Below are positions 1 through 63,723 of a stretch of 63,723 bases of DNA, in pieces. The position numbers and the translations under genes were made by a program. The notes beneath the pieces were generated by a model. The model made no database searches, was not told where the DNA came from, and saw nothing but the letters and a program-made list of their open reading frames with translations. The DNA is from a virus (lineage: Duplodnaviria > Caudoviricetes): IMG/VR virus record IMGVR_UViG_3300037481_000553, positions 1 to 63,723 of that record; one strand, 5' to 3'. The stretch's first letter is position 1, and each line of letters opens with the position of its first letter.

Positions 1-127
1 TCGTCATCGGTGAAGACCGTCGTGCCTTGCGTCTGGTTGACCGTAGCCCATTTCGTCGCGCCCGTGGCCTTCTCGTCTTCGGTCAACGTTTCGATATGTG
101 CCCAGCGCACCTGATACGGCTGCGCGG
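1..127. repeat. Terminal overlap identical to 63597-63723 (circular contig, unit length 63596 bp)
   Basis: First 127 nt match the last 127 nt exactly; the portal reading frame continues across the junction. Confidence 0.97.
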
Positions 128-1274
128 TAGCGGGGAGATAGTTGTACGCGATGAGCCGATCGACGAGCGGGCGGATCATGTACTCTTCGGCGTACCCCGT
201 CTGCCGTCCGTTGACTTGATCCTTCCAGTTGTCGCGATCTTGCGAGGACGCGAGTTCCCCCATCTCAGAGCCAGTGAGGATCCGCTTCGGGATGCCCTTC
301 GAACCAGCAATCTGCGTGAGAATCGCATCGGCCGGGTTCGAGAAGTTCGCCGTGTCGGAGCCGAGCGGCTGCACGTCGACTTTCCTCGTCTGGAGGATGC
401 GACGCATCTGATGCTGATACTCCTCGGCTTGGTCTTTCAGCGCGGTCTTCTCGTCGGGGGTGAGCGCGGCGTCCTTGTCCACCATCAAGTGCAGGCCTTG
501 ATTCGCGCGCAACCAGAACGCTTCAGCACCACCGCCCGTCACCTTGTCCAAGTCATCCAGCAGGTTCCACACGTTCTCCAGTGTGGGGATGCCGTAGACC
601 TCGTTGTCCAAGCACCCCTCGGCGATGTGGATAATGCGCGACCAGTGGACCGGCTTCTGCATCTCGGGGGACGAGATGTCCAAACGTCGTAGCTGGTACG
701 ACGTGGGGAGACCGAAACGCGGCGACGCGGTGTCTTGCTCGAACGTCTGGATGGTCGCATCCACGTAGTTCGCTCCGCTCGTTCCTCCCTGGCTCAGACC
801 CGGCCCACCACCACCCGTGAAAGGGGTCAAGAAGAGGAGCGCGTCCGGCTTCCCCGTCCCCTTCGGCAGTTCCTGATCGTACGGGCCGGCTGCGCCGATG
901 AGGAGAACGCTGTAGTTCGACAACCCCGCAAGGATGTCCGCGCGCTTCAGCACTTCCCAGACCTTCATCCGCGTCACGAGCGCGAGGAACGCCGCTTCGA
1001 ACGCGGTCTCGGTCTTCGGATCCTCGTCTTCGATCACCTCGGGTCCCCCACGCCAAGTCGCTTTCGGGAGTGCTTCGACAATGCGCTTCGCGATGCCTCC
1101 CCGCAAATACCGATCGCGATACTCCTTGTTCGTGATGATGCGGTTGTACCCGAGCACCTCGTAGAGATCGCGCTTGCCTCCGAACGTGATGCCCGCTTGC
1201 CGCATGAACTGCATGCGCTCGATCAGCACCGAAGTCGCCGCGCGCAAGGCGTACGTGTCGGCAGATTCTACCAT
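1..1274 (-). CDS. Portal protein, DUF1073-type, N-terminal part (continues at 63596..62939; ~643 aa total)
   Basis: Manual translation from ATG 1274, overlapping the TerL stop: MVESADTY...RDLYEVLGY...YLRGGIAKRIVEALPKATWRG...RFGLP...VHWSRIIH...YGIPTLENVWNLLDDLDKVTGGGAEAFW. In frame with ORF 62939..63706. Absent from the ORF track because it runs off the window end. Confidence 0.9.
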   Translation of the reverse strand, partial: MVESADTYALRAATSVLIERMQFMRQAGITFGGKRDLYEVLGYNRIITNKEYRDRYLRGGIAKRIVEALPKATWRGGPEVIEDEDPKTETAFEAAFLALVTRMKVWEVLKRADILAGLSNYSVLLIGAAGPYDQELPKGTGKPDALLFLTPFTGGGGPGLSQGGTSGANYVDATIQTFEQDTASPRFGLPTSYQLRRLDISSPEMQKPVHWSRIIHIAEGCLDNEVYGIPTLENVWNLLDDLDKVTGGGAEAFWLRANQGLHLMVDKDAALTPDEKTALKDQAEEYQHQMRRILQTRKVDVQPLGSDTANFSNPADAILTQIAGSKGIPKRILTGSEMGELASSQDRDNWKDQVNGRQTGYAEEYMIRPLVDRLIAYNYLPATAQPYQVRWAHIETLTEDEKATGATKWATVNQTQGTTVFTDD

Positions 1275-2776
1275 GTGAAGTACTCCTCTTGCGGCTCCGG
1301 CTCCAGCAACACGGCGTTGAAGGCGCATGACGACGCATCGACCCGGTCATCATGCTTGCCAGTGGGGAAGTCGCACAGTTCGCGGATGTACGCGTCGTTC
1401 CAGGGACCACGCACCAAGAAGACGTTACCACCTTCCACTTGTGCGCGCAACGGCTTACTCCGCGTGACCTTATCTCCGCTGATCTCGACGCCTTTGTAAT
1501 CGTACCCTTTGAGCAGCTTCAAGCGCGCGGCCACGACCATCTTGCCCGACGCGCCTCCTTCTTTCTCTTCGCGCTGCCCGCACGCGACGCCATCGGCGTG
1601 CGCGGTGTGCTTCATCAACGCCTCCACGCCGGCCGGCGAGAGTTGATCGCACACCACATCTTCGACGAAGAATTGGTCCTTGTGTTCGCAGATGCGGACG
1701 CCCGCGGTGAAGTCGCCTCCACCTTCGGTCGCCGCGGTATCCCACCCTCGCGCGCGACGCGCGACCTTGGGAGCCGCATCCACAAACTGAAACCACTCGC
1801 GCTTGAACAACCCTCCGCCTTCGGGAGCTGGCGATTGCTGGAGTTGTCCCGCGCTCCCGTACGGACCCAAATCGAGTTCCAGCTGACGCACGATCGCTGG
1901 GGTGAAGAGCGCCGGCCAGAGCAACTCACCTGCGTTGGTGCGGTGATCGAGGGGATCAGGCGTCCAGGTGGGGTCGTTGGCGCGTACGGTTTCGTAGCGC
2001 ATCGGCCAGCACACGTGGTACCATCCGCCACGAGCGAGGAGATGGCCGGCGAGATCGTCTTCGTGCAGACGTTGCATGACGACGATAATCGCCGTATCGC
2101 GGGTCACGCCGCGCGTCGAGATCGTGCCGTCGAACCATTCGTTCGCCGTGCCACGCTCCTGCGCGCTCCGTGCTTGTTCCGCGGTGAGCGGATCGTCGAT
2201 GATGATGCGGTCCGGATGTTCGCCGGTGCCCGGCCCACCCACGGAGGACGCAATGCGCCATCCGCCCGCGTGGTTCTTGAAGAGCGTCTTCTGGTTCTGG
2301 TCGTCGACGAGCGTCACCCCGAAGTACTGCTGATACCACGCCGACTGGATGATCGCGCGCACTTTCAAATTGTCGCGCACGGTGAGATGTCCGGAGTACG
2401 AGGCGGTCAGGTACCGCAACTCCGGTGCCGTCGCCCACTCCCACGCCGGCCAGATCACCGAAATCAGCAACGACTTCATCGTGCCGGGTGGCACGTTCAC
2501 GAGCAGACGTTTGATCTCCCCGCGCGAGACCTGTTCCAGCAGCGTGCAGAGTTCATCGATATGCCAATTCGGGACGAAGGCCTTGATGGGTTCGACGATC
2601 GGCCAGACATGTTCGAGAAACACGCGGAGCGAGCGCTGGCATAAGGCGGCATGCTGAGCGTCGGCGTCGTTCGTATTCGTATTCGGAGGGAGAAACGGCT
2701 GCATCCGCTGCAACATGCGGTCGACGACGCGCGTGTACGCGTCGGCCGGCGGTGGAGCGGTCGCTACGTGCGGCAT
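1268..2776 (-). CDS. terL: Terminase large subunit
   Basis: NVPPGTMKS Walker A, IIIDDP Walker B, MQRLHEDD motif, C-terminal nuclease RGWDTA...FPTGKHDDRVDA. Confidence 0.95.
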   Translation of the reverse strand: MPHVATAPPPADAYTRVVDRMLQRMQPFLPPNTNTNDADAQHAALCQRSLRVFLEHVWPIVEPIKAFVPNWHIDELCTLLEQVSRGEIKRLLVNVPPGTMKSLLISVIWPAWEWATAPELRYLTASYSGHLTVRDNLKVRAIIQSAWYQQYFGVTLVDDQNQKTLFKNHAGGWRIASSVGGPGTGEHPDRIIIDDPLTAEQARSAQERGTANEWFDGTISTRGVTRDTAIIVVMQRLHEDDLAGHLLARGGWYHVCWPMRYETVRANDPTWTPDPLDHRTNAGELLWPALFTPAIVRQLELDLGPYGSAGQLQQSPAPEGGGLFKREWFQFVDAAPKVARRARGWDTAATEGGGDFTAGVRICEHKDQFFVEDVVCDQLSPAGVEALMKHTAHADGVACGQREEKEGGASGKMVVAARLKLLKGYDYKGVEISGDKVTRSKPLRAQVEGGNVFLVRGPWNDAYIRELCDFPTGKHDDRVDASSCAFNAVLLEPEPQEEYFTW

Positions 2777-3435
2777 TCGACGGGCGTCGTCGTCACGGGA
2801 TCCTCATCAACGGCCACACGCGTCGTCGGCGCATTCGCTCGCGCCGACAGCGTGACCTGAATGTCCTGGTAGATGGCCGCGAAGATCGCGCGATCGGTGA
2901 CGTGCTTGCGCACGGCATCCACCAGTTTGTCGACGATGATCAAGACGCGGTCGACCGACAGCATCGACTGCGCTTGTTCGCGTCGCTTCATTTCCGAATC
3001 CATCAACATGCGGAGTTGCCCAGCGAGCTGGTCCCACTTCGGCCACTTGCCGTGTTCCGCGGCGCGTTCCATCCGCGCGAGCACCAACGAAATTTCCGCC
3101 TTCATCGTGAGCCAATCCGAATCTTCGGTGCTCTTGCGGAAGCGATCGGCGATGCCTTCTGGAAGCAGCGCGTAGCGCGACTTCCCCCCGTGTTTGTAGT
3201 TGGGCGACGCGAGGCCGATGGGCTGAGTGCCACCATGCATCCGACAGCGCGTCCGTCCGACACACGGACGGTTCGTGCAGTAGTGCGTGGGGAGCGTGCG
3301 ATTGGGAGTGCCGTCCTCGTTCTTCGGCTGGTGCAAGCGCGACCCGCAGCGTCCTTCAATGGGCGCAGTGCTCCCCGCACGTGAGCGATTCGCGCGCAGT
3401 GTGGAAGAGCGAGCAGGATGCGTGAGGGTGCGCAT
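2764..3435 (-). CDS. terS: Probable terminase small subunit (HGGxSTG-like N-terminus)
   Basis: RCG...C...RCRMHGG and NYKHG..SRY motifs; directly upstream of and overlapping terL. Confidence 0.7.
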   Translation of the reverse strand: MRTLTHPARSSTLRANRSRAGSTAPIEGRCGSRLHQPKNEDGTPNRTLPTHYCTNRPCVGRTRCRMHGGTQPIGLASPNYKHGGKSRYALLPEGIADRFRKSTEDSDWLTMKAEISLVLARMERAAEHGKWPKWDQLAGQLRMLMDSEMKRREQAQSMLSVDRVLIIVDKLVDAVRKHVTDRAIFAAIYQDIQVTLSARANAPTTRVAVDEDPVTTTPVECRT

Positions 3436-4844
3436 GTCGTATGTGATTATCGCGAATTGACCCTGGTCTCCCCCCGACTCCTTTTCCGTTTTTCACGCGG
3501 CCGAAACGACGCGAACCCATGTGCGGACCTCACAGATTCGACGCCGACCCTCATCCCAGCTCAATCTCGCACCCCCCTGGGGTGGGTCAAGCACCCCCCC
3601 CTCTCCGTCTCTTTGTTTTTATTTTATTTTTATACTTATGATTTTTAATACCATCCTAGCTCACAGTAGGAGGGGGGTCTCACCCCCCTCAAAAGGGGTA
3701 CCTACCCCACGGGGGTGCCGGTTTGAGCTAGGAGACCCTCAAACACGAAACCTGTGAGGTCCGCCCATGAGTTTGCGTGGTTTCTCCCTAAGAGACAAAA
3801 CGATGTTTGCTAGCATTCCGCACGTAGCCAGCTATAATCCTCCTCCTCCATGGTTTCCCGAGCGCACGACACTGACCTCCGCGCGACCGCACCCCCCGTT
3901 TCGGTCGCACCCCCCTAATTGTCAGTGGCTCAAGAAAGGAGGGGGGTCTCACCCCCTCACACCCCCTATTTCTTCCCACCGCGCGACGGATGACCACCCC
4001 CCCTCAAAACAGGGGGGGGGTGCCGCGGGACGCGGTTGCGTTCCAAGGAAGAAACGGAGCCATGCGGTACAGGGACCGTTTCTCGCCATCTCAGACCCTC
4101 CCTGCGCCTGCACGATTTCATTCTCGCCACGCCAGGCCTCTCATTCTCCCGTGAAGGCGACCTCATGGCCTGTCTCGTTCAAAATCGACACGTACGGCTG
4201 AGGTGCGTTTGGTCAATTCCGCACATTATTTTACCCCCGTGTACGATTGTGTGTAACTCCCACGCCTCCTATGACTTACCACGACGTGTTTTCTCCCTGA
4301 CCGACCGTTTCTGCGGGGGGAAGAAGGAACGCGCGCACACGAGGCCTCACAATGGGGATACGTTCGACGCTCATTGACAAGCACATACGGCGCTTCGGGA
4401 AGGGGGAGGGACCCCAGCGCGAGTCGCGCAGCAGCCGGGCGGTGGCGAGCCGGTGGCGATAGGCGACAAGGCACCACGCAAGCGACTGGGCCGGACCGAA
4501 GAACGACGCGCCGTATGGAACATGCCAGGCGGACCATACAGACGATGACCGCCCGGCGCTGTGGCCACCAGCACGACCACTGGCCGAAGACCTCCACGAA
4601 GCGAATCGAGGACGCGGTCCGAAAGACCCGAAAGCCGTCACGCGGCGTCCCCTCGTGCACACCAGCCCACGCAGGCTGGCCAGTAGTGGAAGGCGACCAC
4701 GCAAGAACCACTCACTCAACGGGAGAGAGGGGTGCGATGCGGCTGGAATGCCGCGCGCACCTGAACCCCCCCGCGCACCTCGCGCGGCTGGTCTCAAGGC
4801 CAGACACCACACCACACCACACCACACACACAAGGAGACATGAC
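3436..4844. promoter_or_regulatory. Large divergent non-coding control region (candidate origin, pac site or promoters)
   Basis: Lies between divergent late and early operons. T-rich tract at ~3612-3650; 20-bp repeat aggaggggggtctcaccccc at 3668 and 3937; many C/G homopolymer runs; TATAAT at 3833. Confidence 0.5.
4254..4278. promoter_or_regulatory. 25-bp imperfect palindrome TAACT-N15-ACTTA (site family copy 1)
   Basis: taactcccacgcctcctatgactta; same geometry at 9875, 27260 and 45908. Confidence 0.45.
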
Positions 4845-5324
4845 ATGAGAAAACGACGCACCGGCGACGCCCGTATGGTTGATGTGTACGACACCAGCGG
4901 TTGCACACACCTCCTGATGTCCTGCCCGCTCTCCGTCGTCCGCTCGCTCTTCGACCTCGCGCCCGCGGCGATGGAGCGACTCGATGCGCTCTTCACCCCC
5001 GGAGCCGGCATCTTCGTCGTGGATTTCTGCTTCAACCACCGCACGACGCCGCTCGGCTTCAACTGGCTGTACTTCAAGCGCGGCGACATCAAGGTCACAC
5101 GGCTCGTGCAAATCACCTCGGTCGACATGAACGGATTCTGCGGCCGCGACCTGCATCCCGACGACCGGAAAGACATCGGCCGGGTGATGGTCGTGGACAA
5201 AGTGGAATTCTGCGACGACGAAGAAGGCAACGACGAATTCGACGCCGTCTGCTTCACGTGCCACGACATCGAACATCCCGACTACAAGCTGGAACTCATG
5301 GACCACGAAATCGACGCGGTGTAG
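4845..5324 (+). CDS. Hypothetical early protein
   Basis: AAGGAG RBS at 4832 before ATG 4845; phage-like codon usage only in the 3' half of ORF 4374..5324. Confidence 0.75.
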   Translation: MRKRRTGDARMVDVYDTSGCTHLLMSCPLSVVRSLFDLAPAAMERLDALFTPGAGIFVVDFCFNHRTTPLGFNWLYFKRGDIKVTRLVQITSVDMNGFCGRDLHPDDRKDIGRVMVVDKVEFCDDEEGNDEFDAVCFTCHDIEHPDYKLELMDHEIDAV

Positions 5325-5416
5325 CGATTGCGGGGAGGCGGCGACGCGGGTCGCCGTCCTCCCGGAGTCAACACCGACACCACCCACCACTCATCATCAC
5401 CACAGGAGCACAGACC

Positions 5417-5977
5417 ATGCCGAAAGTCACCTTCGTCAAGAAAGCGCGCAAGGCCATCCCCGATGCCGGCATCCAAGCGGGCGACGCCTACTACTGGTGG
5501 AAATTCCGCTTCGGCGGCATCCACCGCTCGCTCACGCCACCGAAGCCGAGCCAACTCACGCAGTCGACCTTCCTCTCCACCGTGCTCGGACTGCAGGAGC
5601 AGGCCGAAGACATCACCTCCCGGCTGCGCAACGGCGACCTGACCTGCAGCGACGCGGAGAGCGACCTCTCCAACCTCGCCGACGAACTCCGGAGCGCGGG
5701 CGATGACGCGCAGTCGTCGCTCGACAACATGCCCGAAGGCTTGCAGCAAGGCGACACCGGACAGCTGCTCCAGGAGCGCGCGGACCAGGCCGAAACGACC
5801 GCCGACGAACTGGAGAACATCGACGTACCAGACGACGACACCATCGACGACGACGACTGCGACTTCCCCGCGGACGCCACCGACGAGCAGAAGGAAGACG
5901 CGCGCGAGGCGAAGCGGCAGGAACTGCGCGAGACCATGGCCGACGACATCGACGGCATCGACTGGAGTTTCTCGTAA
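5417..5977 (+). CDS. Hypothetical protein, acidic coiled-coil C-terminus
   Basis: AGGAG RBS; MPKVTFVKKARK...GDAYYWWKFRFGG. Confidence 0.8.
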   Translation: MPKVTFVKKARKAIPDAGIQAGDAYYWWKFRFGGIHRSLTPPKPSQLTQSTFLSTVLGLQEQAEDITSRLRNGDLTCSDAESDLSNLADELRSAGDDAQSSLDNMPEGLQQGDTGQLLQERADQAETTADELENIDVPDDDTIDDDDCDFPADATDEQKEDAREAKRQELRETMADDIDGIDWSFS

Positions 5978-6025
5978 CCCAACACCCGTTCACCCAACAC
6001 CCAACATCCAACACCAGCAGGAGAC

Positions 6026-6679
6026 ATGACCATGACCACCAAGACCCCGAAGCTCACCCCCGCAGAGAAGAAGGCACTCCTCGAAGCCGAAAGCGCCCGC
6101 AAGCGCCAGGCCGAGAAAGCCAAGCAGACCCGCGAGCGGCTCGTGCGGCTGCAGACCTTCCGCAACCTCGACACGCTGCCCTACTCGACGCTCGACGACC
6201 TCGGCTTCATGCTCCGCGACCTGCTGCGCAAGATGCTCGACGCCCAGCGCTACTGCGTCCAGTACGCCGAGCAGCTGCGCAAGCGCTGCGAAGAAGTCGC
6301 CACGAACGTCGCGGCCGGCGGGACGGGATTCTACACGAACCCGATGGACAACGGCGATGCGGCTAGCAGCTACGCCAAGTACCTCACGCTCCGCGAACTC
6401 GGACCGGACACCTTCTACGCGGCCGGCTACTACACGATGAAAATCGTCACCATGCTCGGCGTCGCCGCGGAAGCCGAGACCTCGCGGCTCTTCTCGGTGC
6501 GCGATGCGGGCAGCGAAGGCTACGCCATCGCCAATGGCGACGTCTGGGGCGTCGAGCGCTACGCCTCTGAGGATGCCGCCTGGGTCGCGCTCGACGAGCA
6601 GTGGACCGCGGCCAGGAACACCCGTCGCGAAGCGCTCGTGACGCTGTGGAACGCCGCGGTCGGCACGGAGGTGGCGTGA
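6026..6679 (+). CDS. Hypothetical protein
   Basis: GGAG RBS, coherent codon bias. Confidence 0.8.
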   Translation: MTMTTKTPKLTPAEKKALLEAESARKRQAEKAKQTRERLVRLQTFRNLDTLPYSTLDDLGFMLRDLLRKMLDAQRYCVQYAEQLRKRCEEVATNVAAGGTGFYTNPMDNGDAASSYAKYLTLRELGPDTFYAAGYYTMKIVTMLGVAAEAETSRLFSVRDAGSEGYAIANGDVWGVERYASEDAAWVALDEQWTAARNTRREALVTLWNAAVGTEVA

Positions 6680-6759
6680 AGACGCGCATCGCCGGCCCGT
6701 TCTTCTTGGGGATGCTGCTCGGCGGCATCCTCGCCTTTCTTCTGACCTTCGGATTCTAG
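6676..6759 (+). CDS. Putative 27-aa single-TM membrane peptide
   Basis: GTGA overlap with upstream stop, GGAGG RBS; MKTRIAGPFFLGMLLGGILAFLLTFGF. Confidence 0.55.
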   Translation: MKTRIAGPFFLGMLLGGILAFLLTFGF

Positions 6760-6769
6760 GAGACAGAAC

Positions 6770-7471
6770 ATGACCAGCAAGACGACGCTCCGCCCGGTGC
6801 TCTCAGACGCCACCTTCGCCAACCTCGCGACCGGGGACCGCTTCCAGTGGCCGGGCATCGAAGGCATCGAGGCCAACACCTACAAGAAGCTCTCGCCGCG
6901 TCGCGCCATCCTCGTGTTCTCGGAGAAGATGCGCGACCTGACCGGCGTCGTCCCCTTCGCCATGAAGCCGACGCAAGGCGTTAAGAGCTTCGTGCACTGC
7001 GACGAGTGCGGGAGCAACCTGGAAGTCAACGCCCACGGCTCCATCGGCTGCGTGCATTGCCATTCCATCGGCTGCTCGGGTTGCGCGCACCCGGAGGAAA
7101 AGGACCTCGACCCCACGCTCAACGACGCCATCGCCGAGGTCGTGCGCACCACGTGGCACGGTGACGACGCCACCCTCGACACCCTGCACCGCTACTTCCA
7201 CGGCCCGCGGACATGCGAGGAATTCGACGCGCTCGACGCGACCACCAGGCAGCAGGTCAAAGACGTGCGCACGATTATTCGCACGCTGAAAGACCGCACG
7301 CAGACCGACCACTGCGAACGGCTCCGCACGTTCCTCCAGAGCGTGGCGACGCAAGCGGTCGACGCACAGAACGCCATCGGGAACACCGACGCGGTCGAGG
7401 ACATCCTCGCCTACATCGAAAAAGACCTCAAGCGCGCGGCTGCGCACAACGCCGCGCTTCGCACCTTCTGA
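6770..7471 (+). CDS. Hypothetical protein with Cys/His cluster (possible Zn finger)
   Basis: AGGAG RBS; CDEC...CVHC...CSGC. Confidence 0.75.
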   Translation: MTSKTTLRPVLSDATFANLATGDRFQWPGIEGIEANTYKKLSPRRAILVFSEKMRDLTGVVPFAMKPTQGVKSFVHCDECGSNLEVNAHGSIGCVHCHSIGCSGCAHPEEKDLDPTLNDAIAEVVRTTWHGDDATLDTLHRYFHGPRTCEEFDALDATTRQQVKDVRTIIRTLKDRTQTDHCERLRTFLQSVATQAVDAQNAIGNTDAVEDILAYIEKDLKRAAAHNAALRTF

Positions 7472-7485
7472 CCAGGAGACCTGAC

Positions 7486-7833
7486 ATGAAGAACCGCGGG
7501 CGGAGGCAACATCGTCCGCGTGTCACTCGCCACGCAAGCGGACTACGGGAGTGGCGACCCGGCGTATGCCACCGACTTCCCGCGCGCCATCGACCCGAGG
7601 GATTGACTATGGACGGACCGACCTCACTCCAGGAGCTGCTCGAACGCATCCGCCTCCTCAGCGGCAAGGCGGAGACCATCGAAATCGAGTTCTTCGGTCA
7701 CGCAGAGCGCGACGATTTGTCGAGGCTGCTCGTGACCTATCCCGACGGCCAGCAGGCGGAGATTCTCGTCATCAGCAAGGACATCGCCGACGAGATTCGC
7801 GCGCTGGACCAGACCACCACCACCATTCACTGA
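7486..7833 (+). CDS. Hypothetical protein (alternative start 7609)
   Basis: AGGAG RBS before ATG 7486. Confidence 0.6.
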   Translation: MKNRGRRQHRPRVTRHASGLREWRPGVCHRLPARHRPEGLTMDGPTSLQELLERIRLLSGKAETIEIEFFGHAERDDLSRLLVTYPDGQQAEILVISKDIADEIRALDQTTTTIH

Positions 7834-7845
7834 AGGAGACATGAC

Positions 7846-8487
7846 ATGAAGCGCGCACGCAAACCCCGACCCCTCACGTTGCTCCAGAAGCGCACGTTCC
7901 TCGCGGCCATCCCCGTGCCTCCGGGCATGCTCGCGTCGTTCCACGACGAGCAGCAGGACCGCTGGAACACGAAAGCGCAGAAGACCCTGCCCGAGCCGGT
8001 GCCCACGGCCATCTTCGCCGGCGACGGGGTGACCATCCGCATCGAGATGAACGGCAACGGCGATTACATGCACGGCTGCGGGCACACGAACTTCACCACT
8101 TGCCACGGCGAGCGCACTTACGACCGCACCGGCGTCGACGACAGCTTCTACGTGCACGCGGCATGGCTCAAGACGCCCGCGGAGACGCCGGAGCAGGTGG
8201 GCGCGACGCTCCTGGAGCAGTTGGCGCGCGTCGCCAAGTCGCGCGAACACGCCAAGCAATCGGTCATCGTGCCTGGTCTCGGCTACTCCGTCACGCCGGA
8301 GCAGCGCGCCAAGTACACGGCCGACCTCATCGCCGGTCACGCCGTCCGGTTCACCCCGTCCGGCTTCGGCACGGGCTACAGCCTCACCATCCTTCGGCGG
8401 TCGCGCTGGGACAAAGCCGCGAAGCCGGAGACGGCCGCGTTCTTCGGGGTCCGTGCGCTCTTCATCGAAACCTTGGACTGCGACTGA
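7846..8487 (+). CDS. Hypothetical protein
   Basis: AAGGAG RBS, codon bias. Confidence 0.8.
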   Translation: MKRARKPRPLTLLQKRTFLAAIPVPPGMLASFHDEQQDRWNTKAQKTLPEPVPTAIFAGDGVTIRIEMNGNGDYMHGCGHTNFTTCHGERTYDRTGVDDSFYVHAAWLKTPAETPEQVGATLLEQLARVAKSREHAKQSVIVPGLGYSVTPEQRAKYTADLIAGHAVRFTPSGFGTGYSLTILRRSRWDKAAKPETAAFFGVRALFIETLDCD

Positions 8488-8777
8488 TGAGATATGACAT
8501 GGCAACGAAACGATGGAACGCGCACCTGGAGCGATTGCCCGGAGGCAATCAGGTCGTATTGCAGTTCTACCTGATGACGGTGCGCATTCCTCAGGTCGAA
8601 TGGCAACGCATCACGGACGAATTGTTCCCCCAGAGCGAGGCTCCGGTATCGCGATGGGACGTCGGCCAATACGCCGACGTGCAATCACTCAACTGGCCGC
8701 GTCCTTGCGGACGCTGCGGCCAGTGGCACACGACCGACATTGCACGTGCGGCATGCAGCCGCAAGGAGGACCTGTGA
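8487..8777 (+). CDS. Hypothetical protein
   Basis: TGATG coupling to upstream gene; C-terminal CGRC. Confidence 0.55.
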   Translation: MRYDMATKRWNAHLERLPGGNQVVLQFYLMTVRIPQVEWQRITDELFPQSEAPVSRWDVGQYADVQSLNWPRPCGRCGQWHTTDIARAACSRKEDL

Positions 8778-9043
8778 AACTCTACCCGGATTGCAGTTGC
8801 GGCCACCTGGAGACGATGCATCGCCGGATGCGCAACTACTCGCGCGCCTGCAAGTCGCATGGCTGTGGCTGCGACGACTACGACCCCCGTGTGACGTGCG
8901 CGGGGTGCGGGTCCACGACGAACACCGCCGAGTGGATCAAGGCGCGCGGTGAAGCCGCACCGCAGGAGTTCTGCGAGACGTGCCGCACCGTGCCCGGACA
9001 CGCGTTCCTCGCCCGGCCACGCACGCTGGAGACACGACGATGA
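8774..9043 (+). CDS. Cys-rich putative Zn-binding protein
   Basis: AGGAGG RBS, GTG start; CSCGH..H..C..CGC, CAGC and CETC motifs. Confidence 0.65.
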   Translation: MKLYPDCSCGHLETMHRRMRNYSRACKSHGCGCDDYDPRVTCAGCGSTTNTAEWIKARGEAAPQEFCETCRTVPGHAFLARPRTLETRR

Positions 9044-9231
9044 CGCTCCGCTTCGTCCTCGAAATCGAAACCGGCCGGCACGAGGGTCACGCTTGGGAAG
9101 TGAACCGCGTCGCCGGTCCGCCCATCAACCCAGCGGACGTGACGATTGGCGAACTCGACTCGCTCGCGGCCACGTCGATGCTCCTCACGCGGCTCCTCGG
9201 CCGCAACGTCCGCATCGTCCAGGAAGGGTGA
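9040..9231 (+). CDS. Hypothetical protein
   Basis: ATGA coupling, GGAG RBS. Confidence 0.6.
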   Translation: MTLRFVLEIETGRHEGHAWEVNRVAGPPINPADVTIGELDSLAATSMLLTRLLGRNVRIVQEG

Positions 9232-9232
9232 C

Positions 9233-9703
9233 ATGACAGAACCCAACAACATGCCCGACTCGTTCGACCGCACACTCGGTTCTCTCGAAGGCTTGCCCGA
9301 CGTGGTGCAGGTGAAAGCGACGACGGTCCGCGTGACCACCCCGCTACTGGGCAAGGCGCAGACATTCATCGTGCAGACGATTCGTCAGCGCGACGTCGGC
9401 GACTTCGTGTTCCTCGAATACGTCGACGCGGAGGGGTCGACGCGGATGGTGATTCCGCCGAAGGTGACCGAGGTCATCGCCAGGCACCGCGACGCCATCG
9501 GCGCGCGGATTCGATCGCGCGCAGCCAAGGCGAAAGCCGCGGACCGCAAGGCGCGCGGACTCAAGCCTGGATACATGATGTCGCCGGCCGCAGAACGCCG
9601 GGCGACGGTGCTCGTGACCGATGGGTCGCTCCGGGTCACGAAGGGTCGGAAGAAGAAGCGCGCCAGCCGGCGAGACGACTCCCCCTTCCACCCCGGAGGG
9701 TAG
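9233..9703 (+). CDS. Hypothetical protein, basic C-terminus
   Basis: Tight packing after the previous gene; codon bias. Confidence 0.7.
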   Translation: MTEPNNMPDSFDRTLGSLEGLPDVVQVKATTVRVTTPLLGKAQTFIVQTIRQRDVGDFVFLEYVDAEGSTRMVIPPKVTEVIARHRDAIGARIRSRAAKAKAADRKARGLKPGYMMSPAAERRATVLVTDGSLRVTKGRKKKRASRRDDSPFHPGG

Positions 9704-9719
9704 GCGACCACCAGGGCGA
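9701..9719 (+). repeat. 19-bp direct repeat starting at a stop codon (second copy 12679-12697)
   Basis: taggcgaccaccagggcga identical at both places, each beginning with the TAG of the upstream gene. Confidence 0.8.
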
Positions 9720-9874
9720 GCCGGGTGTGGACCCCTTCCGCTGGGGTCCCCTCGGCTCCCGGCTCGCTCCACGGGTCGCTGGCGTGGGCTGGGAAGGCGT
9801 CCAGGACCGAGCGGTCCCTTGCCGGCTGGAACGCTCCGGTGCGGTCTCTTCCGCTCAGTATCGGTCACAAGCCG

Positions 9875-9899
9875 CAACCCTAGGATTATCATTCGGTTG
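9875..9899. promoter_or_regulatory. 25-bp palindrome CAACC-N15-GGTTG (site family copy 2), overlapping a possible sigma70-like promoter TTGCAA-N18-TACGAT (9897-9926)
   Basis: gcaacc ctaggattatcattc ggttgc in an AT-richer intergenic gap. Confidence 0.45.
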
Positions 9900-10094
9900 C
9901 AAAGAAAGAGAGGTTGAGCTTACGATTTTGCGTGCTTCAGGGTCCGACTTCGGGCATAATGATGGTCCCCCGAGGGACCGATGGCAAGAAAGACGAGACA
10001 GGACATGGACAGAATGAGAGAACGGTTGCGAGAAATGATGCTAGACATGACCAGACTGGACCCGGCCTGCACCGCTTCCACCGCGTAACGTCCC

Positions 10095-10322
10095 ATGACG
10101 TTCCGCCACCGGACCCGCGCGGCGTTGCGCAGCCGTCCCGTACAGCTCGCGCTGTCGTTTCCGACCTCTGTGCCCGACCCGGCGTACAAAGCCGCGTTGG
10201 TCGCGCAGATTGCCCGCGACATGGCCACACTGCGCATGCCGCGGGACTTCCATCAGCCCAGCACCGCGTTCTACGAAGAACGCATGACCATGTATCGCGA
10301 AGCGTGCCGGAGGTGCGCATGA
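10095..10322 (+). CDS. Hypothetical protein
   Basis: Short ORF coupled by ATGA to the next gene. Confidence 0.5.
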   Translation: MTFRHRTRAALRSRPVQLALSFPTSVPDPAYKAALVAQIARDMATLRMPRDFHQPSTAFYEERMTMYREACRRCA

Positions 10323-10579
10323 CCTGTCGCGAATTCACCGATGCCGTGCGTCGCATGACCGCACCGTGGCCGACGCCGGTGCCCGACTACATCTACCAGA
10401 CCATCGCATGCAACTACGCCAGCCGCAAGACCGCGTTCTTCACAGCCGGCGAAATCCGCGGGAAGATGATCCTCGCGGGCGACGAGATCCTCACCCCTCC
10501 CACGCGGGAGAACACGTCTATGCAACTTCGGCAGCAGGAGACACAACATGACCGCCACCATCAACGCACAGACGATTGA
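10319..10579 (+). CDS. Hypothetical protein
   Basis: GGAGG RBS, ATGA overlap. Confidence 0.5.
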   Translation: MTCREFTDAVRRMTAPWPTPVPDYIYQTIACNYASRKTAFFTAGEIRGKMILAGDEILTPPTRENTSMQLRQQETQHDRHHQRTDD

Positions 10580-11699
10580 CCTCGCGTCCAACCCCGGAGC
10601 CGTGACCCGCAGCGTCCAGTCGCAGTGGTACGCGCGCCCGGCGGACCAGAAGTTCCCCTCGCTCGACGCACTCCACGCGTACGTCAGCGACCGACGCAAG
10701 CGCGCGATGGCTTACGACACCGACGTCATGCACCTGTCCTTCGCGGTCAACGCCGACAAGCGGTTGATCGACACGAAGGCGGTCGTCACGATCGACAAGA
10801 AGAAGACGACGCTCGCGGTGGACCCGACGCACTGGGCCTTCGGCCAGGTCTGCACCGCAGTGAGCGCACCGGCCGGCTACTTCCGCGAACAGCTCGCCGA
10901 TCGGCCGGACATCGTCGTCACCGCGTTGAACTACGGAGCCGCGAAGCACGCCAGCGAAGGCGTCAAGCTGCTCGTCGTCGACCGGAAGAACGGCGACGGC
11001 ATCCCGCGATTGTCATCGGTGACGTCGCCCACCTACGGTCGCATCTGGGACGCCGACTGCACGGCTGCAGCCAAGCGCATCATCGACGCGAGCAACGGGA
11101 AGTTCTTCTCGCCCAAGGACTGGTCACGCGAGAAGCTGGCGCTCTTCGGCAGCGACCGTGACGTGTTCATGTTTTTCATTGACGGAGGAAGCATCGTCGA
11201 TGGTGGCGGGGAGCGCGACCAACTCCACCGCGGCTTCTTCCTCTGGAACAGCGAAGTCGGATCGAAGACCTTCGGCATCGCGACGTTCCTCTTCCGCGGA
11301 GTTTGCGGCAATTTCGGAATCTGGGGTGCGGAGGATGTCCGGGTGCTCAAGATTCGCCACACCAGTGGCGGACCCGCGCGCTTCGTGACGGACGCCATCC
11401 CCGCGCTCGAAGCGTACACCACCGCCAGCGCGAAGCCGCTCGAAGACGCCATCCGGAAGGCGAAGCAGATCGCGCTCCCGTCGGACACCAAGAAGTTCAC
11501 CGACTTCTTCCAGAGCAAGGGATTCAACGGTGCCGAGATCAGACGGGCCGTGGTCTTCGCGGACACCGAAGAAGGTCAGCACGGGACGCTCTGGGACATG
11601 TACAACGGGTTCACCGCGGTGGCGCGACACATGGCCTACGTGGAAGCCGCGGTGGATCTCCAGAAGCGCGCGGGCGCGCTGCTCGAAGCGGTGATGTAG
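10548..11699 (+). CDS. DUF932-family protein
   Basis: QWYARPADQKF, SPTYGRIWD, SDRDVFMFF, RGFFLWNSEVG and RGVCGN...IRH motifs. Confidence 0.8.
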   Translation: MTATINAQTIDLASNPGAVTRSVQSQWYARPADQKFPSLDALHAYVSDRRKRAMAYDTDVMHLSFAVNADKRLIDTKAVVTIDKKKTTLAVDPTHWAFGQVCTAVSAPAGYFREQLADRPDIVVTALNYGAAKHASEGVKLLVVDRKNGDGIPRLSSVTSPTYGRIWDADCTAAAKRIIDASNGKFFSPKDWSREKLALFGSDRDVFMFFIDGGSIVDGGGERDQLHRGFFLWNSEVGSKTFGIATFLFRGVCGNFGIWGAEDVRVLKIRHTSGGPARFVTDAIPALEAYTTASAKPLEDAIRKAKQIALPSDTKKFTDFFQSKGFNGAEIRRAVVFADTEEGQHGTLWDMYNGFTAVARHMAYVEAAVDLQKRAGALLEAVM

Positions 11700-11701
11700 T
11701 C

Positions 11702-11977
11702 GTGAAGCAACGTCACGCGGAGTCCAAGGACAACACCCTCAACGACGTCTACCGCGAAGTGCGGTTCTGGGCGACGCTCATCGAACGCCGGGTGGAGACG
11801 TTGGACTCCGCGTACGAGCAGATTATCATGACGCCTCGGCAAGCGAAGCTGCTCGGCGTGCCGTACACCATTGGTGCGACGCGTGAAATGCTCTTCCGCG
11901 AGCAAGTGGCCGCGGGATTGCAACAGTGGTCAGTCACCGGCATCAAGCCGACCGTGGAAAAGGAGGCGGTCAAGTGA
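11702..11977 (+). CDS. Hypothetical protein
   Basis: GTG directly after the DUF932 stop. Confidence 0.55.
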   Translation: MKQRHAESKDNTLNDVYREVRFWATLIERRVETLDSAYEQIIMTPRQAKLLGVPYTIGATREMLFREQVAAGLQQWSVTGIKPTVEKEAVK

Positions 11978-12069
11978 CCGTCCGGGTACCCCTCGAATCG
12001 TTGTTTGGCATGTCTGCTGCATATCGCAGCGTCCGTTCGTCAACCACGTTCAGTTCAGGAGACACGACC

Positions 12070-12681
<612 letters not shown>

Positions 12682-12693
12682 GCGACCACCAGG

Positions 12694-12741
12694 GCGACGG
12701 ACGCGGGGGGGGGGGTCCCCCAGCCTCCCCCCGTCCGTCGC
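12694..12741 (+). terminator. GC-rich hairpin after the H1-like gene (no U-tract)
   Basis: gcgacggacg...cgtccgtcgc stem extended by G and C runs. Confidence 0.4.
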
Positions 12742-12765
12742 GCCTCGTTCCAGGAGCCGCTGAAC

Positions 12766-12975
12766 ATGCGTATCGTGACCGTGACATTTCGCGTGACACC
12801 CGGCCAGGTCGACACCCTGGCACGCGCGCTGAGTCTCGACCACTACGAAGTCGGCACGGTCGTTCTGGATAAGTTTATCCGGGACGCCGTGCTGACCGCG
12901 TACGGACAGCTCGAACGCACCGCACCCGGCCGGGCGCAGGTCATGACGATCACACGAAAACGACGTCGCGCGTAG
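12766..12975 (+). CDS. Hypothetical small protein
   Basis: AGGAG RBS. Confidence 0.55.
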   Translation: MRIVTVTFRVTPGQVDTLARALSLDHYEVGTVVLDKFIRDAVLTAYGQLERTAPGRAQVMTITRKRRRA

Positions 12976-12988
12976 CGGAGGACACGAC

Positions 12989-13210
12989 ATGATTGGTACC
13001 GTTCGCATTGACGATAACAGCCGCTCCCGCGGCTTCTGCTTCATCAGAGGCGCAGACGGCTTGGACTATTTCACTCACTGGAGCGAACTGAGAGGAGGAC
13101 TCAATATCGACACCGTGCTGCGCGACCAGCGTGTGGTCTTCGTGTCGACGACCGGCGTGAAAGGCCTGAAGGCGAACGAAGTCTTCCCGATCACGGGGAA
13201 CGAGGCCTAG
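12989..13210 (+). CDS. Cold-shock domain protein
   Basis: RNP1-like RGFCFI, RNP2-like YFTHWS, C-terminal KGLKANEV. Confidence 0.8.
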   Translation: MIGTVRIDDNSRSRGFCFIRGADGLDYFTHWSELRGGLNIDTVLRDQRVVFVSTTGVKGLKANEVFPITGNEA

Positions 13211-15373
13211 ATGGCGCGCGTCGTGATGGACCGCTCGTTGTATCCGCACCAACGCGAAATGCTCGCGTGGGCGCAGCAACGGGACACCATCGCGCTCTTC
13301 GTCCAGATGCGCCTCGGCAAAACCCCGGTCACCATCCGCTGGGCACACGACGACCGGGCCGTCCTGGTGGTCGCACCGCTCTCCACACTCAGTCGCTACG
13401 GATGGTCACGCGAACTCGAACTCGAACACGTCCGGCCGGTGCATCGGCTCTACGAGATTCCCAACAAGCGACGCCGCGCGTTCATGCAGCAGACGTCACT
13501 CCGCGGCTGGTTCCTCATCAACTACGAAGGCCTCCGCGTCGCGCCGTGGCTGCTCTCGCTGCCCTGGAGCACGCTGGTGCTCGACGAGTGTGTCGTTGAA
13601 GATACACTAGTCTCAACACCCCAAGGACCGAGACCCATCGCATCGATTCGACCAGGAGATCCGATATTCACGAGGACCGGAGTGGGGACGGTGCGCAACG
13701 TTTGGACCCGCGCAGTCGTGTCGCTCGTGACGGTGAAAACGACGATTGGCACCGTGCTGTGTTCCGAGCACCACCCATTCCGATGCGGTGCAACGTGGGT
13801 AAATGCTGCGGATTTGAAGAAAGGAGATCGGCTTGTCTGCAATCTACGATCGTTCAGCAGCGATGCGAAAAGCGATCAAGGCCTGGTATCTGACCATGGC
13901 ACCCGAGGAACGATCTCGACGCGGGCGTACCAACAACCGTATGTACGATCCAGCGGTCCGGGCCAAGATATCCACGACATTGAAACAAATGGGGCATCGG
14001 CCACCGATACAAGGAGGCAACGGCAAGCCGATCCCGGAACCGCAGCGAATGCTGCACGAGGCGCTTGGACGCGGTTGGCATCTGGAGCATCCCGTTTCGC
14101 TCGGTCCACGGCAACCACCATTTCCGACTTGCTACAAAATCGACATTGCGAATCCGAAGCACAAAATCGGAATCGAGGTCAACGGAACCGGCCACCCTAC
14201 GAGTTTACGGGGAATGGATCTCAAGAAACAACGCAAACTGGAGTCGCTTGGGTGGAAGATGTTTCGGTTCAAGAACCGGGAGATCCTCACGGCGACCGAT
14301 ACCGTCGTCCAGACGGTTCGTACACGCTGTGGGATCTAGAAATTGACGGAGACCCTTCGTTCTACGCTAACGGAATCCTCGTTCACAATTCAACCAAGAT
14401 CCGGACCCCGCGGGCGCAGATTACCAAACTCCTTACCAAGTGCACCGCGCACATCCGACGCCGGGCCATCCTCACCGGATTGCCCAACCCCGAATCTCCC
14501 CTTGACTACTTCACGCAATTCCAGTTCTTGCATGGTGACTTCCTCGGGTCAACGAACTACTACCAGTTCCGCCACCGGCATTATCAACAGGTGACGTATG
14601 ACTGGGTTCCGAGACGCGGAGCCATCGGCCGGATCAAGGGAGAGGTGCATCTACTCGCCTTCGTCCTCACCCGTGCCGAGGTCGGCCTGGGCAATCACAA
14701 GGACCGCCAGGTTCGCGTGGTGCCATGCGCGCCGGTCGTCGCACGGCTGCAACGTCAAGTACTCCAGGACTTCGCGTGTGGCGACCTGGAGACCAAGTGG
14801 TCCCCCGTGCAGCAGACGTGGCTTGCGAAGCTAGCCGGTGGCTACTCGCCAGACAACGAGCTGGTGTCCGACCTCAAACTCCGGGAACTGGAAGATCTCG
14901 TCACCGGAGAACTGCGCGGCGAGTCGCTCGTCGTATGGTTCCGGTTCAACCACGAACTGCACGAAGCCGCGCGTCGACTGGCGCAACACGAGCCGGTCGC
15001 CGTCATCTATGGCGACACACCCAAGCCGGAGCGGTCCACCATCCAGGAGCGGTTCCTCGCGGGGAAGGTGCGCATCCTCTGCGCGCAAGTGAAATGCGGG
15101 CAGTACGGGATGAACCTCTCGCGCGCCAGCACCGCGATTTACTACAGCAACGCATGGGACTACGAAGTGCGCGCGCAATCGGAAGACCGCATCGAACACA
15201 TGGACAAGCACGAACCCTTGCTGCTTATCGATCTGGTGACGAAAGGGTCGACCGACGAAGGTGTGCTCGCCGCGCTCGGGCACAAGGCCATCAGCGCGCG
15301 GACCTTCTCCATGCGCATGTTGGAGGAGATGAAGAAGCTCTGGGCGAAAGGCATGACAAGGAGGGTGGCATGA
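13211..15373 (+). CDS. SNF2-like SF2 helicase containing an intein
   Basis: LYPHQ, MRLGKT, INYE, LVLDE|S, ILTGLP, GMNL, QSEDRIEH motifs. Confidence 0.9.
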   Translation: MARVVMDRSLYPHQREMLAWAQQRDTIALFVQMRLGKTPVTIRWAHDDRAVLVVAPLSTLSRYGWSRELELEHVRPVHRLYEIPNKRRRAFMQQTSLRGWFLINYEGLRVAPWLLSLPWSTLVLDECVVEDTLVSTPQGPRPIASIRPGDPIFTRTGVGTVRNVWTRAVVSLVTVKTTIGTVLCSEHHPFRCGATWVNAADLKKGDRLVCNLRSFSSDAKSDQGLVSDHGTRGTISTRAYQQPYVRSSGPGQDIHDIETNGASATDTRRQRQADPGTAANAARGAWTRLASGASRFARSTATTISDLLQNRHCESEAQNRNRGQRNRPPYEFTGNGSQETTQTGVAWVEDVSVQEPGDPHGDRYRRPDGSYTLWDLEIDGDPSFYANGILVHNSTKIRTPRAQITKLLTKCTAHIRRRAILTGLPNPESPLDYFTQFQFLHGDFLGSTNYYQFRHRHYQQVTYDWVPRRGAIGRIKGEVHLLAFVLTRAEVGLGNHKDRQVRVVPCAPVVARLQRQVLQDFACGDLETKWSPVQQTWLAKLAGGYSPDNELVSDLKLRELEDLVTGELRGESLVVWFRFNHELHEAARRLAQHEPVAVIYGDTPKPERSTIQERFLAGKVRILCAQVKCGQYGMNLSRASTAIYYSNAWDYEVRAQSEDRIEHMDKHEPLLLIDLVTKGSTDEGVLAALGHKAISARTFSMRMLEEMKKLWAKGMTRRVA
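13589..14389 (+). mobile_element. Intein (267 aa) inserted in the helicase Walker B (DE/S)
   Basis: Starts CVVEDTLVSTPQG; block B SEHHPF; block F WDLEIDG; ends YANGILVHN followed by Ser(+1). Confidence 0.92.
13833..14339 (+). CDS. DUF559/Vsr-like endonuclease nested in the +1 frame of the intein
   Basis: AAGGAG at 13821 then TTG start; YKIDIA...IGIEVNG.GH...D..KQ..LESLGWKMFRFKN. Confidence 0.8.
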   Translation: MSAIYDRSAAMRKAIKAWYLTMAPEERSRRGRTNNRMYDPAVRAKISTTLKQMGHRPPIQGGNGKPIPEPQRMLHEALGRGWHLEHPVSLGPRQPPFPTCYKIDIANPKHKIGIEVNGTGHPTSLRGMDLKKQRKLESLGWKMFRFKNREILTATDTVVQTVRTRCGI

Positions 15374-15906
15374 GTGGTGGTTACACCGACGCGAATACAC
15401 CATTCTCGGAACACGGCCCGAGCGAGCGACATGCGAAGAGAATGGACGAGACCGGCCGCGCGAAGACCCACGCGACGCGTGTGCTCGAATATCTGTATAC
15501 CGTCGCTCTGAAGCGCGGAAAGAGCGATGCCGAAATGCAGACCGAGATGGAAGAATTCAGCCAACTACGAGATCCGGGTTCGTCGCAACGACCAGCACGA
15601 GACACGTTGTACCGCGTTGGCTTGTTAGAACGGTTGATGCCACACGCGGGCGCAGCTAACGGTGAAGACGTATACCGTTGGCGTCCGAGCGTGTTCGCGA
15701 AGATTCAACTCGGATGGGGAACATGGGAACGCATTGTCCAGGCCATCCGCGAAGGTGGTCGGTGGTGCGAAGCGAGCGAAGACGACAAGCACCACTTCGT
15801 GTGCCGATGTTGCGGGCGGACGCGCGATGAGATTCTTGACAAGCCGGGGTCACCGCACCCCGCAAGTTACCGGCCAGACCCGGAAGAAGAGGATGACGAC
15901 GAGTGA
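15370..15906 (+). CDS. Hypothetical protein
   Basis: ATGA coupling; C-terminal C...CRCC. Confidence 0.65.
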   Translation: MSGGYTDANTPFSEHGPSERHAKRMDETGRAKTHATRVLEYLYTVALKRGKSDAEMQTEMEEFSQLRDPGSSQRPARDTLYRVGLLERLMPHAGAANGEDVYRWRPSVFAKIQLGWGTWERIVQAIREGGRWCEASEDDKHHFVCRCCGRTRDEILDKPGSPHPASYRPDPEEEDDDE

Positions 15907-16400
15907 AGAGGAAAGCAATGTTCACCATCGACCCTGGCGTCAGCGGCACGGGCTGGGTCGCTTGGATCGATGCGCAGCCGGTTGCTGCGGGGATCGTCGA
16001 AACGCTGCCCGGTGCACCATGGGAAGCGCGCACCGAGAAAGTCGTCAAGCATTTGAGCAAGGCCTACGAACTCCTTATCGTGCACACCGGCTATCCACAC
16101 CCGATGGTCATCTGCGAGATGATGGAGTTCTACCAGACCGCGAGCGGAAGCGCGCCATGGGTCACGGGCGACCTGCAGCGCATCCTCGTGCTCGCGGGAT
16201 GGTTCTGCGGGCAGGTGGGTGTGCCCGCGAGTCGGGTCGTCTTCGTCCGGCCGTCGGAATGGAAAGGACAGCTCCCGAAGAAAGTCGTGACCGCCCGCGT
16301 CACGAAGCTGCTGGGAAAGGAGACATGCGATCGACTGAGACTAACGTCGCACGCGTGGGACGCCGCGGGCATCGGCCTGTGGTATCTGGAGAAACTGTGA
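15903..16400 (+). CDS. RuvC-like Holliday junction resolvase
   Basis: TIDPG..GTG, VICE, VRPSEWKG and HAWDAAGIG motifs. Confidence 0.8.
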   Translation: MKRKAMFTIDPGVSGTGWVAWIDAQPVAAGIVETLPGAPWEARTEKVVKHLSKAYELLIVHTGYPHPMVICEMMEFYQTASGSAPWVTGDLQRILVLAGWFCGQVGVPASRVVFVRPSEWKGQLPKKVVTARVTKLLGKETCDRLRLTSHAWDAAGIGLWYLEKL

Positions 16401-16413
16401 GAGGAGACACGAC

Positions 16414-17454
16414 ATGAAGAAGGTGAAGATGGTGGTCGGTCGGGTGCAATTCTACGACCCGCGCGCTCATGGCGTCAACGCGACGCTGCTCTCGCGGTGG
16501 AAGGCCTGCCGGCATCGCGCGTTGCTCGATCTCAATGGGTGGACCCCGCGGCTCGTGTCCGTTGGCGGGATCTACGGACAGGTCGTCCACTCCGCGTTGC
16601 AGCACGTCTACGACCACGTGCGCATCGGCAAGCTGAAGTCCTACCAGGGGATCAAGGACAAGGATTACGCGACCGTGCTCGATCACGCGTTCGTGTCCTG
16701 GAAGAACGAGAATCCGCGGGCGTCCGCCGAGGTCATCCAGAAACTGGAGATGGTGCGGTTGCTCGCGGAGACCGTGCTCCCACTCTACTTCCGGTATCAC
16801 GCCAAGGACTTCACGGACATGCAGTGGGGACCGCCCGAGCAGCCGTTCAAGCTGCCCTACCGCGTCGACGTGCCCGGCTTCGGGATCGTGGAGACGTTCC
16901 TCAAGGGACGCATCGACGGGTCGTTCACCCGGCCGGACGTGAAGAAGGCCAGTCTCACGTTGCTCGAGACGAAGACCAAGTCGCGTGTGGACCCCGGCTC
17001 GTTGGTCGACATGCTCCCGCACGACATGCAAGTGTCCATCTACTTGAAGGCGATGGTGCTCGCCGGCCAGCAGCCGAATGCGCTGCTGTACAACGTCGTG
17101 CGTCGACCCGGCTTTCAGCAGGGTGCGAAGGAGACGCTCCCCGATCTTGCCACGCGCATCATCAAGGACATTGAGAAGCGCCCGGAGTTCTACTTCCTCC
17201 GCTTCAGGATGGACCTGTCGAAGAACGACCTGGCGCGTCAGTCCGCGGAGGTCGACGCGATTGTCATTGACTTCATCCGGTGGTGGGCCGGCGAAGTCGC
17301 GCACTACAAGAACTCCGACTGGTGCGAGAATAAGTACGGCCGGTGCGAGTTCCTCGGCACGCTCTGCGGGGGTCCGGACGAAGGCAAGCCAAATCCCGCG
17401 CGCTTCTACAAGCGGAAGACCCCGTTCCGGCAAGGCGAAGACGACCTCGTGTAG
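16414..17454 (+). CDS. PD-(D/E)XK (RecB/Cas4-like) exonuclease
   Basis: G..VH, GRIDG, LLETKT, Q..Y; N- and C-terminal Cys residues (possible Fe-S). Confidence 0.85.
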   Translation: MKKVKMVVGRVQFYDPRAHGVNATLLSRWKACRHRALLDLNGWTPRLVSVGGIYGQVVHSALQHVYDHVRIGKLKSYQGIKDKDYATVLDHAFVSWKNENPRASAEVIQKLEMVRLLAETVLPLYFRYHAKDFTDMQWGPPEQPFKLPYRVDVPGFGIVETFLKGRIDGSFTRPDVKKASLTLLETKTKSRVDPGSLVDMLPHDMQVSIYLKAMVLAGQQPNALLYNVVRRPGFQQGAKETLPDLATRIIKDIEKRPEFYFLRFRMDLSKNDLARQSAEVDAIVIDFIRWWAGEVAHYKNSDWCENKYGRCEFLGTLCGGPDEGKPNPARFYKRKTPFRQGEDDLV

Positions 17455-17468
17455 AAAGGAGACCACCG

Positions 17469-18395
17469 ATGCAGCGGTTTGAAACGACTGACACCGTGAT
17501 CCTCGGGGGAGGTCTCATCGGCCATCTGGCCGCGAGCCTCTTCCCCGAGGCGCGCGTCTTCGACCGACGCGTAGAACCGGCCGGGTTCGACGTGACTCAC
17601 CAACCCGGTGCGCATTACCTGTGGGCACCATTGGAGGGATTGGAGAACGACGAGATCCGCGTCCTCACGCGGATTGATAATCGGGTGGCGACGCCGGAGT
17701 CCATCGCCGCGTACAAAGCGAAGGTCGCCGAGCCGTTGCCATCATCCACGCGCGCCAATGGCGAGGCCAGTTACCGATTGCACCAGTTCGATCCGGAGAT
17801 GAGCGGTTGGCGTGCGAAGCTTCCGCCCGTCACGGTCGAGTGGAACCGTGCGGTCAAGTTGATTGATCCGGCCGACCGGACTATCGTGTTGGAAGACCGT
17901 AGCGTCCACTACGGACGGTTGATCAACACAATTCCACTGAAGGCGTTGTGCTCGATGCTGATCGGGCATCCCTTTCCGCAGATGGAGGAGTTGGTCAATC
18001 GGCCCATCTACGTTGAGACGTTGAAATTCTCGGCTCCGCCATTCGACTTCGGACCGATGGAGACGCTCTACGTTGACTACATCACCGACCCCACCGCACC
18101 GTACTACCGCGAGACGCATCAAGCCGATGGCACCGTGCAACGCGAGGCGTTACGTGCCTACACGCAACCAATGTTCTACGTGCAACCCGGCAAGTTGGTA
18201 GCGCACGACGCCGTCCCCGACACACTCGCCACGCTCGCCGGTTACCACACGTACAGCTTCGGACATTACGGGACGTGGGACCCCGACGAACTCACGCATC
18301 ACACATGGGAGAAGCTGCGGCAGTTCGCTGCGGCAATCGATAACGAACCATCGATGGGCGATTTGCAGCGCATCGCTGACGCGGGGGACGAATGA
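17469..18395 (+). CDS. FAD/NAD(P)-binding oxidoreductase-like protein
   Basis: N-terminal VILGGGLIG Rossmann motif, GAHYL, LINTIPL, C-terminal FGHYGTW. Confidence 0.7.
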   Translation: MQRFETTDTVILGGGLIGHLAASLFPEARVFDRRVEPAGFDVTHQPGAHYLWAPLEGLENDEIRVLTRIDNRVATPESIAAYKAKVAEPLPSSTRANGEASYRLHQFDPEMSGWRAKLPPVTVEWNRAVKLIDPADRTIVLEDRSVHYGRLINTIPLKALCSMLIGHPFPQMEELVNRPIYVETLKFSAPPFDFGPMETLYVDYITDPTAPYYRETHQADGTVQREALRAYTQPMFYVQPGKLVAHDAVPDTLATLAGYHTYSFGHYGTWDPDELTHHTWEKLRQFAAAIDNEPSMGDLQRIADAGDE

Positions 18396-19360
18396 ACGAT
18401 CTCAAGGAACTCTGGGACGATCAAGCCGCGTTCAATCGGTTGCTCCGGGCGTTGCCGGCGAACGAAGACGAGCGGATGCAACAGACACGTGAGATCGTGC
18501 TGCATCTCGAGAGCGAACTCCACGAGTTGCTCGCGACCTACTCGTGGAAGTTTCACCGCAACCGGCCGCACGTCCTCAACACGGCCCAGCGTGAGGAGGA
18601 ACTCGTCGACATCTTCAAGTTCTTCTTGACGCTCGCGCAGATCCAAGGCACGTCGGTCGACTCACTGGTGGAAGCCTACTGGCGGAAGACGGCCGTCGTG
18701 CGGCAACGCTACGCCCAGGAGTGGGTGCATCGGGTGGACCGACCATACGTCGTGGTCGATATCGATGGCGTGCTCTGCGACTACGCAGCCGGGTTTAGCC
18801 AGTGGATTATCAATCGGACGCCCGGCTTGGTCGACGAAGTCGCGCGTCAGCGCACACTGGACGATCACCGCTGGTTGGATGCGGAGTCCATCGGCATCAC
18901 GCGTCACGAATGGGCCACACACCAACACGAGTTCCGAGTGACGGGTGGCAACCGCGCGTTGCCGGCGTTCATGGATGCGGTGCCATTCCTTCGCAACTGT
19001 CGCGCGGCCGGATACCTGATTGTCCTCTTGACCAGCCGACCGATCGATCAGTATCCGAACATCTACACCGACACCGTCCAGTGGCTCACGCGCCAGGGGA
19101 TGGAGTTCGACGTTGTGTGGTGGGCGCAGCACAAAGGCGACTTCCTCGCGCTGCAGTCCATGCCGCACGATTGGTTCCGCTTCTACGTCGACGACGACCT
19201 CACGTTCGTGCAGCAGGTCGCCAAGACCGGCTACGCTCCGGTCTACTGGCTCCGTCGCGGCATGGACACACCTCCGGGACTCGACGTCGGTGCCGGCGTC
19301 ATCCCGGTCTCTTCACTTACCCAGGTTGTGCGACATGTGACTAACAAGGAGGTTCTGTGA
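18392..19360 (+). CDS. Fusion of all-alpha dUTPase/MazG-like NTP pyrophosphatase and HAD-family 5'-nucleotidase
   Basis: ESELHEL..WKFH...EEELVDIFKF...YWRK; then VDIDGVL, LTSR, K and VDD HAD motifs. Confidence 0.8.
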   Translation: MNDLKELWDDQAAFNRLLRALPANEDERMQQTREIVLHLESELHELLATYSWKFHRNRPHVLNTAQREEELVDIFKFFLTLAQIQGTSVDSLVEAYWRKTAVVRQRYAQEWVHRVDRPYVVVDIDGVLCDYAAGFSQWIINRTPGLVDEVARQRTLDDHRWLDAESIGITRHEWATHQHEFRVTGGNRALPAFMDAVPFLRNCRAAGYLIVLLTSRPIDQYPNIYTDTVQWLTRQGMEFDVVWWAQHKGDFLALQSMPHDWFRFYVDDDLTFVQQVAKTGYAPVYWLRRGMDTPPGLDVGAGVIPVSSLTQVVRHVTNKEVL

Positions 19361-20583
19361 CAGTAGCGCTCCACCGACCATGCGCGCGGTTCACCGGCGA
19401 AGAGCCGCGCGCCATCACCCATCGCGGACCCGCAGGATTGGAGGTCAAGCTGGTTGCCTGGAACGGACCGACGTTCCCGGTGCTCTACGACGTACTGATG
19501 TCCGGAGCTGGCGATGAACCCTCGCGGCTGTCGGAAGAGTTCAGACCGGAGATGCGCGAGCCGTTCGCACCGCAGGCGATTCAAGCGGAACACCGCATGG
19601 GGTGGACCGACTTGAGCGATTATCAAAAGCAGGTCCTCACCGCGATGTTCGCGATGAAGCTGCTGCCGACCCCGATGGAGGCGATCTCGTTCACGTTCCT
19701 GATCAACAACGTCGCGCGGGCGACGACGCATCAACTGGTGCGCACGCGCGTGGGCGCGTCGTTCGCGCAGAACTCCGGCCGGGTCAACGACTGGCGACAC
19801 AAGGCGTGGTCCTGTCCGGAGACCATCGCGCGCGTCATCGCCGAATACGACCGCGGCCGGGAACTCCCACTGAACGAATACGGGGTGCAGACCGAAGCGT
19901 GCCTATTCGACGAAGCGCCGATTGACGCGTATCTGAAGAAGCTGGACGAAGACCGCACCGAAGATGACCTCGCCGTCGGTGGGCCGACCTCACTCCACGA
20001 CGCCGTGTTCCGCCACCTCCAAGAAGGGCGACGGCTCTACGCCGCGTTCGTGGACGCGGGCGTCCCGCACCAAGACGCGCGCCGGGTGCTCACGATGGGC
20101 ACGGAGACGTTCATCTACGACAAATACAACTACCTCGCGCTCGCGGGCTTTCTGGCGAACCGACTCGAACACACGATGGAGTGGGAGATCAACTGCATCG
20201 CCCAGTTGATGCTGCGCGAAGTCAAGATGCGGTGCCCGCGGGTCTACTCCCAGTTCCTGATGTCGCGCTCCGACAAGACGAAAGTCTGCGCGGTAGGCGA
20301 CGATTCCGCGGAGTGGTCGTGGGATGGCAAGCATCCGCACGCACCGAGCTACGTGCAGCCGTTTCCACCAGCCTACAGTCCACTGCAGAACCCGTACTGG
20401 GTCTTGCATCCGGACGCGATGGCCGGTGGGCCTATCGTGTGGATCCCGACCAACGGGACCTACCCGTGGGAGATTGTCAATCCGCAGAGGCTGGACCCCG
20501 TCTGCGACGCGTGCGGTGCGGAAGTCCACGTCAACCCCGATACGAAGCTGTGTTCAGATTGCGCGCGGGCGCAGGGAAGGTAG
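19357..20583 (+). CDS. thyX: Divergent flavin-dependent thymidylate synthase (ThyX-like)
   Basis: RATTHQLVRTRVGASFAQNSGR (RTR in place of RHR), GVPHQDARRVL, NRL...WEI. Confidence 0.75.
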   Translation: MTVALHRPCARFTGEEPRAITHRGPAGLEVKLVAWNGPTFPVLYDVLMSGAGDEPSRLSEEFRPEMREPFAPQAIQAEHRMGWTDLSDYQKQVLTAMFAMKLLPTPMEAISFTFLINNVARATTHQLVRTRVGASFAQNSGRVNDWRHKAWSCPETIARVIAEYDRGRELPLNEYGVQTEACLFDEAPIDAYLKKLDEDRTEDDLAVGGPTSLHDAVFRHLQEGRRLYAAFVDAGVPHQDARRVLTMGTETFIYDKYNYLALAGFLANRLEHTMEWEINCIAQLMLREVKMRCPRVYSQFLMSRSDKTKVCAVGDDSAEWSWDGKHPHAPSYVQPFPPAYSPLQNPYWVLHPDAMAGGPIVWIPTNGTYPWEIVNPQRLDPVCDACGAEVHVNPDTKLCSDCARAQGR

Positions 20584-20585
20584 CC

Positions 20586-21446
20586 ATGGCCGTTGTGCGA
20601 CAAGTCGGGCACCGAGTGAAAATGTCGGACCTCAAAGACGATGAGACGCCGCGGAAGCGTCGGTCGATCGAAGCGGCGTCCGACTACAAGCTGCCCGACA
20701 CCATCTCGGAACCGAGCGAACACCTCGGTGCGTATACCATGATGATCTTCGGCGAGAAGAAGATCGGGAAGACCACGCTCGCGGCCGAATTCCCGAAGGC
20801 GTGCTTCCTCTTCTTCGAGCCGGGCGGTCGCGGCTTGCGCGTGTTCTCGTCGTTGATCAACGACTGGACCGACGCGAAGGCTGCACTCAAGGCGTTGAAG
20901 AAGGACGAGAAGTTCCAGACCATCGTGGTCGACACCGCGGACCTCGCCTACAAGCTGGCGGAATCGGCCGCGTGTAAGCGACTAGGTATCGATGACCCCG
21001 GCGATGCGGCCTACGGGAAGGGGTGGCGCGCGGTGCGCAAGGAGTTCGAGGCGTGGCTCACCGGCTTGGGTCTGTGCGGGAAGGGTCTGATTATCATCTC
21101 GCATTCGTCCGAGCAAGAGGTCCAGGCCAAGGACGGCAGCTCCTACGATCGCATCATGCCAACGATGGCGAAGCAGGCGCGCGAAATCGTCGACGGCATG
21201 GTCGACATCTGGGCGTACTACGGCTACGAAGGGCGACGCCGCGTGCTCCAGATCGAAGGGGATGAAACTGTCTCCTGCGGGCACCGGCTCACCGAGCGGT
21301 TCCGCACGGCCGATGGCGAGCGACTCCGGTCGATCGACATGGGCAAGTCCCCCAAGGATGGCTACCGCAACTTGGTGGCCGCGTTCCAGAACGAATACGT
21401 CGCGCCATCGGTGCCGATGGCCGTCAAGAAGGCGAAGAAGCGGTAA
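20586..21446 (+). CDS. AAA_24 / Sak4-like ATPase
   Basis: FGEKKIGKTT, IVVDTAD, YGKGW and IISH motifs. Confidence 0.8.
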   Translation: MAVVRQVGHRVKMSDLKDDETPRKRRSIEAASDYKLPDTISEPSEHLGAYTMMIFGEKKIGKTTLAAEFPKACFLFFEPGGRGLRVFSSLINDWTDAKAALKALKKDEKFQTIVVDTADLAYKLAESAACKRLGIDDPGDAAYGKGWRAVRKEFEAWLTGLGLCGKGLIIISHSSEQEVQAKDGSSYDRIMPTMAKQAREIVDGMVDIWAYYGYEGRRRVLQIEGDETVSCGHRLTERFRTADGERLRSIDMGKSPKDGYRNLVAAFQNEYVAPSVPMAVKKAKKR

Positions 21447-21497
21447 CCCGGAGCGCGCCTATGGTGGGCGCGCTTCATCATCACAGAGGACAGAACA

Positions 21498-22454
21498 ATG
21501 GCAAAGCAGAAGGCTGGCAAGGTTGACATCAAGGCGACGATGGCGCACATCGACAAGTTCTTCAACAAGGCGAAGAAGCGCGCGATCGAAGCCGGCGACA
21601 CCGCACTGCCCGAGTACGACGACGGCCGCTACATCGCGCGCCTCATGAGCGCGACGCTGTGCAAGTCGGCGTCGTCCAGCCGGGACCAGGTCGACTTCGC
21701 GTGGAAGTTCGTCGACGGCGAATACGCCGGCAAGACGAAGCACGCCTACAACGGCATCGAGACCGACCAGAACTTCGAATACTTCCTCCGCGACCTCAAG
21801 CGGCTCGGATTCGAGATCGACGAACTCGACTCCAAGGACATCCCCGATCTCCTCGACGGCATCGGCAAGACGAAGCCGCACCTCCTCTGCCAGATCGTGC
21901 TGAAGACGAAGAACGACTTCCAGAACGTCTACATCAACTCGCTCCTGGAAGATGACGACGAGGAGACCGAAGAGGCCGAGGCGTCGAAGGACGACGAGGA
22001 CGACGACGACGACACGAAGGCGCGTGCCAAGAAGGCGAAGAAGGTCAAGAGGCCGGTGGAAGAGGAAGAGGAAGAGGAAGAGGAAGAGGAAGAGGAAGAG
22101 GAGAAGCCGGCGAAGAAGGTGAAGAAGGAGAAGCCGGCTGCGGAGGTCTCCGAAGAGGAAGAAGACCCGGCTCCGAAGAAGAAGAAGGCGAAGCCGGTCA
22201 AGGAAGAGGAAGAGGAAGAGGAAGACGACGACGACGACGACGACGAGGAAGAGGAAGAGCAGCTGCACATCTCGGTTGGCTCCGAGGTGATCGTCGAGAC
22301 CAAGGACGGCCAGGTCAAGGCCACCATCCTGGAGATGTTCCCCGACGAGCAGAAGATCCGCGTCGAGACCGAGGACGGGAAGAAGCTGCGGCTTCCGGCC
22401 GAACGCGTCGTGTCGTTGGTGGAGAAGACCACGAAGAAGGCGAAGAAGAAGTAG
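21498..22454 (+). CDS. DUF669-like ssDNA-binding protein with long acidic/basic low-complexity linker and small C-terminal beta-barrel domain
   Basis: YDDGRY..., GEYAGK, FQNVYIN; follows AAA_24; poly-E/D tracts. Confidence 0.65.
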   Translation: MAKQKAGKVDIKATMAHIDKFFNKAKKRAIEAGDTALPEYDDGRYIARLMSATLCKSASSSRDQVDFAWKFVDGEYAGKTKHAYNGIETDQNFEYFLRDLKRLGFEIDELDSKDIPDLLDGIGKTKPHLLCQIVLKTKNDFQNVYINSLLEDDDEETEEAEASKDDEDDDDDTKARAKKAKKVKRPVEEEEEEEEEEEEEEEKPAKKVKKEKPAAEVSEEEEDPAPKKKKAKPVKEEEEEEEDDDDDDDEEEEEQLHISVGSEVIVETKDGQVKATILEMFPDEQKIRVETEDGKKLRLPAERVVSLVEKTTKKAKKK

Positions 22455-22471
22455 CGTCGGCGCGCTACGGT

Positions 22472-22511
22472 GGGAGGCGGTCCGGTCTGCAGCCGGGCCG
22501 TCTCCCGGTTT
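22472..22511 (+). terminator. Hairpin, possible terminator or attenuator
   Basis: gggaggcggtccgg-tctgcag-ccgggccgtctccc followed by ggttt. Confidence 0.4.
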
Positions 22512-22537
22512 ACCATTCACCTTCTCCGGAGGTCTCC

Positions 22538-22972
22538 ATGAATGCGCCGACGTTGACTCTGGCCGCGCAGAATGCGGCCGTCGAATTGTTCTACGATGAC
22601 GCTCACGATGTGCTCGTGGGCAAGTCCCGCGACTACGCACCCGAAGGCATCCCGCTTCTCAACGTGCTCGACTCCTGTCGCAAGTGGGGTCTGCAGCCGT
22701 TGCAGGTGCTGGGCATCGCCTACCAGAAGCAGGAGACCGCGCTCTCGCGCTTCGTGCGCGGGGAAGCGCTCGACACGGACTCCCCGCGGAGTCGCCTGAT
22801 CGACGCGGTGAACTACCTCGCGTTGATGGCATTCTACATCCAGTTCCAGCACCGTATTCACGAGCAGTGGGAAGTATGGCTGCGCGCTCAGCCATGCGTC
22901 TGCACACATTCGGCTCGATGCGAACGGTGCGCGCGACTCGAATGGGTGGAAGCATGCCGTCCTACCCGATGA
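22538..22972 (+). CDS. Nucleotide-modification-associated domain 1 (DUF1599)-like protein
   Basis: KSRDYA...K...SRLIDAVNYLAL motif pattern. Confidence 0.65.
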   Translation: MNAPTLTLAAQNAAVELFYDDAHDVLVGKSRDYAPEGIPLLNVLDSCRKWGLQPLQVLGIAYQKQETALSRFVRGEALDTDSPRSRLIDAVNYLALMAFYIQFQHRIHEQWEVWLRAQPCVCTHSARCERCARLEWVEACRPTR

Positions 22973-24945
22973 ACGTGCGGACGAAGTTGGTCGCCTTCGA
23001 CACGGAGACCACCGGGGTCTATCCGTGGGGAGGCAATCGCATCGTCCACTACGAATTTGGCACCAAGATTCGTCGACACATCGCGCGTCGCATCGCGCCC
23101 GCGCGTCCGTTCATCTTCTCGTTCTGCGACTCGGATGGTAATACGGACGTGGTGCGGTGGGACGTGGACCCCATCACGCGTCGCGTCAAGATGGGCGCGC
23201 GGGCAGACGAAGTCCGGGCCGTACTCGCCGACCCCACCATCACGAAACTGGGGCACAATCTTCGGTTCGATTTGGTGATGGCGGAGATGTGCGGCTTCGC
23301 GGTCAACGGACCGTGCTACGACACGATGATCCTCGCGCACCTCGCCACCGCGGGGTCTGCCTTCACCTACGCCTTGAAGCCGTTCTGCAAGAAGTATCTC
23401 GACTACGATGACGCGGATGAAAAAGCGCTGGAGCACGCCATCGTCCGTGGCCGAGCGCGAGCGCGCAAGTTCGAGTGGTCGTATGCGACGCAAGCGTTCG
23501 CCGGGAAGAAGCCAGCGAAGGCTGACTACTGGATGGATCGAGACGGTCTGGTCGAAGCCTACGCAACGGGCGACGTCATCCGCACCATACTGCTGTGGAA
23601 GGCGTATCACCAGGACGTCCTGCGCGACGATGGACTCCGGTATCTCTTCAACCGCGAGCATCGGCTCTTTTGGGTCCTCAAACGAATGGAAGCGCGCGGC
23701 GTCCGGGTCTTCCCGAAAGACATCGAGCGTCTGGAGCGCTTCTACAACGACTACATCGTGAAGCAAGTCAAGGTCGCCTACGCCAATGGTGGCCGCGGTC
23801 TCAACATTCGGTCCGTGCCGCAGATGTGCCAGAAGTTCTACGGCGAACGTGGTCACGACGCGGTCTACACGGAACACGGCAACTGGTCGCTCAACGGCGA
23901 ACAACTCCAGCGACTCGCGGAGAAGGACCCGCTTGCCAAGGCCACGCTGGAGATCAAAGCAGCCGAGCAGGTGAAGTCGGTGTTCCTCGCATCGTATCGC
24001 CGGTTGATGGTGAGAGAAGCGCCGGGTGTGTGGGTCTTGCACCCGAATTTCAAACAGACCGGAGCGGCCACCGGCCGGCTGTCGTGCGGTGACCCGAATC
24101 TGCAGCAAGTCGCGTCGGAGACCACCGGCCGACGCAAAGCCGAGATCGCCGCGCGCCCGCGCGAAGCGTTCGGACCGCGACCGGGGTATCTCTGGTACAT
24201 GCCCGACTACTCGCAGATCGAAGTGTGGCTGTTCGCCTACATGTCAGGCGAGCGCGGCATGCAAGACCTGCTGATGACCGGGTACGATTTCCATTCGGCC
24301 GTCGGCGAGCGCGTCTTCGGAGAGTATCCCGATTACGCGGAGAAGAAGTCCTACTACCGGAAGTGCGCCAAGTTGATCATGTTCTTGATTCTCTATGGCG
24401 GTGGCGCAGCCGTGTTGATGGACCTGCTGAAGACCGACAGCCAGTCAGAGGCGCGCGAGTTCTTGCGCGTCTACAAGTCGAAGTTCCCAGGCATTCAGCG
24501 CTACATGGACGAGATCATCGAGAAGGCGAACAGCGAAGGCGAGTTGAGAAACGTCTTCGGCCGGCGATACGAATTCGACCCTGGCTTCGGCTACCGCGGC
24601 GTGAACTACATGATCCAGGGGACGGCGTCCGAAGTCATGAAGAACGCGATGATCTACGTGGACTCGTATCTCGATACCACGTGGGACGGGCGCGCATACA
24701 TCATCAACACGATCCACGACGAACTGTGTATCGAAGTGCCGGTCGCACTCCATCGGAATCTCAAGAAGCGTAAGGCGTTGATCGCGGGCATCGTGAAAGA
24801 GATGCAGCACGACTCGGCGCGCGTCGGCTTGCCAGTGCCATTTCCGGTCGACATTAAGTTCGTCTACAAGCGGTGGAGCAAGGCTGACGAATTCAAACTT
24901 CCCCCCGAGGTGCGCGGTGGCGCGCCGATGCGAGAGGCTTCATAG
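22954..24945 (+). CDS. polA: DNA polymerase family A with 3'-5' exonuclease (alternative start 22969)
   Basis: DTETTG, HNLRFD, YA..D; TGRLSC.DPNLQQ; motif A DYSQIE; motif B RKCAKLIMFLILYG; motif C IHDEL. Confidence 0.95.
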   Translation: MPSYPMNVRTKLVAFDTETTGVYPWGGNRIVHYEFGTKIRRHIARRIAPARPFIFSFCDSDGNTDVVRWDVDPITRRVKMGARADEVRAVLADPTITKLGHNLRFDLVMAEMCGFAVNGPCYDTMILAHLATAGSAFTYALKPFCKKYLDYDDADEKALEHAIVRGRARARKFEWSYATQAFAGKKPAKADYWMDRDGLVEAYATGDVIRTILLWKAYHQDVLRDDGLRYLFNREHRLFWVLKRMEARGVRVFPKDIERLERFYNDYIVKQVKVAYANGGRGLNIRSVPQMCQKFYGERGHDAVYTEHGNWSLNGEQLQRLAEKDPLAKATLEIKAAEQVKSVFLASYRRLMVREAPGVWVLHPNFKQTGAATGRLSCGDPNLQQVASETTGRRKAEIAARPREAFGPRPGYLWYMPDYSQIEVWLFAYMSGERGMQDLLMTGYDFHSAVGERVFGEYPDYAEKKSYYRKCAKLIMFLILYGGGAAVLMDLLKTDSQSEAREFLRVYKSKFPGIQRYMDEIIEKANSEGELRNVFGRRYEFDPGFGYRGVNYMIQGTASEVMKNAMIYVDSYLDTTWDGRAYIINTIHDELCIEVPVALHRNLKKRKALIAGIVKEMQHDSARVGLPVPFPVDIKFVYKRWSKADEFKLPPEVRGGAPMREAS

Positions 24946-27275
24946 TGGCGAAGAATGGCGATCCGAACACGACATACAATCACCATCCACAGGTCTCGCT
25001 CAAGCCATTCGAAGACCACGGAGTCGTCTTCACAGGCGAGACTGGGAATCAAAGATACGGCCGGTGTCCGTTCACCGATAAGGAGGACAAGTTCTACGTC
25101 AACGTCGAGAACGGTCTGTGGGATTCGAAGACCGCGGGTCTCTCTGGGAACGTGAGTGACTTCTTGGAGGCCATGGCCCACGAGTATGAAGCCGCGCTGA
25201 CCGAGAAGCACTTAAGCGCGCTCGCGGAGAACCGGAAGCTGCCCGTCGCGGCGTTCAAAGGGCATGGCCTGGGGTGGAGTGTGGACAAGACAGCCTACAC
25301 GCTTCCGATCCGCGACCTGAATGGTAAAGTCGTCGACATTCGCTACGCGCGCTTGGGGAAGGCGTTCTTGTCGACGGCCGGCTGCAAGGTGGGATTGCTC
25401 GGTGCGCCCGCGCTGAAGAAGACGCCGGGTGCCGCGGTCGTCATCTGCGAAGGCGAGTGGGACTTCTTCGCGACGCACTGGACCGTGGTGAAGAAGTTGC
25501 ACTTGCCGCTCGTGGTCGTCGCCGTGCCCGGAGCTGGTACGCTGAAGCCGGACTGGGTCGCGTGGATGACCGGTCGCGTCGTACATACGCTCTACGACCA
25601 CGATGACGCGGGCAAGGAAGGCGAACTCGTCGCCCAGAAGAAGCTGGGCACCGCAACGACGAAGTTGACCTTCGTGCACTGGCCGAAGGAACTCCCCGAC
25701 GGGTTCGACGCGCGGGATTGGTTCGTCTACGGAGCCGTCAAGCGCGAAGACCCCGAAGGCTCGTGGAAGAAGCTGCAAGGGTTGTTCCGTCCAGAGACAC
25801 GACTGGCTACGGAGGCGATGAAACCGCAGACCATGGTCGTACGCAAGCGGAAGAACGACAACGGCACCGAGTCGAAGACAACCGACGCGGTGACGTTGCC
25901 GGAGTTGCATGCGTCATTCAACAAGTGGTTGCTCCTGAAGAACAACGACGCGGTCGACGTGACCTTGGCTGTCGTATTGTCCCAGCGATTGCCGGGCGAC
26001 CCCGTGTGGATGTTCATGGTGGGACCTCCGGGAAGCGGCAAGACGGCGACGCTGCAGCCGCTGTCGGATGCTACCGACTACGTGCATGTCGTCAGTTCGA
26101 TCACACCGCACACGCTGATCTCGGGTGCCTCCGGGCCGGGCGGAGCGGACCCGAGTCTCATTCCGCGATTGAACAACAAGACGCTCGTCGTGAAAGACTT
26201 CACGGTCCTCCTCGGGATGCACGAGCAGACGAAGGAGGAGATCTTCGATATCTTCAGAGACGCGTACGACGGCAAGTGTGCGAAGGAATTCGGGAACGGC
26301 ATCATCCGCCGATACGAGAGCCGCTTCACCGTGTTGGCCGCGGTCACGACCGTCATCTACGACGCGGCCGCATCGCACGCCGCGTTGGGCGAACGGTTCT
26401 TGAAGTTCTCGGTGGGTGATAATATCCACCACTACCGCGAAGAAGAAGTCATCCGGCGTGCGATGGACAACTCCATGAAGCCGGGTCCGGACATGGCATC
26501 GGACCTGACGCCGATGGTCGCGGCATTCCTCGACGACCGATGGAAGCACGCGGTCGACCCGACGGTTTCAGACGAATTCTTGACACGCATGGTACACCTG
26601 GGAAAGTTCACCGCGCGACTGCGCGGCACCATCTCGCGCGAGCAGTACAACCCGGAGATGATCAAGTCTCGCGCGGCGTCCGAAGTGGGGACGCGTCTCG
26701 GCATCCAGCTCACGAAGCTCGCGCGGGCGCTCGCCATGGTCTACGGACACACGGAGGTAGGCGAAGCGGAGTATCGGATTGTCAAAAAGGTGGCGCTCGA
26801 TACGGTCACGCAGCGTGTGGAAGATTTCGTGCGTGCGCTGTGGCGCGCCAGTGCCAAGACCGGCGTGAACGCCACGACGCAGGAGATTGCGAAGGCGTCA
26901 CGCTACCCGATGGCCACGACCAAGCGCGTGTTGGAGGATCTCGCCGCGTTGGACGTGATCACCTGTCACAAAGATGGACCCTACAAATTCAAATGGTCGT
27001 TGTCCGCGTATATCCTGAACGCGATCCTGGGCGCACGGCTCTACGAAGAGAAGACGGAACTGGAGCGCGTCTCTGTCAGCGAACAGCTCACCGTCAAGCG
27101 CCAGGAGGCGAAGAAAGTGCAGATCGTGTTCAAGCCGCAGACCATCCAAATCACGAAGAAAGCGGTCAACGGCGTCGCGCGCCTCGGCCCGGCTCCGCCC
27201 ACGACACCCGGCCGGAAGCCGGTAAGGATGGGCTTGCTACGGCCCATCTCATTTGTCGCTAAGTCCAAGAGGTAG
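24945..27275 (+). CDS. Primase-helicase (Zn-finger-like, TOPRIM, AAA+/MCM-like ATPase, wHTH)
   Basis: CPF, CEGEWD, YDHDDAG, GPPGSGKT and LGERFL motifs. Confidence 0.88.
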   Translation: MAKNGDPNTTYNHHPQVSLKPFEDHGVVFTGETGNQRYGRCPFTDKEDKFYVNVENGLWDSKTAGLSGNVSDFLEAMAHEYEAALTEKHLSALAENRKLPVAAFKGHGLGWSVDKTAYTLPIRDLNGKVVDIRYARLGKAFLSTAGCKVGLLGAPALKKTPGAAVVICEGEWDFFATHWTVVKKLHLPLVVVAVPGAGTLKPDWVAWMTGRVVHTLYDHDDAGKEGELVAQKKLGTATTKLTFVHWPKELPDGFDARDWFVYGAVKREDPEGSWKKLQGLFRPETRLATEAMKPQTMVVRKRKNDNGTESKTTDAVTLPELHASFNKWLLLKNNDAVDVTLAVVLSQRLPGDPVWMFMVGPPGSGKTATLQPLSDATDYVHVVSSITPHTLISGASGPGGADPSLIPRLNNKTLVVKDFTVLLGMHEQTKEEIFDIFRDAYDGKCAKEFGNGIIRRYESRFTVLAAVTTVIYDAAASHAALGERFLKFSVGDNIHHYREEEVIRRAMDNSMKPGPDMASDLTPMVAAFLDDRWKHAVDPTVSDEFLTRMVHLGKFTARLRGTISREQYNPEMIKSRAASEVGTRLGIQLTKLARALAMVYGHTEVGEAEYRIVKKVALDTVTQRVEDFVRALWRASAKTGVNATTQEIAKASRYPMATTKRVLEDLAALDVITCHKDGPYKFKWSLSAYILNAILGARLYEEKTELERVSVSEQLTVKRQEAKKVQIVFKPQTIQITKKAVNGVARLGPAPPTTPGRKPVRMGLLRPISFVAKSKR

Positions 27276-27284
27276 TATGAGTTA
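27260..27284. promoter_or_regulatory. 25-bp palindrome TAAGT-N15-AGTTA (site family copy 3)
   Basis: taagtccaagaggtagtatgagtta, overlapping the primase stop. Confidence 0.45.
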
Positions 27285-27363
27285 CAGCCGAAACCACGCA
27301 GGAGCCATTTCTAGGGCCGGGGAACGCCCACCTTCCCCTGGCCTCAGCCGACCCCCGTTCGAG

Positions 27364-27403
27364 CCGCCAGCGACCGCCAGGCCAGGATTTCGGCCGTTCT
27401 GGA
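27364..27403 (+). repeat. 40-bp perfect repeat, inverted copy at 45788-45827
   Basis: ccgccagcgaccgccaggccaggatttcggccgttctgga. Confidence 0.9.
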
Positions 27404-27480
27404 CCCCCTTCCCCGACCACCCCGAAACGACCCGGCACGCCTCCAAGGAAGGTCGTCGCCGGGCACCGCAGGAGGACCCC

Positions 27481-27600
27481 GTGAGACGCTCCACGTTCAA
27501 CCACCGGCCACGCGCGGCGTGGACCTTTGCGCTGGCCGCAGCCGGCGTGCTCGTCGTTTGGTGCTGGCGCAGAGCGCGCCGAGGGAGGTTCCATGTCTGA
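27481..27600 (+). CDS. Putative 39-aa membrane peptide
   Basis: GGAGGA RBS, GTG start; hydrophobic core AAWTFALAAAGVLVVWCW. Confidence 0.45.
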   Translation: MRRSTFNHRPRAAWTFALAAAGVLVVWCWRRARRGRFHV

Positions 27601-27853
27601 AGGCAGGATGGTGCTGTCGTCGAAGCACCGGAAGATCACCGAAGCGTTGAACGCCGCGGGGTTCACGAAGCCGACACCTCCGCCTGTGCACATGTCCATG
27701 GCCGACACGATCCGTCGATTGATCGGACACGTGCCACGTGCCGCGAAGACCTACGACCGTATCGAACGGCCCGAGAGCCGAGCCGCGCAGCGTCGACTGC
27801 GCCAGATTCAACGCGGGCAACTGAGTCCATCGCCCGAGAAAAGGATCCCATGA
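27593..27853 (+). CDS. Hypothetical basic protein
   Basis: GGAGG RBS. Confidence 0.6.
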   Translation: MSEGRMVLSSKHRKITEALNAAGFTKPTPPPVHMSMADTIRRLIGHVPRAAKTYDRIERPESRAAQRRLRQIQRGQLSPSPEKRIP

Positions 27854-28098
27854 CGCCACGTATTCCCATCATCGGTCAACCCGAGATCACCGACTACTTC
27901 TTGTGCCTGCAGGTGCAGTGCTCGTGTGGGCACCAGTTGCTCATCGTCGGGTTGATCGGCGCTGTGCGACAATGCGCGGAGTGCAAGCGCTTGTACCGGC
28001 TCAATGGCATGCCGTCGCTCGACGCGCACGGCAACATCCAAGCACCGCTCGGCGTGGCGACCGTGGCGTCGAACCCGAAGGAGACCCCGGCACCATGA
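27850..28098 (+). CDS. Small Zn-ribbon protein
   Basis: CSCG...CAEC. Confidence 0.65.
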   Translation: MTPRIPIIGQPEITDYFLCLQVQCSCGHQLLIVGLIGAVRQCAECKRLYRLNGMPSLDAHGNIQAPLGVATVASNPKETPAP

Positions 28099-28346
28099 CG
28101 CTTCGTGCAGAGATCTTGACCTATATCGCGGAACACCCCGGCACCATGGCCGCGCGTGTCGCTCGCGCGCTCAACGCGTCGTGCAACACGTGCGCCATCC
28201 TCTTGCGCCGGATGACCACCGCGGGTCTCGTGGTCCGGGTCGTCGACCCCGCATTCCGCGGCCGGTATCGCTACACCGTCGCACGTCACACGCGATGGGT
28301 CCGCGCGCCAGCCGCACAGGAGAGTCCATGCATCCAGAAGTCCTGA
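28095..28346 (+). CDS. Winged-HTH DNA-binding protein
   Basis: ILTYIAEHPG...VARAL...LRRMTTAGLVVR; AAGGAG RBS. Confidence 0.65.
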   Translation: MTLRAEILTYIAEHPGTMAARVARALNASCNTCAILLRRMTTAGLVVRVVDPAFRGRYRYTVARHTRWVRAPAAQESPCIQKS

Positions 28347-28594
28347 ACGTTCCCCGCTTCGAATCGCACATCGCCATGGAGAAGGTGTTCCATCCGGCGA
28401 ACCAGCGTCTCGCGATGCGCGCGTTGCTCGAGAAGTCCGGTCTCTGTCCCGAGTGTCATCGTGGATGGCTGGAAAATGTGTGGTGCCCGGCGTGCGGCTA
28501 CCAGGCCGTAGAGTCGTCACGTTGCTGGTGGAGCGACATGCTCCGATGGTTCCGAGCGCGGGCGCGCGAAAGGGCCATGCAGCCGGTGTCCTGA
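28328..28594 (+). CDS. Small Zn-ribbon protein
   Basis: AGGAG RBS; CPEC...CPACG. Confidence 0.55.
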   Translation: MHPEVLNVPRFESHIAMEKVFHPANQRLAMRALLEKSGLCPECHRGWLENVWCPACGYQAVESSRCWWSDMLRWFRARARERAMQPVS

Positions 28595-28734
28595 GATGCC
28601 GCGTCCAGATCTCGGCCCGTGCGATACATGCGGTCGACCCGCCACCAGCGTCGCGCGTGACATGTTCCGGCATGTACCGCCCGGAGCCACGTGGGTCACA
28701 TATTCACCGACAACGACGCTGCCGTCGCCTCCGT

Positions 28735-28773
28735 AAACAAAAAACGCCGGTCGCCCGCGGTGGACGACCGGCG
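28735..28773 (-). terminator. Rho-independent terminator ending the late minus-strand operon
   Basis: Minus strand cgccggtcg-loop-cgaccggcg followed by ttttttgttt, at the convergence of the two transcription arms. Confidence 0.8.
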
Positions 28774-28794
28774 AACCCCTCCGACCGACCAATC

Positions 28795-29163
28795 CTATGG
28801 ACGCTTAATGATAATCCGGAGGTTCGTGGCCTTCGCCGGCTGCACGAAGACGGTCACCAAGAAGGGATCAGACGCGGCTTCTCCCGCGGCATTGAAAGCG
28901 ATCACCAGGATGGTGTGATTGCCAGGCGTCAACGCTGGGAAGGGAATCTCACAGGTGCGCGGCGTGCCCGCGACACACGTGGGGGTGATGACGGTGACCG
29001 TCCCATCGATGGACAGCTTGTACCCATCGGTGTTGATGCCGTCATGGTCCCAACCGAGTTTTATCGTTGGCGGTGTCGGCGATGGCACCGGGGTCTGCGC
29101 CCAGCCGATTGCCGGGAGCAAAAGGCACAGCGTACACCACAGGACGACCATTCGTTTTCTCAC
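28795..29163 (-). CDS. Secreted FN3/Ig-like protein with signal peptide
   Basis: AAGGAG RBS, GTG start; signal MRKRMVVLWCTLCLLLPAIGWA|Q; LGWD...GYKL...LTPGNHTILVIAFNAAGE. Confidence 0.7.
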   Translation of the reverse strand: MRKRMVVLWCTLCLLLPAIGWAQTPVPSPTPPTIKLGWDHDGINTDGYKLSIDGTVTVITPTCVAGTPRTCEIPFPALTPGNHTILVIAFNAAGEAASDPFLVTVFVQPAKATNLRIIIKRP

Positions 29164-29441
29164 GGCGCACTCCTTTTCTTTCCAGGTAGCGGTTGTTGAT
29201 CTCGACTTCAATGCGATCCCCTTCCCAGTCCAGCCGCTCCTGCAACCGGCGGAGATGTTCGAGCGACGACGTGCCACACCGCACGTGTTCACTGATGACC
29301 ACGAGCTGACCAACTAGGTCGGCTATCAGATACCAGTGTTCTCTCGCTCGCTGGCGAATGGATAGTAGTCTCACTCCGGCTCCTCCAACGCGTATTTCGA
29401 TTTCACCAGCCGCTTCGCCTTGATGTTCTTCTCCTACCTGA

Positions 29442-29663
29442 CTAGCCCCCAATGCCGTTGCCGGGGTCACTGCTGACAGCGGGGTGCGAGGCGAGGAACT
29501 CCTCACCGACTTTGATCACCTCGTCCGCGATGGCAAGCAATTTGTCGTTCACTTGTTGTTCGGTCGGCATCGCCCCCGTGCGGGCGAAGTGATCCTTGAT
29601 GATGCCGAGCACGATGGACACGACGCCCCCCGGCTGGAGCAGGGCGAGGATGATCGGGTTCAT
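29442..29663 (-). CDS. Small lysis-module protein
   Basis: ATGA coupling; hydrophobic N-terminus MNPIILALLQPGGVVSIVLGII. Confidence 0.6.
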   Translation of the reverse strand: MNPIILALLQPGGVVSIVLGIIKDHFARTGAMPTEQQVNDKLLAIADEVIKVGEEFLASHPAVSSDPGNGIGG

Positions 29664-30271
29664 GGCGTCACTCCCACGAAACTCTGGAGCAACGCTGACA
29701 CGACCGCAAGGGCCGTCTGCAACGAGGGATTCTGAAGCGCGGTCTGCGGCAGTTTCGCCACCATCTCCAGATACCCGGTGTAGACCGTCTTCGCCCAGTC
29801 GTCTGGCACGGAGCGCAGGATTCGCGCCGACGACACACACCATCCGACGACGAACCGCGCCTGTTCCGTCGTCAAGACCTTCACGGCTTCTAGCTGGATC
29901 GCCACTGTCTCGACTTCCTGAATCCGGGTCAGCACCTGAGTCGCGTACCACCGCTGTTGCCCCGGCTCCGTCTGGATACTCGCCGGAGGCTTGCACGCAC
30001 CCAGTGCCAGCGCGGACAGCACGACGAAAGGGAGCACAACCTTGTTAGCGAGGTTCTGCACGTTGACCGTCTGGCCCGGATCGGTCTTGCCGACCCACGA
30101 CGCGCCGATCTTCCCCGTCACCGCCATTGCCGCGCCGAGCACGAGCATCAGCCACTTGTACGCGACGGGTCCGAGTCCGTAGTCGGCTGGGACCATCACA
30201 GAGCACACGGCAAACAGCGTCGAGAAGATGTAGAACAGTACGGACCATCCGGCCCAGTCATAGCCTTTCAT
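29660..30271 (-). CDS. Membrane protein with two TM helices and internal lipobox (holin/spanin-like)
   Basis: AAGGAG RBS; two hydrophobic segments, then KVVLPFVVLSALALGA|C. Confidence 0.6.
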   Translation of the reverse strand: MKGYDWAGWSVLFYIFSTLFAVCSVMVPADYGLGPVAYKWLMLVLGAAMAVTGKIGASWVGKTDPGQTVNVQNLANKVVLPFVVLSALALGACKPPASIQTEPGQQRWYATQVLTRIQEVETVAIQLEAVKVLTTEQARFVVGWCVSSARILRSVPDDWAKTVYTGYLEMVAKLPQTALQNPSLQTALAVVSALLQSFVGVTP

Positions 30272-30822
30272 GTCTTCTCCTTGAGCGCGAGCATCCGTGC
30301 GCTCTCGCTCATATCCAGAATTACGGTGAGGAGCCGAGCGTTTTCGCTGGCTAGTGAATCCAGTTCGGCACGGCGTTCGGAAATCTCGCCCAATAGAGCC
30401 TGATTCTGGGCGACTGCATCGTGGGCCACCCTGATCCTCCCCCGCACGGCCGCGAACCTGACCGCTTTCGCCAGCGCACACTGTAACGCCACCCCTTTCG
30501 TGATGAAGTCCTGTGCACCCTTCCGCACGGCGGAGTCGCCGAGCGCCGCCTCGTCAGACCCCGTCACGACCACCACCGGGAGGAACGGCGCTTTCGCCAT
30601 GATGGCGTGCAGCGTGGAGAGGCCCGTGCTGTCTGGCAGACCCAGATCCAGCACCACCACGTCGGGCGCGACGACGCCAACCAGGTTGAGTGCCAGCGCC
30701 AGGGTCGGCGCGATATGCACGGCGCGAACCCCGTCCGCGACGAGTGCGGCCACAGCCAGTTCGCAATCGCCGGTATTGTCTTCCACCACCAATACGCGCA
30801 GCGTGCTGTGAGTGCCGGTCAT
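30268..30822 (-). CDS. Response regulator receiver (REC) domain with coiled-coil tail
   Basis: VLVVEDN, VVLDLGLPDSTG (phospho-Asp), VVVTG and GAQDFITK motifs. Confidence 0.9.
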   Translation of the reverse strand: MTGTHSTLRVLVVEDNTGDCELAVAALVADGVRAVHIAPTLALALNLVGVVAPDVVVLDLGLPDSTGLSTLHAIMAKAPFLPVVVVTGSDEAALGDSAVRKGAQDFITKGVALQCALAKAVRFAAVRGRIRVAHDAVAQNQALLGEISERRAELDSLASENARLLTVILDMSESARMLALKEKT

Positions 30823-31202
30823 TTCTTTACCACCAGTGCGAACAAGGCCGCGAGGATTCCGGTCAAAAGCGTGGCGACCGTGCCGTAGACGATGCGCTTG
30901 ATCTGGTCGTGTTCGGTCCTGAGCACCTCCCACTCAGGCCGCTTCACGTAGTCTTCCTTGATGGTCGCGTGCATGTGCTCGAGCGTCATCTCTATTGCGA
31001 CCAGACGAACGAGCAGATCGTCTGGGATGACCGTGTCGAGCCGGGTCAGTTTCGTGGAGATGTCGCCCAACTGCCCCTGCATGGCAAGGAGCGAGTTAGC
31101 GAGCGCGTGGCTGCGAGTCCGCAGACCCAGCAGTTCATTGTCCACCCGTGTCTCGGCGGAATTCACGTGCCCCTCGAACGGTTCCCGTGGGTTTTCGGCC
31201 AT
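30819..31202 (-). CDS. Coiled-coil protein with C-terminal TM (holin/XhlA-like)
   Basis: GGAGG RBS; heptads then YVKR.E and IVYGTVATLLTGILAALFALVVKK; adjacent to endolysin. Confidence 0.65.
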   Translation of the reverse strand: MAENPREPFEGHVNSAETRVDNELLGLRTRSHALANSLLAMQGQLGDISTKLTRLDTVIPDDLLVRLVAIEMTLEHMHATIKEDYVKRPEWEVLRTEHDQIKRIVYGTVATLLTGILAALFALVVKK

Positions 31203-31224
31203 GCCACCTCCCTTGTTCATATTC

Positions 31225-31740
31225 TCACCGCAAGAATTGCAGCACGCGGTTCACCCACCCGTGCCGCCATTTCAGGTTCGTTGTCTCGCACATCGCGTGT
31301 GGCACATCCGACACCATCGCATCGAGGAGGAGATGGAGTCGTGCTTTCACCATCTGGAGTCGAAACGCGGGTGTGGTGCATCTGAGAGCGGCGAGGGTAA
31401 TCGGACCGATGACCCCATCCACCGGAACGCCCAGCACTGACTGCAGCATCCTTGCAGACGTTTCCTGGCCCTGCAGCACGCCCGTGTCCACCACGAACCA
31501 CTGCACCCATGGGTCGTCCAGCATGTCGAATCGCCAGTCTGTGACGTACATCTTCTGGTAGAGCGCTCGTGCTTCCGGCTCCTCCAATGCCTCGACATCC
31601 GCAGCCGTGCACGGGTGTCCTCGATAGGCAGACAACCTCGCAAGCGTGATACCTCCTTTCGTCGGCCCACCGTGGTCGGCTGGGTCGTTGGTGTAACGCG
31701 GCCAGCCTTCACTCAAGAGCACAGCGTCGATGACCGTCAT
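31225..31740 (-). CDS. Endolysin, glycoside hydrolase family 108 with PG-binding tail
   Basis: EG..YTNDPADHGGPTKGGIT, DGVIGPIT and GWVNRV motifs. Confidence 0.88.
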   Translation of the reverse strand: MTVIDAVLLSEGWPRYTNDPADHGGPTKGGITLARLSAYRGHPCTAADVEALEEPEARALYQKMYVTDWRFDMLDDPWVQWFVVDTGVLQGQETSARMLQSVLGVPVDGVIGPITLAALRCTTPAFRLQMVKARLHLLLDAMVSDVPHAMCETTNLKWRHGWVNRVLQFLR

Positions 31741-31837
31741 ATCGGGAACCTCTCCAAGAACCACGAAAGCGGATGAACAGCCAGTGGCTACCGGTCCTCG
31801 AGAAGCTTAAGGACATCCGCAACAGCCACGGCATTCC

Positions 31838-33277
31838 TTACGTGATCGTTTCCTGGGTTAGCACACCGCTTGAGAGCTTCAGCGCACCGGTGATCGCGCC
31901 GTCGAATTCCCTGAAGTAGACATCAGCCGACACCCGGCCGCTATCGCGGAAATCCGGGTTGCCCGAAGACGTCGTAAACGTGCCGATCAACGTGAACGTG
32001 GTGCAATTGTCATTCGTGTAGTAGAAGAGCACATCGCTGCCCGACCGGATTTGCCACAAGAGTTCTTGCCCACGCGCCCAGATAATCTGCTTCGAGACTT
32101 GGTCAGTGTCGATGACGCGGATGCCCGTCGACAAGTTGAACGCACGAAACTCGATATACGAATGGACGTACGGTGGTGTGAAATCCCTCCACGTATGTGT
32201 CCACACGAAGAAGACGTCGGTGCTCGTGGCGTACATGCTGGTGATGCCGTAGTAGTCATACATATTGGTCCGTGTATTGACCCACGACAGACCCCACGGT
32301 TGAATGCCACTTGATTCTTCTAAGAGTAAGTGTCGTGTCCAATTCGTCCCACTGGCTGACGCATGCAGCAGTTCGTCGTACCAAACATCCCAGGTCGCTT
32401 CCTGGTGGTACGTCTTCATGTGGTGCACGTAGACGAACACGCCTTGCTCGCTGACCGTCATCCCGTAAATCGGCTTAGACGACATTGGTGTTGCGTCGAT
32501 GTAGCCTGCTTCAAGGGTGTAGTTCCACGGGTTAGCTAAACGCGCATCGTACATCGGTTCGCAGAACTGTATGGGCGTGTTCGTCCCATTCGACACCTTG
32601 TAGACGCGATACACCAGGGTCGTATTACCGGCCGGCCATGTGGATATTTGCTCCAATCCGTACGTCATCCAGTAGGTGTTGTTTGCGTCTGCGCCGGCCG
32701 CTTGCAGACCCCAGTATACCGGATTCAGAGACAGTGCGTAACTCGGAAGAGTGAAGGCGTATTCGTCTACCGTACCGTCGTAAGACGTGCGCCACACGTC
32801 ACCCGTCGAGCTGTAGCCATCGACACCATACACCCGATAGTAGATATATCCACCGGACGCAGTGTGCTGGAATGACGGACTTCGTGAGATGGGTTTCCAC
32901 GTCAGCGCACCTGCATCAACCGTGAGCCAAGATCGTGTCCAGTCTGGGCTGAAGGCGCTGTATGCCGCGAGGAGATACCCAAGGGTGGCGTCAGGAACGT
33001 AGTTGATGCCAGCTTGTTTTCCGTCCTGGTTCTTCGCGGTGATAGTGCTTTCACCCGTCTTTCCCGCAGGAGGCTTCGCATGCACTCTCTGCACGGTAGC
33101 CTTCTCGTCCGACGGTGTCTTCGCTTCCGGCTTCGGGTCGGGTTGCGGCTCGCTGGGTTTCGCGCGCAGCGTCTGTGGCAACCGCAAGCGACGCCCATCA
33201 CGCGCCACGACGGTGATGTCGCTGGTCGCACTCTTCCCGCTGGGGAACTTGGCTCTGACTTTCTGCGTACGTGCCAT
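31838..33277 (-). CDS. Tail-tip / receptor-binding protein; N-terminus resembles the second half of an IPT domain
   Basis: Last tail gene; aromatic- and beta-rich, visibly lower-GC C-terminal region. Confidence 0.6.
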   Translation of the reverse strand: MARTQKVRAKFPSGKSATSDITVVARDGRRLRLPQTLRAKPSEPQPDPKPEAKTPSDEKATVQRVHAKPPAGKTGESTITAKNQDGKQAGINYVPDATLGYLLAAYSAFSPDWTRSWLTVDAGALTWKPISRSPSFQHTASGGYIYYRVYGVDGYSSTGDVWRTSYDGTVDEYAFTLPSYALSLNPVYWGLQAAGADANNTYWMTYGLEQISTWPAGNTTLVYRVYKVSNGTNTPIQFCEPMYDARLANPWNYTLEAGYIDATPMSSKPIYGMTVSEQGVFVYVHHMKTYHQEATWDVWYDELLHASASGTNWTRHLLLEESSGIQPWGLSWVNTRTNMYDYYGITSMYATSTDVFFVWTHTWRDFTPPYVHSYIEFRAFNLSTGIRVIDTDQVSKQIIWARGQELLWQIRSGSDVLFYYTNDNCTTFTLIGTFTTSSGNPDFRDSGRVSADVYFREFDGAITGALKLSSGVLTQETIT

Positions 33278-36200
33278 TAGTCCACCACCACGTCGTCCGC
33301 TTCGGCACCGTCAAAGAACACCTTGATGCCCTTTGAGAATCCCGTGCCGGTCAATTCCAGATAGTTCGGGTACAAGATGCTTGGCTTGACCGAGTAGATC
33401 TGTGGGAGAACAGGCACATGAGTCACGACTTTCGGTTCTGGTTTCGTCAGTGCCATCAACAGATCAACCAGATCCATGCGCATCGACGACGCGGTCACCG
33501 TATACCGAGGTGTGAGCTGGTCGGACTCGTCGTGGATCTGATCGATCGTCACGTCCTGGATGATAAAGTCGCCAACGCACGGAGGCGAGGTCATGTTGAC
33601 GTGCACCGTTTTGCCGGCCACCGTCTTCTTGTCGCGCGTCGCGTATCGGATGGTGATGATGGGCCACGCGTACATCTCCGCTTCGGCGAGCGCCCGCGCT
33701 TGCATTTGCTCGTTCGTCACCAGGGAGTTGTCGACGATGGTGTATTCGTAGATCCCGTCGGTGTCCGGTTCCACCGTCATCATGTACGCTTGTGACTCCG
33801 CGTCATCGTACTGGAAGAAGCGACTGAGCGCCGATCCCGCGGCCACGGTGAACTCCGGGCAGTCGAGGATGACGTCTCGGCCCACAACCAAATCGGGCAC
33901 AACAGAACGACCTGATGGGAGCGCGGGGTAGACCCCTTTGCAATTCCACGTGGTTACCTTCAGCGACTTCGCATCGGTCATCCGCACGACACCGCCCGTT
34001 GACGGGAGGAATGACCCATCGGCCAACTGCAAGTAATGTGCGTCAAAGTCGGTGCCCGTCTGCGGCTGGCTCCAGCGCGCCTTCGGGTCTGGGAGACTGC
34101 CCGGAGGCGGACCCGTGCGCGGCGTCGTGAGGGTCTTGCCTTTGGTCGGATTACCATCCGGACAGTCGACCGCAACTGTGGTCGATGCGCCGACGATGAA
34201 GATGCGATTGCGCAGCTGCGACACGTCGCGCGTCACCGTGAACGGCTGACTACCTGAATCCGCGTGCAACAGGTCGGGATTCGTGTCGACGAGATCACCC
34301 ACCGCGTCCAGATTCTCCAGGTCCACGACGACGGGTGGGGTGATTTGAAGATAGGGATAGTTCCCGATGCCGATGGTCGGGACCGGCCACGTCGTCTCGA
34401 GCGTCTGTGTCGTGTTACCAGGCACCACGAGCAATCCAGCCATGATGCTGGCTGGCGTCCAATTCGGCTCCGCGTAGAGCGTGGCTTCGGTGCCGACGAC
34501 CGCACCGATACTCATGAACACCAACCGCGCGAGCACGTCCAGCGAACCAACCGTTGGACCTGGTGTGATGCCCGTGAACGAGAACCCCGAGATCGACAGG
34601 TCTGAATTCGACGCGGTGCCGACGCTCGTGGTCGCCGGCGAAGACCACGAGTACGTACCATCTCGGTAGAGATACGCGGTCCGGAAATTCACCCACGCGC
34701 GGCCGATCCCGTTGCTGGAGAGCACAGCCGCAACGGTCGGAGCCACGAGAGGAGCGGGGTACGGCCCGGCGAATGCGACATACGGGAGCGGATTCGCGGT
34801 AGCGATCGGCACGGCCAGCGCATCGCCGGATCCCGCTTGACCGAAGAGCGTCGTGAACTCCGTGGTCGTATTGTCATTGACCTGGCAGAACTTGTTCGCG
34901 TGTGCAAGCGATGCGCCCGTGTCACCCAACCACGAGTAGTAGATGCGACGCGCGGTGCAGGCGATCACACCAGCGTCAGAGCCAAGAATCAAGTGCCCCC
35001 ACGGAATCGTCCCTTCGCCAAACCAGCTACAGTCGGGATCTGCGGTATTCGCTGAAACGACAATCGCATCACCAGCGACACCCGGAACCAGCGCTTTGCA
35101 TAGCCGCGTCTCGAGATCCCACGACCAGAGGAACGCATCTGGATTCGCTGTCGTCGAATCAGCGTAGTCCACACCAGGCACACCGACCACGGTGTCGCGC
35201 TGCGTGGCGAACATCAACTTGTCAAGTGTCTCGTTGCCATTCGCGCCGATCTTCACATGGCCCGGGACGTCGGTTAAGATGTCCTGGAACACGTAGGTGA
35301 TGCTGCCGATGGTAACGGTATCGCCGTCCTTGAAATTCGTCCCGGAGTCCGGTGTGCCACCACCCTTCTGTAGAAAACTGTACGACGCGGTCGCCGCGAA
35401 CGGACGGTCTGTCCCGAGCGGTACGTTCGTGAAGTAGAACTGACCGTTGCCATCACCCTGAACTACATCTGCGCACGACTGGAGTGCAGACTCCGCGCCA
35501 TCGGCCCAGACGAACGTGTGGCGGAACAGGTAGTAGCCGGCTGGATACGTGAAGCCGGGATAGGTCTGCACAGCCGCGACCGTCATGTACGCGGTCAGCG
35601 GTTGCGGTACCGAGGGAGTGGGCGACGGGGTCGTCAGCGGCGTCGCCGGCTTCTTCACCGCCGACGTTGACGTGAACACGTGCACATCTTTGACGTAGTC
35701 TACCTTCCACTTCGCGCGAGCGTGCGCGCAGACCTCGCTCAAGCACGTCGTGAAATCCTGGGTCCCGTCGAACGACACCGTGACCGGATCCAGTCCCAGC
35801 TGCACATGCGACGTGGTGAACCCAGGCGCGAACCGCGCGACCAGATCGATCACGACTTCGCTGGCGCTCACGTTGTTGTATGTGGCGACCGGCCGCTTGC
35901 GGTTCAACTTCGGAGTGTAATCGACCGCGTCTATCTGGTACGCGAGTTGATCGGTCTGCCCTTCGTAGGCTTCGCTGACGGTCTGGGCGAAGCCGGCGAA
36001 CAGGAGCCGGTTACTGTCCTGACCGTCCACGATCTGCACGACCTCGCCTTCAGTCGGGAGGTTGCTCTGCCCATCAATGACAAACGTTGCCGTGTTGGGC
36101 GAATTGCCCAGCGTCTCGCGGATGCTGACGCCCGGCGAACGTCTGATGTCTCCGCCTCGCCCGAGTGTCGTCCACTTGAAACCGTTGCGGACCGTCGTGA

Positions 36201-36750
36201 TCCGACCCGCAGGATCGGTGATGATAATATCGCCGACCCCCATGGCGTGCGCGGGCGTCACGAACGAGTAGTGCTCCGCGTCCACGAACACCACATTCTG
36301 CGCGAACCCACCACCCACCAGGATGACGGAACCGTCCACGAAGTTCCGACCCGCAAGGAGCACACGGGTGGATCCCATGGTGGTGCCGAAGCTTGGAGAG
36401 ACGCTCAGCACCACCGTCTCGTAGTACGTGAATGCGTTGCTCAACGTGTCGATCTGCGATCCGCACCGCACGCTGACGGCCACTACACCCGTCGTTCCAT
36501 ACGCCGGCGTATTGCAGGTGATCGTCTGCCGATCCACGACCACGACGCTCGTGGCTTGGACCGTGCCGAAACGAACGATCGGCGGAGTCCCGCTCCCGTC
36601 GCCGCGGAAGTTCAACCCAGTGATGGTGACCGCGTCCCCACCGCTCGTGAATCCCGTCGTGACGTCCAAAGCGAGCACGACGGGTGTCGTGTCGTCAGCA
36701 GCACCGGCCGCTCGACGCAGTCGCCACGGACCGAACATTCGTTTCAGCAT
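33277..36750 (-). CDS. Large tail protein (hub/central fibre) with IPT/TIG domains
   Basis: Two N-terminal IPT repeats (VTITGLNF, VLLAGRNF), hub-like LFAG...AVDY...WKVDY, RNRIFIVG, and a truncated IPT at the C-terminus. Confidence 0.8.
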   Translation of the reverse strand: MLKRMFGPWRLRRAAGAADDTTPVVLALDVTTGFTSGGDAVTITGLNFRGDGSGTPPIVRFGTVQATSVVVVDRQTITCNTPAYGTTGVVAVSVRCGSQIDTLSNAFTYYETVVLSVSPSFGTTMGSTRVLLAGRNFVDGSVILVGGGFAQNVVFVDAEHYSFVTPAHAMGVGDIIITDPAGRITTVRNGFKWTTLGRGGDIRRSPGVSIRETLGNSPNTATFVIDGQSNLPTEGEVVQIVDGQDSNRLLFAGFAQTVSEAYEGQTDQLAYQIDAVDYTPKLNRKRPVATYNNVSASEVVIDLVARFAPGFTTSHVQLGLDPVTVSFDGTQDFTTCLSEVCAHARAKWKVDYVKDVHVFTSTSAVKKPATPLTTPSPTPSVPQPLTAYMTVAAVQTYPGFTYPAGYYLFRHTFVWADGAESALQSCADVVQGDGNGQFYFTNVPLGTDRPFAATASYSFLQKGGGTPDSGTNFKDGDTVTIGSITYVFQDILTDVPGHVKIGANGNETLDKLMFATQRDTVVGVPGVDYADSTTANPDAFLWSWDLETRLCKALVPGVAGDAIVVSANTADPDCSWFGEGTIPWGHLILGSDAGVIACTARRIYYSWLGDTGASLAHANKFCQVNDNTTTEFTTLFGQAGSGDALAVPIATANPLPYVAFAGPYPAPLVAPTVAAVLSSNGIGRAWVNFRTAYLYRDGTYSWSSPATTSVGTASNSDLSISGFSFTGITPGPTVGSLDVLARLVFMSIGAVVGTEATLYAEPNWTPASIMAGLLVVPGNTTQTLETTWPVPTIGIGNYPYLQITPPVVVDLENLDAVGDLVDTNPDLLHADSGSQPFTVTRDVSQLRNRIFIVGASTTVAVDCPDGNPTKGKTLTTPRTGPPPGSLPDPKARWSQPQTGTDFDAHYLQLADGSFLPSTGGVVRMTDAKSLKVTTWNCKGVYPALPSGRSVVPDLVVGRDVILDCPEFTVAAGSALSRFFQYDDAESQAYMMTVEPDTDGIYEYTIVDNSLVTNEQMQARALAEAEMYAWPIITIRYATRDKKTVAGKTVHVNMTSPPCVGDFIIQDVTIDQIHDESDQLTPRYTVTASSMRMDLVDLLMALTKPEPKVVTHVPVLPQIYSVKPSILYPNYLELTGTGFSKGIKVFFDGAEADDVVVD

Positions 36751-36757
36751 GGTGAAC

Positions 36758-37315
36758 CTAGTTGAGCAACGACAGCGAGTACTGCTGACAGGTCAGTGAA
36801 CCGGTCGCCGCAGTCTGGGTGAAGTAGACATCGACGACGTTGGACACGGTGGAGTCGAACGTCGCACCGACCGCAGGCGCATCGTTCCACGGCAGCATGG
36901 CCACAAGCGTCCCCTTGGGTGCGGTAGCCGGCACGCCGAGGATGTCTTCGCAGATGAAAATCCCGTGCCCCATCAGTGCTGCGGTCGTCCCGATGGTCCG
37001 GCACGACAGCATAATCTCGAGCCACCAGCCGACATCCGTGTGCGCGGCCACGGAGTCGAGCAGGATGGCGAGGCTGTCGAAGACCACGTCCGTGCCGAAG
37101 CGCACGTCGAAGCGCGCCGTGCCCGGCGTGGTGATGAGCGAGGAGATTTTCCCGGACGCGCGGACCATCATCTGCCGACCGAGCGCCCACCAATTCGGTG
37201 GCAGGGTGAACTTCGACGCCGCGGGAATCATGGACGCTGCGGCTGCGGCCGTCAACGCTGCGCCATCCACCTGCGAGGTGATGACGACTTCTTCGAACGT
37301 CTGTCCATTGAGCAT
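36758..37315 (-). CDS. Tail protein downstream of tape measure
   Basis: Position; beta-rich; AGGAG RBS. Confidence 0.6.
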   Translation of the reverse strand: MLNGQTFEEVVITSQVDGAALTAAAAASMIPAASKFTLPPNWWALGRQMMVRASGKISSLITTPGTARFDVRFGTDVVFDSLAILLDSVAAHTDVGWWLEIMLSCRTIGTTAALMGHGIFICEDILGVPATAPKGTLVAMLPWNDAPAVGATFDSTVSNVVDVYFTQTAATGSLTCQQYSLSLLN

Positions 37316-37326
37316 GGGTGCCTCTC

Positions 37327-39939
37327 CTATGAGCCGAAGCTGAATTGACGAACTGACGCGAGTTTGCGCATGATCTCGGCGCTGATCTGGCGCGCGACAT
37401 CAGCTGCGGTCCCGTTGACATAGTTGTGAACGACGATGCTGCTCCCGCCACCGATGCCCGGTGCCCCATCAGGACCACCCAACGGCACGATGGCTTCCTT
37501 GCCGTGCAGCATGACCAGCGTGCCCGCTCCGAAGTCGCCGATCCCACCTTCCTGGAAGCCAGGGATGCGCGGTCCTTGCGGGGGTGGGAGCATGCCCGTG
37601 TTGATCAACTTCTCCAGACCCTTCGCGATGTTCCTCGAACCGACGAGGAACCGCATCTCATCACGATCTTCGACCGCGCGATATCCGATGATCTCGCCGT
37701 ACGAGTACCCCATCATCGCCATCGCCTCGGCGAATTCCATGGAAACGCCCGCGTGCGCCGCTTGCATGGATGCTTGAAACGTGTCTTTCGTGACGGCCCA
37801 CGACCCCCCGAATGTGCTCGCGTTCGCGGCTTGTGAATTCGCCACGGTCGATTCGTAGAGCGACGACATCTGCCCGGCCAGACCCTGCACCGCGGCCGTC
37901 ATCGTGTTGACATGTCCCGTGTCAGCCTGGATCTGGTCGCCTACTTTCCCCCACTGCGAACGCTGATCCTCCAGCGCCATCCAGATTTCATACTGCTGAT
38001 CCTGGGTCGCGTCGGTGTAATCGCGCCCATGCCGTAGCATGAACTGGTACATGTCACGCGCTTCGGCGATCCGCTGCTCCAATGCGGCCAGCGTCCGGTC
38101 GTCCGCGAGCAACCTGGCCTGCTCGTCCAGTTTGATATTTTCATCGCGCAGCTGCGCGAGTTGGTCGTAGTAGTCCTGGTCGACGATATGCTTCTTGCGC
38201 GCGGCTTCGACCGCGTGCTGGTAGTCGGCGTCCGCGGCGATGCGCGACTTCTCGGTATCGGTCGCGTAGAGCATGGCTTTCTGCGCGCCGTACTGAATCC
38301 ACATCTGCGCGAGCACGTTGGCCGCTTCCTCTTCGATCTTCATCGCCTTGATCTCTTCCTGGCGCTCCTTGTTCACCGCGGACATCTGCGAGGCGGTCAC
38401 CCCGTAGGCCGTGGCCAGCGTGCTCTGCGAGACGCCCGCGTCCAGATACCGTTTGATCGTAGCGACCATCTCCGGGTCCATCTTCGCGACCGTCTCTCGG
38501 TAGTCCTCCGTGACCGACGCCAGCTCCTTCTGTGCAGCCGCGAGCGCTTTGGCTTCTTCCTTGGTCTTCTCCATCGTATACGAAGCCTTCTTCTGCGCCT
38601 CGGCCTGTCCGTCGGCCGCACGCGCGCCCGCTTCGGTCGCCGCGGTCGCTTCCTTCTGCGCCTCCGTGTGCGCGCCCGCGGACTTCTGCGCGTCCACCAT
38701 CTTCGAGCGCACGCCTTCGAGCGCCTCCTTGAATTTCCCAGTGGCCACGGCCCACTCGTCCGCCTTCTTCATGTTGACGTCCGCGGCATCGGCCCACCTC
38801 ACGACCTCGCCTTCGACCAACTTGATGTGCGCAGCCATCTCCTGGACGCCAAACGCCGCTCCAGGGAGCATCAGCGCTTCGCCGACTTCGTACGCCGCTT
38901 TCGCAATCTTCGCCAGACCCAGCTCGGTGTCGTAGATCCCGAGCATCAAGGTATCGAACCCTTCCTTCCCCTTGTAGAACACGAACCCCAGCACGCCAGC
39001 GACATCCGCCGCCACTTCGCCGACGCTCATCAGACCGATGGCCACGTCTTCCACGAGCTTGACCATCGTCTCAACCGCATCCGTCTGACTCCCGCCAAAC
39101 GCCGCACGGAACGACTCACCGAAGTGGTCGACCATCGCCGCGAGCACTGGCGATCGTTCCAGACCCACCGAGACTTTCTCCCAGAACTCGTCCCAGATGA
39201 TCTTGGCCTGCTGCACCTTGTCACCGAAACGAACCGTCGTCTCACCGATGCGTTCTGTGGACGCGGCGACCTTCTCCAAAATCGCCGATCGGGTCGACTC
39301 CAGCTTCCCTTCGGTGGTCAGAAGATCCGTGGTCACCCCGAGTTTCTTCGCGAAGTCTTCCTCGGCACGTGCGAGGTCGATCTTCCCGGTCAACATGGCA
39401 ATCCCGCGCGTCCGGCCCGTGACCATCGCGTCGCTGAGACGATCCAACGCTGACGTCGTGTCGATGCCCATGGCCTTGCCGAGCGCCCACGCACCTTTCG
39501 CCAGCGTCTCCATTTGATCGACGCTCAACGCCAACCCCGCGGCCATGTTCTCGTTCGCACGCTTCATGACATCCGTGTCATCGATGGTCCCTTTCATCGC
39601 CGCTTGGACCTTCGTGACGAGCGTGTCGCCCACGATGCCGGCCGCGTCCGACATCCGCTTGAACGAATCTTCGATGTCGAGCACCTTCCCGCCTTCGACC
39701 ATCATGTCGAAGACATCTTTCAACCCGTCCATCGCCATGCGCCCGGCTTGCTTCAGCGCATCGAGCGCGAGTTCACCCTTGAAGACGCCCGCGGCCAGAC
39801 TCTCGGCACCCTCACCCGTTTTCTTCTGCTGCTCGTCGAACTTCTCCAACGCCTTCTCGGTCAGCGTCAGGATGTTCGACATCCGGTCTTCGAGTTCGAT
39901 GCGACCGGAAAGTGTTCCGATGTCGAGAGTCTCGGCCAT
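37327..39939 (-). CDS. Tape measure protein
   Basis: 870 aa helical Ala-rich protein after the TAC genes; C-terminal FQEGG...VMLHGKEAIVPL. Confidence 0.9.
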   Translation of the reverse strand: MAETLDIGTLSGRIELEDRMSNILTLTEKALEKFDEQQKKTGEGAESLAAGVFKGELALDALKQAGRMAMDGLKDVFDMMVEGGKVLDIEDSFKRMSDAAGIVGDTLVTKVQAAMKGTIDDTDVMKRANENMAAGLALSVDQMETLAKGAWALGKAMGIDTTSALDRLSDAMVTGRTRGIAMLTGKIDLARAEEDFAKKLGVTTDLLTTEGKLESTRSAILEKVAASTERIGETTVRFGDKVQQAKIIWDEFWEKVSVGLERSPVLAAMVDHFGESFRAAFGGSQTDAVETMVKLVEDVAIGLMSVGEVAADVAGVLGFVFYKGKEGFDTLMLGIYDTELGLAKIAKAAYEVGEALMLPGAAFGVQEMAAHIKLVEGEVVRWADAADVNMKKADEWAVATGKFKEALEGVRSKMVDAQKSAGAHTEAQKEATAATEAGARAADGQAEAQKKASYTMEKTKEEAKALAAAQKELASVTEDYRETVAKMDPEMVATIKRYLDAGVSQSTLATAYGVTASQMSAVNKERQEEIKAMKIEEEAANVLAQMWIQYGAQKAMLYATDTEKSRIAADADYQHAVEAARKKHIVDQDYYDQLAQLRDENIKLDEQARLLADDRTLAALEQRIAEARDMYQFMLRHGRDYTDATQDQQYEIWMALEDQRSQWGKVGDQIQADTGHVNTMTAAVQGLAGQMSSLYESTVANSQAANASTFGGSWAVTKDTFQASMQAAHAGVSMEFAEAMAMMGYSYGEIIGYRAVEDRDEMRFLVGSRNIAKGLEKLINTGMLPPPQGPRIPGFQEGGIGDFGAGTLVMLHGKEAIVPLGGPDGAPGIGGGSSIVVHNYVNGTAADVARQISAEIMRKLASVRQFSFGS

Positions 39940-39942
39940 GAG

Positions 39943-40314
39943 TTACCGCCTTTTCTTCGACTGCGACTGCAGTGCCATCATCTGGGCAATCATGCGCATC
40001 TCCTGCCATGTCTTGCCGGTCGACTCGGGTTCCGCAACCGCTCGTGGTTCGAAGTCCAACATGAAGTCTTTCACCTGAAACCGTTTCTCGCTCCTCATCT
40101 GAATCGCGGTCATGTTGGCAATCGTCGCGCAGATGGATGCCGCTTGCCAATCGCGCCGAAGATCTCCAAACGGCTCCATCTTCTCGTACGCCATCCACTC
40201 CATCAACTGCGCCCACGAGATGGAGCGCAGCATCGCATCGACGTTTACTCGGCCGGTGGCGCAGGCGAGGCGATAGGCGAAGCGCCAGACGGCACTTCGC
40301 TCTGGTCGTTTTTT
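39943..40314 (-). CDS. Tail assembly chaperone, frameshifted (gpGT-like) extension
   Basis: The -1 frame from the slippery site reads KRPERSAVWRFAYRLACATGRVNVDAMLRSISWAQLMEWMAY, in frame with ORF 39943..40233. Confidence 0.8.
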   Translation of the reverse strand, partial: KKRPERSAVWRFAYRLACATGRVNVDAMLRSISWAQLMEWMAYEKMEPFGDLRRDWQAASICATIANMTAIQMRSEKRFQVKDFMLDFEPRAVAEPESTGKTWQEMRMIAQMMALQSQSKKRR

Positions 40315-40664
40315 ACCAGCGCTCCTTTGCCCACCTTCGCGCGCAATCCATTCAGCACCAAGCAGGCTGCGGACAGCCGGCCGTTCTCGAACGAATCGTG
40401 CTTCGCGATCGCCTGCACTGCCGCTTCACGCTCCTCCTCTGGGATGCGCGAGCCGTCCGGATTGACGATGCTCTTGACGACGAGGCGTAACCCGGCGAAT
40501 CGCTTCTTCACCGGATCGTCGTTCTCGTCGAACCATTCCAAGATGTCAGCCGACGACACCGACCCGAGCTTCAGGATTCCACGACTGGTCTCCACCTCGT
40601 CGAACCGAGTGTCCGGCGTCTCGAGGTACTCCGCGAACGACAACTGTTTCTTCTCGTTACTCAT
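40245..40664 (-). CDS. Tail assembly chaperone (gpG-like)
   Basis: AAGGAAGG RBS; upstream of TMP with slippery site near its end. Confidence 0.8.
   Translation of the reverse strand: MSNEKKQLSFAEYLETPDTRFDEVETSRGILKLGSVSSADILEWFDENDDPVKKRFAGLRLVVKSIVNPDGSRIPEEEREAAVQAIAKHDSFENGRLSAACLVLNGLRAKVGKGALVKNDQSEVPSGASPIASPAPPAE
40308..40314 (-). other. -1 programmed ribosomal frameshift heptamer A AAA AAC
   Basis: GTA AAA AAC in the TAC frame fits X XXY YYZ and joins the two chaperone ORFs. Confidence 0.8.
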
Positions 40665-40683
40665 GATCGCCCTTCCTTGTTGG

Positions 40684-41097
40684 TTACCACAGCCGCGTGC
40701 CAACGCGGCCGAGCACGTTGAACTGGCACTGGACTTGACCACGCGCGTCCAGGCCACCGTCGAACGGTTCCTGCAGCGGATTGATCTCCAGATACCACCC
40801 CGAGTTGACCCACCGATTGTGCACGACCACGAACGCGTCGTACGCCAGCCGCGCGAGTGCGTTCGCGCGCTGGTACGTGAGTGCTCGCGCGGTGATCTGC
40901 GCGCCGGGCCGGACGATGGCAGGACGAATCGTCGCGTTGTGCGTCCGGTCCGCACCCGATCCGCCTGTCTCGATGACCATCAACGATCCCGACGGGAGCA
41001 TCGGCGGTGCGGCTTTCGTCGACGTGAAGAGGTCCACGCCGTACGTCGCCACCCCGTCTTCTTCGAGCAACGTCACAAGATCGTCCAGCCAACTCAT
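40684..41097 (-). CDS. Tail terminator / tail-completion protein
   Basis: IETGG, RPGAQITARA..Y..A, LQEPF..GLD..G...FNV pattern; position. Confidence 0.7.
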   Translation of the reverse strand: MSWLDDLVTLLEEDGVATYGVDLFTSTKAAPPMLPSGSLMVIETGGSGADRTHNATIRPAIVRPGAQITARALTYQRANALARLAYDAFVVVHNRWVNSGWYLEINPLQEPFDGGLDARGQVQCQFNVLGRVGTRLW

Positions 41098-41104
41098 GAC
41101 CGCC

Positions 41105-41557
41105 TCACAGTTTCTTCCACCGGGTGAACTCGATTCGTCGAGCGACCCGCTGGCCCATGTACTTCCGGCTTTCCAGGATTACCGACTCGATGAACTTCGG
41201 ACCCGTGCCCGGCACGTTCCACTGTACCTCGGTCGGTGGTTGCCAAGACGGAGGCGAATGCACCGACAGATGCTCGTGGACAGCAATCGCATACGGAGCC
41301 GACGGTCCTCCGCACGCGATAAGCGAGAAGACACGGTTCTCCTCCCACTGAGGCTTGACGGCATGGATCGATGCCCGGAGATGTCCGCCCACCGGCGGAG
41401 GACCTACAGGACAACGCTTCTTGCATTCGGTAGCCTCAATCTGTGTCTCGGTGTAGAGCGCGGCTTCCACTTCAATCGGCAGTGACTTCTTCAGCCGATC
41501 CAGCTTGACCCGCATCTCCTTCACCATCCGCCACTGCACTCCCCGGTAGCTCGCCAT
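41105..41557 (-). CDS. HK97-gp10-like neck protein
   Basis: CPV...GHLRAS, APYAIAVHE and GPKFIE motifs. Confidence 0.75.
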   Translation of the reverse strand: MASYRGVQWRMVKEMRVKLDRLKKSLPIEVEAALYTETQIEATECKKRCPVGPPPVGGHLRASIHAVKPQWEENRVFSLIACGGPSAPYAIAVHEHLSVHSPPSWQPPTEVQWNVPGTGPKFIESVILESRKYMGQRVARRIEFTRWKKL

Positions 41558-42695
41558 AGCACTTGTCCAGTTCCTCGGCGAACGCCAAGCCGATGTTCTC
41601 CCACCGGAACTCGGGCCGACGCACCAACTCCAGTCCACGCTGCCGATACCGCGACCACAACTGGCCGTGATGCGACGCGTAGAGTGCGTCCAACGCCGCG
41701 ATGACCGCGGTCTTGTCTGCCACGCCTCCGATCGAGTTGATGCGGCCGGGCGTCGCGATGGTCGTCGGACACGGGACCTTGAGGACCGCGTCGCCCGGCC
41801 ATTCGCCCAGCGCACTCCAATCGGGCACGATCTGCGGGATGCCACACGCCATCCCTTCCATCGTGCACAGACCCCATCCTTCGCCTTGCGACGTCGTGAG
41901 CTGCACGTCGAAGGTCTGATACGTGAGCGCGAGGTCCGGTTCCGTCAACCCTTTCCAGACTTCCGGTTCTGAGAGGATCAACCGGCCGCGCATGTCGTAG
42001 TAGTGGATCAACTGCTCTACGTCGTAGCCGTGGTCGCCCGTCGGTGCGACATGCAAGTACAGGAACACGTCGCGCAAAGCGCGCTCGCGGACCCATTCGG
42101 CCACGTACTGCACGGTGAGATCCAGCCGCTTGCGAGGCTGATTCCGATTGACGTTGCCAATGATAAACGCGTTGTCGGGCACACCCGGCAACCCGATCGT
42201 TTGACGCGCGGCGATGCGGCTGGCCGGCTTGTAGATGTCCAAGTCGACACCCAGGCCAACGACTCCGCTGGGAATGCGCATCCCGCCACGGAGCGCTTCC
42301 TGCTGCGCGAACTTCGTCCAGAAGATGGCGCGCGTCATTCGGTTGAGCGCACCCCCGCGGCAATTCTTCCCGTCCACCGCGATCGCACCGACGACCTTCC
42401 CGGCGTAGCCTTTGAGCTGCTCGGTGTACGCGGGGATGTTCCACGGGTCGTTCTGAATGACAATCATCTCCGGCTGCAGTTTGGCGACGATCTCCGCGAG
42501 TCGCTTGACTCCGAAGAAATCGCCGCCCAGGTACGCCGGATAGATCGGATAGGGGTACGCATGCGGATCCCCGCGGTAGTTCAACCCAAGGACCGCTACA
42601 TCCCACGTCTGTCGGAGCACCTCCAATGTCTGGTGTGTGCACCGCGCGAAACCGGAATCACATCCGGCGTCGCCCACCCACAAAAGCTTCCTCAT
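41472..42695 (-). CDS. Glycosyltransferase, GT-B (GT4-like)
   Basis: SGFAR, NVNRNQPRKRLD, and GEGWGLCTMEGMACGIP (EX7E). Confidence 0.9.
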   Translation of the reverse strand: MRKLLWVGDAGCDSGFARCTHQTLEVLRQTWDVAVLGLNYRGDPHAYPYPIYPAYLGGDFFGVKRLAEIVAKLQPEMIVIQNDPWNIPAYTEQLKGYAGKVVGAIAVDGKNCRGGALNRMTRAIFWTKFAQQEALRGGMRIPSGVVGLGVDLDIYKPASRIAARQTIGLPGVPDNAFIIGNVNRNQPRKRLDLTVQYVAEWVRERALRDVFLYLHVAPTGDHGYDVEQLIHYYDMRGRLILSEPEVWKGLTEPDLALTYQTFDVQLTTSQGEGWGLCTMEGMACGIPQIVPDWSALGEWPGDAVLKVPCPTTIATPGRINSIGGVADKTAVIAALDALYASHHGQLWSRYRQRGLELVRRPEFRWENIGLAFAEELDKCYGELPGSAVADGEGDAGQAGSAEEVTAD

Positions 42696-42713
42696 GACAT
42701 GCCCTTTCTGCTT

Positions 42714-43301
42714 CTACAAGGTGACTTCCGCAATTCGGTGCTGACCTGCACCGAATCCGGCTACGACTTCGATCCACGTGACCACACCGACCGTGGAGCA
42801 AAGCTCGCGCAACGATTGCTCGTTGTACCCGCGCACCATATACGGGTGTCCGCCTTCCACACGCTTGGTGCCCCAGACACCATCCTCGTGATTCGCTTCG
42901 ATGAGGATGGCACGCCGGGCCACACGTGCGAGTTCTTTCATCACCTGCACCGGGTCGAACACGTATTCGATTACGCCAAGGATTGTGACGACATCCGCGT
43001 ACCGATCGGGGAACGGGAGCGCTTCGGCTGGTGCGACGATGGCGCTCGTGTACCGGGTCTGTGCGATGGCCACCAACGCGGGCGACAAATCGACGCCGTG
43101 GATCTCACACGCGGGCGGAAGGAACTCGTGGAGGTATCCGCTGTTGCAGCCCACGTCCACGACGACTTCGCCTTGGCGGATACGACGGCCGCACGCGCGC
43201 ATCTTCCGCAGCTGCAGGTCGTTCCACCACGTCTCGCGGATGTTGTAGGGATACTCGACGAACCGCTCGTTGTTCTCTTTCACGCCGATGTTGTCAGCCA
43301 T
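42714..43301 (-). CDS. Class I SAM-dependent methyltransferase
   Basis: VVDVGCNSG, GVDLS, AEALPF and ELARVAR motifs. Confidence 0.88.
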   Translation of the reverse strand: MADNIGVKENNERFVEYPYNIRETWWNDLQLRKMRACGRRIRQGEVVVDVGCNSGYLHEFLPPACEIHGVDLSPALVAIAQTRYTSAIVAPAEALPFPDRYADVVTILGVIEYVFDPVQVMKELARVARRAILIEANHEDGVWGTKRVEGGHPYMVRGYNEQSLRELCSTVGVVTWIEVVAGFGAGQHRIAEVTL

Positions 43302-43941
43302 TGTGCCCTTTGTAGGTAAAATCGTATCCACCGAATCCCCGAAATCGGCCGACCACATTCTTCATGGACCGGCCGTCGATCAGCGTGGAATCGTCACCGA
43401 GATGCTCCACGAAACACGGCACCGGCGTCAACAGATGCGGCGATGGTGACACTGACTGATGCCACTTCACCAACTCCAGGTCGAAGCCTTGCCGACACGC
43501 CACGACGCTCTTGAAGTGCCAGACCAATGCCGGGACCAGCGTCGCGCGCACCGCGAACGCCACCGAGCAGTAGTAGTCTTTCAGCCGGTAGCGCCACACC
43601 GGAGATTTCCAATCGTGCGCTTCGGCGTACTGCGCGCCGAGTGGGTAGATGTGCACGTTGGGATCGTGATGGTCAAGCAACCACCGTTCCACGCTACCGA
43701 CGAAATCGTGGATCAACCCGGCATCGTCTTCAAGGAAGATAATCCAGTCGGTCTCATCCGCCACGGCCGCTTCCAACGCCCGCGTCCCATTCGCATTGGG
43801 CGACGCGAAGGGATCAGCGCTCACATGCACGCCGCGCACGCTCGGGTGTGCCGTCTGTGCAAGAACTTCACGCATCAACCGCATGAAGTGCGTACGGCGA
43901 GCGGGCACCGTGCGGATCGCGAATGAAAATGTCATGCCCAC
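43294..43941 (-). CDS. Glycosyltransferase, GT-A-like
   Basis: IFLEDDA DxD motif, GFD, PCFVEHLG..S. Confidence 0.7.
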   Translation of the reverse strand: MGMTFSFAIRTVPARRTHFMRLMREVLAQTAHPSVRGVHVSADPFASPNANGTRALEAAVADETDWIIFLEDDAGLIHDFVGSVERWLLDHHDPNVHIYPLGAQYAEAHDWKSPVWRYRLKDYYCSVAFAVRATLVPALVWHFKSVVACRQGFDLELVKWHQSVSPSPHLLTPVPCFVEHLGDDSTLIDGRSMKNVVGRFRGFGGYDFTYKGHNG

Positions 43942-44672
43942 CTCGCGAAGTACGCCGCGTGCTCACGCGCCCAGTCGTCGTACGTGCGTGGCGTCGTCAG
44001 CCGGCGGAGCACCGCGGCCAGCGAATCCCAGTTGTGTCGTTCGTAAGGGATCACCGGATGTTCGACGCCGACGGTATGTGAGATGACCGGAACGCCCATC
44101 GCAATCGCTTCAAGCGCGGGCACGCAGCCACCTTCATCCGATGACGTGTCCACGTAGTAGTCGAGCGAACGGTAGAACGCGGGAAGGTTCGTGAGCTGAT
44201 CGGACACCGTCGGACACGGCCACCCCGATCCCCACGCGCGCACGTCGTACCCCGCGGCCATCATCCGCAGCACCAAGAATTCGCCTTTGCGTCCGTCCGC
44301 GTACGTGCGCCCAGCGACTCCGAAAACCGGCGGTCGCTGAGGAATGAACTCCGGGCCGACGGGCAGCGCAATCTGACATGGATGCGGTGCGTCAGCTTCC
44401 TTGAGGTACGCGATCATGGCCGGATTGAATGCGATGACGCCATCATACGACCGACCGAATGTCCGCGGCCGCAGCCACCCGTGCGTGAACACGCCAATGG
44501 CAGGACGAGACGTCGGGAACCCGTAGACGAACTGCTGGTACTCCAGGTCCGCCTTCGGTCCGTTGATGGTCGCGTCGATGCCGTACTGCGGCAACCGCGC
44601 GACGAGTTCGCGCGCGAGGCGTCCGCCGATCCACGGCAGGTCCGGCGGAGTGACGACCACGTTCACGCGCAC
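43932..44672 (-). CDS. Glycosyltransferase, GT-B-like
   Basis: GRKG, FYRSLDYYVDTSSDEGGCVPALEAIAMGVPVIS (EX7E). Confidence 0.85.
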   Translation of the reverse strand: MRVNVVVTPPDLPWIGGRLARELVARLPQYGIDATINGPKADLEYQQFVYGFPTSRPAIGVFTHGWLRPRTFGRSYDGVIAFNPAMIAYLKEADAPHPCQIALPVGPEFIPQRPPVFGVAGRTYADGRKGEFLVLRMMAAGYDVRAWGSGWPCPTVSDQLTNLPAFYRSLDYYVDTSSDEGGCVPALEAIAMGVPVISHTVGVEHPVIPYERHNWDSLAAVLRRLTTPRTYDDWAREHAAYFARWA

Positions 44673-45751
44673 CGTAGCACCTCGCAGACCAGATCCACGT
44701 CCGCTTCGGTCAGGTCACATCCCGACGGAAGGTACATCCCTTGCTGCCACAGCCGCTCCGCTTCTGGACAATCACCACGCACGGCGTGGCGAGCCAACAA
44801 TGCCGGTTGCGTCGACATCGGACAGAAAAACGTGCGCGACTCAATGCCAAATTCTTCCAGGCGCGCCATCAACGCGTCGCGCGTACCATCGATGACGACG
44901 ACGCCGTACATCCAGTAGACGTTCATCGCCCACGGTCGTTCCACCGGCAACCGCAATCTCGGAACGTCGCACAGTCGACGCTCGTACCACCGCGCGATCT
45001 GGCGCTTGCGGAGCAGGATGCCGTCGATCCGCATCATCTGCGCGCAGCCGAGCGCGGCTTGCAGATTCGTCATGCGGTAGTTGTACCCGAGATCGTCATG
45101 CCGGAACCGCGGCCGAGTGAACGCGAGGTTGCGCAGCGAGCGTGCTTGATCTGCGAGATCCTTCCGATCGGTGACGATCATCCCACCTTCGCCGGTCGTA
45201 ATAACTTTGTTCGCGTAGAACGAGAAGCAGCCGATATCTCCCAATGACCCCACGCGGCGTTCGTAGCACAGCGCGCCGTGCGCTTCGGCGCAATCTTCCG
45301 CCACGAAGAGTCGGTGACGACGCGCCACCGCGGTGATCGTTCGCATGTCCGCGGGATGGCCGTAGAGATGCACCGGGAAGATGGCCTTCGTCCGCGGCGT
45401 GATGGCCGCTTCAAGCAACGCGGGGTCCATGTTCCAGGTATCCGACTGCACGTCCACCGAGATGACAATCCCGCCTTCTTGCACGACACCCGTCGCCGTC
45501 GCAATGTTGGTCAACGCGGGCACGAGCACCTCGTCGCCCGGCTGCACGCCACCCAACCGCGCGGCGAGATGCATCGCGGCCGTACCGGATGACAAAGCGA
45601 CCCCATACCGACAGCCACAGTACCGCGCGAACGCGTCCTCGAACTCCTGGATGAAGCGACCGCCCGAGCCGCTGACGTCGCCGGCCCGGAGCGCTTCAAC
45701 GACGTAGGCTTCTTCCAGGGAGCCGATCTGCGGCCGGTGGACGGGGATCAT
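44663..45751 (-). CDS. DegT/DnrJ/EryC1/StrS PLP-dependent sugar aminotransferase
   Basis: SSGTAAMH, PVHLYG, EDCAEA, SFYANKVITTGEGG (PLP Lys), GYNYRM. Confidence 0.93.
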   Translation of the reverse strand: MIPVHRPQIGSLEEAYVVEALRAGDVSGSGGRFIQEFEDAFARYCGCRYGVALSSGTAAMHLAARLGGVQPGDEVLVPALTNIATATGVVQEGGIVISVDVQSDTWNMDPALLEAAITPRTKAIFPVHLYGHPADMRTITAVARRHRLFVAEDCAEAHGALCYERRVGSLGDIGCFSFYANKVITTGEGGMIVTDRKDLADQARSLRNLAFTRPRFRHDDLGYNYRMTNLQAALGCAQMMRIDGILLRKRQIARWYERRLCDVPRLRLPVERPWAMNVYWMYGVVVIDGTRDALMARLEEFGIESRTFFCPMSTQPALLARHAVRGDCPEAERLWQQGMYLPSGCDLTEADVDLVCEVLRCA

Positions 45752-45787
45752 GCGCCCGACCTCCCGGACAGGGGGGTCCACCCCGGC

Positions 45788-45827
45788 TCCAGAACGGCCG
45801 AAATCCTGGCCTGGCGGTCGCTGGCGG
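45788..45827 (-). repeat. 40-bp perfect repeat, inverted copy of 27364-27403
   Basis: Reverse complement is identical. Confidence 0.9.
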
Positions 45828-45907
45828 GACGATCGCCGGCCGGGTGAGGCGACGGGGAGGGGGGACCCCCCGGAGCCGGGAAATAGGCTCCTGCGCGTTT
45901 TACGTTG

Positions 45908-45932
45908 CAAATGACTGAGTCGACTAGGTTTA
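45908..45932. promoter_or_regulatory. 25-bp imperfect palindrome CAAAT-N15-GTTTA (site family copy 4)
   Basis: caaatgactgagtcgactaggttta, ~80 bp from the 40-bp repeat. Confidence 0.4.
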
Positions 45933-45938
45933 GACGGT

Positions 45939-46304
45939 TCATACCGCCTCCCTGACCGTATCCGTCAGGTACTGGCGTCCGCCGTCCGGCCCGGCCGTCA
46001 TCATGAGAAAGGTGGAGTCGTCCAGCGCGGTCAACTCGTGCACTTCGAGCGGGTCGATCCGCACGAGCGCGCCAGCTTCCGCGATGACATGCTGCACGGG
46101 TGTGTTCGCGGTCCGATAGCGGATACGGAATGCGCCCGCAAGCACGTAGATGAACGACGTGGCGGTCTTGTGGTAATGATTCCCGCGCGCTGCTCCCATC
46201 ACACACGTGAACAGCGCGACATGCTGAACGGCCCGACCCTCGATCAAATCGGTGATCGAGCCGCGGTGGTCACTGAACGCGATCGGCACTTGGGTGACGT
46301 GCAC
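45939..46304 (-). CDS. Cupin, WxcM/FdtA-like sugar 3,4-ketoisomerase
   Basis: DHRGSI, RGNHYH and EVH motifs; GGAGG RBS, GTG start. Confidence 0.7.
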   Translation of the reverse strand: MHVTQVPIAFSDHRGSITDLIEGRAVQHVALFTCVMGAARGNHYHKTATSFIYVLAGAFRIRYRTANTPVQHVIAEAGALVRIDPLEVHELTALDDSTFLMMTAGPDGGRQYLTDTVREAV

Positions 46305-46305
46305 G

Positions 46306-46704
46306 CTACCCTCCGAGTTGCACGGTGTTGACGAACGGGATGCCCTTGCCCGCGTCATCAAAGCCACCACCAACGATCGTCGGCCCGGTCTGCCCATCCT
46401 GGAGAATGAACTCGTCGCGCGGGTCAACCGGGTTGACGCGTTGCTGACCGGCGTTCGCCGTGGTTGCGGCGATGGGGTCGATGAACGTCAGTGTGGCGAA
46501 GACGGACACGAGAACGCCTGACGCGCCTTCGTGCGTGCGATGCGTCCGGTCGACAAGTGCGCGTCGTGTGACCGACGCCGCGAAGAGGTCGGTGCCCGCA
46601 CCATCCTGGCCGATCCAGGCGTTGTGCGTCACCACTTCTTGCAGCGACGCCACGACTCCGCTGACCGTCGCCACCGCACCCCGGATCACATCTACGAGCG
46701 CCAT
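46306..46704 (-). CDS. Head-closure / head-tail joining protein (putative)
   Basis: GAGGAGG RBS; VDPRDEFILQDG; size and position. Confidence 0.6.
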   Translation of the reverse strand: MALVDVIRGAVATVSGVVASLQEVVTHNAWIGQDGAGTDLFAASVTRRALVDRTHRTHEGASGVLVSVFATLTFIDPIAATTANAGQQRVNPVDPRDEFILQDGQTGPTIVGGGFDDAGKGIPFVNTVQLGG

Positions 46705-46729
46705 GCGAACCTCCTCTGCTCGAACACGG

Positions 46730-46816
46730 GTGGGACCCGGCGACGCGGTCAGCGCCATGGTCGCGTCGTGGTCAGGTGAAGGGCGTCACCCGTCGCCGCG
46801 ACCTGCCGGGTCCCAC
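46730..46816 (-). other. Intergenic stem-loop closed by a 12-bp perfect inverted repeat
   Basis: gtgggacccggc ... gccgggtcccac. Confidence 0.5.
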
Positions 46817-46828
46817 ATCTGGAGACGA

Positions 46829-47257
46829 CTACGGCGTGAAGACCTGCCCACCCGACGGCCGGATGCTCACGCTCGCGCTCTGCTCACCGTCGACCGGAGC
46901 CTTCGGCGCGATGTTGGTGACGAATCCCGAGAACAGCCAGACTGCGCCATCCGGGAAATCGATCTCGTAGAGATCCTTCGTGCCATCGGCCCAGGCCTTC
47001 AGGAGACCTGTGCTGGCGTCGTGCGTCGCGTCGCCCGACGGCAGGAAGTTCATGGCGAACTGCAGCTCGCCCTTCCGCCGAATGCCCACGACATAGCTGT
47101 CGTCGTCGGAGTTGTGCGTGGTGGTCTCGATCGGCTTCCGCGTCAGCGGCGGAGGCGTGATGTCGCGGAGTTCGGCGATGGCCACCGTGTTCCGCTTGAT
47201 GATGGTGCCGTGTGCGGAAATCGCATTGCTCTCCGCACCAGTGTTCGTGACAGGCAT
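46829..47257 (-). CDS. Major tail tube protein (lambda TTP-like)
   Basis: IAELRDITPP...IETTTH...G...GELQF..NF...FPDG..W.FSGFVT...SIRPSG. Confidence 0.85.
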   Translation of the reverse strand: MPVTNTGAESNAISAHGTIIKRNTVAIAELRDITPPPLTRKPIETTTHNSDDDSYVVGIRRKGELQFAMNFLPSGDATHDASTGLLKAWADGTKDLYEIDFPDGAVWLFSGFVTNIAPKAPVDGEQSASVSIRPSGGQVFTP

Positions 47258-47286
47258 GTGTGACTCCTCTCCTGACAGTTGCCGAG

Positions 47287-47751
47287 TTAATTCTCTAGCA
47301 GAATCGTGTCGCCGATTTCCAGGAGCACATAGTCCCCTGTCTCGAGCAGTAGGCTGCTCTGATGCACACCGACGCTGAGCACGATTCCCCCGCTCACCTG
47401 GACGGTGACTTGCGCCAGCAACGCGTCGTCAGTTGGCGCGTGTGGACTGACGTCCGACACGTATCCCAGGAACGACCACACCGCGCCGTCTGCGAACGTC
47501 AGCACGTACGCATCCAACGAGTGTGCTAACCACGTGGACAGGAACCGCTCGATGCTCGCTGACGTGACAGCGATGCTGAACTGCAGGTTCCCATAGCGCG
47601 GCAACCCAAGTACGTATTCGTCGTCCTGCGCATTGTGCCGCGTATCTTCTACCGTCTTGCGCAACAGCGCTGGAGGCGTCACGTCGCCTAATTCCGGCAC
47701 CGGTGTACCGTTGTGTGTAAGCGAGCAGCCGTGCGCGCTGATGGCCATCAT
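47287..47751 (-). CDS. Second tail-tube paralog with C-terminal LLLETGDYVLLEIGDTILLEN extension
   Basis: Aligns by eye with 46829..47257 (AISAHG, ELGDVTPP, FADGAVWSF). Confidence 0.8.
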   Translation of the reverse strand: MMAISAHGCSLTHNGTPVPELGDVTPPALLRKTVEDTRHNAQDDEYVLGLPRYGNLQFSIAVTSASIERFLSTWLAHSLDAYVLTFADGAVWSFLGYVSDVSPHAPTDDALLAQVTVQVSGGIVLSVGVHQSSLLLETGDYVLLEIGDTILLEN

Positions 47752-47873
47752 GCACCTGCCGACGGGAGGAAGACTTCGTTCACGCGCCAGGTCCCGGTCG
47801 GCTTCAACACCATGTGGGTCTTCCCATCCACGATGAATCGGATTTCGTCCTGTAATCCCGTGCCGACGATCAC
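47748..47873 (-). CDS. 41-aa protein ending GTWRVNEVFLP
   Basis: AAGGAGG RBS, GTG start; shares an 11-aa motif with 49718..50269. Confidence 0.55.
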   Translation of the reverse strand: MIVGTGLQDEIRFIVDGKTHMVLKPTGTWRVNEVFLPSAGA

Positions 47874-47898
47874 GATGTCCTCCTTGCTCGCTGAGAGC

Positions 47899-48078
47899 TT
47901 ACTCTAGTTCCGGCGTACCCTTCGGCGGTTCTACCGGCTGACACGCCTTCGCCATCTCTGCGATGAGTTCCTCGCACATCTGGATCGCGCCCGCGACCGC
48001 ATTGATGTTGGCGAGTAGCTGTTCACGCTGTTTCTTCAGCCCGTCGAGGCGCAGTTCTAACATCGGTACCGTGATCAT
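47899..48078 (-). CDS. Small coiled-coil protein (possible fibre chaperone)
   Basis: ATGA coupling; LELRLDGLKKQREQLLANINAVAGAIQMCEEL. Confidence 0.6.
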   Translation of the reverse strand: MITVPMLELRLDGLKKQREQLLANINAVAGAIQMCEELIAEMAKACQPVEPPKGTPELE

Positions 48079-48443
48079 GCGCTGACCCTCCGCACCTTGT
48101 TGAGCGTCGTGCGATAGCCTGCCGGGTAGGTTGCTACCCCTGTCATCAGGTTATTGACCTGTTCCAACAGCGTGATGCAAGACGACAGCGTGGCAGCGTC
48201 AATGCCGAGCGGTTCGAGGTCCGCATCCGTGATGGTGCCCGCGTCGAAGTATTCCGCCGAGAGATCTGCGGCGTTGTCCGCAGCGGGAGCGAGCGACTGA
48301 ATCGCCCGGATGACGGCTTTCGCCATGTCGAGTTTCTGGGACATCTGTTCTGCCTCGCCTTGGGTGGCAAATGAGATAGCCCCACCGGGATAACTCACGC
48401 GCCAGAGGTTGTCTGCGCCGGATTGCCAGACCGTTTGTGGCAT
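48075..48443 (-). CDS. Hypothetical protein
   Basis: TGATG coupling to upstream fibre gene. Confidence 0.6.
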   Translation of the reverse strand: MPQTVWQSGADNLWRVSYPGGAISFATQGEAEQMSQKLDMAKAVIRAIQSLAPAADNAADLSAEYFDAGTITDADLEPLGIDAATLSSCITLLEQVNNLMTGVATYPAGYRTTLNKVRRVSA

Positions 48444-49711
48444 CAGTACACCACGCACACTTTCTTCGGATTGGTTCCCGTCTCGGTGTAGAACGCGCCC
48501 GCCGAGAGTCCCGCTGCTGCTGCTGCCGCGTTGTTCGCGTAGTCTACAAGGCCGACCACTTGGAGTTTCGCAGTCGGTGTCACCGTTCCGAGGCCGACGA
48601 GTCCCGTGTTGTCGATGACGAGATCCGCCGTGCCGGACGTGACCGCTCCAGCCGTCCCAAGTGTGGGGTCGGTTGTTGAATTCGTCGAACGAATGATGGC
48701 GAACTTGTTTGTGCCCAACGCATTCGTGATCACGATGCGGCGAGCCGTGGACGTGTACGTGGAATCCGCGTTGAAGAGACACCCGCCGTACATTCCATAC
48801 CCGTGCGTACCATCTGAGACACCGTACCCCTGGAGCTTCAGCGAGAACAGGTAGAGGTCATTCGTCTGTGCTGAAGTCCCAACGATCAATGGATGCGTAG
48901 GCGCAGTATTTCCGATGCCGACATTCCCTGCAAACGATACTGCCCCAGCGCGAGTGATTGAGACGGGGTTCCCGAGATAACTACCTGCGTCGTCGTACGC
49001 GTACAAGACGTAATCTGACCCTGCGTTTCCACCCGACTCCGCTCCCCCATTCGCACCGACAGCCCACCGAGCCGCAGCCGACGAGTAGATATAGATCAAC
49101 CGAGATGACCCGGCTGCGGTGACTAGCTTGATGGTCCCGTTGTTCGTTGTGATGGTTCCCGCGAACGTGACGGTTCCCGCGAGGATGCCGTCCGTGCCAA
49201 TGTCAATCGCCCCGAATCCCGACGTGATGCTGCCCGCGTTGAGTGCGCCCACACTCGTTAACGAGGACGTGACTACCGTCGCGTTCAGCGTCGTGCCCGT
49301 GAGGCTTCCGGCTGCAGCGGCGGCTGGCGCCGCCCATGCCGGGAGGCTGGCTCCCATCGTCAGTACATAGCCTGACGTGCCCTTTGCCAACTTCGACAGC
49401 ACAGCCGCCGCAGAAGCGTAGAGGATGTCCCCCACCGCATAGCCGCCCAGCTGCCCCGTGCCGCCGTACCCAGCCGCCACCGCTGTGCCCTGCCACACGC
49501 CTGTGCCGATGGTCCCCAATGCCGTCAACGAGGACGTGACTACCGTCGCGTTCAGCGTCGTGCCCGTGAGCGAACCCGCTGGGGCCGCGAGAATGGTCGC
49601 CAGATTCGCCACGCTCAACTGCTGGGTGACTCCGGCGTTGACCACGGGCAGCACGTCGTCCGTCGTGGGCGTCGTCAGAACCGGCAACGCGCTGATCTTC
49701 TTCGTCGCCAT
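48443..49711 (-). CDS. Fibre protein
   Basis: MATKKISALP N-terminus; GSLTGTTLNATVVTSSLT duplicated (44-bp repeat at 49260 and 49527); GNVGIG/GLVGLG..P repeats. Confidence 0.75.
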   Translation of the reverse strand: MATKKISALPVLTTPTTDDVLPVVNAGVTQQLSVANLATILAAPAGSLTGTTLNATVVTSSLTALGTIGTGVWQGTAVAAGYGGTGQLGGYAVGDILYASAAAVLSKLAKGTSGYVLTMGASLPAWAAPAAAAAGSLTGTTLNATVVTSSLTSVGALNAGSITSGFGAIDIGTDGILAGTVTFAGTITTNNGTIKLVTAAGSSRLIYIYSSAAARWAVGANGGAESGGNAGSDYVLYAYDDAGSYLGNPVSITRAGAVSFAGNVGIGNTAPTHPLIVGTSAQTNDLYLFSLKLQGYGVSDGTHGYGMYGGCLFNADSTYTSTARRIVITNALGTNKFAIIRSTNSTTDPTLGTAGAVTSGTADLVIDNTGLVGLGTVTPTAKLQVVGLVDYANNAAAAAAGLSAGAFYTETGTNPKKVCVVY

Positions 49712-49717
49712 GATGAC

Positions 49718-50269
49718 CTACTGCGGCAGAAAGACTTCGTTGACCCGCCACGTCCCTTCCACCGGGACGGGATCGGCCGTATGCGGAAGCGTGTTGAGGC
49801 GAAGCTGTGGGCGATACACCCCGCCCGCCGCAATCTCCCCAAACGAGATCACGTCGCCGTTCTCGCACAGCAACGACTCGCTCGCCTCGGTCAGCCCCTC
49901 GATGTCGCTGATCCCGGACTGCACATCCCAGTTGTCGTCGCCCGTCTTCACACCGGGAATCCCGTGGTACATCAGCAGATACTCGGGCGCAGTCGGGCTG
50001 AGTGTCGTGACACGAAACTGCGGCTTCAGGTCTTCCGGAAACTCGTCGTCAATCGTCGTCGTGCCCGGTATCCCGTGAATCATCACCACGAGGCTCGTCG
50101 GGAGCTTCGCGCCCATCAGCCAGGGCCAGAACACCGGAGCGGGTGACACGCGCGACTCCTGCGGGATGCCCATCAGGGACGGCCAGTACGCCACCGCTGG
50201 AGACACCACGAGCGTGTGCGTCGGGTACACCGCAACGGTCGCCGGATCTGGAGAAATCTCGTACGCCAT
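49718..50269 (-). CDS. Putative structural protein with internal repeats
   Basis: VSPA..(Y/F)WP.LMG twice, HGIPG twice; LLCENGD; C-terminal GTWRVNEVFLPQ. Confidence 0.6.
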   Translation of the reverse strand: MAYEISPDPATVAVYPTHTLVVSPAVAYWPSLMGIPQESRVSPAPVFWPWLMGAKLPTSLVVMIHGIPGTTTIDDEFPEDLKPQFRVTTLSPTAPEYLLMYHGIPGVKTGDDNWDVQSGISDIEGLTEASESLLCENGDVISFGEIAAGGVYRPQLRLNTLPHTADPVPVEGTWRVNEVFLPQ

Positions 50270-51133
50270 TCAGTCCGTTCGCATCAACATCGCAAGGGTA
50301 AGCGCTGCTGAATAGCAGTAGATGGCGAATCCCGCAGTCGGGAGCGGGATGTACGTCCGAGCCGAGCCGAGTATCGTGATCGTCAGTGGCACGCCGACCG
50401 TGATGTTACCGACAAACATCCCCACGCAGTTGATCATCGGATTCAAGAACGGACCCGCGGCCGGGAAGATCGGGAACACCATCGTCTGAGTGCCCGTGGA
50501 CCCATGCCCAACACTGGGCGCAAGGCACGCGGCGTAACTGGCGCGGTAGTCCAATTCTCCCCCCGCGTAGGTCAACAAGCTATACGTATTGCCAATGTTC
50601 CCACGTTTTGAGAAAAAGAATACACCTTGTGCCGTGTCGCCACCCGCTGCGTTGTGCGTTCGCTCAATGGAAAACAGATCACAACTTGTCAATACATCCG
50701 TGTGGACATTGCTTGCGAAGCACAAACGATTCGTCGACCCGCTGATGCGCACCAAACTACTCGCAGTGAGCGCGGCGGTCGTCGTGAAAGTACCCGCGAA
50801 CGACGTGTACCCCGTCAACGTCCCTGCGCCATCCGTTGCGAATCCCACTTGCACAATGTAACGAAGCGAGGTGATGGCCCCGCATCCCCATATGATCTTG
50901 ATGAGCACCGGAGCCGTCGCTTGCAGCGCGTCTGCAAACCGAAAGACCTCATACCCGGCCGAAGTGTTTGCGATTGGACGCGCCACCGTCGCCCAGTCGA
51001 TCTGTCCCGAATCCTCTCCTGCCGTCCGCCGCACGAGACCCATCGACACGATGGCATCCGACTGCAACTTTCCGGCAGCGCGGAACGTCGCATCGTCGCT
51101 GATGACGCCGGTTGAGAACAGAGTCCCAGCCAT
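50270..51133 (-). CDS. Putative virion protein, paralog A
   Basis: Similar to 51137..52012 (SGQIDWA, GYE, DGAG.LTG, SIERTH). Confidence 0.7.
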   Translation of the reverse strand: MAGTLFSTGVISDDATFRAAGKLQSDAIVSMGLVRRTAGEDSGQIDWATVARPIANTSAGYEVFRFADALQATAPVLIKIIWGCGAITSLRYIVQVGFATDGAGTLTGYTSFAGTFTTTAALTASSLVRISGSTNRLCFASNVHTDVLTSCDLFSIERTHNAAGGDTAQGVFFFSKRGNIGNTYSLLTYAGGELDYRASYAACLAPSVGHGSTGTQTMVFPIFPAAGPFLNPMINCVGMFVGNITVGVPLTITILGSARTYIPLPTAGFAIYCYSAALTLAMLMRTD

Positions 51134-51136
51134 ACG

Positions 51137-52012
51137 CTACTCGTCTCGCACGAGGTAACAGGTCGCCGCCACAGACCCGCGCACGCCCGACGGTGTCGAG
51201 GTGTTGTTCAGCGGCATGAAGGCTTTCGTCGCGCCGTAGTACGTGAACGAGATCTGCGTACCCGGCGTCACGTTCGCCTGGAACGCGATGAGGACATTCG
51301 CCAACGGATTCAAGTACACGCCCTTCGTCGGGAAGATGGGATACAGCGCGACGGCCGCACCAGACGCGCCCGTGCCCACCGACGGTAGCAACGCGGGCAG
51401 CAGCGTCTCGGTGGACACCACACCCGTGCCATAGAGATACACGATGAGTGAGAGGCTCCCTGAGGCGTACCCCGTGAGCAGCGTGAACCCCTCGTTGGTG
51501 TCCGCGCCAGCCGCATCATGCGTCCGCTCAAGCGAGAAGTACATCGAGTACGTGGTTGCGGCCGCATCCGTCCACATCCACACCGCCACGCGATTCGTGC
51601 TGGCCGTCACTCGGCACACCCATGTAGCCGTCGCACTGGAGCCACCACACGTCAGCATCCGGCGTGTCGTGGTGACGCCCGTCAGCGCGCCCGCACCATC
51701 GTGCGCCGTACCCACCGTGACCCAAATCGCCGGAGAAGCGAACGCGGTGCCCCCACCGTATTCCAGCTTCAGGAACATGCTGGTCGCGCCCGTGTGCAAC
51801 GCATCGGAGAACGCCCACATCTCGTAGCCCGAGGCCGTCGCGTTGACGGATGGCATCACCACGGCGGCCCAGTCGATCTGTCCTGATGACGCACCGGCCG
51901 AGAGCTTCGTCATGCCCGCTGCCGTCAGTGCGTCCGAGAGCGCCTTGCCCCACAGTCGGAACAGCGCGTCACTCGACTGTTTCGGTGCCTGTGCGAATGT
52001 CACCAGAGCCAT
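51137..52012 (-). CDS. Putative virion protein, paralog B
   Basis: Similar to 50270..51133. Confidence 0.7.
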   Translation of the reverse strand: MALVTFAQAPKQSSDALFRLWGKALSDALTAAGMTKLSAGASSGQIDWAAVVMPSVNATASGYEMWAFSDALHTGATSMFLKLEYGGGTAFASPAIWVTVGTAHDGAGALTGVTTTRRMLTCGGSSATATWVCRVTASTNRVAVWMWTDAAATTYSMYFSLERTHDAAGADTNEGFTLLTGYASGSLSLIVYLYGTGVVSTETLLPALLPSVGTGASGAAVALYPIFPTKGVYLNPLANVLIAFQANVTPGTQISFTYYGATKAFMPLNNTSTPSGVRGSVAATCYLVRDE

Positions 52013-52013
52013 G

Positions 52014-54899
52014 TCATGCCACCTGTGCTACGTGAAGATAGGTCCGATACGCGCCGCCGTAGACCGCAATGGTGAAGCCGACTTTCTTGTACCCTCTGAG
52101 TTCGAGGTAGTCTCCGACAGCCAGCGTGAGAATCGTTGTCAAGTTCGACGGAGCCACCGTTTGACCGCCAGCGATGTAGGTCCACGCATCAGCGCACTCG
52201 GCCACGAGCGAGCCGTTCTTGTACACCCGCGTGTAGTACTCGCCACCGATAGCCTGCTGACCTCCCCACCCGATACCCGCTGACACCACGTACACACCTG
52301 CGTACCCAGCGGGAATCGTGACGCGCTTCGGATTCACTCCGTTATCGTGCATCCCATACGCATCCCACTCCTCCGCGTCGAACTCCACCTGCAACTCGGT
52401 GCTGTCGTTCGCCACCGTGTCAGACGAGAGATAGACCGCGCACGTCGCCCGTGTCAGTGGCGACGAGGACCACTCCATCTTGCGCGAGATGCCCGTGTTC
52501 GCCGTCAGGACTTGACCCGAGGCGGTCGGAGCCGGAACCACGCTCATGCCAAGCGACACGTCGCCCGCGAACAGTTCACCGTCGGCAATCGCGCTACGCC
52601 CCGTCCCGCCGTGCAGGACGGCGAGCGGGACTTCCGGCATGCCCTGTGATGCTGCGGCTGCATTCGCACCAGCCGCGATGTAGACTGTCCCATCGTAATA
52701 GAACGCAATAAGAGACAACGCATCGATGGCCGTGTCGATGACACCAGCGATCCCGCCGCTCCACACGACTGATGCTGGCCATGCGACCGTACGACCTCCC
52801 GATGCGTCTTGCTTGAACCGCAGTACGTATCGCGCACCGGCCTTCGGGTTGACGAATGTCAATTCGACGTCGTCTGTGAGGCGAAGAATCTGCTCGTTCC
52901 CATCCTGCCAGTCGATCTCTTTCGCAGCACCCGAATCGCCCGCGTCGTACTGGACGATGTACGCGTGCCCGGCGATCTTGAGTGCGCTGCCGGCTTCGAC
53001 CGCCACACCTGCACCGAGCGCATCCCACTGCCCGCCGTCTCGAAGCGCCGTCAGGTGGTAATACTCGTCGGGTGCTCCACCTTGCAGGCCAGCGAGGTGA
53101 TTGTGGTCCGCGAGGATCGACGCCACCGCCGTCGTGACGATCGACACGTCAAGATGCTTGGGCGTTGCGGCGAGTCGGCACTTACCCTTGGTGTTATAGG
53201 CGTTGCTCGTTGCCCATGTGAACTGCCACGCCAGTACGAACTCAGCGATGCCCAATCCAGCCCACGAGAAATCGGATGCCACTTCCGCTTGCGCAGTCGC
53301 CAGCGAGGAGAATTCTGCGCGTCCGTGGACGATCAGGAACCCCGCTTCTCCCGAGAGGTTCGTGTAGAGCAAGTACGTATTGTAGTACTTGTTCGCTTGT
53401 CCCTGCGTCATCGTCCCACTGGCGTCGTACTGGATGTACCCTGCATTCGTCCAGCGGTAGGGCATCGCCAGCTTTTCCCACAGCCATGTGGACGCGGCCG
53501 AGCGGTAGAAGATCCAGTAGTTCGCCGTCGCACCGTCGCCATCGGCCAGCAGAGCGACCGTGTGCGAGAGGTCTTCGTCCAGCAGCAGACACACGTCGAG
53601 GCTGAAGGTGTTCTCGTCGTCAACCGGACTCACGGGTGCGACGGAGTACTCGTCTGGTGTGCCACCGTAGATGTGCTTCGTGCCTTCGGAAGTATGCTCG
53701 TAGTAGTGCATCTTCCGGTCGATGAGACAGGTGTGCCGCTCGTCGGCCATCCAGAACGTCGGCGTGTACGCGCCGTGGAAGATAATCCCAGCGACCGGAA
53801 CCTTGGTGTCGAGCAACGTCCACGCGGGTCCATCCACCAGCGTCCCGACTTCGCTGTCGATGTAGATGTAGTGCACTCCCTCGTCTGGTGGATTCGTGCC
53901 GGCGAGCAACACCGTCTTCGCGCCCGTGATGGTGCAGAGGACACCGTTGCGGAAGTAGCGCCAGGTCGCGCCCACCGAGCCGAGCGTGAAGCGGTAGGTG
54001 CCATCGCCCACGGCCGCACACGCGATGCTCGTCTCCGCATTGTCTACGAAGCCGTAGTGCTTGGTCAGCGCGAAGAACGGGTCGGTCTCAGCACCGCCCG
54101 CAGGGTCAGCCCACTCCGGGTCCGTCGCACCTTGCTTCAGGACCTGGTTTTCCACACCCGACGGGAGCAACTTCCAGAACAGCGTTGATTCTCCGCGGTA
54201 TAGCAGACCACCCTGCTCGCCCACACCAGGCACTTCAGTGTCGGTATGAGTCGCGGAGAGGAGTTCGTGCGGACCACTGGATTCGCCAGACGGCAGGTCG
54301 TCCCACGTGGGTTCTTCTGCGCCCATCGTAAGCACCTGACCTGTGCTGCCTTTCGCGAGGCGGTCCCACGTGGGTGTGATGCCCTTGCCGACGATCAAGT
54401 CGCCGCGCTGCACCGCGGCCGGCGTCGTGTCGGTATGCTCCGCTGAGAGGACGTCGTGCGGACCCGCTCCCCCTGAACCCGTCGCGCCCACCGACGCGAG
54501 CAGTTCCCAAAACGCCGGGTTCGCGGTGGACTGACCCGTTCCTGACGCGAGGCACACGAAGCTAGAGCCGTCGTCTTCGACCACGTCGTAGGGCACGTAA
54601 GCCACGCCTACGTCGTAGGGACCGAGCCACGTGAATCCCTGCCCGGTGGGTCCGGCAGCTCCTGCTGCCCCGGGCGCGCCTGGTGTACCTGGTGTGCCTG
54701 GTGTCCCTGGATCACCTTGGGCACCTTGGACACCTTGTGCGCCAGTCAATCCTCTCGGCCCGGCCGGACCCGCAGGTCCTTGCACGGCGAGGTTCTGCAC
54801 CGTGATCTTCTTGTTCACTCCCGAGGCAACGATCGGCAGCACGTCGGTGCCGGCCGGCGTCACACATTCAGGGAGTGCGGAGATCTTGGTATCAGCCAT
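52014..54899 (-). CDS. Collagen-repeat fibre protein with C1q-like C-terminal domain
   Basis: MADTKISALP; (Gly-X-Y)n at ~aa 41-88; C-terminal FDAEEWD...RVTIP...GVYVV...LAVGDYLEL. Confidence 0.8.
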   Translation of the reverse strand: MADTKISALPECVTPAGTDVLPIVASGVNKKITVQNLAVQGPAGPAGPRGLTGAQGVQGAQGDPGTPGTPGTPGAPGAAGAAGPTGQGFTWLGPYDVGVAYVPYDVVEDDGSSFVCLASGTGQSTANPAFWELLASVGATGSGGAGPHDVLSAEHTDTTPAAVQRGDLIVGKGITPTWDRLAKGSTGQVLTMGAEEPTWDDLPSGESSGPHELLSATHTDTEVPGVGEQGGLLYRGESTLFWKLLPSGVENQVLKQGATDPEWADPAGGAETDPFFALTKHYGFVDNAETSIACAAVGDGTYRFTLGSVGATWRYFRNGVLCTITGAKTVLLAGTNPPDEGVHYIYIDSEVGTLVDGPAWTLLDTKVPVAGIIFHGAYTPTFWMADERHTCLIDRKMHYYEHTSEGTKHIYGGTPDEYSVAPVSPVDDENTFSLDVCLLLDEDLSHTVALLADGDGATANYWIFYRSAASTWLWEKLAMPYRWTNAGYIQYDASGTMTQGQANKYYNTYLLYTNLSGEAGFLIVHGRAEFSSLATAQAEVASDFSWAGLGIAEFVLAWQFTWATSNAYNTKGKCRLAATPKHLDVSIVTTAVASILADHNHLAGLQGGAPDEYYHLTALRDGGQWDALGAGVAVEAGSALKIAGHAYIVQYDAGDSGAAKEIDWQDGNEQILRLTDDVELTFVNPKAGARYVLRFKQDASGGRTVAWPASVVWSGGIAGVIDTAIDALSLIAFYYDGTVYIAAGANAAAASQGMPEVPLAVLHGGTGRSAIADGELFAGDVSLGMSVVPAPTASGQVLTANTGISRKMEWSSSPLTRATCAVYLSSDTVANDSTELQVEFDAEEWDAYGMHDNGVNPKRVTIPAGYAGVYVVSAGIGWGGQQAIGGEYYTRVYKNGSLVAECADAWTYIAGGQTVAPSNLTTILTLAVGDYLELRGYKKVGFTIAVYGGAYRTYLHVAQVA

Positions 54900-54905
54900 G
54901 GCGCG

Positions 54906-55487
54906 CTACACGATATCGAATTCTGCGTGATACGCCGGTTCGAGGTATTCGTCCACGAACCACGAGGGTGGCATCAGATCGTACACGGCATCGGGCACGA
55001 CCTGGGCGAAGATGCCCGTTTCCTTGAACGTCAGCGCCACCGGGCCGGCTTTCACCGACGTGATTCCCTGCACGACGATGTCGTTGTTCAGCGTGGTGTC
55101 TTGCTTGAGAAGCTGACCAGCGAACTCAGCCTGCGCGTCTTTCAGCGCGGAGGGGATGACGTTGCTGGCGATGGCATTCCCATTCTGGTCGACCATGCCC
55201 GTGCGCGGCCAGGCCAACTTCTGCGTCGTCGTCGCGGGCGCGCCACTCCAGGCCTTGCGCACGCGGTAGTACGCGTCTGCTCCCCCGCTCGCGGGCATGA
55301 ACACCCGTGCGGGACGCAACGCCGCGTCGAGTACCCGACACGCCATCACGAGCGCGACGGCTTCCCCGCTGGCGACCCATGGCGGGACGATGGGCAGACG
55401 CGATTCGAAGTACGTGTCTGCTTCGTCGTGCGTGCAGTAGGAATTCGCGTTGGGATCCGCCGGAGTCGCGTTGATCGTGACAGCCAT
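54906..55487 (-). CDS. Head-tail adaptor (DnaT-like family)
   Basis: ANSY.T..EAD.YF, QKLAWPR and IP..LK.AQAE motifs. Confidence 0.8.
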   Translation of the reverse strand: MAVTINATPADPNANSYCTHDEADTYFESRLPIVPPWVASGEAVALVMACRVLDAALRPARVFMPASGGADAYYRVRKAWSGAPATTTQKLAWPRTGMVDQNGNAIASNVIPSALKDAQAEFAGQLLKQDTTLNNDIVVQGITSVKAGPVALTFKETGIFAQVVPDAVYDLMPPSWFVDEYLEPAYHAEFDIV

Positions 55488-55554
55488 GATGCCTCCATAA
55501 TGCGACGCCGGTCTCTCCCGGCCGTCACGCCTGACCTCCGGCGTTCAAGGAAGG

Positions 55555-55983
55555 CTACGCGAAAGCCGGCGTTCCGACAGGGTAGACGCCATGACGGATG
55601 GTGCCATCCGCGAGCGTCAGTTCCACCAGACCGCAGACCGCACCGCGCGGGAGCTGACCCCGAATCTGCCGATCGTCCCATCGCGTGGTCTTGATGAGGA
55701 GATCACCGATCGTCAACGACCCCGGCTTCGTTCCGAAGCCGTCCCCGCGGATGTTGAATGCGCCACCAGGGAACCCCTGTATGGTGACGGAATCGCCCGA
55801 CACTCCGTCCGCAGCCTCCAACCCCGACGCCGGCAACGGCACGACGCGTTCGACCCCATGCAACGTCACCGGCCCATCCGCCATCTGCACTCGCTTGAAC
55901 TTCTCGGCCGTCGAATCCGTCAACGGCTTGACCTTCGGTACTTTCGCGAAAAACGCCGGCTTGCCCTTTCCAGCTGGCTTCAT
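55555..55983 (-). CDS. Small protein with IPT/TIG-like C-terminal domain
   Basis: FNIRGDGFG..PG.LTIG...W.D.QI...LP. Confidence 0.6.
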   Translation of the reverse strand: MKPAGKGKPAFFAKVPKVKPLTDSTAEKFKRVQMADGPVTLHGVERVVPLPASGLEAADGVSGDSVTIQGFPGGAFNIRGDGFGTKPGSLTIGDLLIKTTRWDDRQIRGQLPRGAVCGLVELTLADGTIRHGVYPVGTPAFA

Positions 55984-56000
55984 AATGTTCCCATCTTCTC

Positions 56001-56038
56001 TGAAGAAGAAGACGACCGTCGCTCCTCCGGTCGTCTCC
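56001..56038 (-). terminator. Hairpin plus pyrimidine tail after the capsid gene
   Basis: Minus strand gagacgaccg-loop-cggtcgtctt then cttcttc. Confidence 0.45.
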
Positions 56039-56066
56039 TCGTTCACGCAACCCGAGCAGAGGAGCG

Positions 56067-57113
56067 CTACGACTTCTGCCCGAGGTAGACGCCCGACTTG
56101 CCATCGTAGTCCGAGCGGAAGCGCGGGACCATGATGGCCATGACCAGCCAGTACAGCGTGAAGCCGTCCAGCGAGGTCCAGGGGATGACCGTCGGCGGCT
56201 GACCGTTGACGATCTCGACGACGTCGCTGGTCATCTGGACGATGACCATCTGCGTGCCGGTCGCCGCATGCGGCATCCGGTCCACGACCTGCACCTTCAG
56301 CGGTCGGCCACCGGCCTGGATCCGCTCGAGACGCTGGCGGATCGTGTCGCTGGTGTTGACCTTGAAGTCGCCTTCGATGACGTTCCCAGCTTCGGTGCTG
56401 AGATACAGGTTGTACGGGCCGTACTTGTTGTCGGCCTGGAGCGCGGTGATGCCCGCGAGGACATCGGTGACCATCGCCGGACCCGTGGTCCCGACGACGT
56501 TCGCCGCGGTCCAGTCGACCGTCAGCGAGCCGGTGTTCGCGTTCGGCGCGTTGAGCAGGCCGGGCGCGTCGTACCCACCGACGACGAGCGCCTGCCCGTC
56601 GAGCGTGGTCGCGCCGTTGATGCACGCGTCCTCGATGGACTCGTTCACCCGACGGGTGGCCTGCTTGATCAGGCTCGTGTCGAGCGGCGTGCCGACCCGC
56701 TGCGACATCTTCAGCGTGCGGATGCCGATGCTGAAGTCGTCGGTCGTGAGGTAGATCGGCAGCCGATGGATCTTGCGATCCGGGAGCTGGTTCTCCCCAC
56801 GCGCGCTGGGCGACATGGTGCGCTGCGCGGTGCCGACCTTGTTGATCTCTTCCCATTCCAGCTGCGTCACCGACAGCGGATCGGGCAGCGAGTAGGAGAG
56901 ACCCGCGGCCATGATGTCGGCTGCGAACTGGAGACGCTCCAGACCGACTTCCACGACCGCCTTGTCCACCATGACCTGCGCCTTGTCACTCAGCGGAGAC
57001 AGCGCGCGAAGGCCAGGGATCGAAAGCTCGCCCGACTGCTCCAGCGACCGGAGCAGTGCTCCGGCGATGGGCGACTTCGGGTTCGCTGCGGAGAAGCGCA
57101 TTCCGTCGAACAT
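56067..57113 (-). CDS. Major capsid protein (HK97 fold, Linocin-M18/encapsulin-like family)
   Basis: LPI...DFSI.IR.L, PLDT, GLLNAPN and YGPYNLY motifs; strongest codon bias; position. Confidence 0.88.
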   Translation of the reverse strand: MFDGMRFSAANPKSPIAGALLRSLEQSGELSIPGLRALSPLSDKAQVMVDKAVVEVGLERLQFAADIMAAGLSYSLPDPLSVTQLEWEEINKVGTAQRTMSPSARGENQLPDRKIHRLPIYLTTDDFSIGIRTLKMSQRVGTPLDTSLIKQATRRVNESIEDACINGATTLDGQALVVGGYDAPGLLNAPNANTGSLTVDWTAANVVGTTGPAMVTDVLAGITALQADNKYGPYNLYLSTEAGNVIEGDFKVNTSDTIRQRLERIQAGGRPLKVQVVDRMPHAATGTQMVIVQMTSDVVEIVNGQPPTVIPWTSLDGFTLYWLVMAIMVPRFRSDYDGKSGVYLGQKS

Positions 57114-57186
57114 TGTGTGTGTCCTTTCTGTCCAAAGTTTCTGGAGAAGAAGACCCGCACGCCGCGGGTCCGCTTCCGTCAGATCC

Positions 57187-57624
57187 CTAGACGACCTCGA
57201 CGCGGATGCGCGTCAGAGCGGTTGCCGTCTTGTTCTCCAACGCCTGGAAGAGCGCGATCCCGGCGTTGAACACCTTCAGGGTGCCGTCCCCTGCGGATTC
57301 CAGCTTGTTGCCGGCGACGATGGTCTGGCCGCTCGCGATGAACATCCAGAACTTCGCGCCGGGTGCGCCGATCTTGACCTCGACGAGGTCGTTCGCGGCG
57401 TAGTCGTCGTCGACGTCCTTGTTGAGCATCGACTGCTCGCACGCGACCGCGCGCACAGCCGCGAGGCTGGCGGCGTCGTGCGCCTTGACGCGGATGACCC
57501 CACCGTTGTTGAACAGCAGGACCAGGTGTCCAGGCGTGATGACCCCGGACGCCGCGTACGTGTTCTCTTCGGTCGCCGGGCCACCGAGGTGGATGGTACC
57601 CGGATCGAGCTGCGTGACTGCCAT
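57187..57624 (-). CDS. Head decoration / capsid cement protein
   Basis: ITPGHLV, I.AGNKLESAGDGTLK; sits between protease and capsid genes. Confidence 0.75.
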   Translation of the reverse strand: MAVTQLDPGTIHLGGPATEENTYAASGVITPGHLVLLFNNGGVIRVKAHDAASLAAVRAVACEQSMLNKDVDDDYAANDLVEVKIGAPGAKFWMFIASGQTIVAGNKLESAGDGTLKVFNAGIALFQALENKTATALTRIRVEVV

Positions 57625-57691
57625 GATTCGTTCTCCTTCTGATGGTCATCCAAGGCACGCCCGCGCGTCGCCTCAGGCCATCGCGTTCTGC

Positions 57692-59434
57692 CTAGTTGAC
57701 GGTTCCCTCGGCCTTCCGACGCGCCTCGAGAGCAGCCGCGTACGGATCCGGAGGGGTGGAGTAGACGTCCGCGGCTCCGGCGTCGCGCACGACACCGCGA
57801 CCGGAGAAGTCCGGCTTCGCGACCTTGACCACGTTCGCGAGACGCCCGAGCGCCTTGAGGTCCATGGCCTGGAGTTCGACTTCGGTGAACTCCTGCTGCG
57901 CGTCCTTGAGGGACGTGACGAGCGCGGTCTTCTCGGCCGCGTCGCTGGCCTTCTTGTCGGCCACGAGCTGACGGATGCTGTCGGGTGCGGTCTTGAGGTA
58001 CTCCTCTTCGGAGACCTCCGCAGCCGCGACCTTCGGCTCCGGTTCCTTCTTGGCGTCCGGCTCCGGCTTCTCTTCCGGCTTGACCTCGGCCACCTTGGGT
58101 GCCGGTGCCGTCACGAGGTCGACGATCGCCTGCTTCGGGTTGGCGGTCATCGCGACCCGCACCTTGTTGAACGCTTCGAGCGCGTCCAGTTCCTGGTCCG
58201 ACAAGGACTCCAGAATCGCCTTGTCCTTGACCACGTTGTGCTCGCACGCGATCAACGCGGCGATACGAGTGGACTTCTCCATGCCTGCTCCTCCTTCGGA
58301 GTGCGCGGCTGCGGCAGCATCGCCACATCCGCAGGGAGGTGCCGCTTCGGCACCTTTCAGTTTCTCGGCACACGCCGCACCGAGTTTGACCATGTGATCA
58401 TGAACCGTCTGGATCATCTCCTGATCTCTCGACGAGTTCCGCTTGCCGGCCAGGTCCTTCAACGTCTGGGCCATGGCCATGTAGGTCGGCGCGTCCTCGC
58501 GATTGCACTTGTACGCGAGCGACATGACCGCCGAGAGAGACCCGATCATCTCCATGCAGTACGACTGGAGCGATTCGAGCCGGGCCGATTCGAGTTCGTC
58601 GGCCGCGTCTTCGTCGTCGGGCATGGTCGGTTCGATCGCATCATCAGCGATCAAGTCGGCCAGCAGCGACTTCGCGGCGTCGTACGCGGGCGTCACCGCG
58701 TCGAGCAGTAACTGCATGGTGCTGTACTGCACGGTCTCCGCGGTGTCGCCATCGGCTGCAGCCTTCGGAGTGCCTCGCGCTCCGCGGAGCAGCGTTCTGA
58801 CGCGTTCACGCATCGTCATGGGTTTCGGGTCCTCCTTCTGCTGCGCTGCGGTACGGGGTGCACCGCATCCCATCTCGTTGGAGCACGCACCGAGCGTGCC
58901 TTCGGGAAGCATGGCCAGATGATCCGGCACGATGGTATGCCAGACCGCCTTGTACGCCTTGCCTCCATGCGTCCCTTCCTTCGCCTCGGCGCTGACGAAC
59001 GCGCCAACCGACACTTCGATCGGCTTGCCTTCCTCGAGACGCGCGATGACGCGTTGCGCATCACCCCCGAGTTCCGTGGCGCGAGCCTTGTCGAGCCAGG
59101 CGTCCATCTTCAGCATGCGACCTTCGGTGCGCGCGTTCGCGATGAAGCCGAATTGATGCGCCTCCAGCACGGTCGGGGAGTTCGCACTGATCTGGCGTGA
59201 GAGCGCATCGACCGGGTGCAAGGGGAGCACGGGCCGTCCGTTCCAGCCTTGCGGCGTCGCGTCAAGTTCGCTCGCCGGCACGAACTCCGGCGATGCCGCG
59301 TTGATCGCGTGAATGACGCCTTCTCGCAACGCGACCACGGGCACGACCATGTGCACGCGACCCATGAAATTGGCCGTCCGGAGTAGTGTGCCTTCCGCGG
59401 CGACCACCAGCCGTCGAATGGTTGGTTCAGACAT
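57692..59434 (-). CDS. Prohead protease-scaffold (DUF2213-like)
   Basis: WNGRPV...HP, IEVSVG, PDHLAMLP..GACS...GCG; helical scaffold-like C-terminus. Confidence 0.82.
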   Translation of the reverse strand: MSEPTIRRLVVAAEGTLLRTANFMGRVHMVVPVVALREGVIHAINAASPEFVPASELDATPQGWNGRPVLPLHPVDALSRQISANSPTVLEAHQFGFIANARTEGRMLKMDAWLDKARATELGGDAQRVIARLEEGKPIEVSVGAFVSAEAKEGTHGGKAYKAVWHTIVPDHLAMLPEGTLGACSNEMGCGAPRTAAQQKEDPKPMTMRERVRTLLRGARGTPKAAADGDTAETVQYSTMQLLLDAVTPAYDAAKSLLADLIADDAIEPTMPDDEDAADELESARLESLQSYCMEMIGSLSAVMSLAYKCNREDAPTYMAMAQTLKDLAGKRNSSRDQEMIQTVHDHMVKLGAACAEKLKGAEAAPPCGCGDAAAAAHSEGGAGMEKSTRIAALIACEHNVVKDKAILESLSDQELDALEAFNKVRVAMTANPKQAIVDLVTAPAPKVAEVKPEEKPEPDAKKEPEPKVAAAEVSEEEYLKTAPDSIRQLVADKKASDAAEKTALVTSLKDAQQEFTEVELQAMDLKALGRLANVVKVAKPDFSGRGVVRDAGAADVYSTPPDPYAAALEARRKAEGTVN

Positions 59435-59437
59435 CGA

Positions 59438-61195
59438 TTACTCCACGCTCTCGACAGCCAGACCCAGCGTGCATCGGCAGTAGGGATGCAGTGGTGGATC
59501 GCCGTCGTCGAATTCCGTGTTCAGCGGGACGGTCGTGCCGTCCAGATCTTCGCAGTCGCTGCAGGCGTTGCCATCGGGGGTGTAGATCCACTCCTTCGAC
59601 TCGTCGCCCGTCAGCAGGCCTTGCTCGACCGCTTGGTTCCAGAGTTCTTTCTGCCCTTCGTTCGCGGCTTCCATCGTCTCGGTCTGCGCGATCATCTCCG
59701 CGCGGGATTCGGTCATCTCCGCAGCGCGCACACTGATCTCGTCATCGATGTCGGCTTGATCCAGACCCTGTTCTTCCAGCTTGTCTTGCAACGCCAGGAG
59801 TGCTTCGCCTTGACGCGCGTTCAGCCCCACCGTGTCGCGGAGCAGCTTCGCCGTCTGTGCGACGGTCCGCTCCTTCTCGATGCCATCCGCAATGATCGAC
59901 TGAATCATCGCCCGGCGTTCATCGAGCATCCCCGTGATCCACTCGCCCGCGTGCGCCCTGGCCCATCCGACCGCTTCGCTGTTGGTGACATCGAACTCCG
60001 GCTTCGCAATATCCATCACGACGCGCGGCTTCTTCAACCAGCGGAGCACGCCACCCAGGAAGGCCAGCGCGGTCTTGGGACGCGCGGGAGTTGGGTGCAT
60101 CCACAACCGTGCATGGACCCGTGCCGAGGCGTTGATCACGCGCTGTAACAGCGACGTCAGTTCCTTCTCGAGCCGCGTGGCATCTTTCTCCGCTGCGGCC
60201 AATGCCGACGTCTTGTCGGTAATCCCCTCGGTCGTCCAGATCTTCTGGAATGACTCCACGAAGAGCGGGCGCGCGGCATCGGCCACGCCATGCGCGGACG
60301 TCAGTGGTGCCGGGGAGCGCTTCTTCGCGGCTGCACGGAGTGTCGTCACGGACTTCTCCGCCGCTTTCTTGAACCCGACGGCCGCGCGGTTGTTGGTCTT
60401 CCACATGGACCCAGCCTTGTGCTGTGCCCAGATCTTGGTAAGGAACCGCACGCGCGATTCCTGCTGCGACGACGGAACCTTCTCCTTCGAGAGAATGTCG
60501 TGCTGCAGTTCATGATAAATGATCGTCGCCATGAAGCCGGGACCGTCGTCTTTCAGGGACTTCGCATCGACATAGAGATGTCCCTTCATGGTTCCGTAGC
60601 GTCCGCCCAGGTCCTTCACTTCGACGGTCTTCCCCCGCAAGGCATCCGCCGCTTTCTTATCGTCCAGGACGTGCGCGAGCGCTTCGTTCATGTCGGCTTG
60701 CTGCGCATCGGTGGCGATGACCTTGACTTTCGCATCTTTCACCATCTGCGCATTCACCGCGGGGTTCGTCCCTTTCGTCTCGCGGTACGTCGCTGGTTTC
60801 GACTCCTGAGATGACCCACCTTCTCCAGATGGTGCACTGCCTCCGACCTCGCCGGGCACTCCCGCATGTCCGAAGTTCCCGGAGCCGGGTCCTCCCAGCA
60901 TGCGCGCTTCAAGCGTCGTTGGGATCTCGCTGTCGCCCACGCCATCTGAGAGAATGAACACGTCCTCCGCGCGACGTGCCGCGGCGAGCAGTGCGATGCG
61001 AGAAGATTCCACCGGGCCGTCCGCAACGAGTGCCTCCAGCGCAGCGATGACCGCTTCGATGTCGGTCGTGTGCCCAGCCGCGAAGAACGCCGCGAGCACT
61101 GGAGACGCCACAGCCGCAGCCGTCAGCGACGCCAATCCACCGATGGACGGCCCGTCTGCCAAGTAGCCGGTGGAGTCGTACAGCGCGTAGCTCAT
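59438..61195 (-). CDS. MuF/gp7-like head morphogenesis protein with N-terminal extra domains, including an HExxH metallopeptidase-like domain
   Basis: C-terminal RAEMIAQTE..A.N.G, KEW, C..C, PPLHPYCRC; internal GGPGSGNFGH tag then IIYHELQH...E. Confidence 0.85.
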   Translation of the reverse strand: MSYALYDSTGYLADGPSIGGLASLTAAAVASPVLAAFFAAGHTTDIEAVIAALEALVADGPVESSRIALLAAARRAEDVFILSDGVGDSEIPTTLEARMLGGPGSGNFGHAGVPGEVGGSAPSGEGGSSQESKPATYRETKGTNPAVNAQMVKDAKVKVIATDAQQADMNEALAHVLDDKKAADALRGKTVEVKDLGGRYGTMKGHLYVDAKSLKDDGPGFMATIIYHELQHDILSKEKVPSSQQESRVRFLTKIWAQHKAGSMWKTNNRAAVGFKKAAEKSVTTLRAAAKKRSPAPLTSAHGVADAARPLFVESFQKIWTTEGITDKTSALAAAEKDATRLEKELTSLLQRVINASARVHARLWMHPTPARPKTALAFLGGVLRWLKKPRVVMDIAKPEFDVTNSEAVGWARAHAGEWITGMLDERRAMIQSIIADGIEKERTVAQTAKLLRDTVGLNARQGEALLALQDKLEEQGLDQADIDDEISVRAAEMTESRAEMIAQTETMEAANEGQKELWNQAVEQGLLTGDESKEWIYTPDGNACSDCEDLDGTTVPLNTEFDDGDPPLHPYCRCTLGLAVESVE

Positions 61196-63349
61196 TTGCG
61201 AATCAACCCAGAAAGTTCACTGCGCGAGACCGCTTTCATCGCGGAGACCCGGAACGACCCCACGCCGCGTCGATAGTAGTACTGCGTCTGACTCGTGCGC
61301 ATGTCCACGACGACCGTATGCATGGCCGCATGATTGCGGCGTCCCCAAGCAATCTTGCGTTCGCGCGCATCCGGGTGCATGGTGATCTTGTCGTTGGTGT
61401 TATCGATCAACGTCTTGACCTCGACCCCATGCATGTGGCCGGGTGTCTTGACGACCGTATCGAACGGGTCGTTATCATCCGTGCGCGTCCCGCCGATGAC
61501 TTCGGCAATCTCGTGTTCCGATTTGTCCGCGAGTGCCTGCTTCTCCTTGGTAGAAGGCTTATGGGTCGCGAGCGCGCGGGCGGTCCGCGTCGCGGGCGTG
61601 CCGATCTTCTCGCTCGTTCCTCCGGCTCCGCCCGATCCCCCGACCTCACCGGGTCGCCCGGCGTGATCGAAATTCCCCGAGCCTTTGCCTCCAAGCGTCG
61701 TCGGCTTGTCTTCGTCAAGGACCCAAGGCACGTAGTACACGAGACTTTCCTCGCTGCCTCGGAACGTCTTCGGATCCACGGGACGCCATATCATCGGCCC
61801 GTTGTCTTTCTCGACCACACCCACATGCACCGCGACGATCCACTCCGGCTTGATGTTGCCTTTGAACTGACGCGCGGAACTCGTCGTATCCGAATGCGTA
61901 TCCATCGTCAAGCGTCCCTTCTCACTCGCGGGAATCTTGACTTCGATGACCGCGGGATGCATCGCACCCGCTTTCAGGCCTTCATCGAGCGCTTTGCCTG
62001 CCTCATCACGAGGCCAGGCTGCAGCTTCCGCATACCGTTGTGCCTCGGCTTTGTTGGCAGTCGTGTAGACATGGCCTTTTGCCGATACCGCACCTCCGGT
62101 CATCGCGGCTTTATCGGCCGTGAAAATAGCATTCGCACGATCAGCCGTGATCCCATCTCTCAAGATCGATTCGACATTCGCGCGAGTGGTGCCGTGGAGT
62201 TGCGTCCCCTTCCCTTGTGATACGATCTTCTCCGTGCCTGGACCGCTGCCTCCGATCTCGCCAGGCCGACCACCATGTCCGAAGTTCCCGGAGCCGGGTC
62301 CTCCGAGCGTCTTCGGTCCACCAACCAGACGTGCTTTCACCTTGTAACCGTAGCGCTCACCAATCTGCACTTCTTCGGTATGCACAATCTTGACGCGCGT
62401 GCCCACTCGACCGATGGCTTCCTTCTCGCCGTATCGATTCAGGCTCGAGATGTCCTTGAAGGTCGGTGACGATTCATCAACGACCATCTCCATCAGGACG
62501 AACGTGTCATCGCCGTGCGATTGCTTCTCCGCAAAAGTCCGCGCTTCCTTTGCGGATGCACTGAACGAGGTGCTCGCGTCGAACTCGATCTCTTTCCCAT
62601 CCACGATGGCGGTCAACTGCTCTTCTGAAAGACCCCCGTACCCACGGTGCCAGGTCCCGGCTTTCGCATCGGGACTCGCGTCGAGTGCCTCGTTCCACGC
62701 ACGCACCATCGGGGTATCGGCTCCGCTGCGTTCGGCTTCCTTAATGGCCTTCTGTCCACCCGGCGTCACCCACCGATCGGCCGCGTCCTTCGCAGACACC
62801 GAATCGCCGCTCCCTCCGACTTCTCCCGGCCTGCCTCCATGACCGAAGTTGCCACTGCCCGGTCCTCCGGCCGTACGCAGGAAGGCACGCCAAAGAAGGC
62901 GAGCGGCGACCGGAGGCGAGAGGGTCTGGAGCGCCATGCTACTTGCCGATGTCCTGCTTGTCGCGCGGTCGCACGTGCACTTCGTGGACCCACTTCTTGT
63001 AGAAATTGTTCGAGCGTTGCGGACCGCTGACCGTATCGCTCACGATCTCGTACTCAGGCAGCTTCGCACTCCAGGTCGAATTGCCGTACTCCTTCGAGAA
63101 CTTGTCGGATGCAGCCATGGCCTGGTCTTCGGTATCGTACTCGGCCGCGTATGCCTGTGAATCAGGCCACTGTGGAGCACCATGTCCTTGCGGATCGTGC
63201 GGTGGGGTTCGTGTGGTCAGCTTCTCGTAGCCCTTCGGCATCTTCGGTGCACTCTTCGGCTGCGCTCGACCGCCACCACTCCCCTCACCAGAACCCCCCA
63301 CTTCTCCCGGCCGACCCCCATGTCCGAAATTCCCCGAGCCGGGTCCGCC
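60836..63349 (-). repeat. Five coding copies of the peptide GG[PK]GSGNF[GD]H[GA]G[RV]PGE[VI]GGS
   Basis: Copies at 60836-60895, 61633-61692, 62245-62304, 62809-62868 and 63290-63349; synonymous divergence at DNA level. Confidence 0.95.
61192..62937 (-). CDS. Polyvalent head-associated protein: R-S-E ADP-ribosyltransferase, Tpt1/H-type ART-fold domain and PD-(D/E)XK nuclease, each preceded by the repeat tag
   Basis: Domain 1 WHRG...STSFS...EKE; domain 2 LHGT...ILRDGI...VY...Y...IKPEWI; domain 3 SE...PFD...VEVKT. Confidence 0.8.
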   Translation of the reverse strand: MALQTLSPPVAARLLWRAFLRTAGGPGSGNFGHGGRPGEVGGSGDSVSAKDAADRWVTPGGQKAIKEAERSGADTPMVRAWNEALDASPDAKAGTWHRGYGGLSEEQLTAIVDGKEIEFDASTSFSASAKEARTFAEKQSHGDDTFVLMEMVVDESSPTFKDISSLNRYGEKEAIGRVGTRVKIVHTEEVQIGERYGYKVKARLVGGPKTLGGPGSGNFGHGGRPGEIGGSGPGTEKIVSQGKGTQLHGTTRANVESILRDGITADRANAIFTADKAAMTGGAVSAKGHVYTTANKAEAQRYAEAAAWPRDEAGKALDEGLKAGAMHPAVIEVKIPASEKGRLTMDTHSDTTSSARQFKGNIKPEWIVAVHVGVVEKDNGPMIWRPVDPKTFRGSEESLVYYVPWVLDEDKPTTLGGKGSGNFDHAGRPGEVGGSGGAGGTSEKIGTPATRTARALATHKPSTKEKQALADKSEHEIAEVIGGTRTDDNDPFDTVVKTPGHMHGVEVKTLIDNTNDKITMHPDARERKIAWGRRNHAAMHTVVVDMRTSQTQYYYRRGVGSFRVSAMKAVSRSELSGLIRK

Positions 63350-63723
63350 TGCATGTCGGATGCCGATGATGTCGTCGATCGTATCGGTATCGTTCTCGAC
63401 GATGGCGCGCTCCAACACCTGGAAGAGATCCCGCGGCGTCGCGCCAGCCAGGATGATCGGCTTCTCGTCTCCGCCCGCACCCGGAGGGAGCGCGCCAAAG
63501 GGAGCGGGCGGTGGTTCCGGCTTCGGCTTGGCGGCTTCTGCGGCCGCTTTCTGCTCGGGCGTCAGCGGCTCCATACCGTACCACTTGTCGCGGATCTCGT
63601 CATCGGTGAAGACCGTCGTGCCTTGCGTCTGGTTGACCGTAGCCCATTTCGTCGCGCCCGTGGCCTTCTCGTCTTCGGTCAACGTTTCGATATGTGCCCA
63701 GCGCACCTGATACGGCTGCGCGG
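62939..63723 (-). CDS. Portal protein C-terminal part with tagged extension domain
   Basis: Portal end FTDDEIR...EPL, Pro-rich linker, then RHA-GGPGSGNFGH tag and a ~115-aa unknown domain. Confidence 0.85.
   Translation of the reverse strand, partial: AQPYQVRWAHIETLTEDEKATGATKWATVNQTQGTTVFTDDEIRDKWYGMEPLTPEQKAAAEAAKPKPEPPPAPFGALPPGAGGDEKPIILAGATPRDLFQVLERAIVENDTDTIDDIIGIRHAGGPGSGNFGHGGRPGEVGGSGEGSGGGRAQPKSAPKMPKGYEKLTTRTPPHDPQGHGAPQWPDSQAYAAEYDTEDQAMAASDKFSKEYGNSTWSAKLPEYEIVSDTVSGPQRSNNFYKKWVHEVHVRPRDKQDIGK

Follow-up and report, generated by a model that had tools for sequence, protein, structure and literature searches.

Near-invariant 20-residue peptides before variable cargo domains in phage head-module proteins: candidate processing junctions for the prohead protease

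Here we examined the whole 63,723-nucleotide stretch (the window) of the IMG/VR virus record IMGVR_UViG_3300037481_000553. A 127-bp terminal direct repeat joins both ends of this contig, which is a whole, circularly permuted genome. The portal gene, initially taken to be truncated, is divided by the contig ends: its N-terminal part at 3..1328 (PF06381 Phage_portal_3, E = 4.1e-28) runs on across them into the C-terminal part at 62939..63721, both on the minus strand, as are all features described below. The head genes follow in the order TerL, portal, cargo ORF, MuF, protease-scaffold, decoration and capsid, with start and stop codons that overlap or nearly abut. The large terminase gene lies upstream of the portal (1268..2776; PF17289), and the far end of the series is formed by a head decoration protein (57187..57624; phrog_766) and the major capsid protein (56067..57113; PF19774 / PF09950).

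Within this module, the peptide GG[PK]GSGNF[GD]H[GA]G[RV]PGE[VI]GGS occurs in five copies, all on the minus strand and in frame with three ORFs. By motif match, tag P (GGPGSGNFGHGGRPGEVGGS; 63290..63349) lies in the C-terminal part of the portal, tag M (GGPGSGNFGHAGVPGEVGGS; 60836..60895) in the MuF ORF (59438..61195), and tags B2 (62245..62304; junction PKTL↓GG, the arrow marking the predicted cut) and B3 (61633..61692; junction PTTL↓GG) in the ORF at 61192..62937, which also holds tag B1 (62809..62868; pLDDT below 50). A degenerate DNA back-translation of the core with at most two mismatches gave exactly 5 matches against an expectation of 0.00 (100 dinucleotide shuffles), bearing out the five copies of the preliminary description. 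In general form, the core is the near-invariant 20-mer GGxGSGNFGHxGRPGxxGGS.

The conservation is one of protein, as had been proposed. Among 200 codon pairs of the five tags, 75 are identical, 103 differ synonymously, TCN/AGY serine switches included, and 22 differ non-synonymously; the core DNA is identical at 36-52 of 60 bases, compared with 3-15 of 30 in the 30-base flanks. Such free codon divergence around a fixed peptide points to selection at the protein level. An early suggestion was that the tag could also act as a DNA recombination handle for shuffling cassettes. Such a handle as its main role, or a homotypic, collagen-like Gly-X-Y strand that binds the cargo together, is one rival explanation. 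The close relative L095 and the window do not have the same number of cassettes or the same portal cargo; homology of their DNA is lost at or near tags, and the cassette differences start and end there; two tags of this phage share an exact in-register DNA run of 31 nt, the longest found, and the core holds five Gly-X-Y triplets. Nevertheless, the synonymous divergence means that a recombination handle cannot explain the conservation, so that the suggestion stands only as far as the cassette boundaries go. Genomes with few tags exist (G022, G025, G026, G033 and G021, with a single one each even by profile), and a stable triple helix would need more than five triplets. We hold both forms of this explanation to be very unlikely.

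As first described, each tag copy precedes a different domain. In order, these are a portal appendage, a likely ADP-ribosyltransferase (ART), a probable second ART resembling PARP, a predicted PD-(D/E)xK nuclease and, in the last case, a zincin peptidase together with MuF. In the C-terminal part of the portal gene, the portal itself ends at the junction IRHA↓GG, after which come tag P and an appendage of 116 aa. This portal-linked cargo (62942..63289), a Gly/Ser linker and about 110 aa of unassigned fold, had no Pfam, PHROG or NCBIfam match, and a different, shorter cargo takes its position in L095.

The cargo ORF (61192..62937) encodes 581 aa, namely a 23-aa leader followed by three tag-cargo cassettes. 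The public gene call (P0001, 535 aa) places the start later, after the first tag; we keep the 581-aa reading because leader and tag are conserved in L095. The leader (62869..62937) is modelled by AF2 as a helix at aa 8-22, is kept in L095 and ends in the junction LRTA↓GG, a motif also enriched in the scaffold, at the protease boundary and in the capsid N-arm. Cargo 1 (aa 44-211; 62305..62808) is likely an R-S-E-type ART, as suggested by an Atlas feature score of 0.95 (184 features in common) to a cluster with PF03496 in 65% of its members, and by an HRG / STS / E-x-E pattern, spotted by eye, which we take to be that of this type; its AF2 model is poor, and the sole row of a PDB sequence search was at chance level (E = 0.37). 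Cargo 2 (aa 232-415; 61693..62244) appears to be a PARP/Tpt1-like (H-Y-E clade) ART-fold domain, given an Atlas lead at 0.91 and a BLASTP match (E = 2e-14) to residues 580-691 of protein P0028, overlapping the Pfam PARP match of the latter at 579-659. Neither cargo 1 nor cargo 2 had a direct Pfam match to ART families, even at E = 10. Cargo 3 (aa 436-581; 61195..61632) is predicted to adopt a PD-(D/E)xK nuclease fold: its AF2 model has a pLDDT above 90, and Foldseek returned Hjc resolvases (1gef_A, TMt 0.68; 2wcw_D, 0.64) and SPARDA nucleases.

The MuF-family protein (59438..61195; 585 aa; PHROG head morphogenesis) has a 100-aa N-domain, followed by the junction ARML↓GG and tag M. Next come a zincin domain with the HExxH motif (HELQH, with a weak SprT match at aa 194-246) and a second predicted site at aa 286-290, LRAA↓A; the MuF domain (PF04233, aa 463-577) is the last part.

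Structure prediction had been proposed in the preliminary description for the segments and for the tag with its partners. Flanking domains reach pLDDT values above 90, as cargo 3 does, as opposed to the three tags of the 581-aa ORF, which all fall below 50; on these models the tag would be a disordered linear motif. The predicted complex of protease domain and tag peptide scored 0.05 and 0.09 against a mark of 0.32, which is neutral on binding. In a natural protease-tag fusion (the L018 orthologue, AF2) the tag is likewise below 50, with a disordered junction and no docking in cis, a result that counts against the cleavage reading.

The tag is widespread. In a search of 1.84 billion proteins, a profile of the kind proposed at the outset matched 6,856 representatives, which have as many as 10 tags each. 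Tagged proteins include fusions with portal, MuF or prohead protease, polyproteins, and small proteins that stand alone. In line with the expectation that it belongs to proteins of the head interior, 81 tag-bearing IMG/VR ORFs included matches to Phage_portal_3 (14), MuF (5), DUF2213 (4), Peptidase_S78 (1) and S78_2 (1). Among 137 tagged ORFs with a complete 3' end, the last tag stands at least 76 aa from the C-terminus, and the first often 9-60 aa from the ORF start; the tag always precedes a domain, and its role as a modular boundary before variable cargo is supported. Matches among the 26 largest multi-tag proteins include ART-PolyVal (7), 2'-5' RNA ligase (6), ADPrib_exo_Tox (5), zeta toxin (3), Tad3 (1) and Acb1 (1), a cargo that by its family matches is effector-like. 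Single-linkage clustering of 1,113 cargo segments was unusable, as it yielded one giant cluster of 615; at 60% mutual coverage there were 668 clusters, 524 of them singletons, a result that we use for no more than showing that the cargo is diverse.

The tag also occurs outside head modules, contrary to what its first description had implied. In the complete genome G032, which has two tagged proteins, one follows just after TerL and the other, an ART, sits among Gam, RecE-like and replication genes. That some tagged genes lie so far from head genes is an observation that speaks against cleavage by a head protease. Among cultured phages, the 581-aa ORF and a 44-aa tag stretch had no tblastn match in 50,697 GenBank phage records, which is weak evidence of absence since the BLAST low-complexity filter may mask the tag. 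Judged by the portal, Halorubrum phage Hardycor1 and Brevundimonas phage MaInes come closest among cultured phages, and the stretches examined from these two held no tag. We found no published description of the tag in searchable texts, a scope that covers the main text of PMC5512222.

The gene next to the MuF ORF (57692..59434) encodes a prohead protease of the DUF2213 family with a scaffold-like C-terminal part (PF09979, E = 2.2e-6; PHROG head maturation protease). Its family match is PF09979 and not Peptidase_S77; PF03420 was seen only on contigs whose tags follow Glu (E-class, below). The similarity to gp21/assemblin-fold prohead proteases comes through the orthologue L018, whose DUF2213 domain is 46% identical to that of the window: its AF2 model (pLDDT about 90) best matches T4 gp21 (5jbl; E = 1.6e-3, TMt 0.61) among PDB entries, followed by herpesvirus proteases. 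In an alignment of 11 protease sequences, H73, S83, S142, H172 and S185 are invariant.

The tag contexts of this phage share the form Φ-R/K-x-[AL]↓GG, and the motif recurs at three kinds of place in the head proteins. Where the protease fold ends (aa 193-197; 58844..58858), PRTA↓A forms a predicted self-cleavage site by alignment with L018, which has LRAA↓GG and a tag in the same column; tags within about 45 aa after the protease domain were seen in L018 and four further orthologues, or 5/10 among the matches listed. The scaffold part of the protease ORF holds three more copies, starting at aa 223, 467 and 526. In the capsid N-arm, column conservation suggests a maturation site at L35-R-A-L38↓S39 (56997..57011): LR[AT][LA] is kept there in five proteins (window, L043, L006, L053 and L018) and is missing from the two most distant rows, L004 and L019. 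Overall, 6 head proteins (2,686 aa) contain 8 instances of Φ-[RK]-x-[AL]-small, four of these in the protease-scaffold protein, compared with 1.8 +/- 1.3 in shuffles, of which 0/1000 reach 8; 2 instances fall in the remaining 61 ORFs (19,248 aa). The pattern was defined post hoc from the tag contexts, and 3/8 of the head-module matches are those contexts. The presumed natural protease sites in capsid and scaffold proteins have no tag, an observation that counts against the cleavage reading.

Across phages, the residue before GG (P1) follows the head-protease family. It is nearly fixed per genome, with a mean entropy of 0.23 bit at 24 loci with at least three tags, compared with 2.71 bit overall. 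On 37 long contigs, P1 is Asp in 14/14 with strong DUF2213 matches and Leu or Ala in 4/5 with weak, window-like ones (the remaining one has His/Asn), a strong/weak split that is our own, by E-value bands; it is Lys in 3/3 with S78 or S78_2, a link that has just these three contigs as its basis. From the known cleavage site of T4 gp21, L/I-X-E (PMC9026906, section 2.5), we had predicted beforehand that tags following [LI]-x-E would go with Peptidase_S77, and the [LI]-x-E↓GG contig was indeed the sole one of the 37 with this family. A fresh scan for E-class tags found S77 on 7/23 E-class contigs and 0/36 others (Fisher p = 7e-4), after 11 loci had been dropped before counting (9 of an unrelated family, FPLDVEGGPGTGNQGHY..., 1 chance match and 1 without an in-frame tag); P3 was Leu or Ile in 39/52 of the E-class tags. 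S77 was not found on four E-class contigs of 93-100% completeness, nor on two short fragments (66% and 9% complete). Each class among 956 unique tags has its own P4-P1 pattern, with Arg at P3 in 87% where P1 is Ala, for example. On 15/37 contigs no protease family was found, including all five of the N-class and 4/7 of the K-class, and since the contigs are partly related by descent, the residue/protease counts overstate their independence.

All of the evidence is computational. The best reading of it, which we regard as modestly probable, is that a head protease cleaves just before the tag, and that the tag stays on the cargo. A cassette would then consist of three or four residues fitting the prohead protease of its own phage, the 20-mer, a Gly/Ser linker and a variable enzyme domain, and would be attached behind a part that enters the procapsid, be it the portal C-terminus, the MuF protein, the protease-scaffold, another cassette or a short leader helix. 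As the head matures, the cut would be made by the gp21/assemblin-fold protease, for which the DUF2213 protein at 57692..59434 is the candidate in this phage. It would fall right before the first Gly of the tag, and each domain would be released with the tag at the N-terminus thus formed. Set free in this phage, by prediction, would be the small portal appendage, both ADP-ribosyltransferase-like enzymes, the nuclease, and the zincin peptidase joined to MuF, which presumably leave with the DNA on ejection and act on the host. Prohead-protease processing had been raised in the preliminary description, and it emerges as the best-supported mechanism, given the link of P1 to protease family, the S77 counts and the eight motif copies in head proteins; the data also suggest the mature N-terminus GGPGSG... 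foreseen there. The idea that the tag itself is the processing signal needs modification: what tracks the protease is the variable three or four residues upstream and not the invariant 20-mer.

Another candidate for the cutting enzyme is the zincin metallopeptidase domain of polyvalent proteins, represented here by HExxH in the MuF protein, with the tag as its site. The one HExxH domain of the window stands directly behind tag M, 22/168 tag-bearing ORFs contain HExxH where about 3.9 would be expected by chance, and in 89/429 tagged proteins it lies 60-260 aa after a tag; peptidase processing of polyvalent proteins has moreover been predicted, as the main text of PMC5512222 has it. However, such domains occur in only 5/14 complete or near-complete tag-bearing genomes, by a local profile that includes the copy of the window, and in the six of these 14 with a single regex tag, the tagged ORF is without HExxH in 6/6. 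Zincin cleavage would also leave unexplained why P1 follows the serine-protease family, and we consider it decidedly unlikely. As a universal reader of the tag, the zincin peptidase was rejected on the 5/14 count.

Other readings do without cleavage by a protease. The tag may be an uncleaved packaging address that binds a conserved procapsid site or DNA, the upstream residues reflecting ancestry only. Its extreme conservation would suit one shared receptor, and small stand-alone proteins keep it at their N-terminus behind leaders down to 8 aa, where a mere inter-domain cleavage site would be pointless. Its disorder resembles known targeting peptides. Cargo peptides of encapsulins and microcompartments are short, disordered or helical, flexibly linked, transferable addresses for an HK97-fold or protein shell, although they bind the shell, lack a protease site and are unrelated to the tag in sequence. 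Against such an address, cargo fused to portal, MuF or protease needs none and yet has perfect tags, several tags per polypeptide would be redundant, and the fit of the upstream residues to gp21 specificity would be without explanation. Nor did we find a protein family common to all tag-bearing genomes among the 37 contigs (MuF 27/37, portal_3 20/37, DUF2213 19/37); a local iterative search of the 67 ORFs of the window against 13 complete contigs, an insensitive method, returned only TerL and MuF, each in 6 genomes. We judge an uncleaved address to be rather improbable. Self-cleavage, through Asn/Ser chemistry at the invariant N, S and H, or 2A-like ribosomal skipping or arrest would suit the invariance of the tag across phages of 37% to 65% GC and several protease families, which points to a universal reader, and the invariant residues do include the potentially reactive Ser, Asn, His and Arg. 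Yet this would assign no part to the upstream residues, which are specific to the genome and matched to the protease, a disordered stretch of 20 aa lacks the fold required by known self-cleaving modules, and ribosomal skipping would cancel the benefit of portal fusion. To our knowledge, there is also no bacterial precedent for protease-free action of such a tag, and we see very little likelihood in it.

Returning to cleavage before the tag as the preferred reading, the 20-mer calls for a role of its own. The cross-lineage invariance of the 20-mer is left unexplained by a lineage-specific protease, an observation against the cleavage reading as it stands. Our best guess is that the 20-mer is a handle on the mature cargo, for holding it in the head or for its exit; another option is a docking element on the prime side, shared across the gp21/assemblin protease fold. 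More speculatively, and with doubt prevailing, the tag may be a phage-wide 'plug standard', an N-terminal handle left by whichever head protease and read by one conserved machine (the portal/tail exit channel, packaged DNA or a universal host factor) that would retain cargo inside the head and let it leave along with the DNA.

Several known systems resemble this arrangement in part. Polyvalent proteins were predicted to be packaged in the head, injected and proteolytically processed, and to carry ART, zincin peptidase, nuclease, ParB, zeta kinase, 2H and GNAT domains (Iyer, Burroughs, Anand, de Souza and Aravind 2017, PMC5512222, main text). Similar to these, whose genes adjoin portal and MuF genes and encode several effector-type domains per polypeptide (PMC5512222, main text), the 581-aa ORF combines ART-like, PARP-like and PD-(D/E)xK domains, the MuF ORF combines zincin and MuF, and the cargo genes are encoded among packaging and head genes. 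We found no mention of a tag-like interdomain linker in the main text of that paper, which proposes zincins as the processors, unlike here, where the junctions follow the serine prohead protease family. MuF polymorphic toxins likewise link MuF to variable toxin or enzyme domains near head genes (Jamet et al. 2017, PMC5576092, as its text describes them), and no mention of linkers, cleavage, junctions or recombination was found in the text of that source. Their MuF domain is N-terminal and the toxin C-terminal in the account of PMC12226406 available to us, in contrast to the C-terminal MuF here (aa 463-577 of 585), behind tag and peptidase, and to the fact that most cargo here is not fused to MuF.

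Another parallel is the system of capsid targeting sequence (CTS) and gp21 in T4, in which, according to the sections of PMC9026906 on these proteins, an N-terminal leader ends in a prohead-protease site, the freed cargo, including the ART Alt, is ejected, and the CTS allows foreign proteins to be loaded into the head. The E-class tags show the exact L/I-X-E site beside a gp21-family gene. T4 is however described there only with a propeptide of about 10 residues at the N-terminus, which is removed, whereas the 20-mer is common to several protease families and is predicted to stay on the cargo after the site, with cassettes that follow one another in polyproteins and are attached to portal, MuF and protease; the window's protease is moreover DUF2213 and not Peptidase_S77, with a predicted site Φ-R/K-x-A/L. 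In phiKZ-like giant phages a diverged gp21 homologue processes many proteins of the head interior behind a short motif whose last residue is Glu, and these proteins are then ejected; no shared tag after the site is described in the same sections (PMC9026906). Those inner-body proteins are lineage-specific, compared with the cassettes common to unrelated phages here.

Head-packaged effectors and their processing are thus already known from T4 and predicted for polyvalent proteins. What the searchable texts do not describe is one near-invariant peptide before the cargo, common to phages with different portals and head proteases. If our reading is true, the tag would be a simple sequence flag for listing injected phage effectors (6,856 protein clusters), including the anti-defence families Tad3 and Acb1 and many domains without a family. 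The cleavage specificity of uncharacterised prohead proteases could then be read from the residues before the tag, and the tag might serve as a portable means of putting proteins of choice into phage heads. Should the 'plug standard' also hold, any tagged cassette could work with unrelated portals and proteases, and the tag would flag thousands of injected anti-defence enzymes as yet unrecognised.

The ends of the window are identical (bases 1-127 and 63597-63723), so the contig is circularly permuted and complete, and its 63.7 kb represent a whole phage genome. GC content is about 0.62 with a local dip to 0.569 at 32001-34000, and a 961-aa tail-fibre-like protein (52014-54899, minus strand) has an N-terminal run of collagen-like Gly-X-Y triplets (GPAGPAGPRGLTGAQGVQGAQGDPGTPGTPG...). 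The head operon, on the minus strand, starts with the large terminase (1268..2776) and the portal gene (3..1328 + 62939..63721), which is split by the contig ends (1328 down to 3, then 63721 down to 62939) and whose N-terminal part matches Phage_portal_3 (Pfam). The 581-aa cargo polyprotein ORF (61192..62937), the 585-aa MuF protein (59438..61195), a 580-aa DUF2213 protease-scaffold protein (57692..59434), a decoration protein and finally the major capsid protein follow, with stop and start codons overlapping or nearly abutting.

All five copies of the 20-aa tag were confirmed at their exact positions in the portal, the 581-aa ORF and the MuF protein. Conservation at the protein level with synonymous DNA change, as claimed in the preliminary description, was borne out by 200 codon pairs, of which 75 were identical, 103 synonymous and 22 non-synonymous. 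A degenerate DNA form of the tag core matched only these five places in the window (0.00 expected; 100 shuffles), and the 30-base flanks of the copies are unrelated to one another; selection acts on the tag peptide, not on the DNA. The public gene call for the 581-aa ORF, P0001 (535 aa), begins about 46 residues late (window 62800-62937, minus strand) and drops the leader and first tag, so N-terminal tags can be hidden by automatic annotation.

The proposal that five different cargo domains stand behind the five tags holds, with one lacking a family match and two tentatively assigned by similarity to annotated proteins. Behind the portal tag come a Gly/Ser stretch and then some 110 aa without a family match in the domain libraries searched, and the 581-aa ORF likewise had no match in any library searched. 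Its segment 1 (aa 44-211) is ART-like, resembling phage clusters that carry ADPrib_exo_Tox (Atlas score 0.95, 184 shared features), and segment 2 (aa 232-415) is PARP-like, aligning by BLASTP (E 2e-14) to a stretch of the public protein P0028 that bears a Pfam PARP match. Segment 3 (aa 436-581) was modelled by AlphaFold as a PD-(D/E)xK nuclease fold with pLDDT above 90, its nearest structures being archaeal Hjc resolvases and SPARDA nucleases. The MuF protein consists of a 100-aa N-domain, the tag, a zincin-like HExxH domain (weak SprT match) and the MuF domain. Between the last two, at aa 286-290 (window 60326-60340 region), lies LRAA|A, which resembles a junction but has no tag (the bar marks the predicted cut); its sequence suggests that a further cut here would free the peptidase from MuF.

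The tag is widespread. With the 581-aa ORF as query, a word-seeded search returned at least 426 proteins at E <= 1e-3 (8,000 scored), and 115 of the 120 proteins listed carried one to four tags, while a DNA-pattern scan of IMG/VR gave at least 113 stretches with 168 tag-bearing ORFs and 225 tags. The profile search proposed in the preliminary description, run with 40 columns built from 145 tags against 1.84 billion representative proteins, matched 6,856 proteins at E <= 1e-3, 1,111 at <= 1e-10 and 214 at <= 1e-30, with up to 10 tag stretches in one protein. Among 185,579 prokaryote species, one genome each, the exact pattern occurred in 29 stretches, nearly all from metagenome-assembled genomes, under labels including Clostridia, Lachnospiraceae, Dehalococcoidia, Omnitrophota, Elusimicrobiales, Terriglobus, Eggerthellaceae, Sulfuricaulis and others. 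The GC content of complete tag-bearing contigs spans 37% to 65%, and no tag was found in cultured-phage records by BLAST, the filter of which may mask it. The consensus reads [K/D/L/N/...]-GG-[P/K/A]-GSGNFGH-x-GRPG-[E/Q/K]-[V/R/I]-GGS, followed by 5-8 Gly/Ser-rich residues; the search pattern itself dictated several positions, though not those of the first G, the final S or the linker.

Among 81 tag ORFs from IMG/VR, Pfam matches were to Phage_portal_3 (14), ADPrib_exo_Tox (7), MuF and NUDIX (5 each), DUF2213 (4), topoisomerase IB (3), Zeta toxin (2), and Peptidase_S78, Peptidase_S78_2, Ntox50, 2'-5' RNA ligase, GNAT, PARP and others (1 each). The 26 largest multi-tag proteins matched ART-PolyVal (7), 2'-5' RNA ligase (6), ADPrib_exo_Tox (5), Zeta toxin, DRAT, PI3/PI4-kinase-like, ParB_N and DUF3990 (3 each), MuF (2), and Tad3 (Thoeris inhibitor), Acb1 (anti-CBASS), Fic, HD and others (1 each). 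Within the public proteins P0130-P0155, one multi-tag polyprotein also has intein/Hint domains, and tagged cargo in others includes PI3/PI4-kinase-like and DUF3990 domains. No protein ends in the tag: 76 aa or more always separate the last copy from the C-terminus. The first copy very often lies near the start, at a distance of 9-60 aa, and in many stand-alone proteins a single domain is preceded only by a short leader, the tag and a linker. The 2,707-aa polyprotein of contig G030 (loci L120-L123; 45921-54041, minus strand) has eight tag-like stretches, some degenerate (e.g. GSGHHGHVGVPGKRGGS), and three zincin HExxH domains; the two upstream genes hold additional divergent tags.

Of the 37 long tag-bearing contigs, 27 carried MuF, 20 Phage_portal_3, 19 DUF2213, two S78 and one S78_2; no partner family was common to all 37 among those profile-searched (MuF, portal, proteases). 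The earlier placement of the tag in head genes stood in so far as portal, MuF and protease fusions were seen, but tagged genes also occur outside head modules. The complete genome G032 has a gene for a tagged ART-like protein (locus L125, 3149-3871, minus strand) in a neighbourhood of Gam-like, RecE-like, replication-initiator and polymerase genes, and a second tagged gene directly after TerL; on contig G021 a tagged gene comes after baseplate genes.

The residue before GG (P1) is near-fixed within a genome (0.23 bit) and variable between genomes (2.71 bit). Among the contigs compared, many of them fragments and many related to each other, it was D in 14 of 14 with strong DUF2213 matches, L or A in four of five with weak, window-like DUF2213 matches, and K in three of three with S78 or S78_2; the protease search identified none on 15 of the 37 long contigs. 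Across 956 unique tags, the P4-P1 pattern differs from class to class: L-R-[TA]-A for A (R at P3 in 87%), L-[RK]-[AT]-L for L, L-V-E-R for R and L-E-K-V-L-N for N. On contig G037, Glu precedes GG with Leu, Ile or Phe two places earlier. This context is close to the T4 gp21 cleavage site, given as L/I-X-E in section 2.5 of PMC9026906, and Peptidase_S77, the gp21 family, was therefore searched for; it was found on only one of the 37 contigs, G037, adjoining a tagged gene array. A further IMG/VR scan brought true E-class tags to 23 contigs in all, of which seven carried S77 versus none of 36 non-E contigs (p = 7e-4); of the 52 E-class tags, 39 had L or I at P3. On these sequence comparisons, the residue before GG, with its neighbours, is the informative signal and follows the head protease family. 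In the array on G037 (locus L115, ~7100-14970), six or more small genes stand in a row, and each encodes a leader of about 20 aa, similar from gene to gene and with L-x-E at its end, then the tag and a domain of its own; lying beside a gp21-family protease gene, the array resembles a T4-style set of internal proteins to which the tag has been added. The E-class DNA scan also returned an unrelated phage protein family with a conserved FPLDVEGGPGTGNQGHY(V/I)MF (L175-L177, L180, L181, L187, L189, L191, L197), which partly mimics the tag start and was rejected as chance look-alikes.

In the window itself, the five contexts before GG are IRHA, LRTA, PKTL, PTTL and ARML. The motif Φ-[RK]-x-[AL]-small, defined after these contexts had been seen, occurs 8 times in six window head proteins (shuffles 1.8; 0/1000 reach 8) and twice in the other 61 ORFs; the capsid gene, absent from this ORF set, adds one copy, LRAL|S at aa 35-39. 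LR[AT][LA] is kept at one column in the capsid N-arms of five proteins of the window's lineage (window, L043, L006, L053 and L018). Four of the 8 copies of the motif Φ-[RK]-x-[AL]-small lie in the protease-scaffold protein, with PRTA|A exactly where the confident protease fold ends, and at this alignment column the orthologue from locus L018 has LRAA|GG and then the tag. In four more orthologues a tag lies no more than about 45 aa beyond the protease domain, which makes 5 of 10 loci among the matches listed. The DUF2213 predicted model is nearest to T4 gp21, then to herpesvirus proteases.

All modelled tags are disordered in AlphaFold; in the 581-aa ORF, whose leader forms a helix at aa 8-22, low-confidence stretches (20-58, 187-249, 393-429 + 431-444) hold its three tags. 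Since it is disordered in these models, the tag is predicted to behave as a linear motif read in trans. On the combined computational evidence, the head protease most likely cuts immediately before GG, whereupon the tag would become the new N-terminus of the cargo. Such cleavage would account for tags that stand behind a portal, a MuF domain, a protease, another cassette or a short leader. A zincin HExxH peptidase, a domain enriched beside tags, might be considered as the reader instead, but it was detected in only 5 of 14 complete genomes and thus cannot be the general one. With the head protease as preferred reader, the earlier idea of a processing signal is retained for the upstream residues, which follow the protease family, but cleavage leaves the cross-family invariance of the 20-mer unexplained; as guesses, the 20-mer might stay on the cargo as a handle that holds it in the head or helps it to leave, or might be a prime-side docking element common to these proteases.

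The close relative L095, with about 73% nucleotide identity to the window across the terminase and portal genes, has two cassettes versus three in the window, and its portal tag precedes a different, shorter cargo. The two sequences become similar again at the DNA level in the leader-tag stretch and in the nuclease cassette, and the L095 junctions IRHA, VRVA and PRTA fit the window's motif. Judged by its genes alone, the window's architecture is that of the phage polyvalent proteins; the tag cassettes would, as proposed here, work like the T4 CTS/gp21 system. In the literature texts searched, tag spellings had no match and no paper had 'GRPG' together with bacteriophage and portal; the searched portions of the polyvalent-protein paper (PMC5512222) and the searched text of the MuF-toxin paper (PMC5576092) make no mention of a glycine-rich or linker motif. 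What appears new relative to known systems is the shared tag itself and its pairing with lineage-specific protease sites. As a putative new element, the tag may be usable as a flag for head-delivered effectors.
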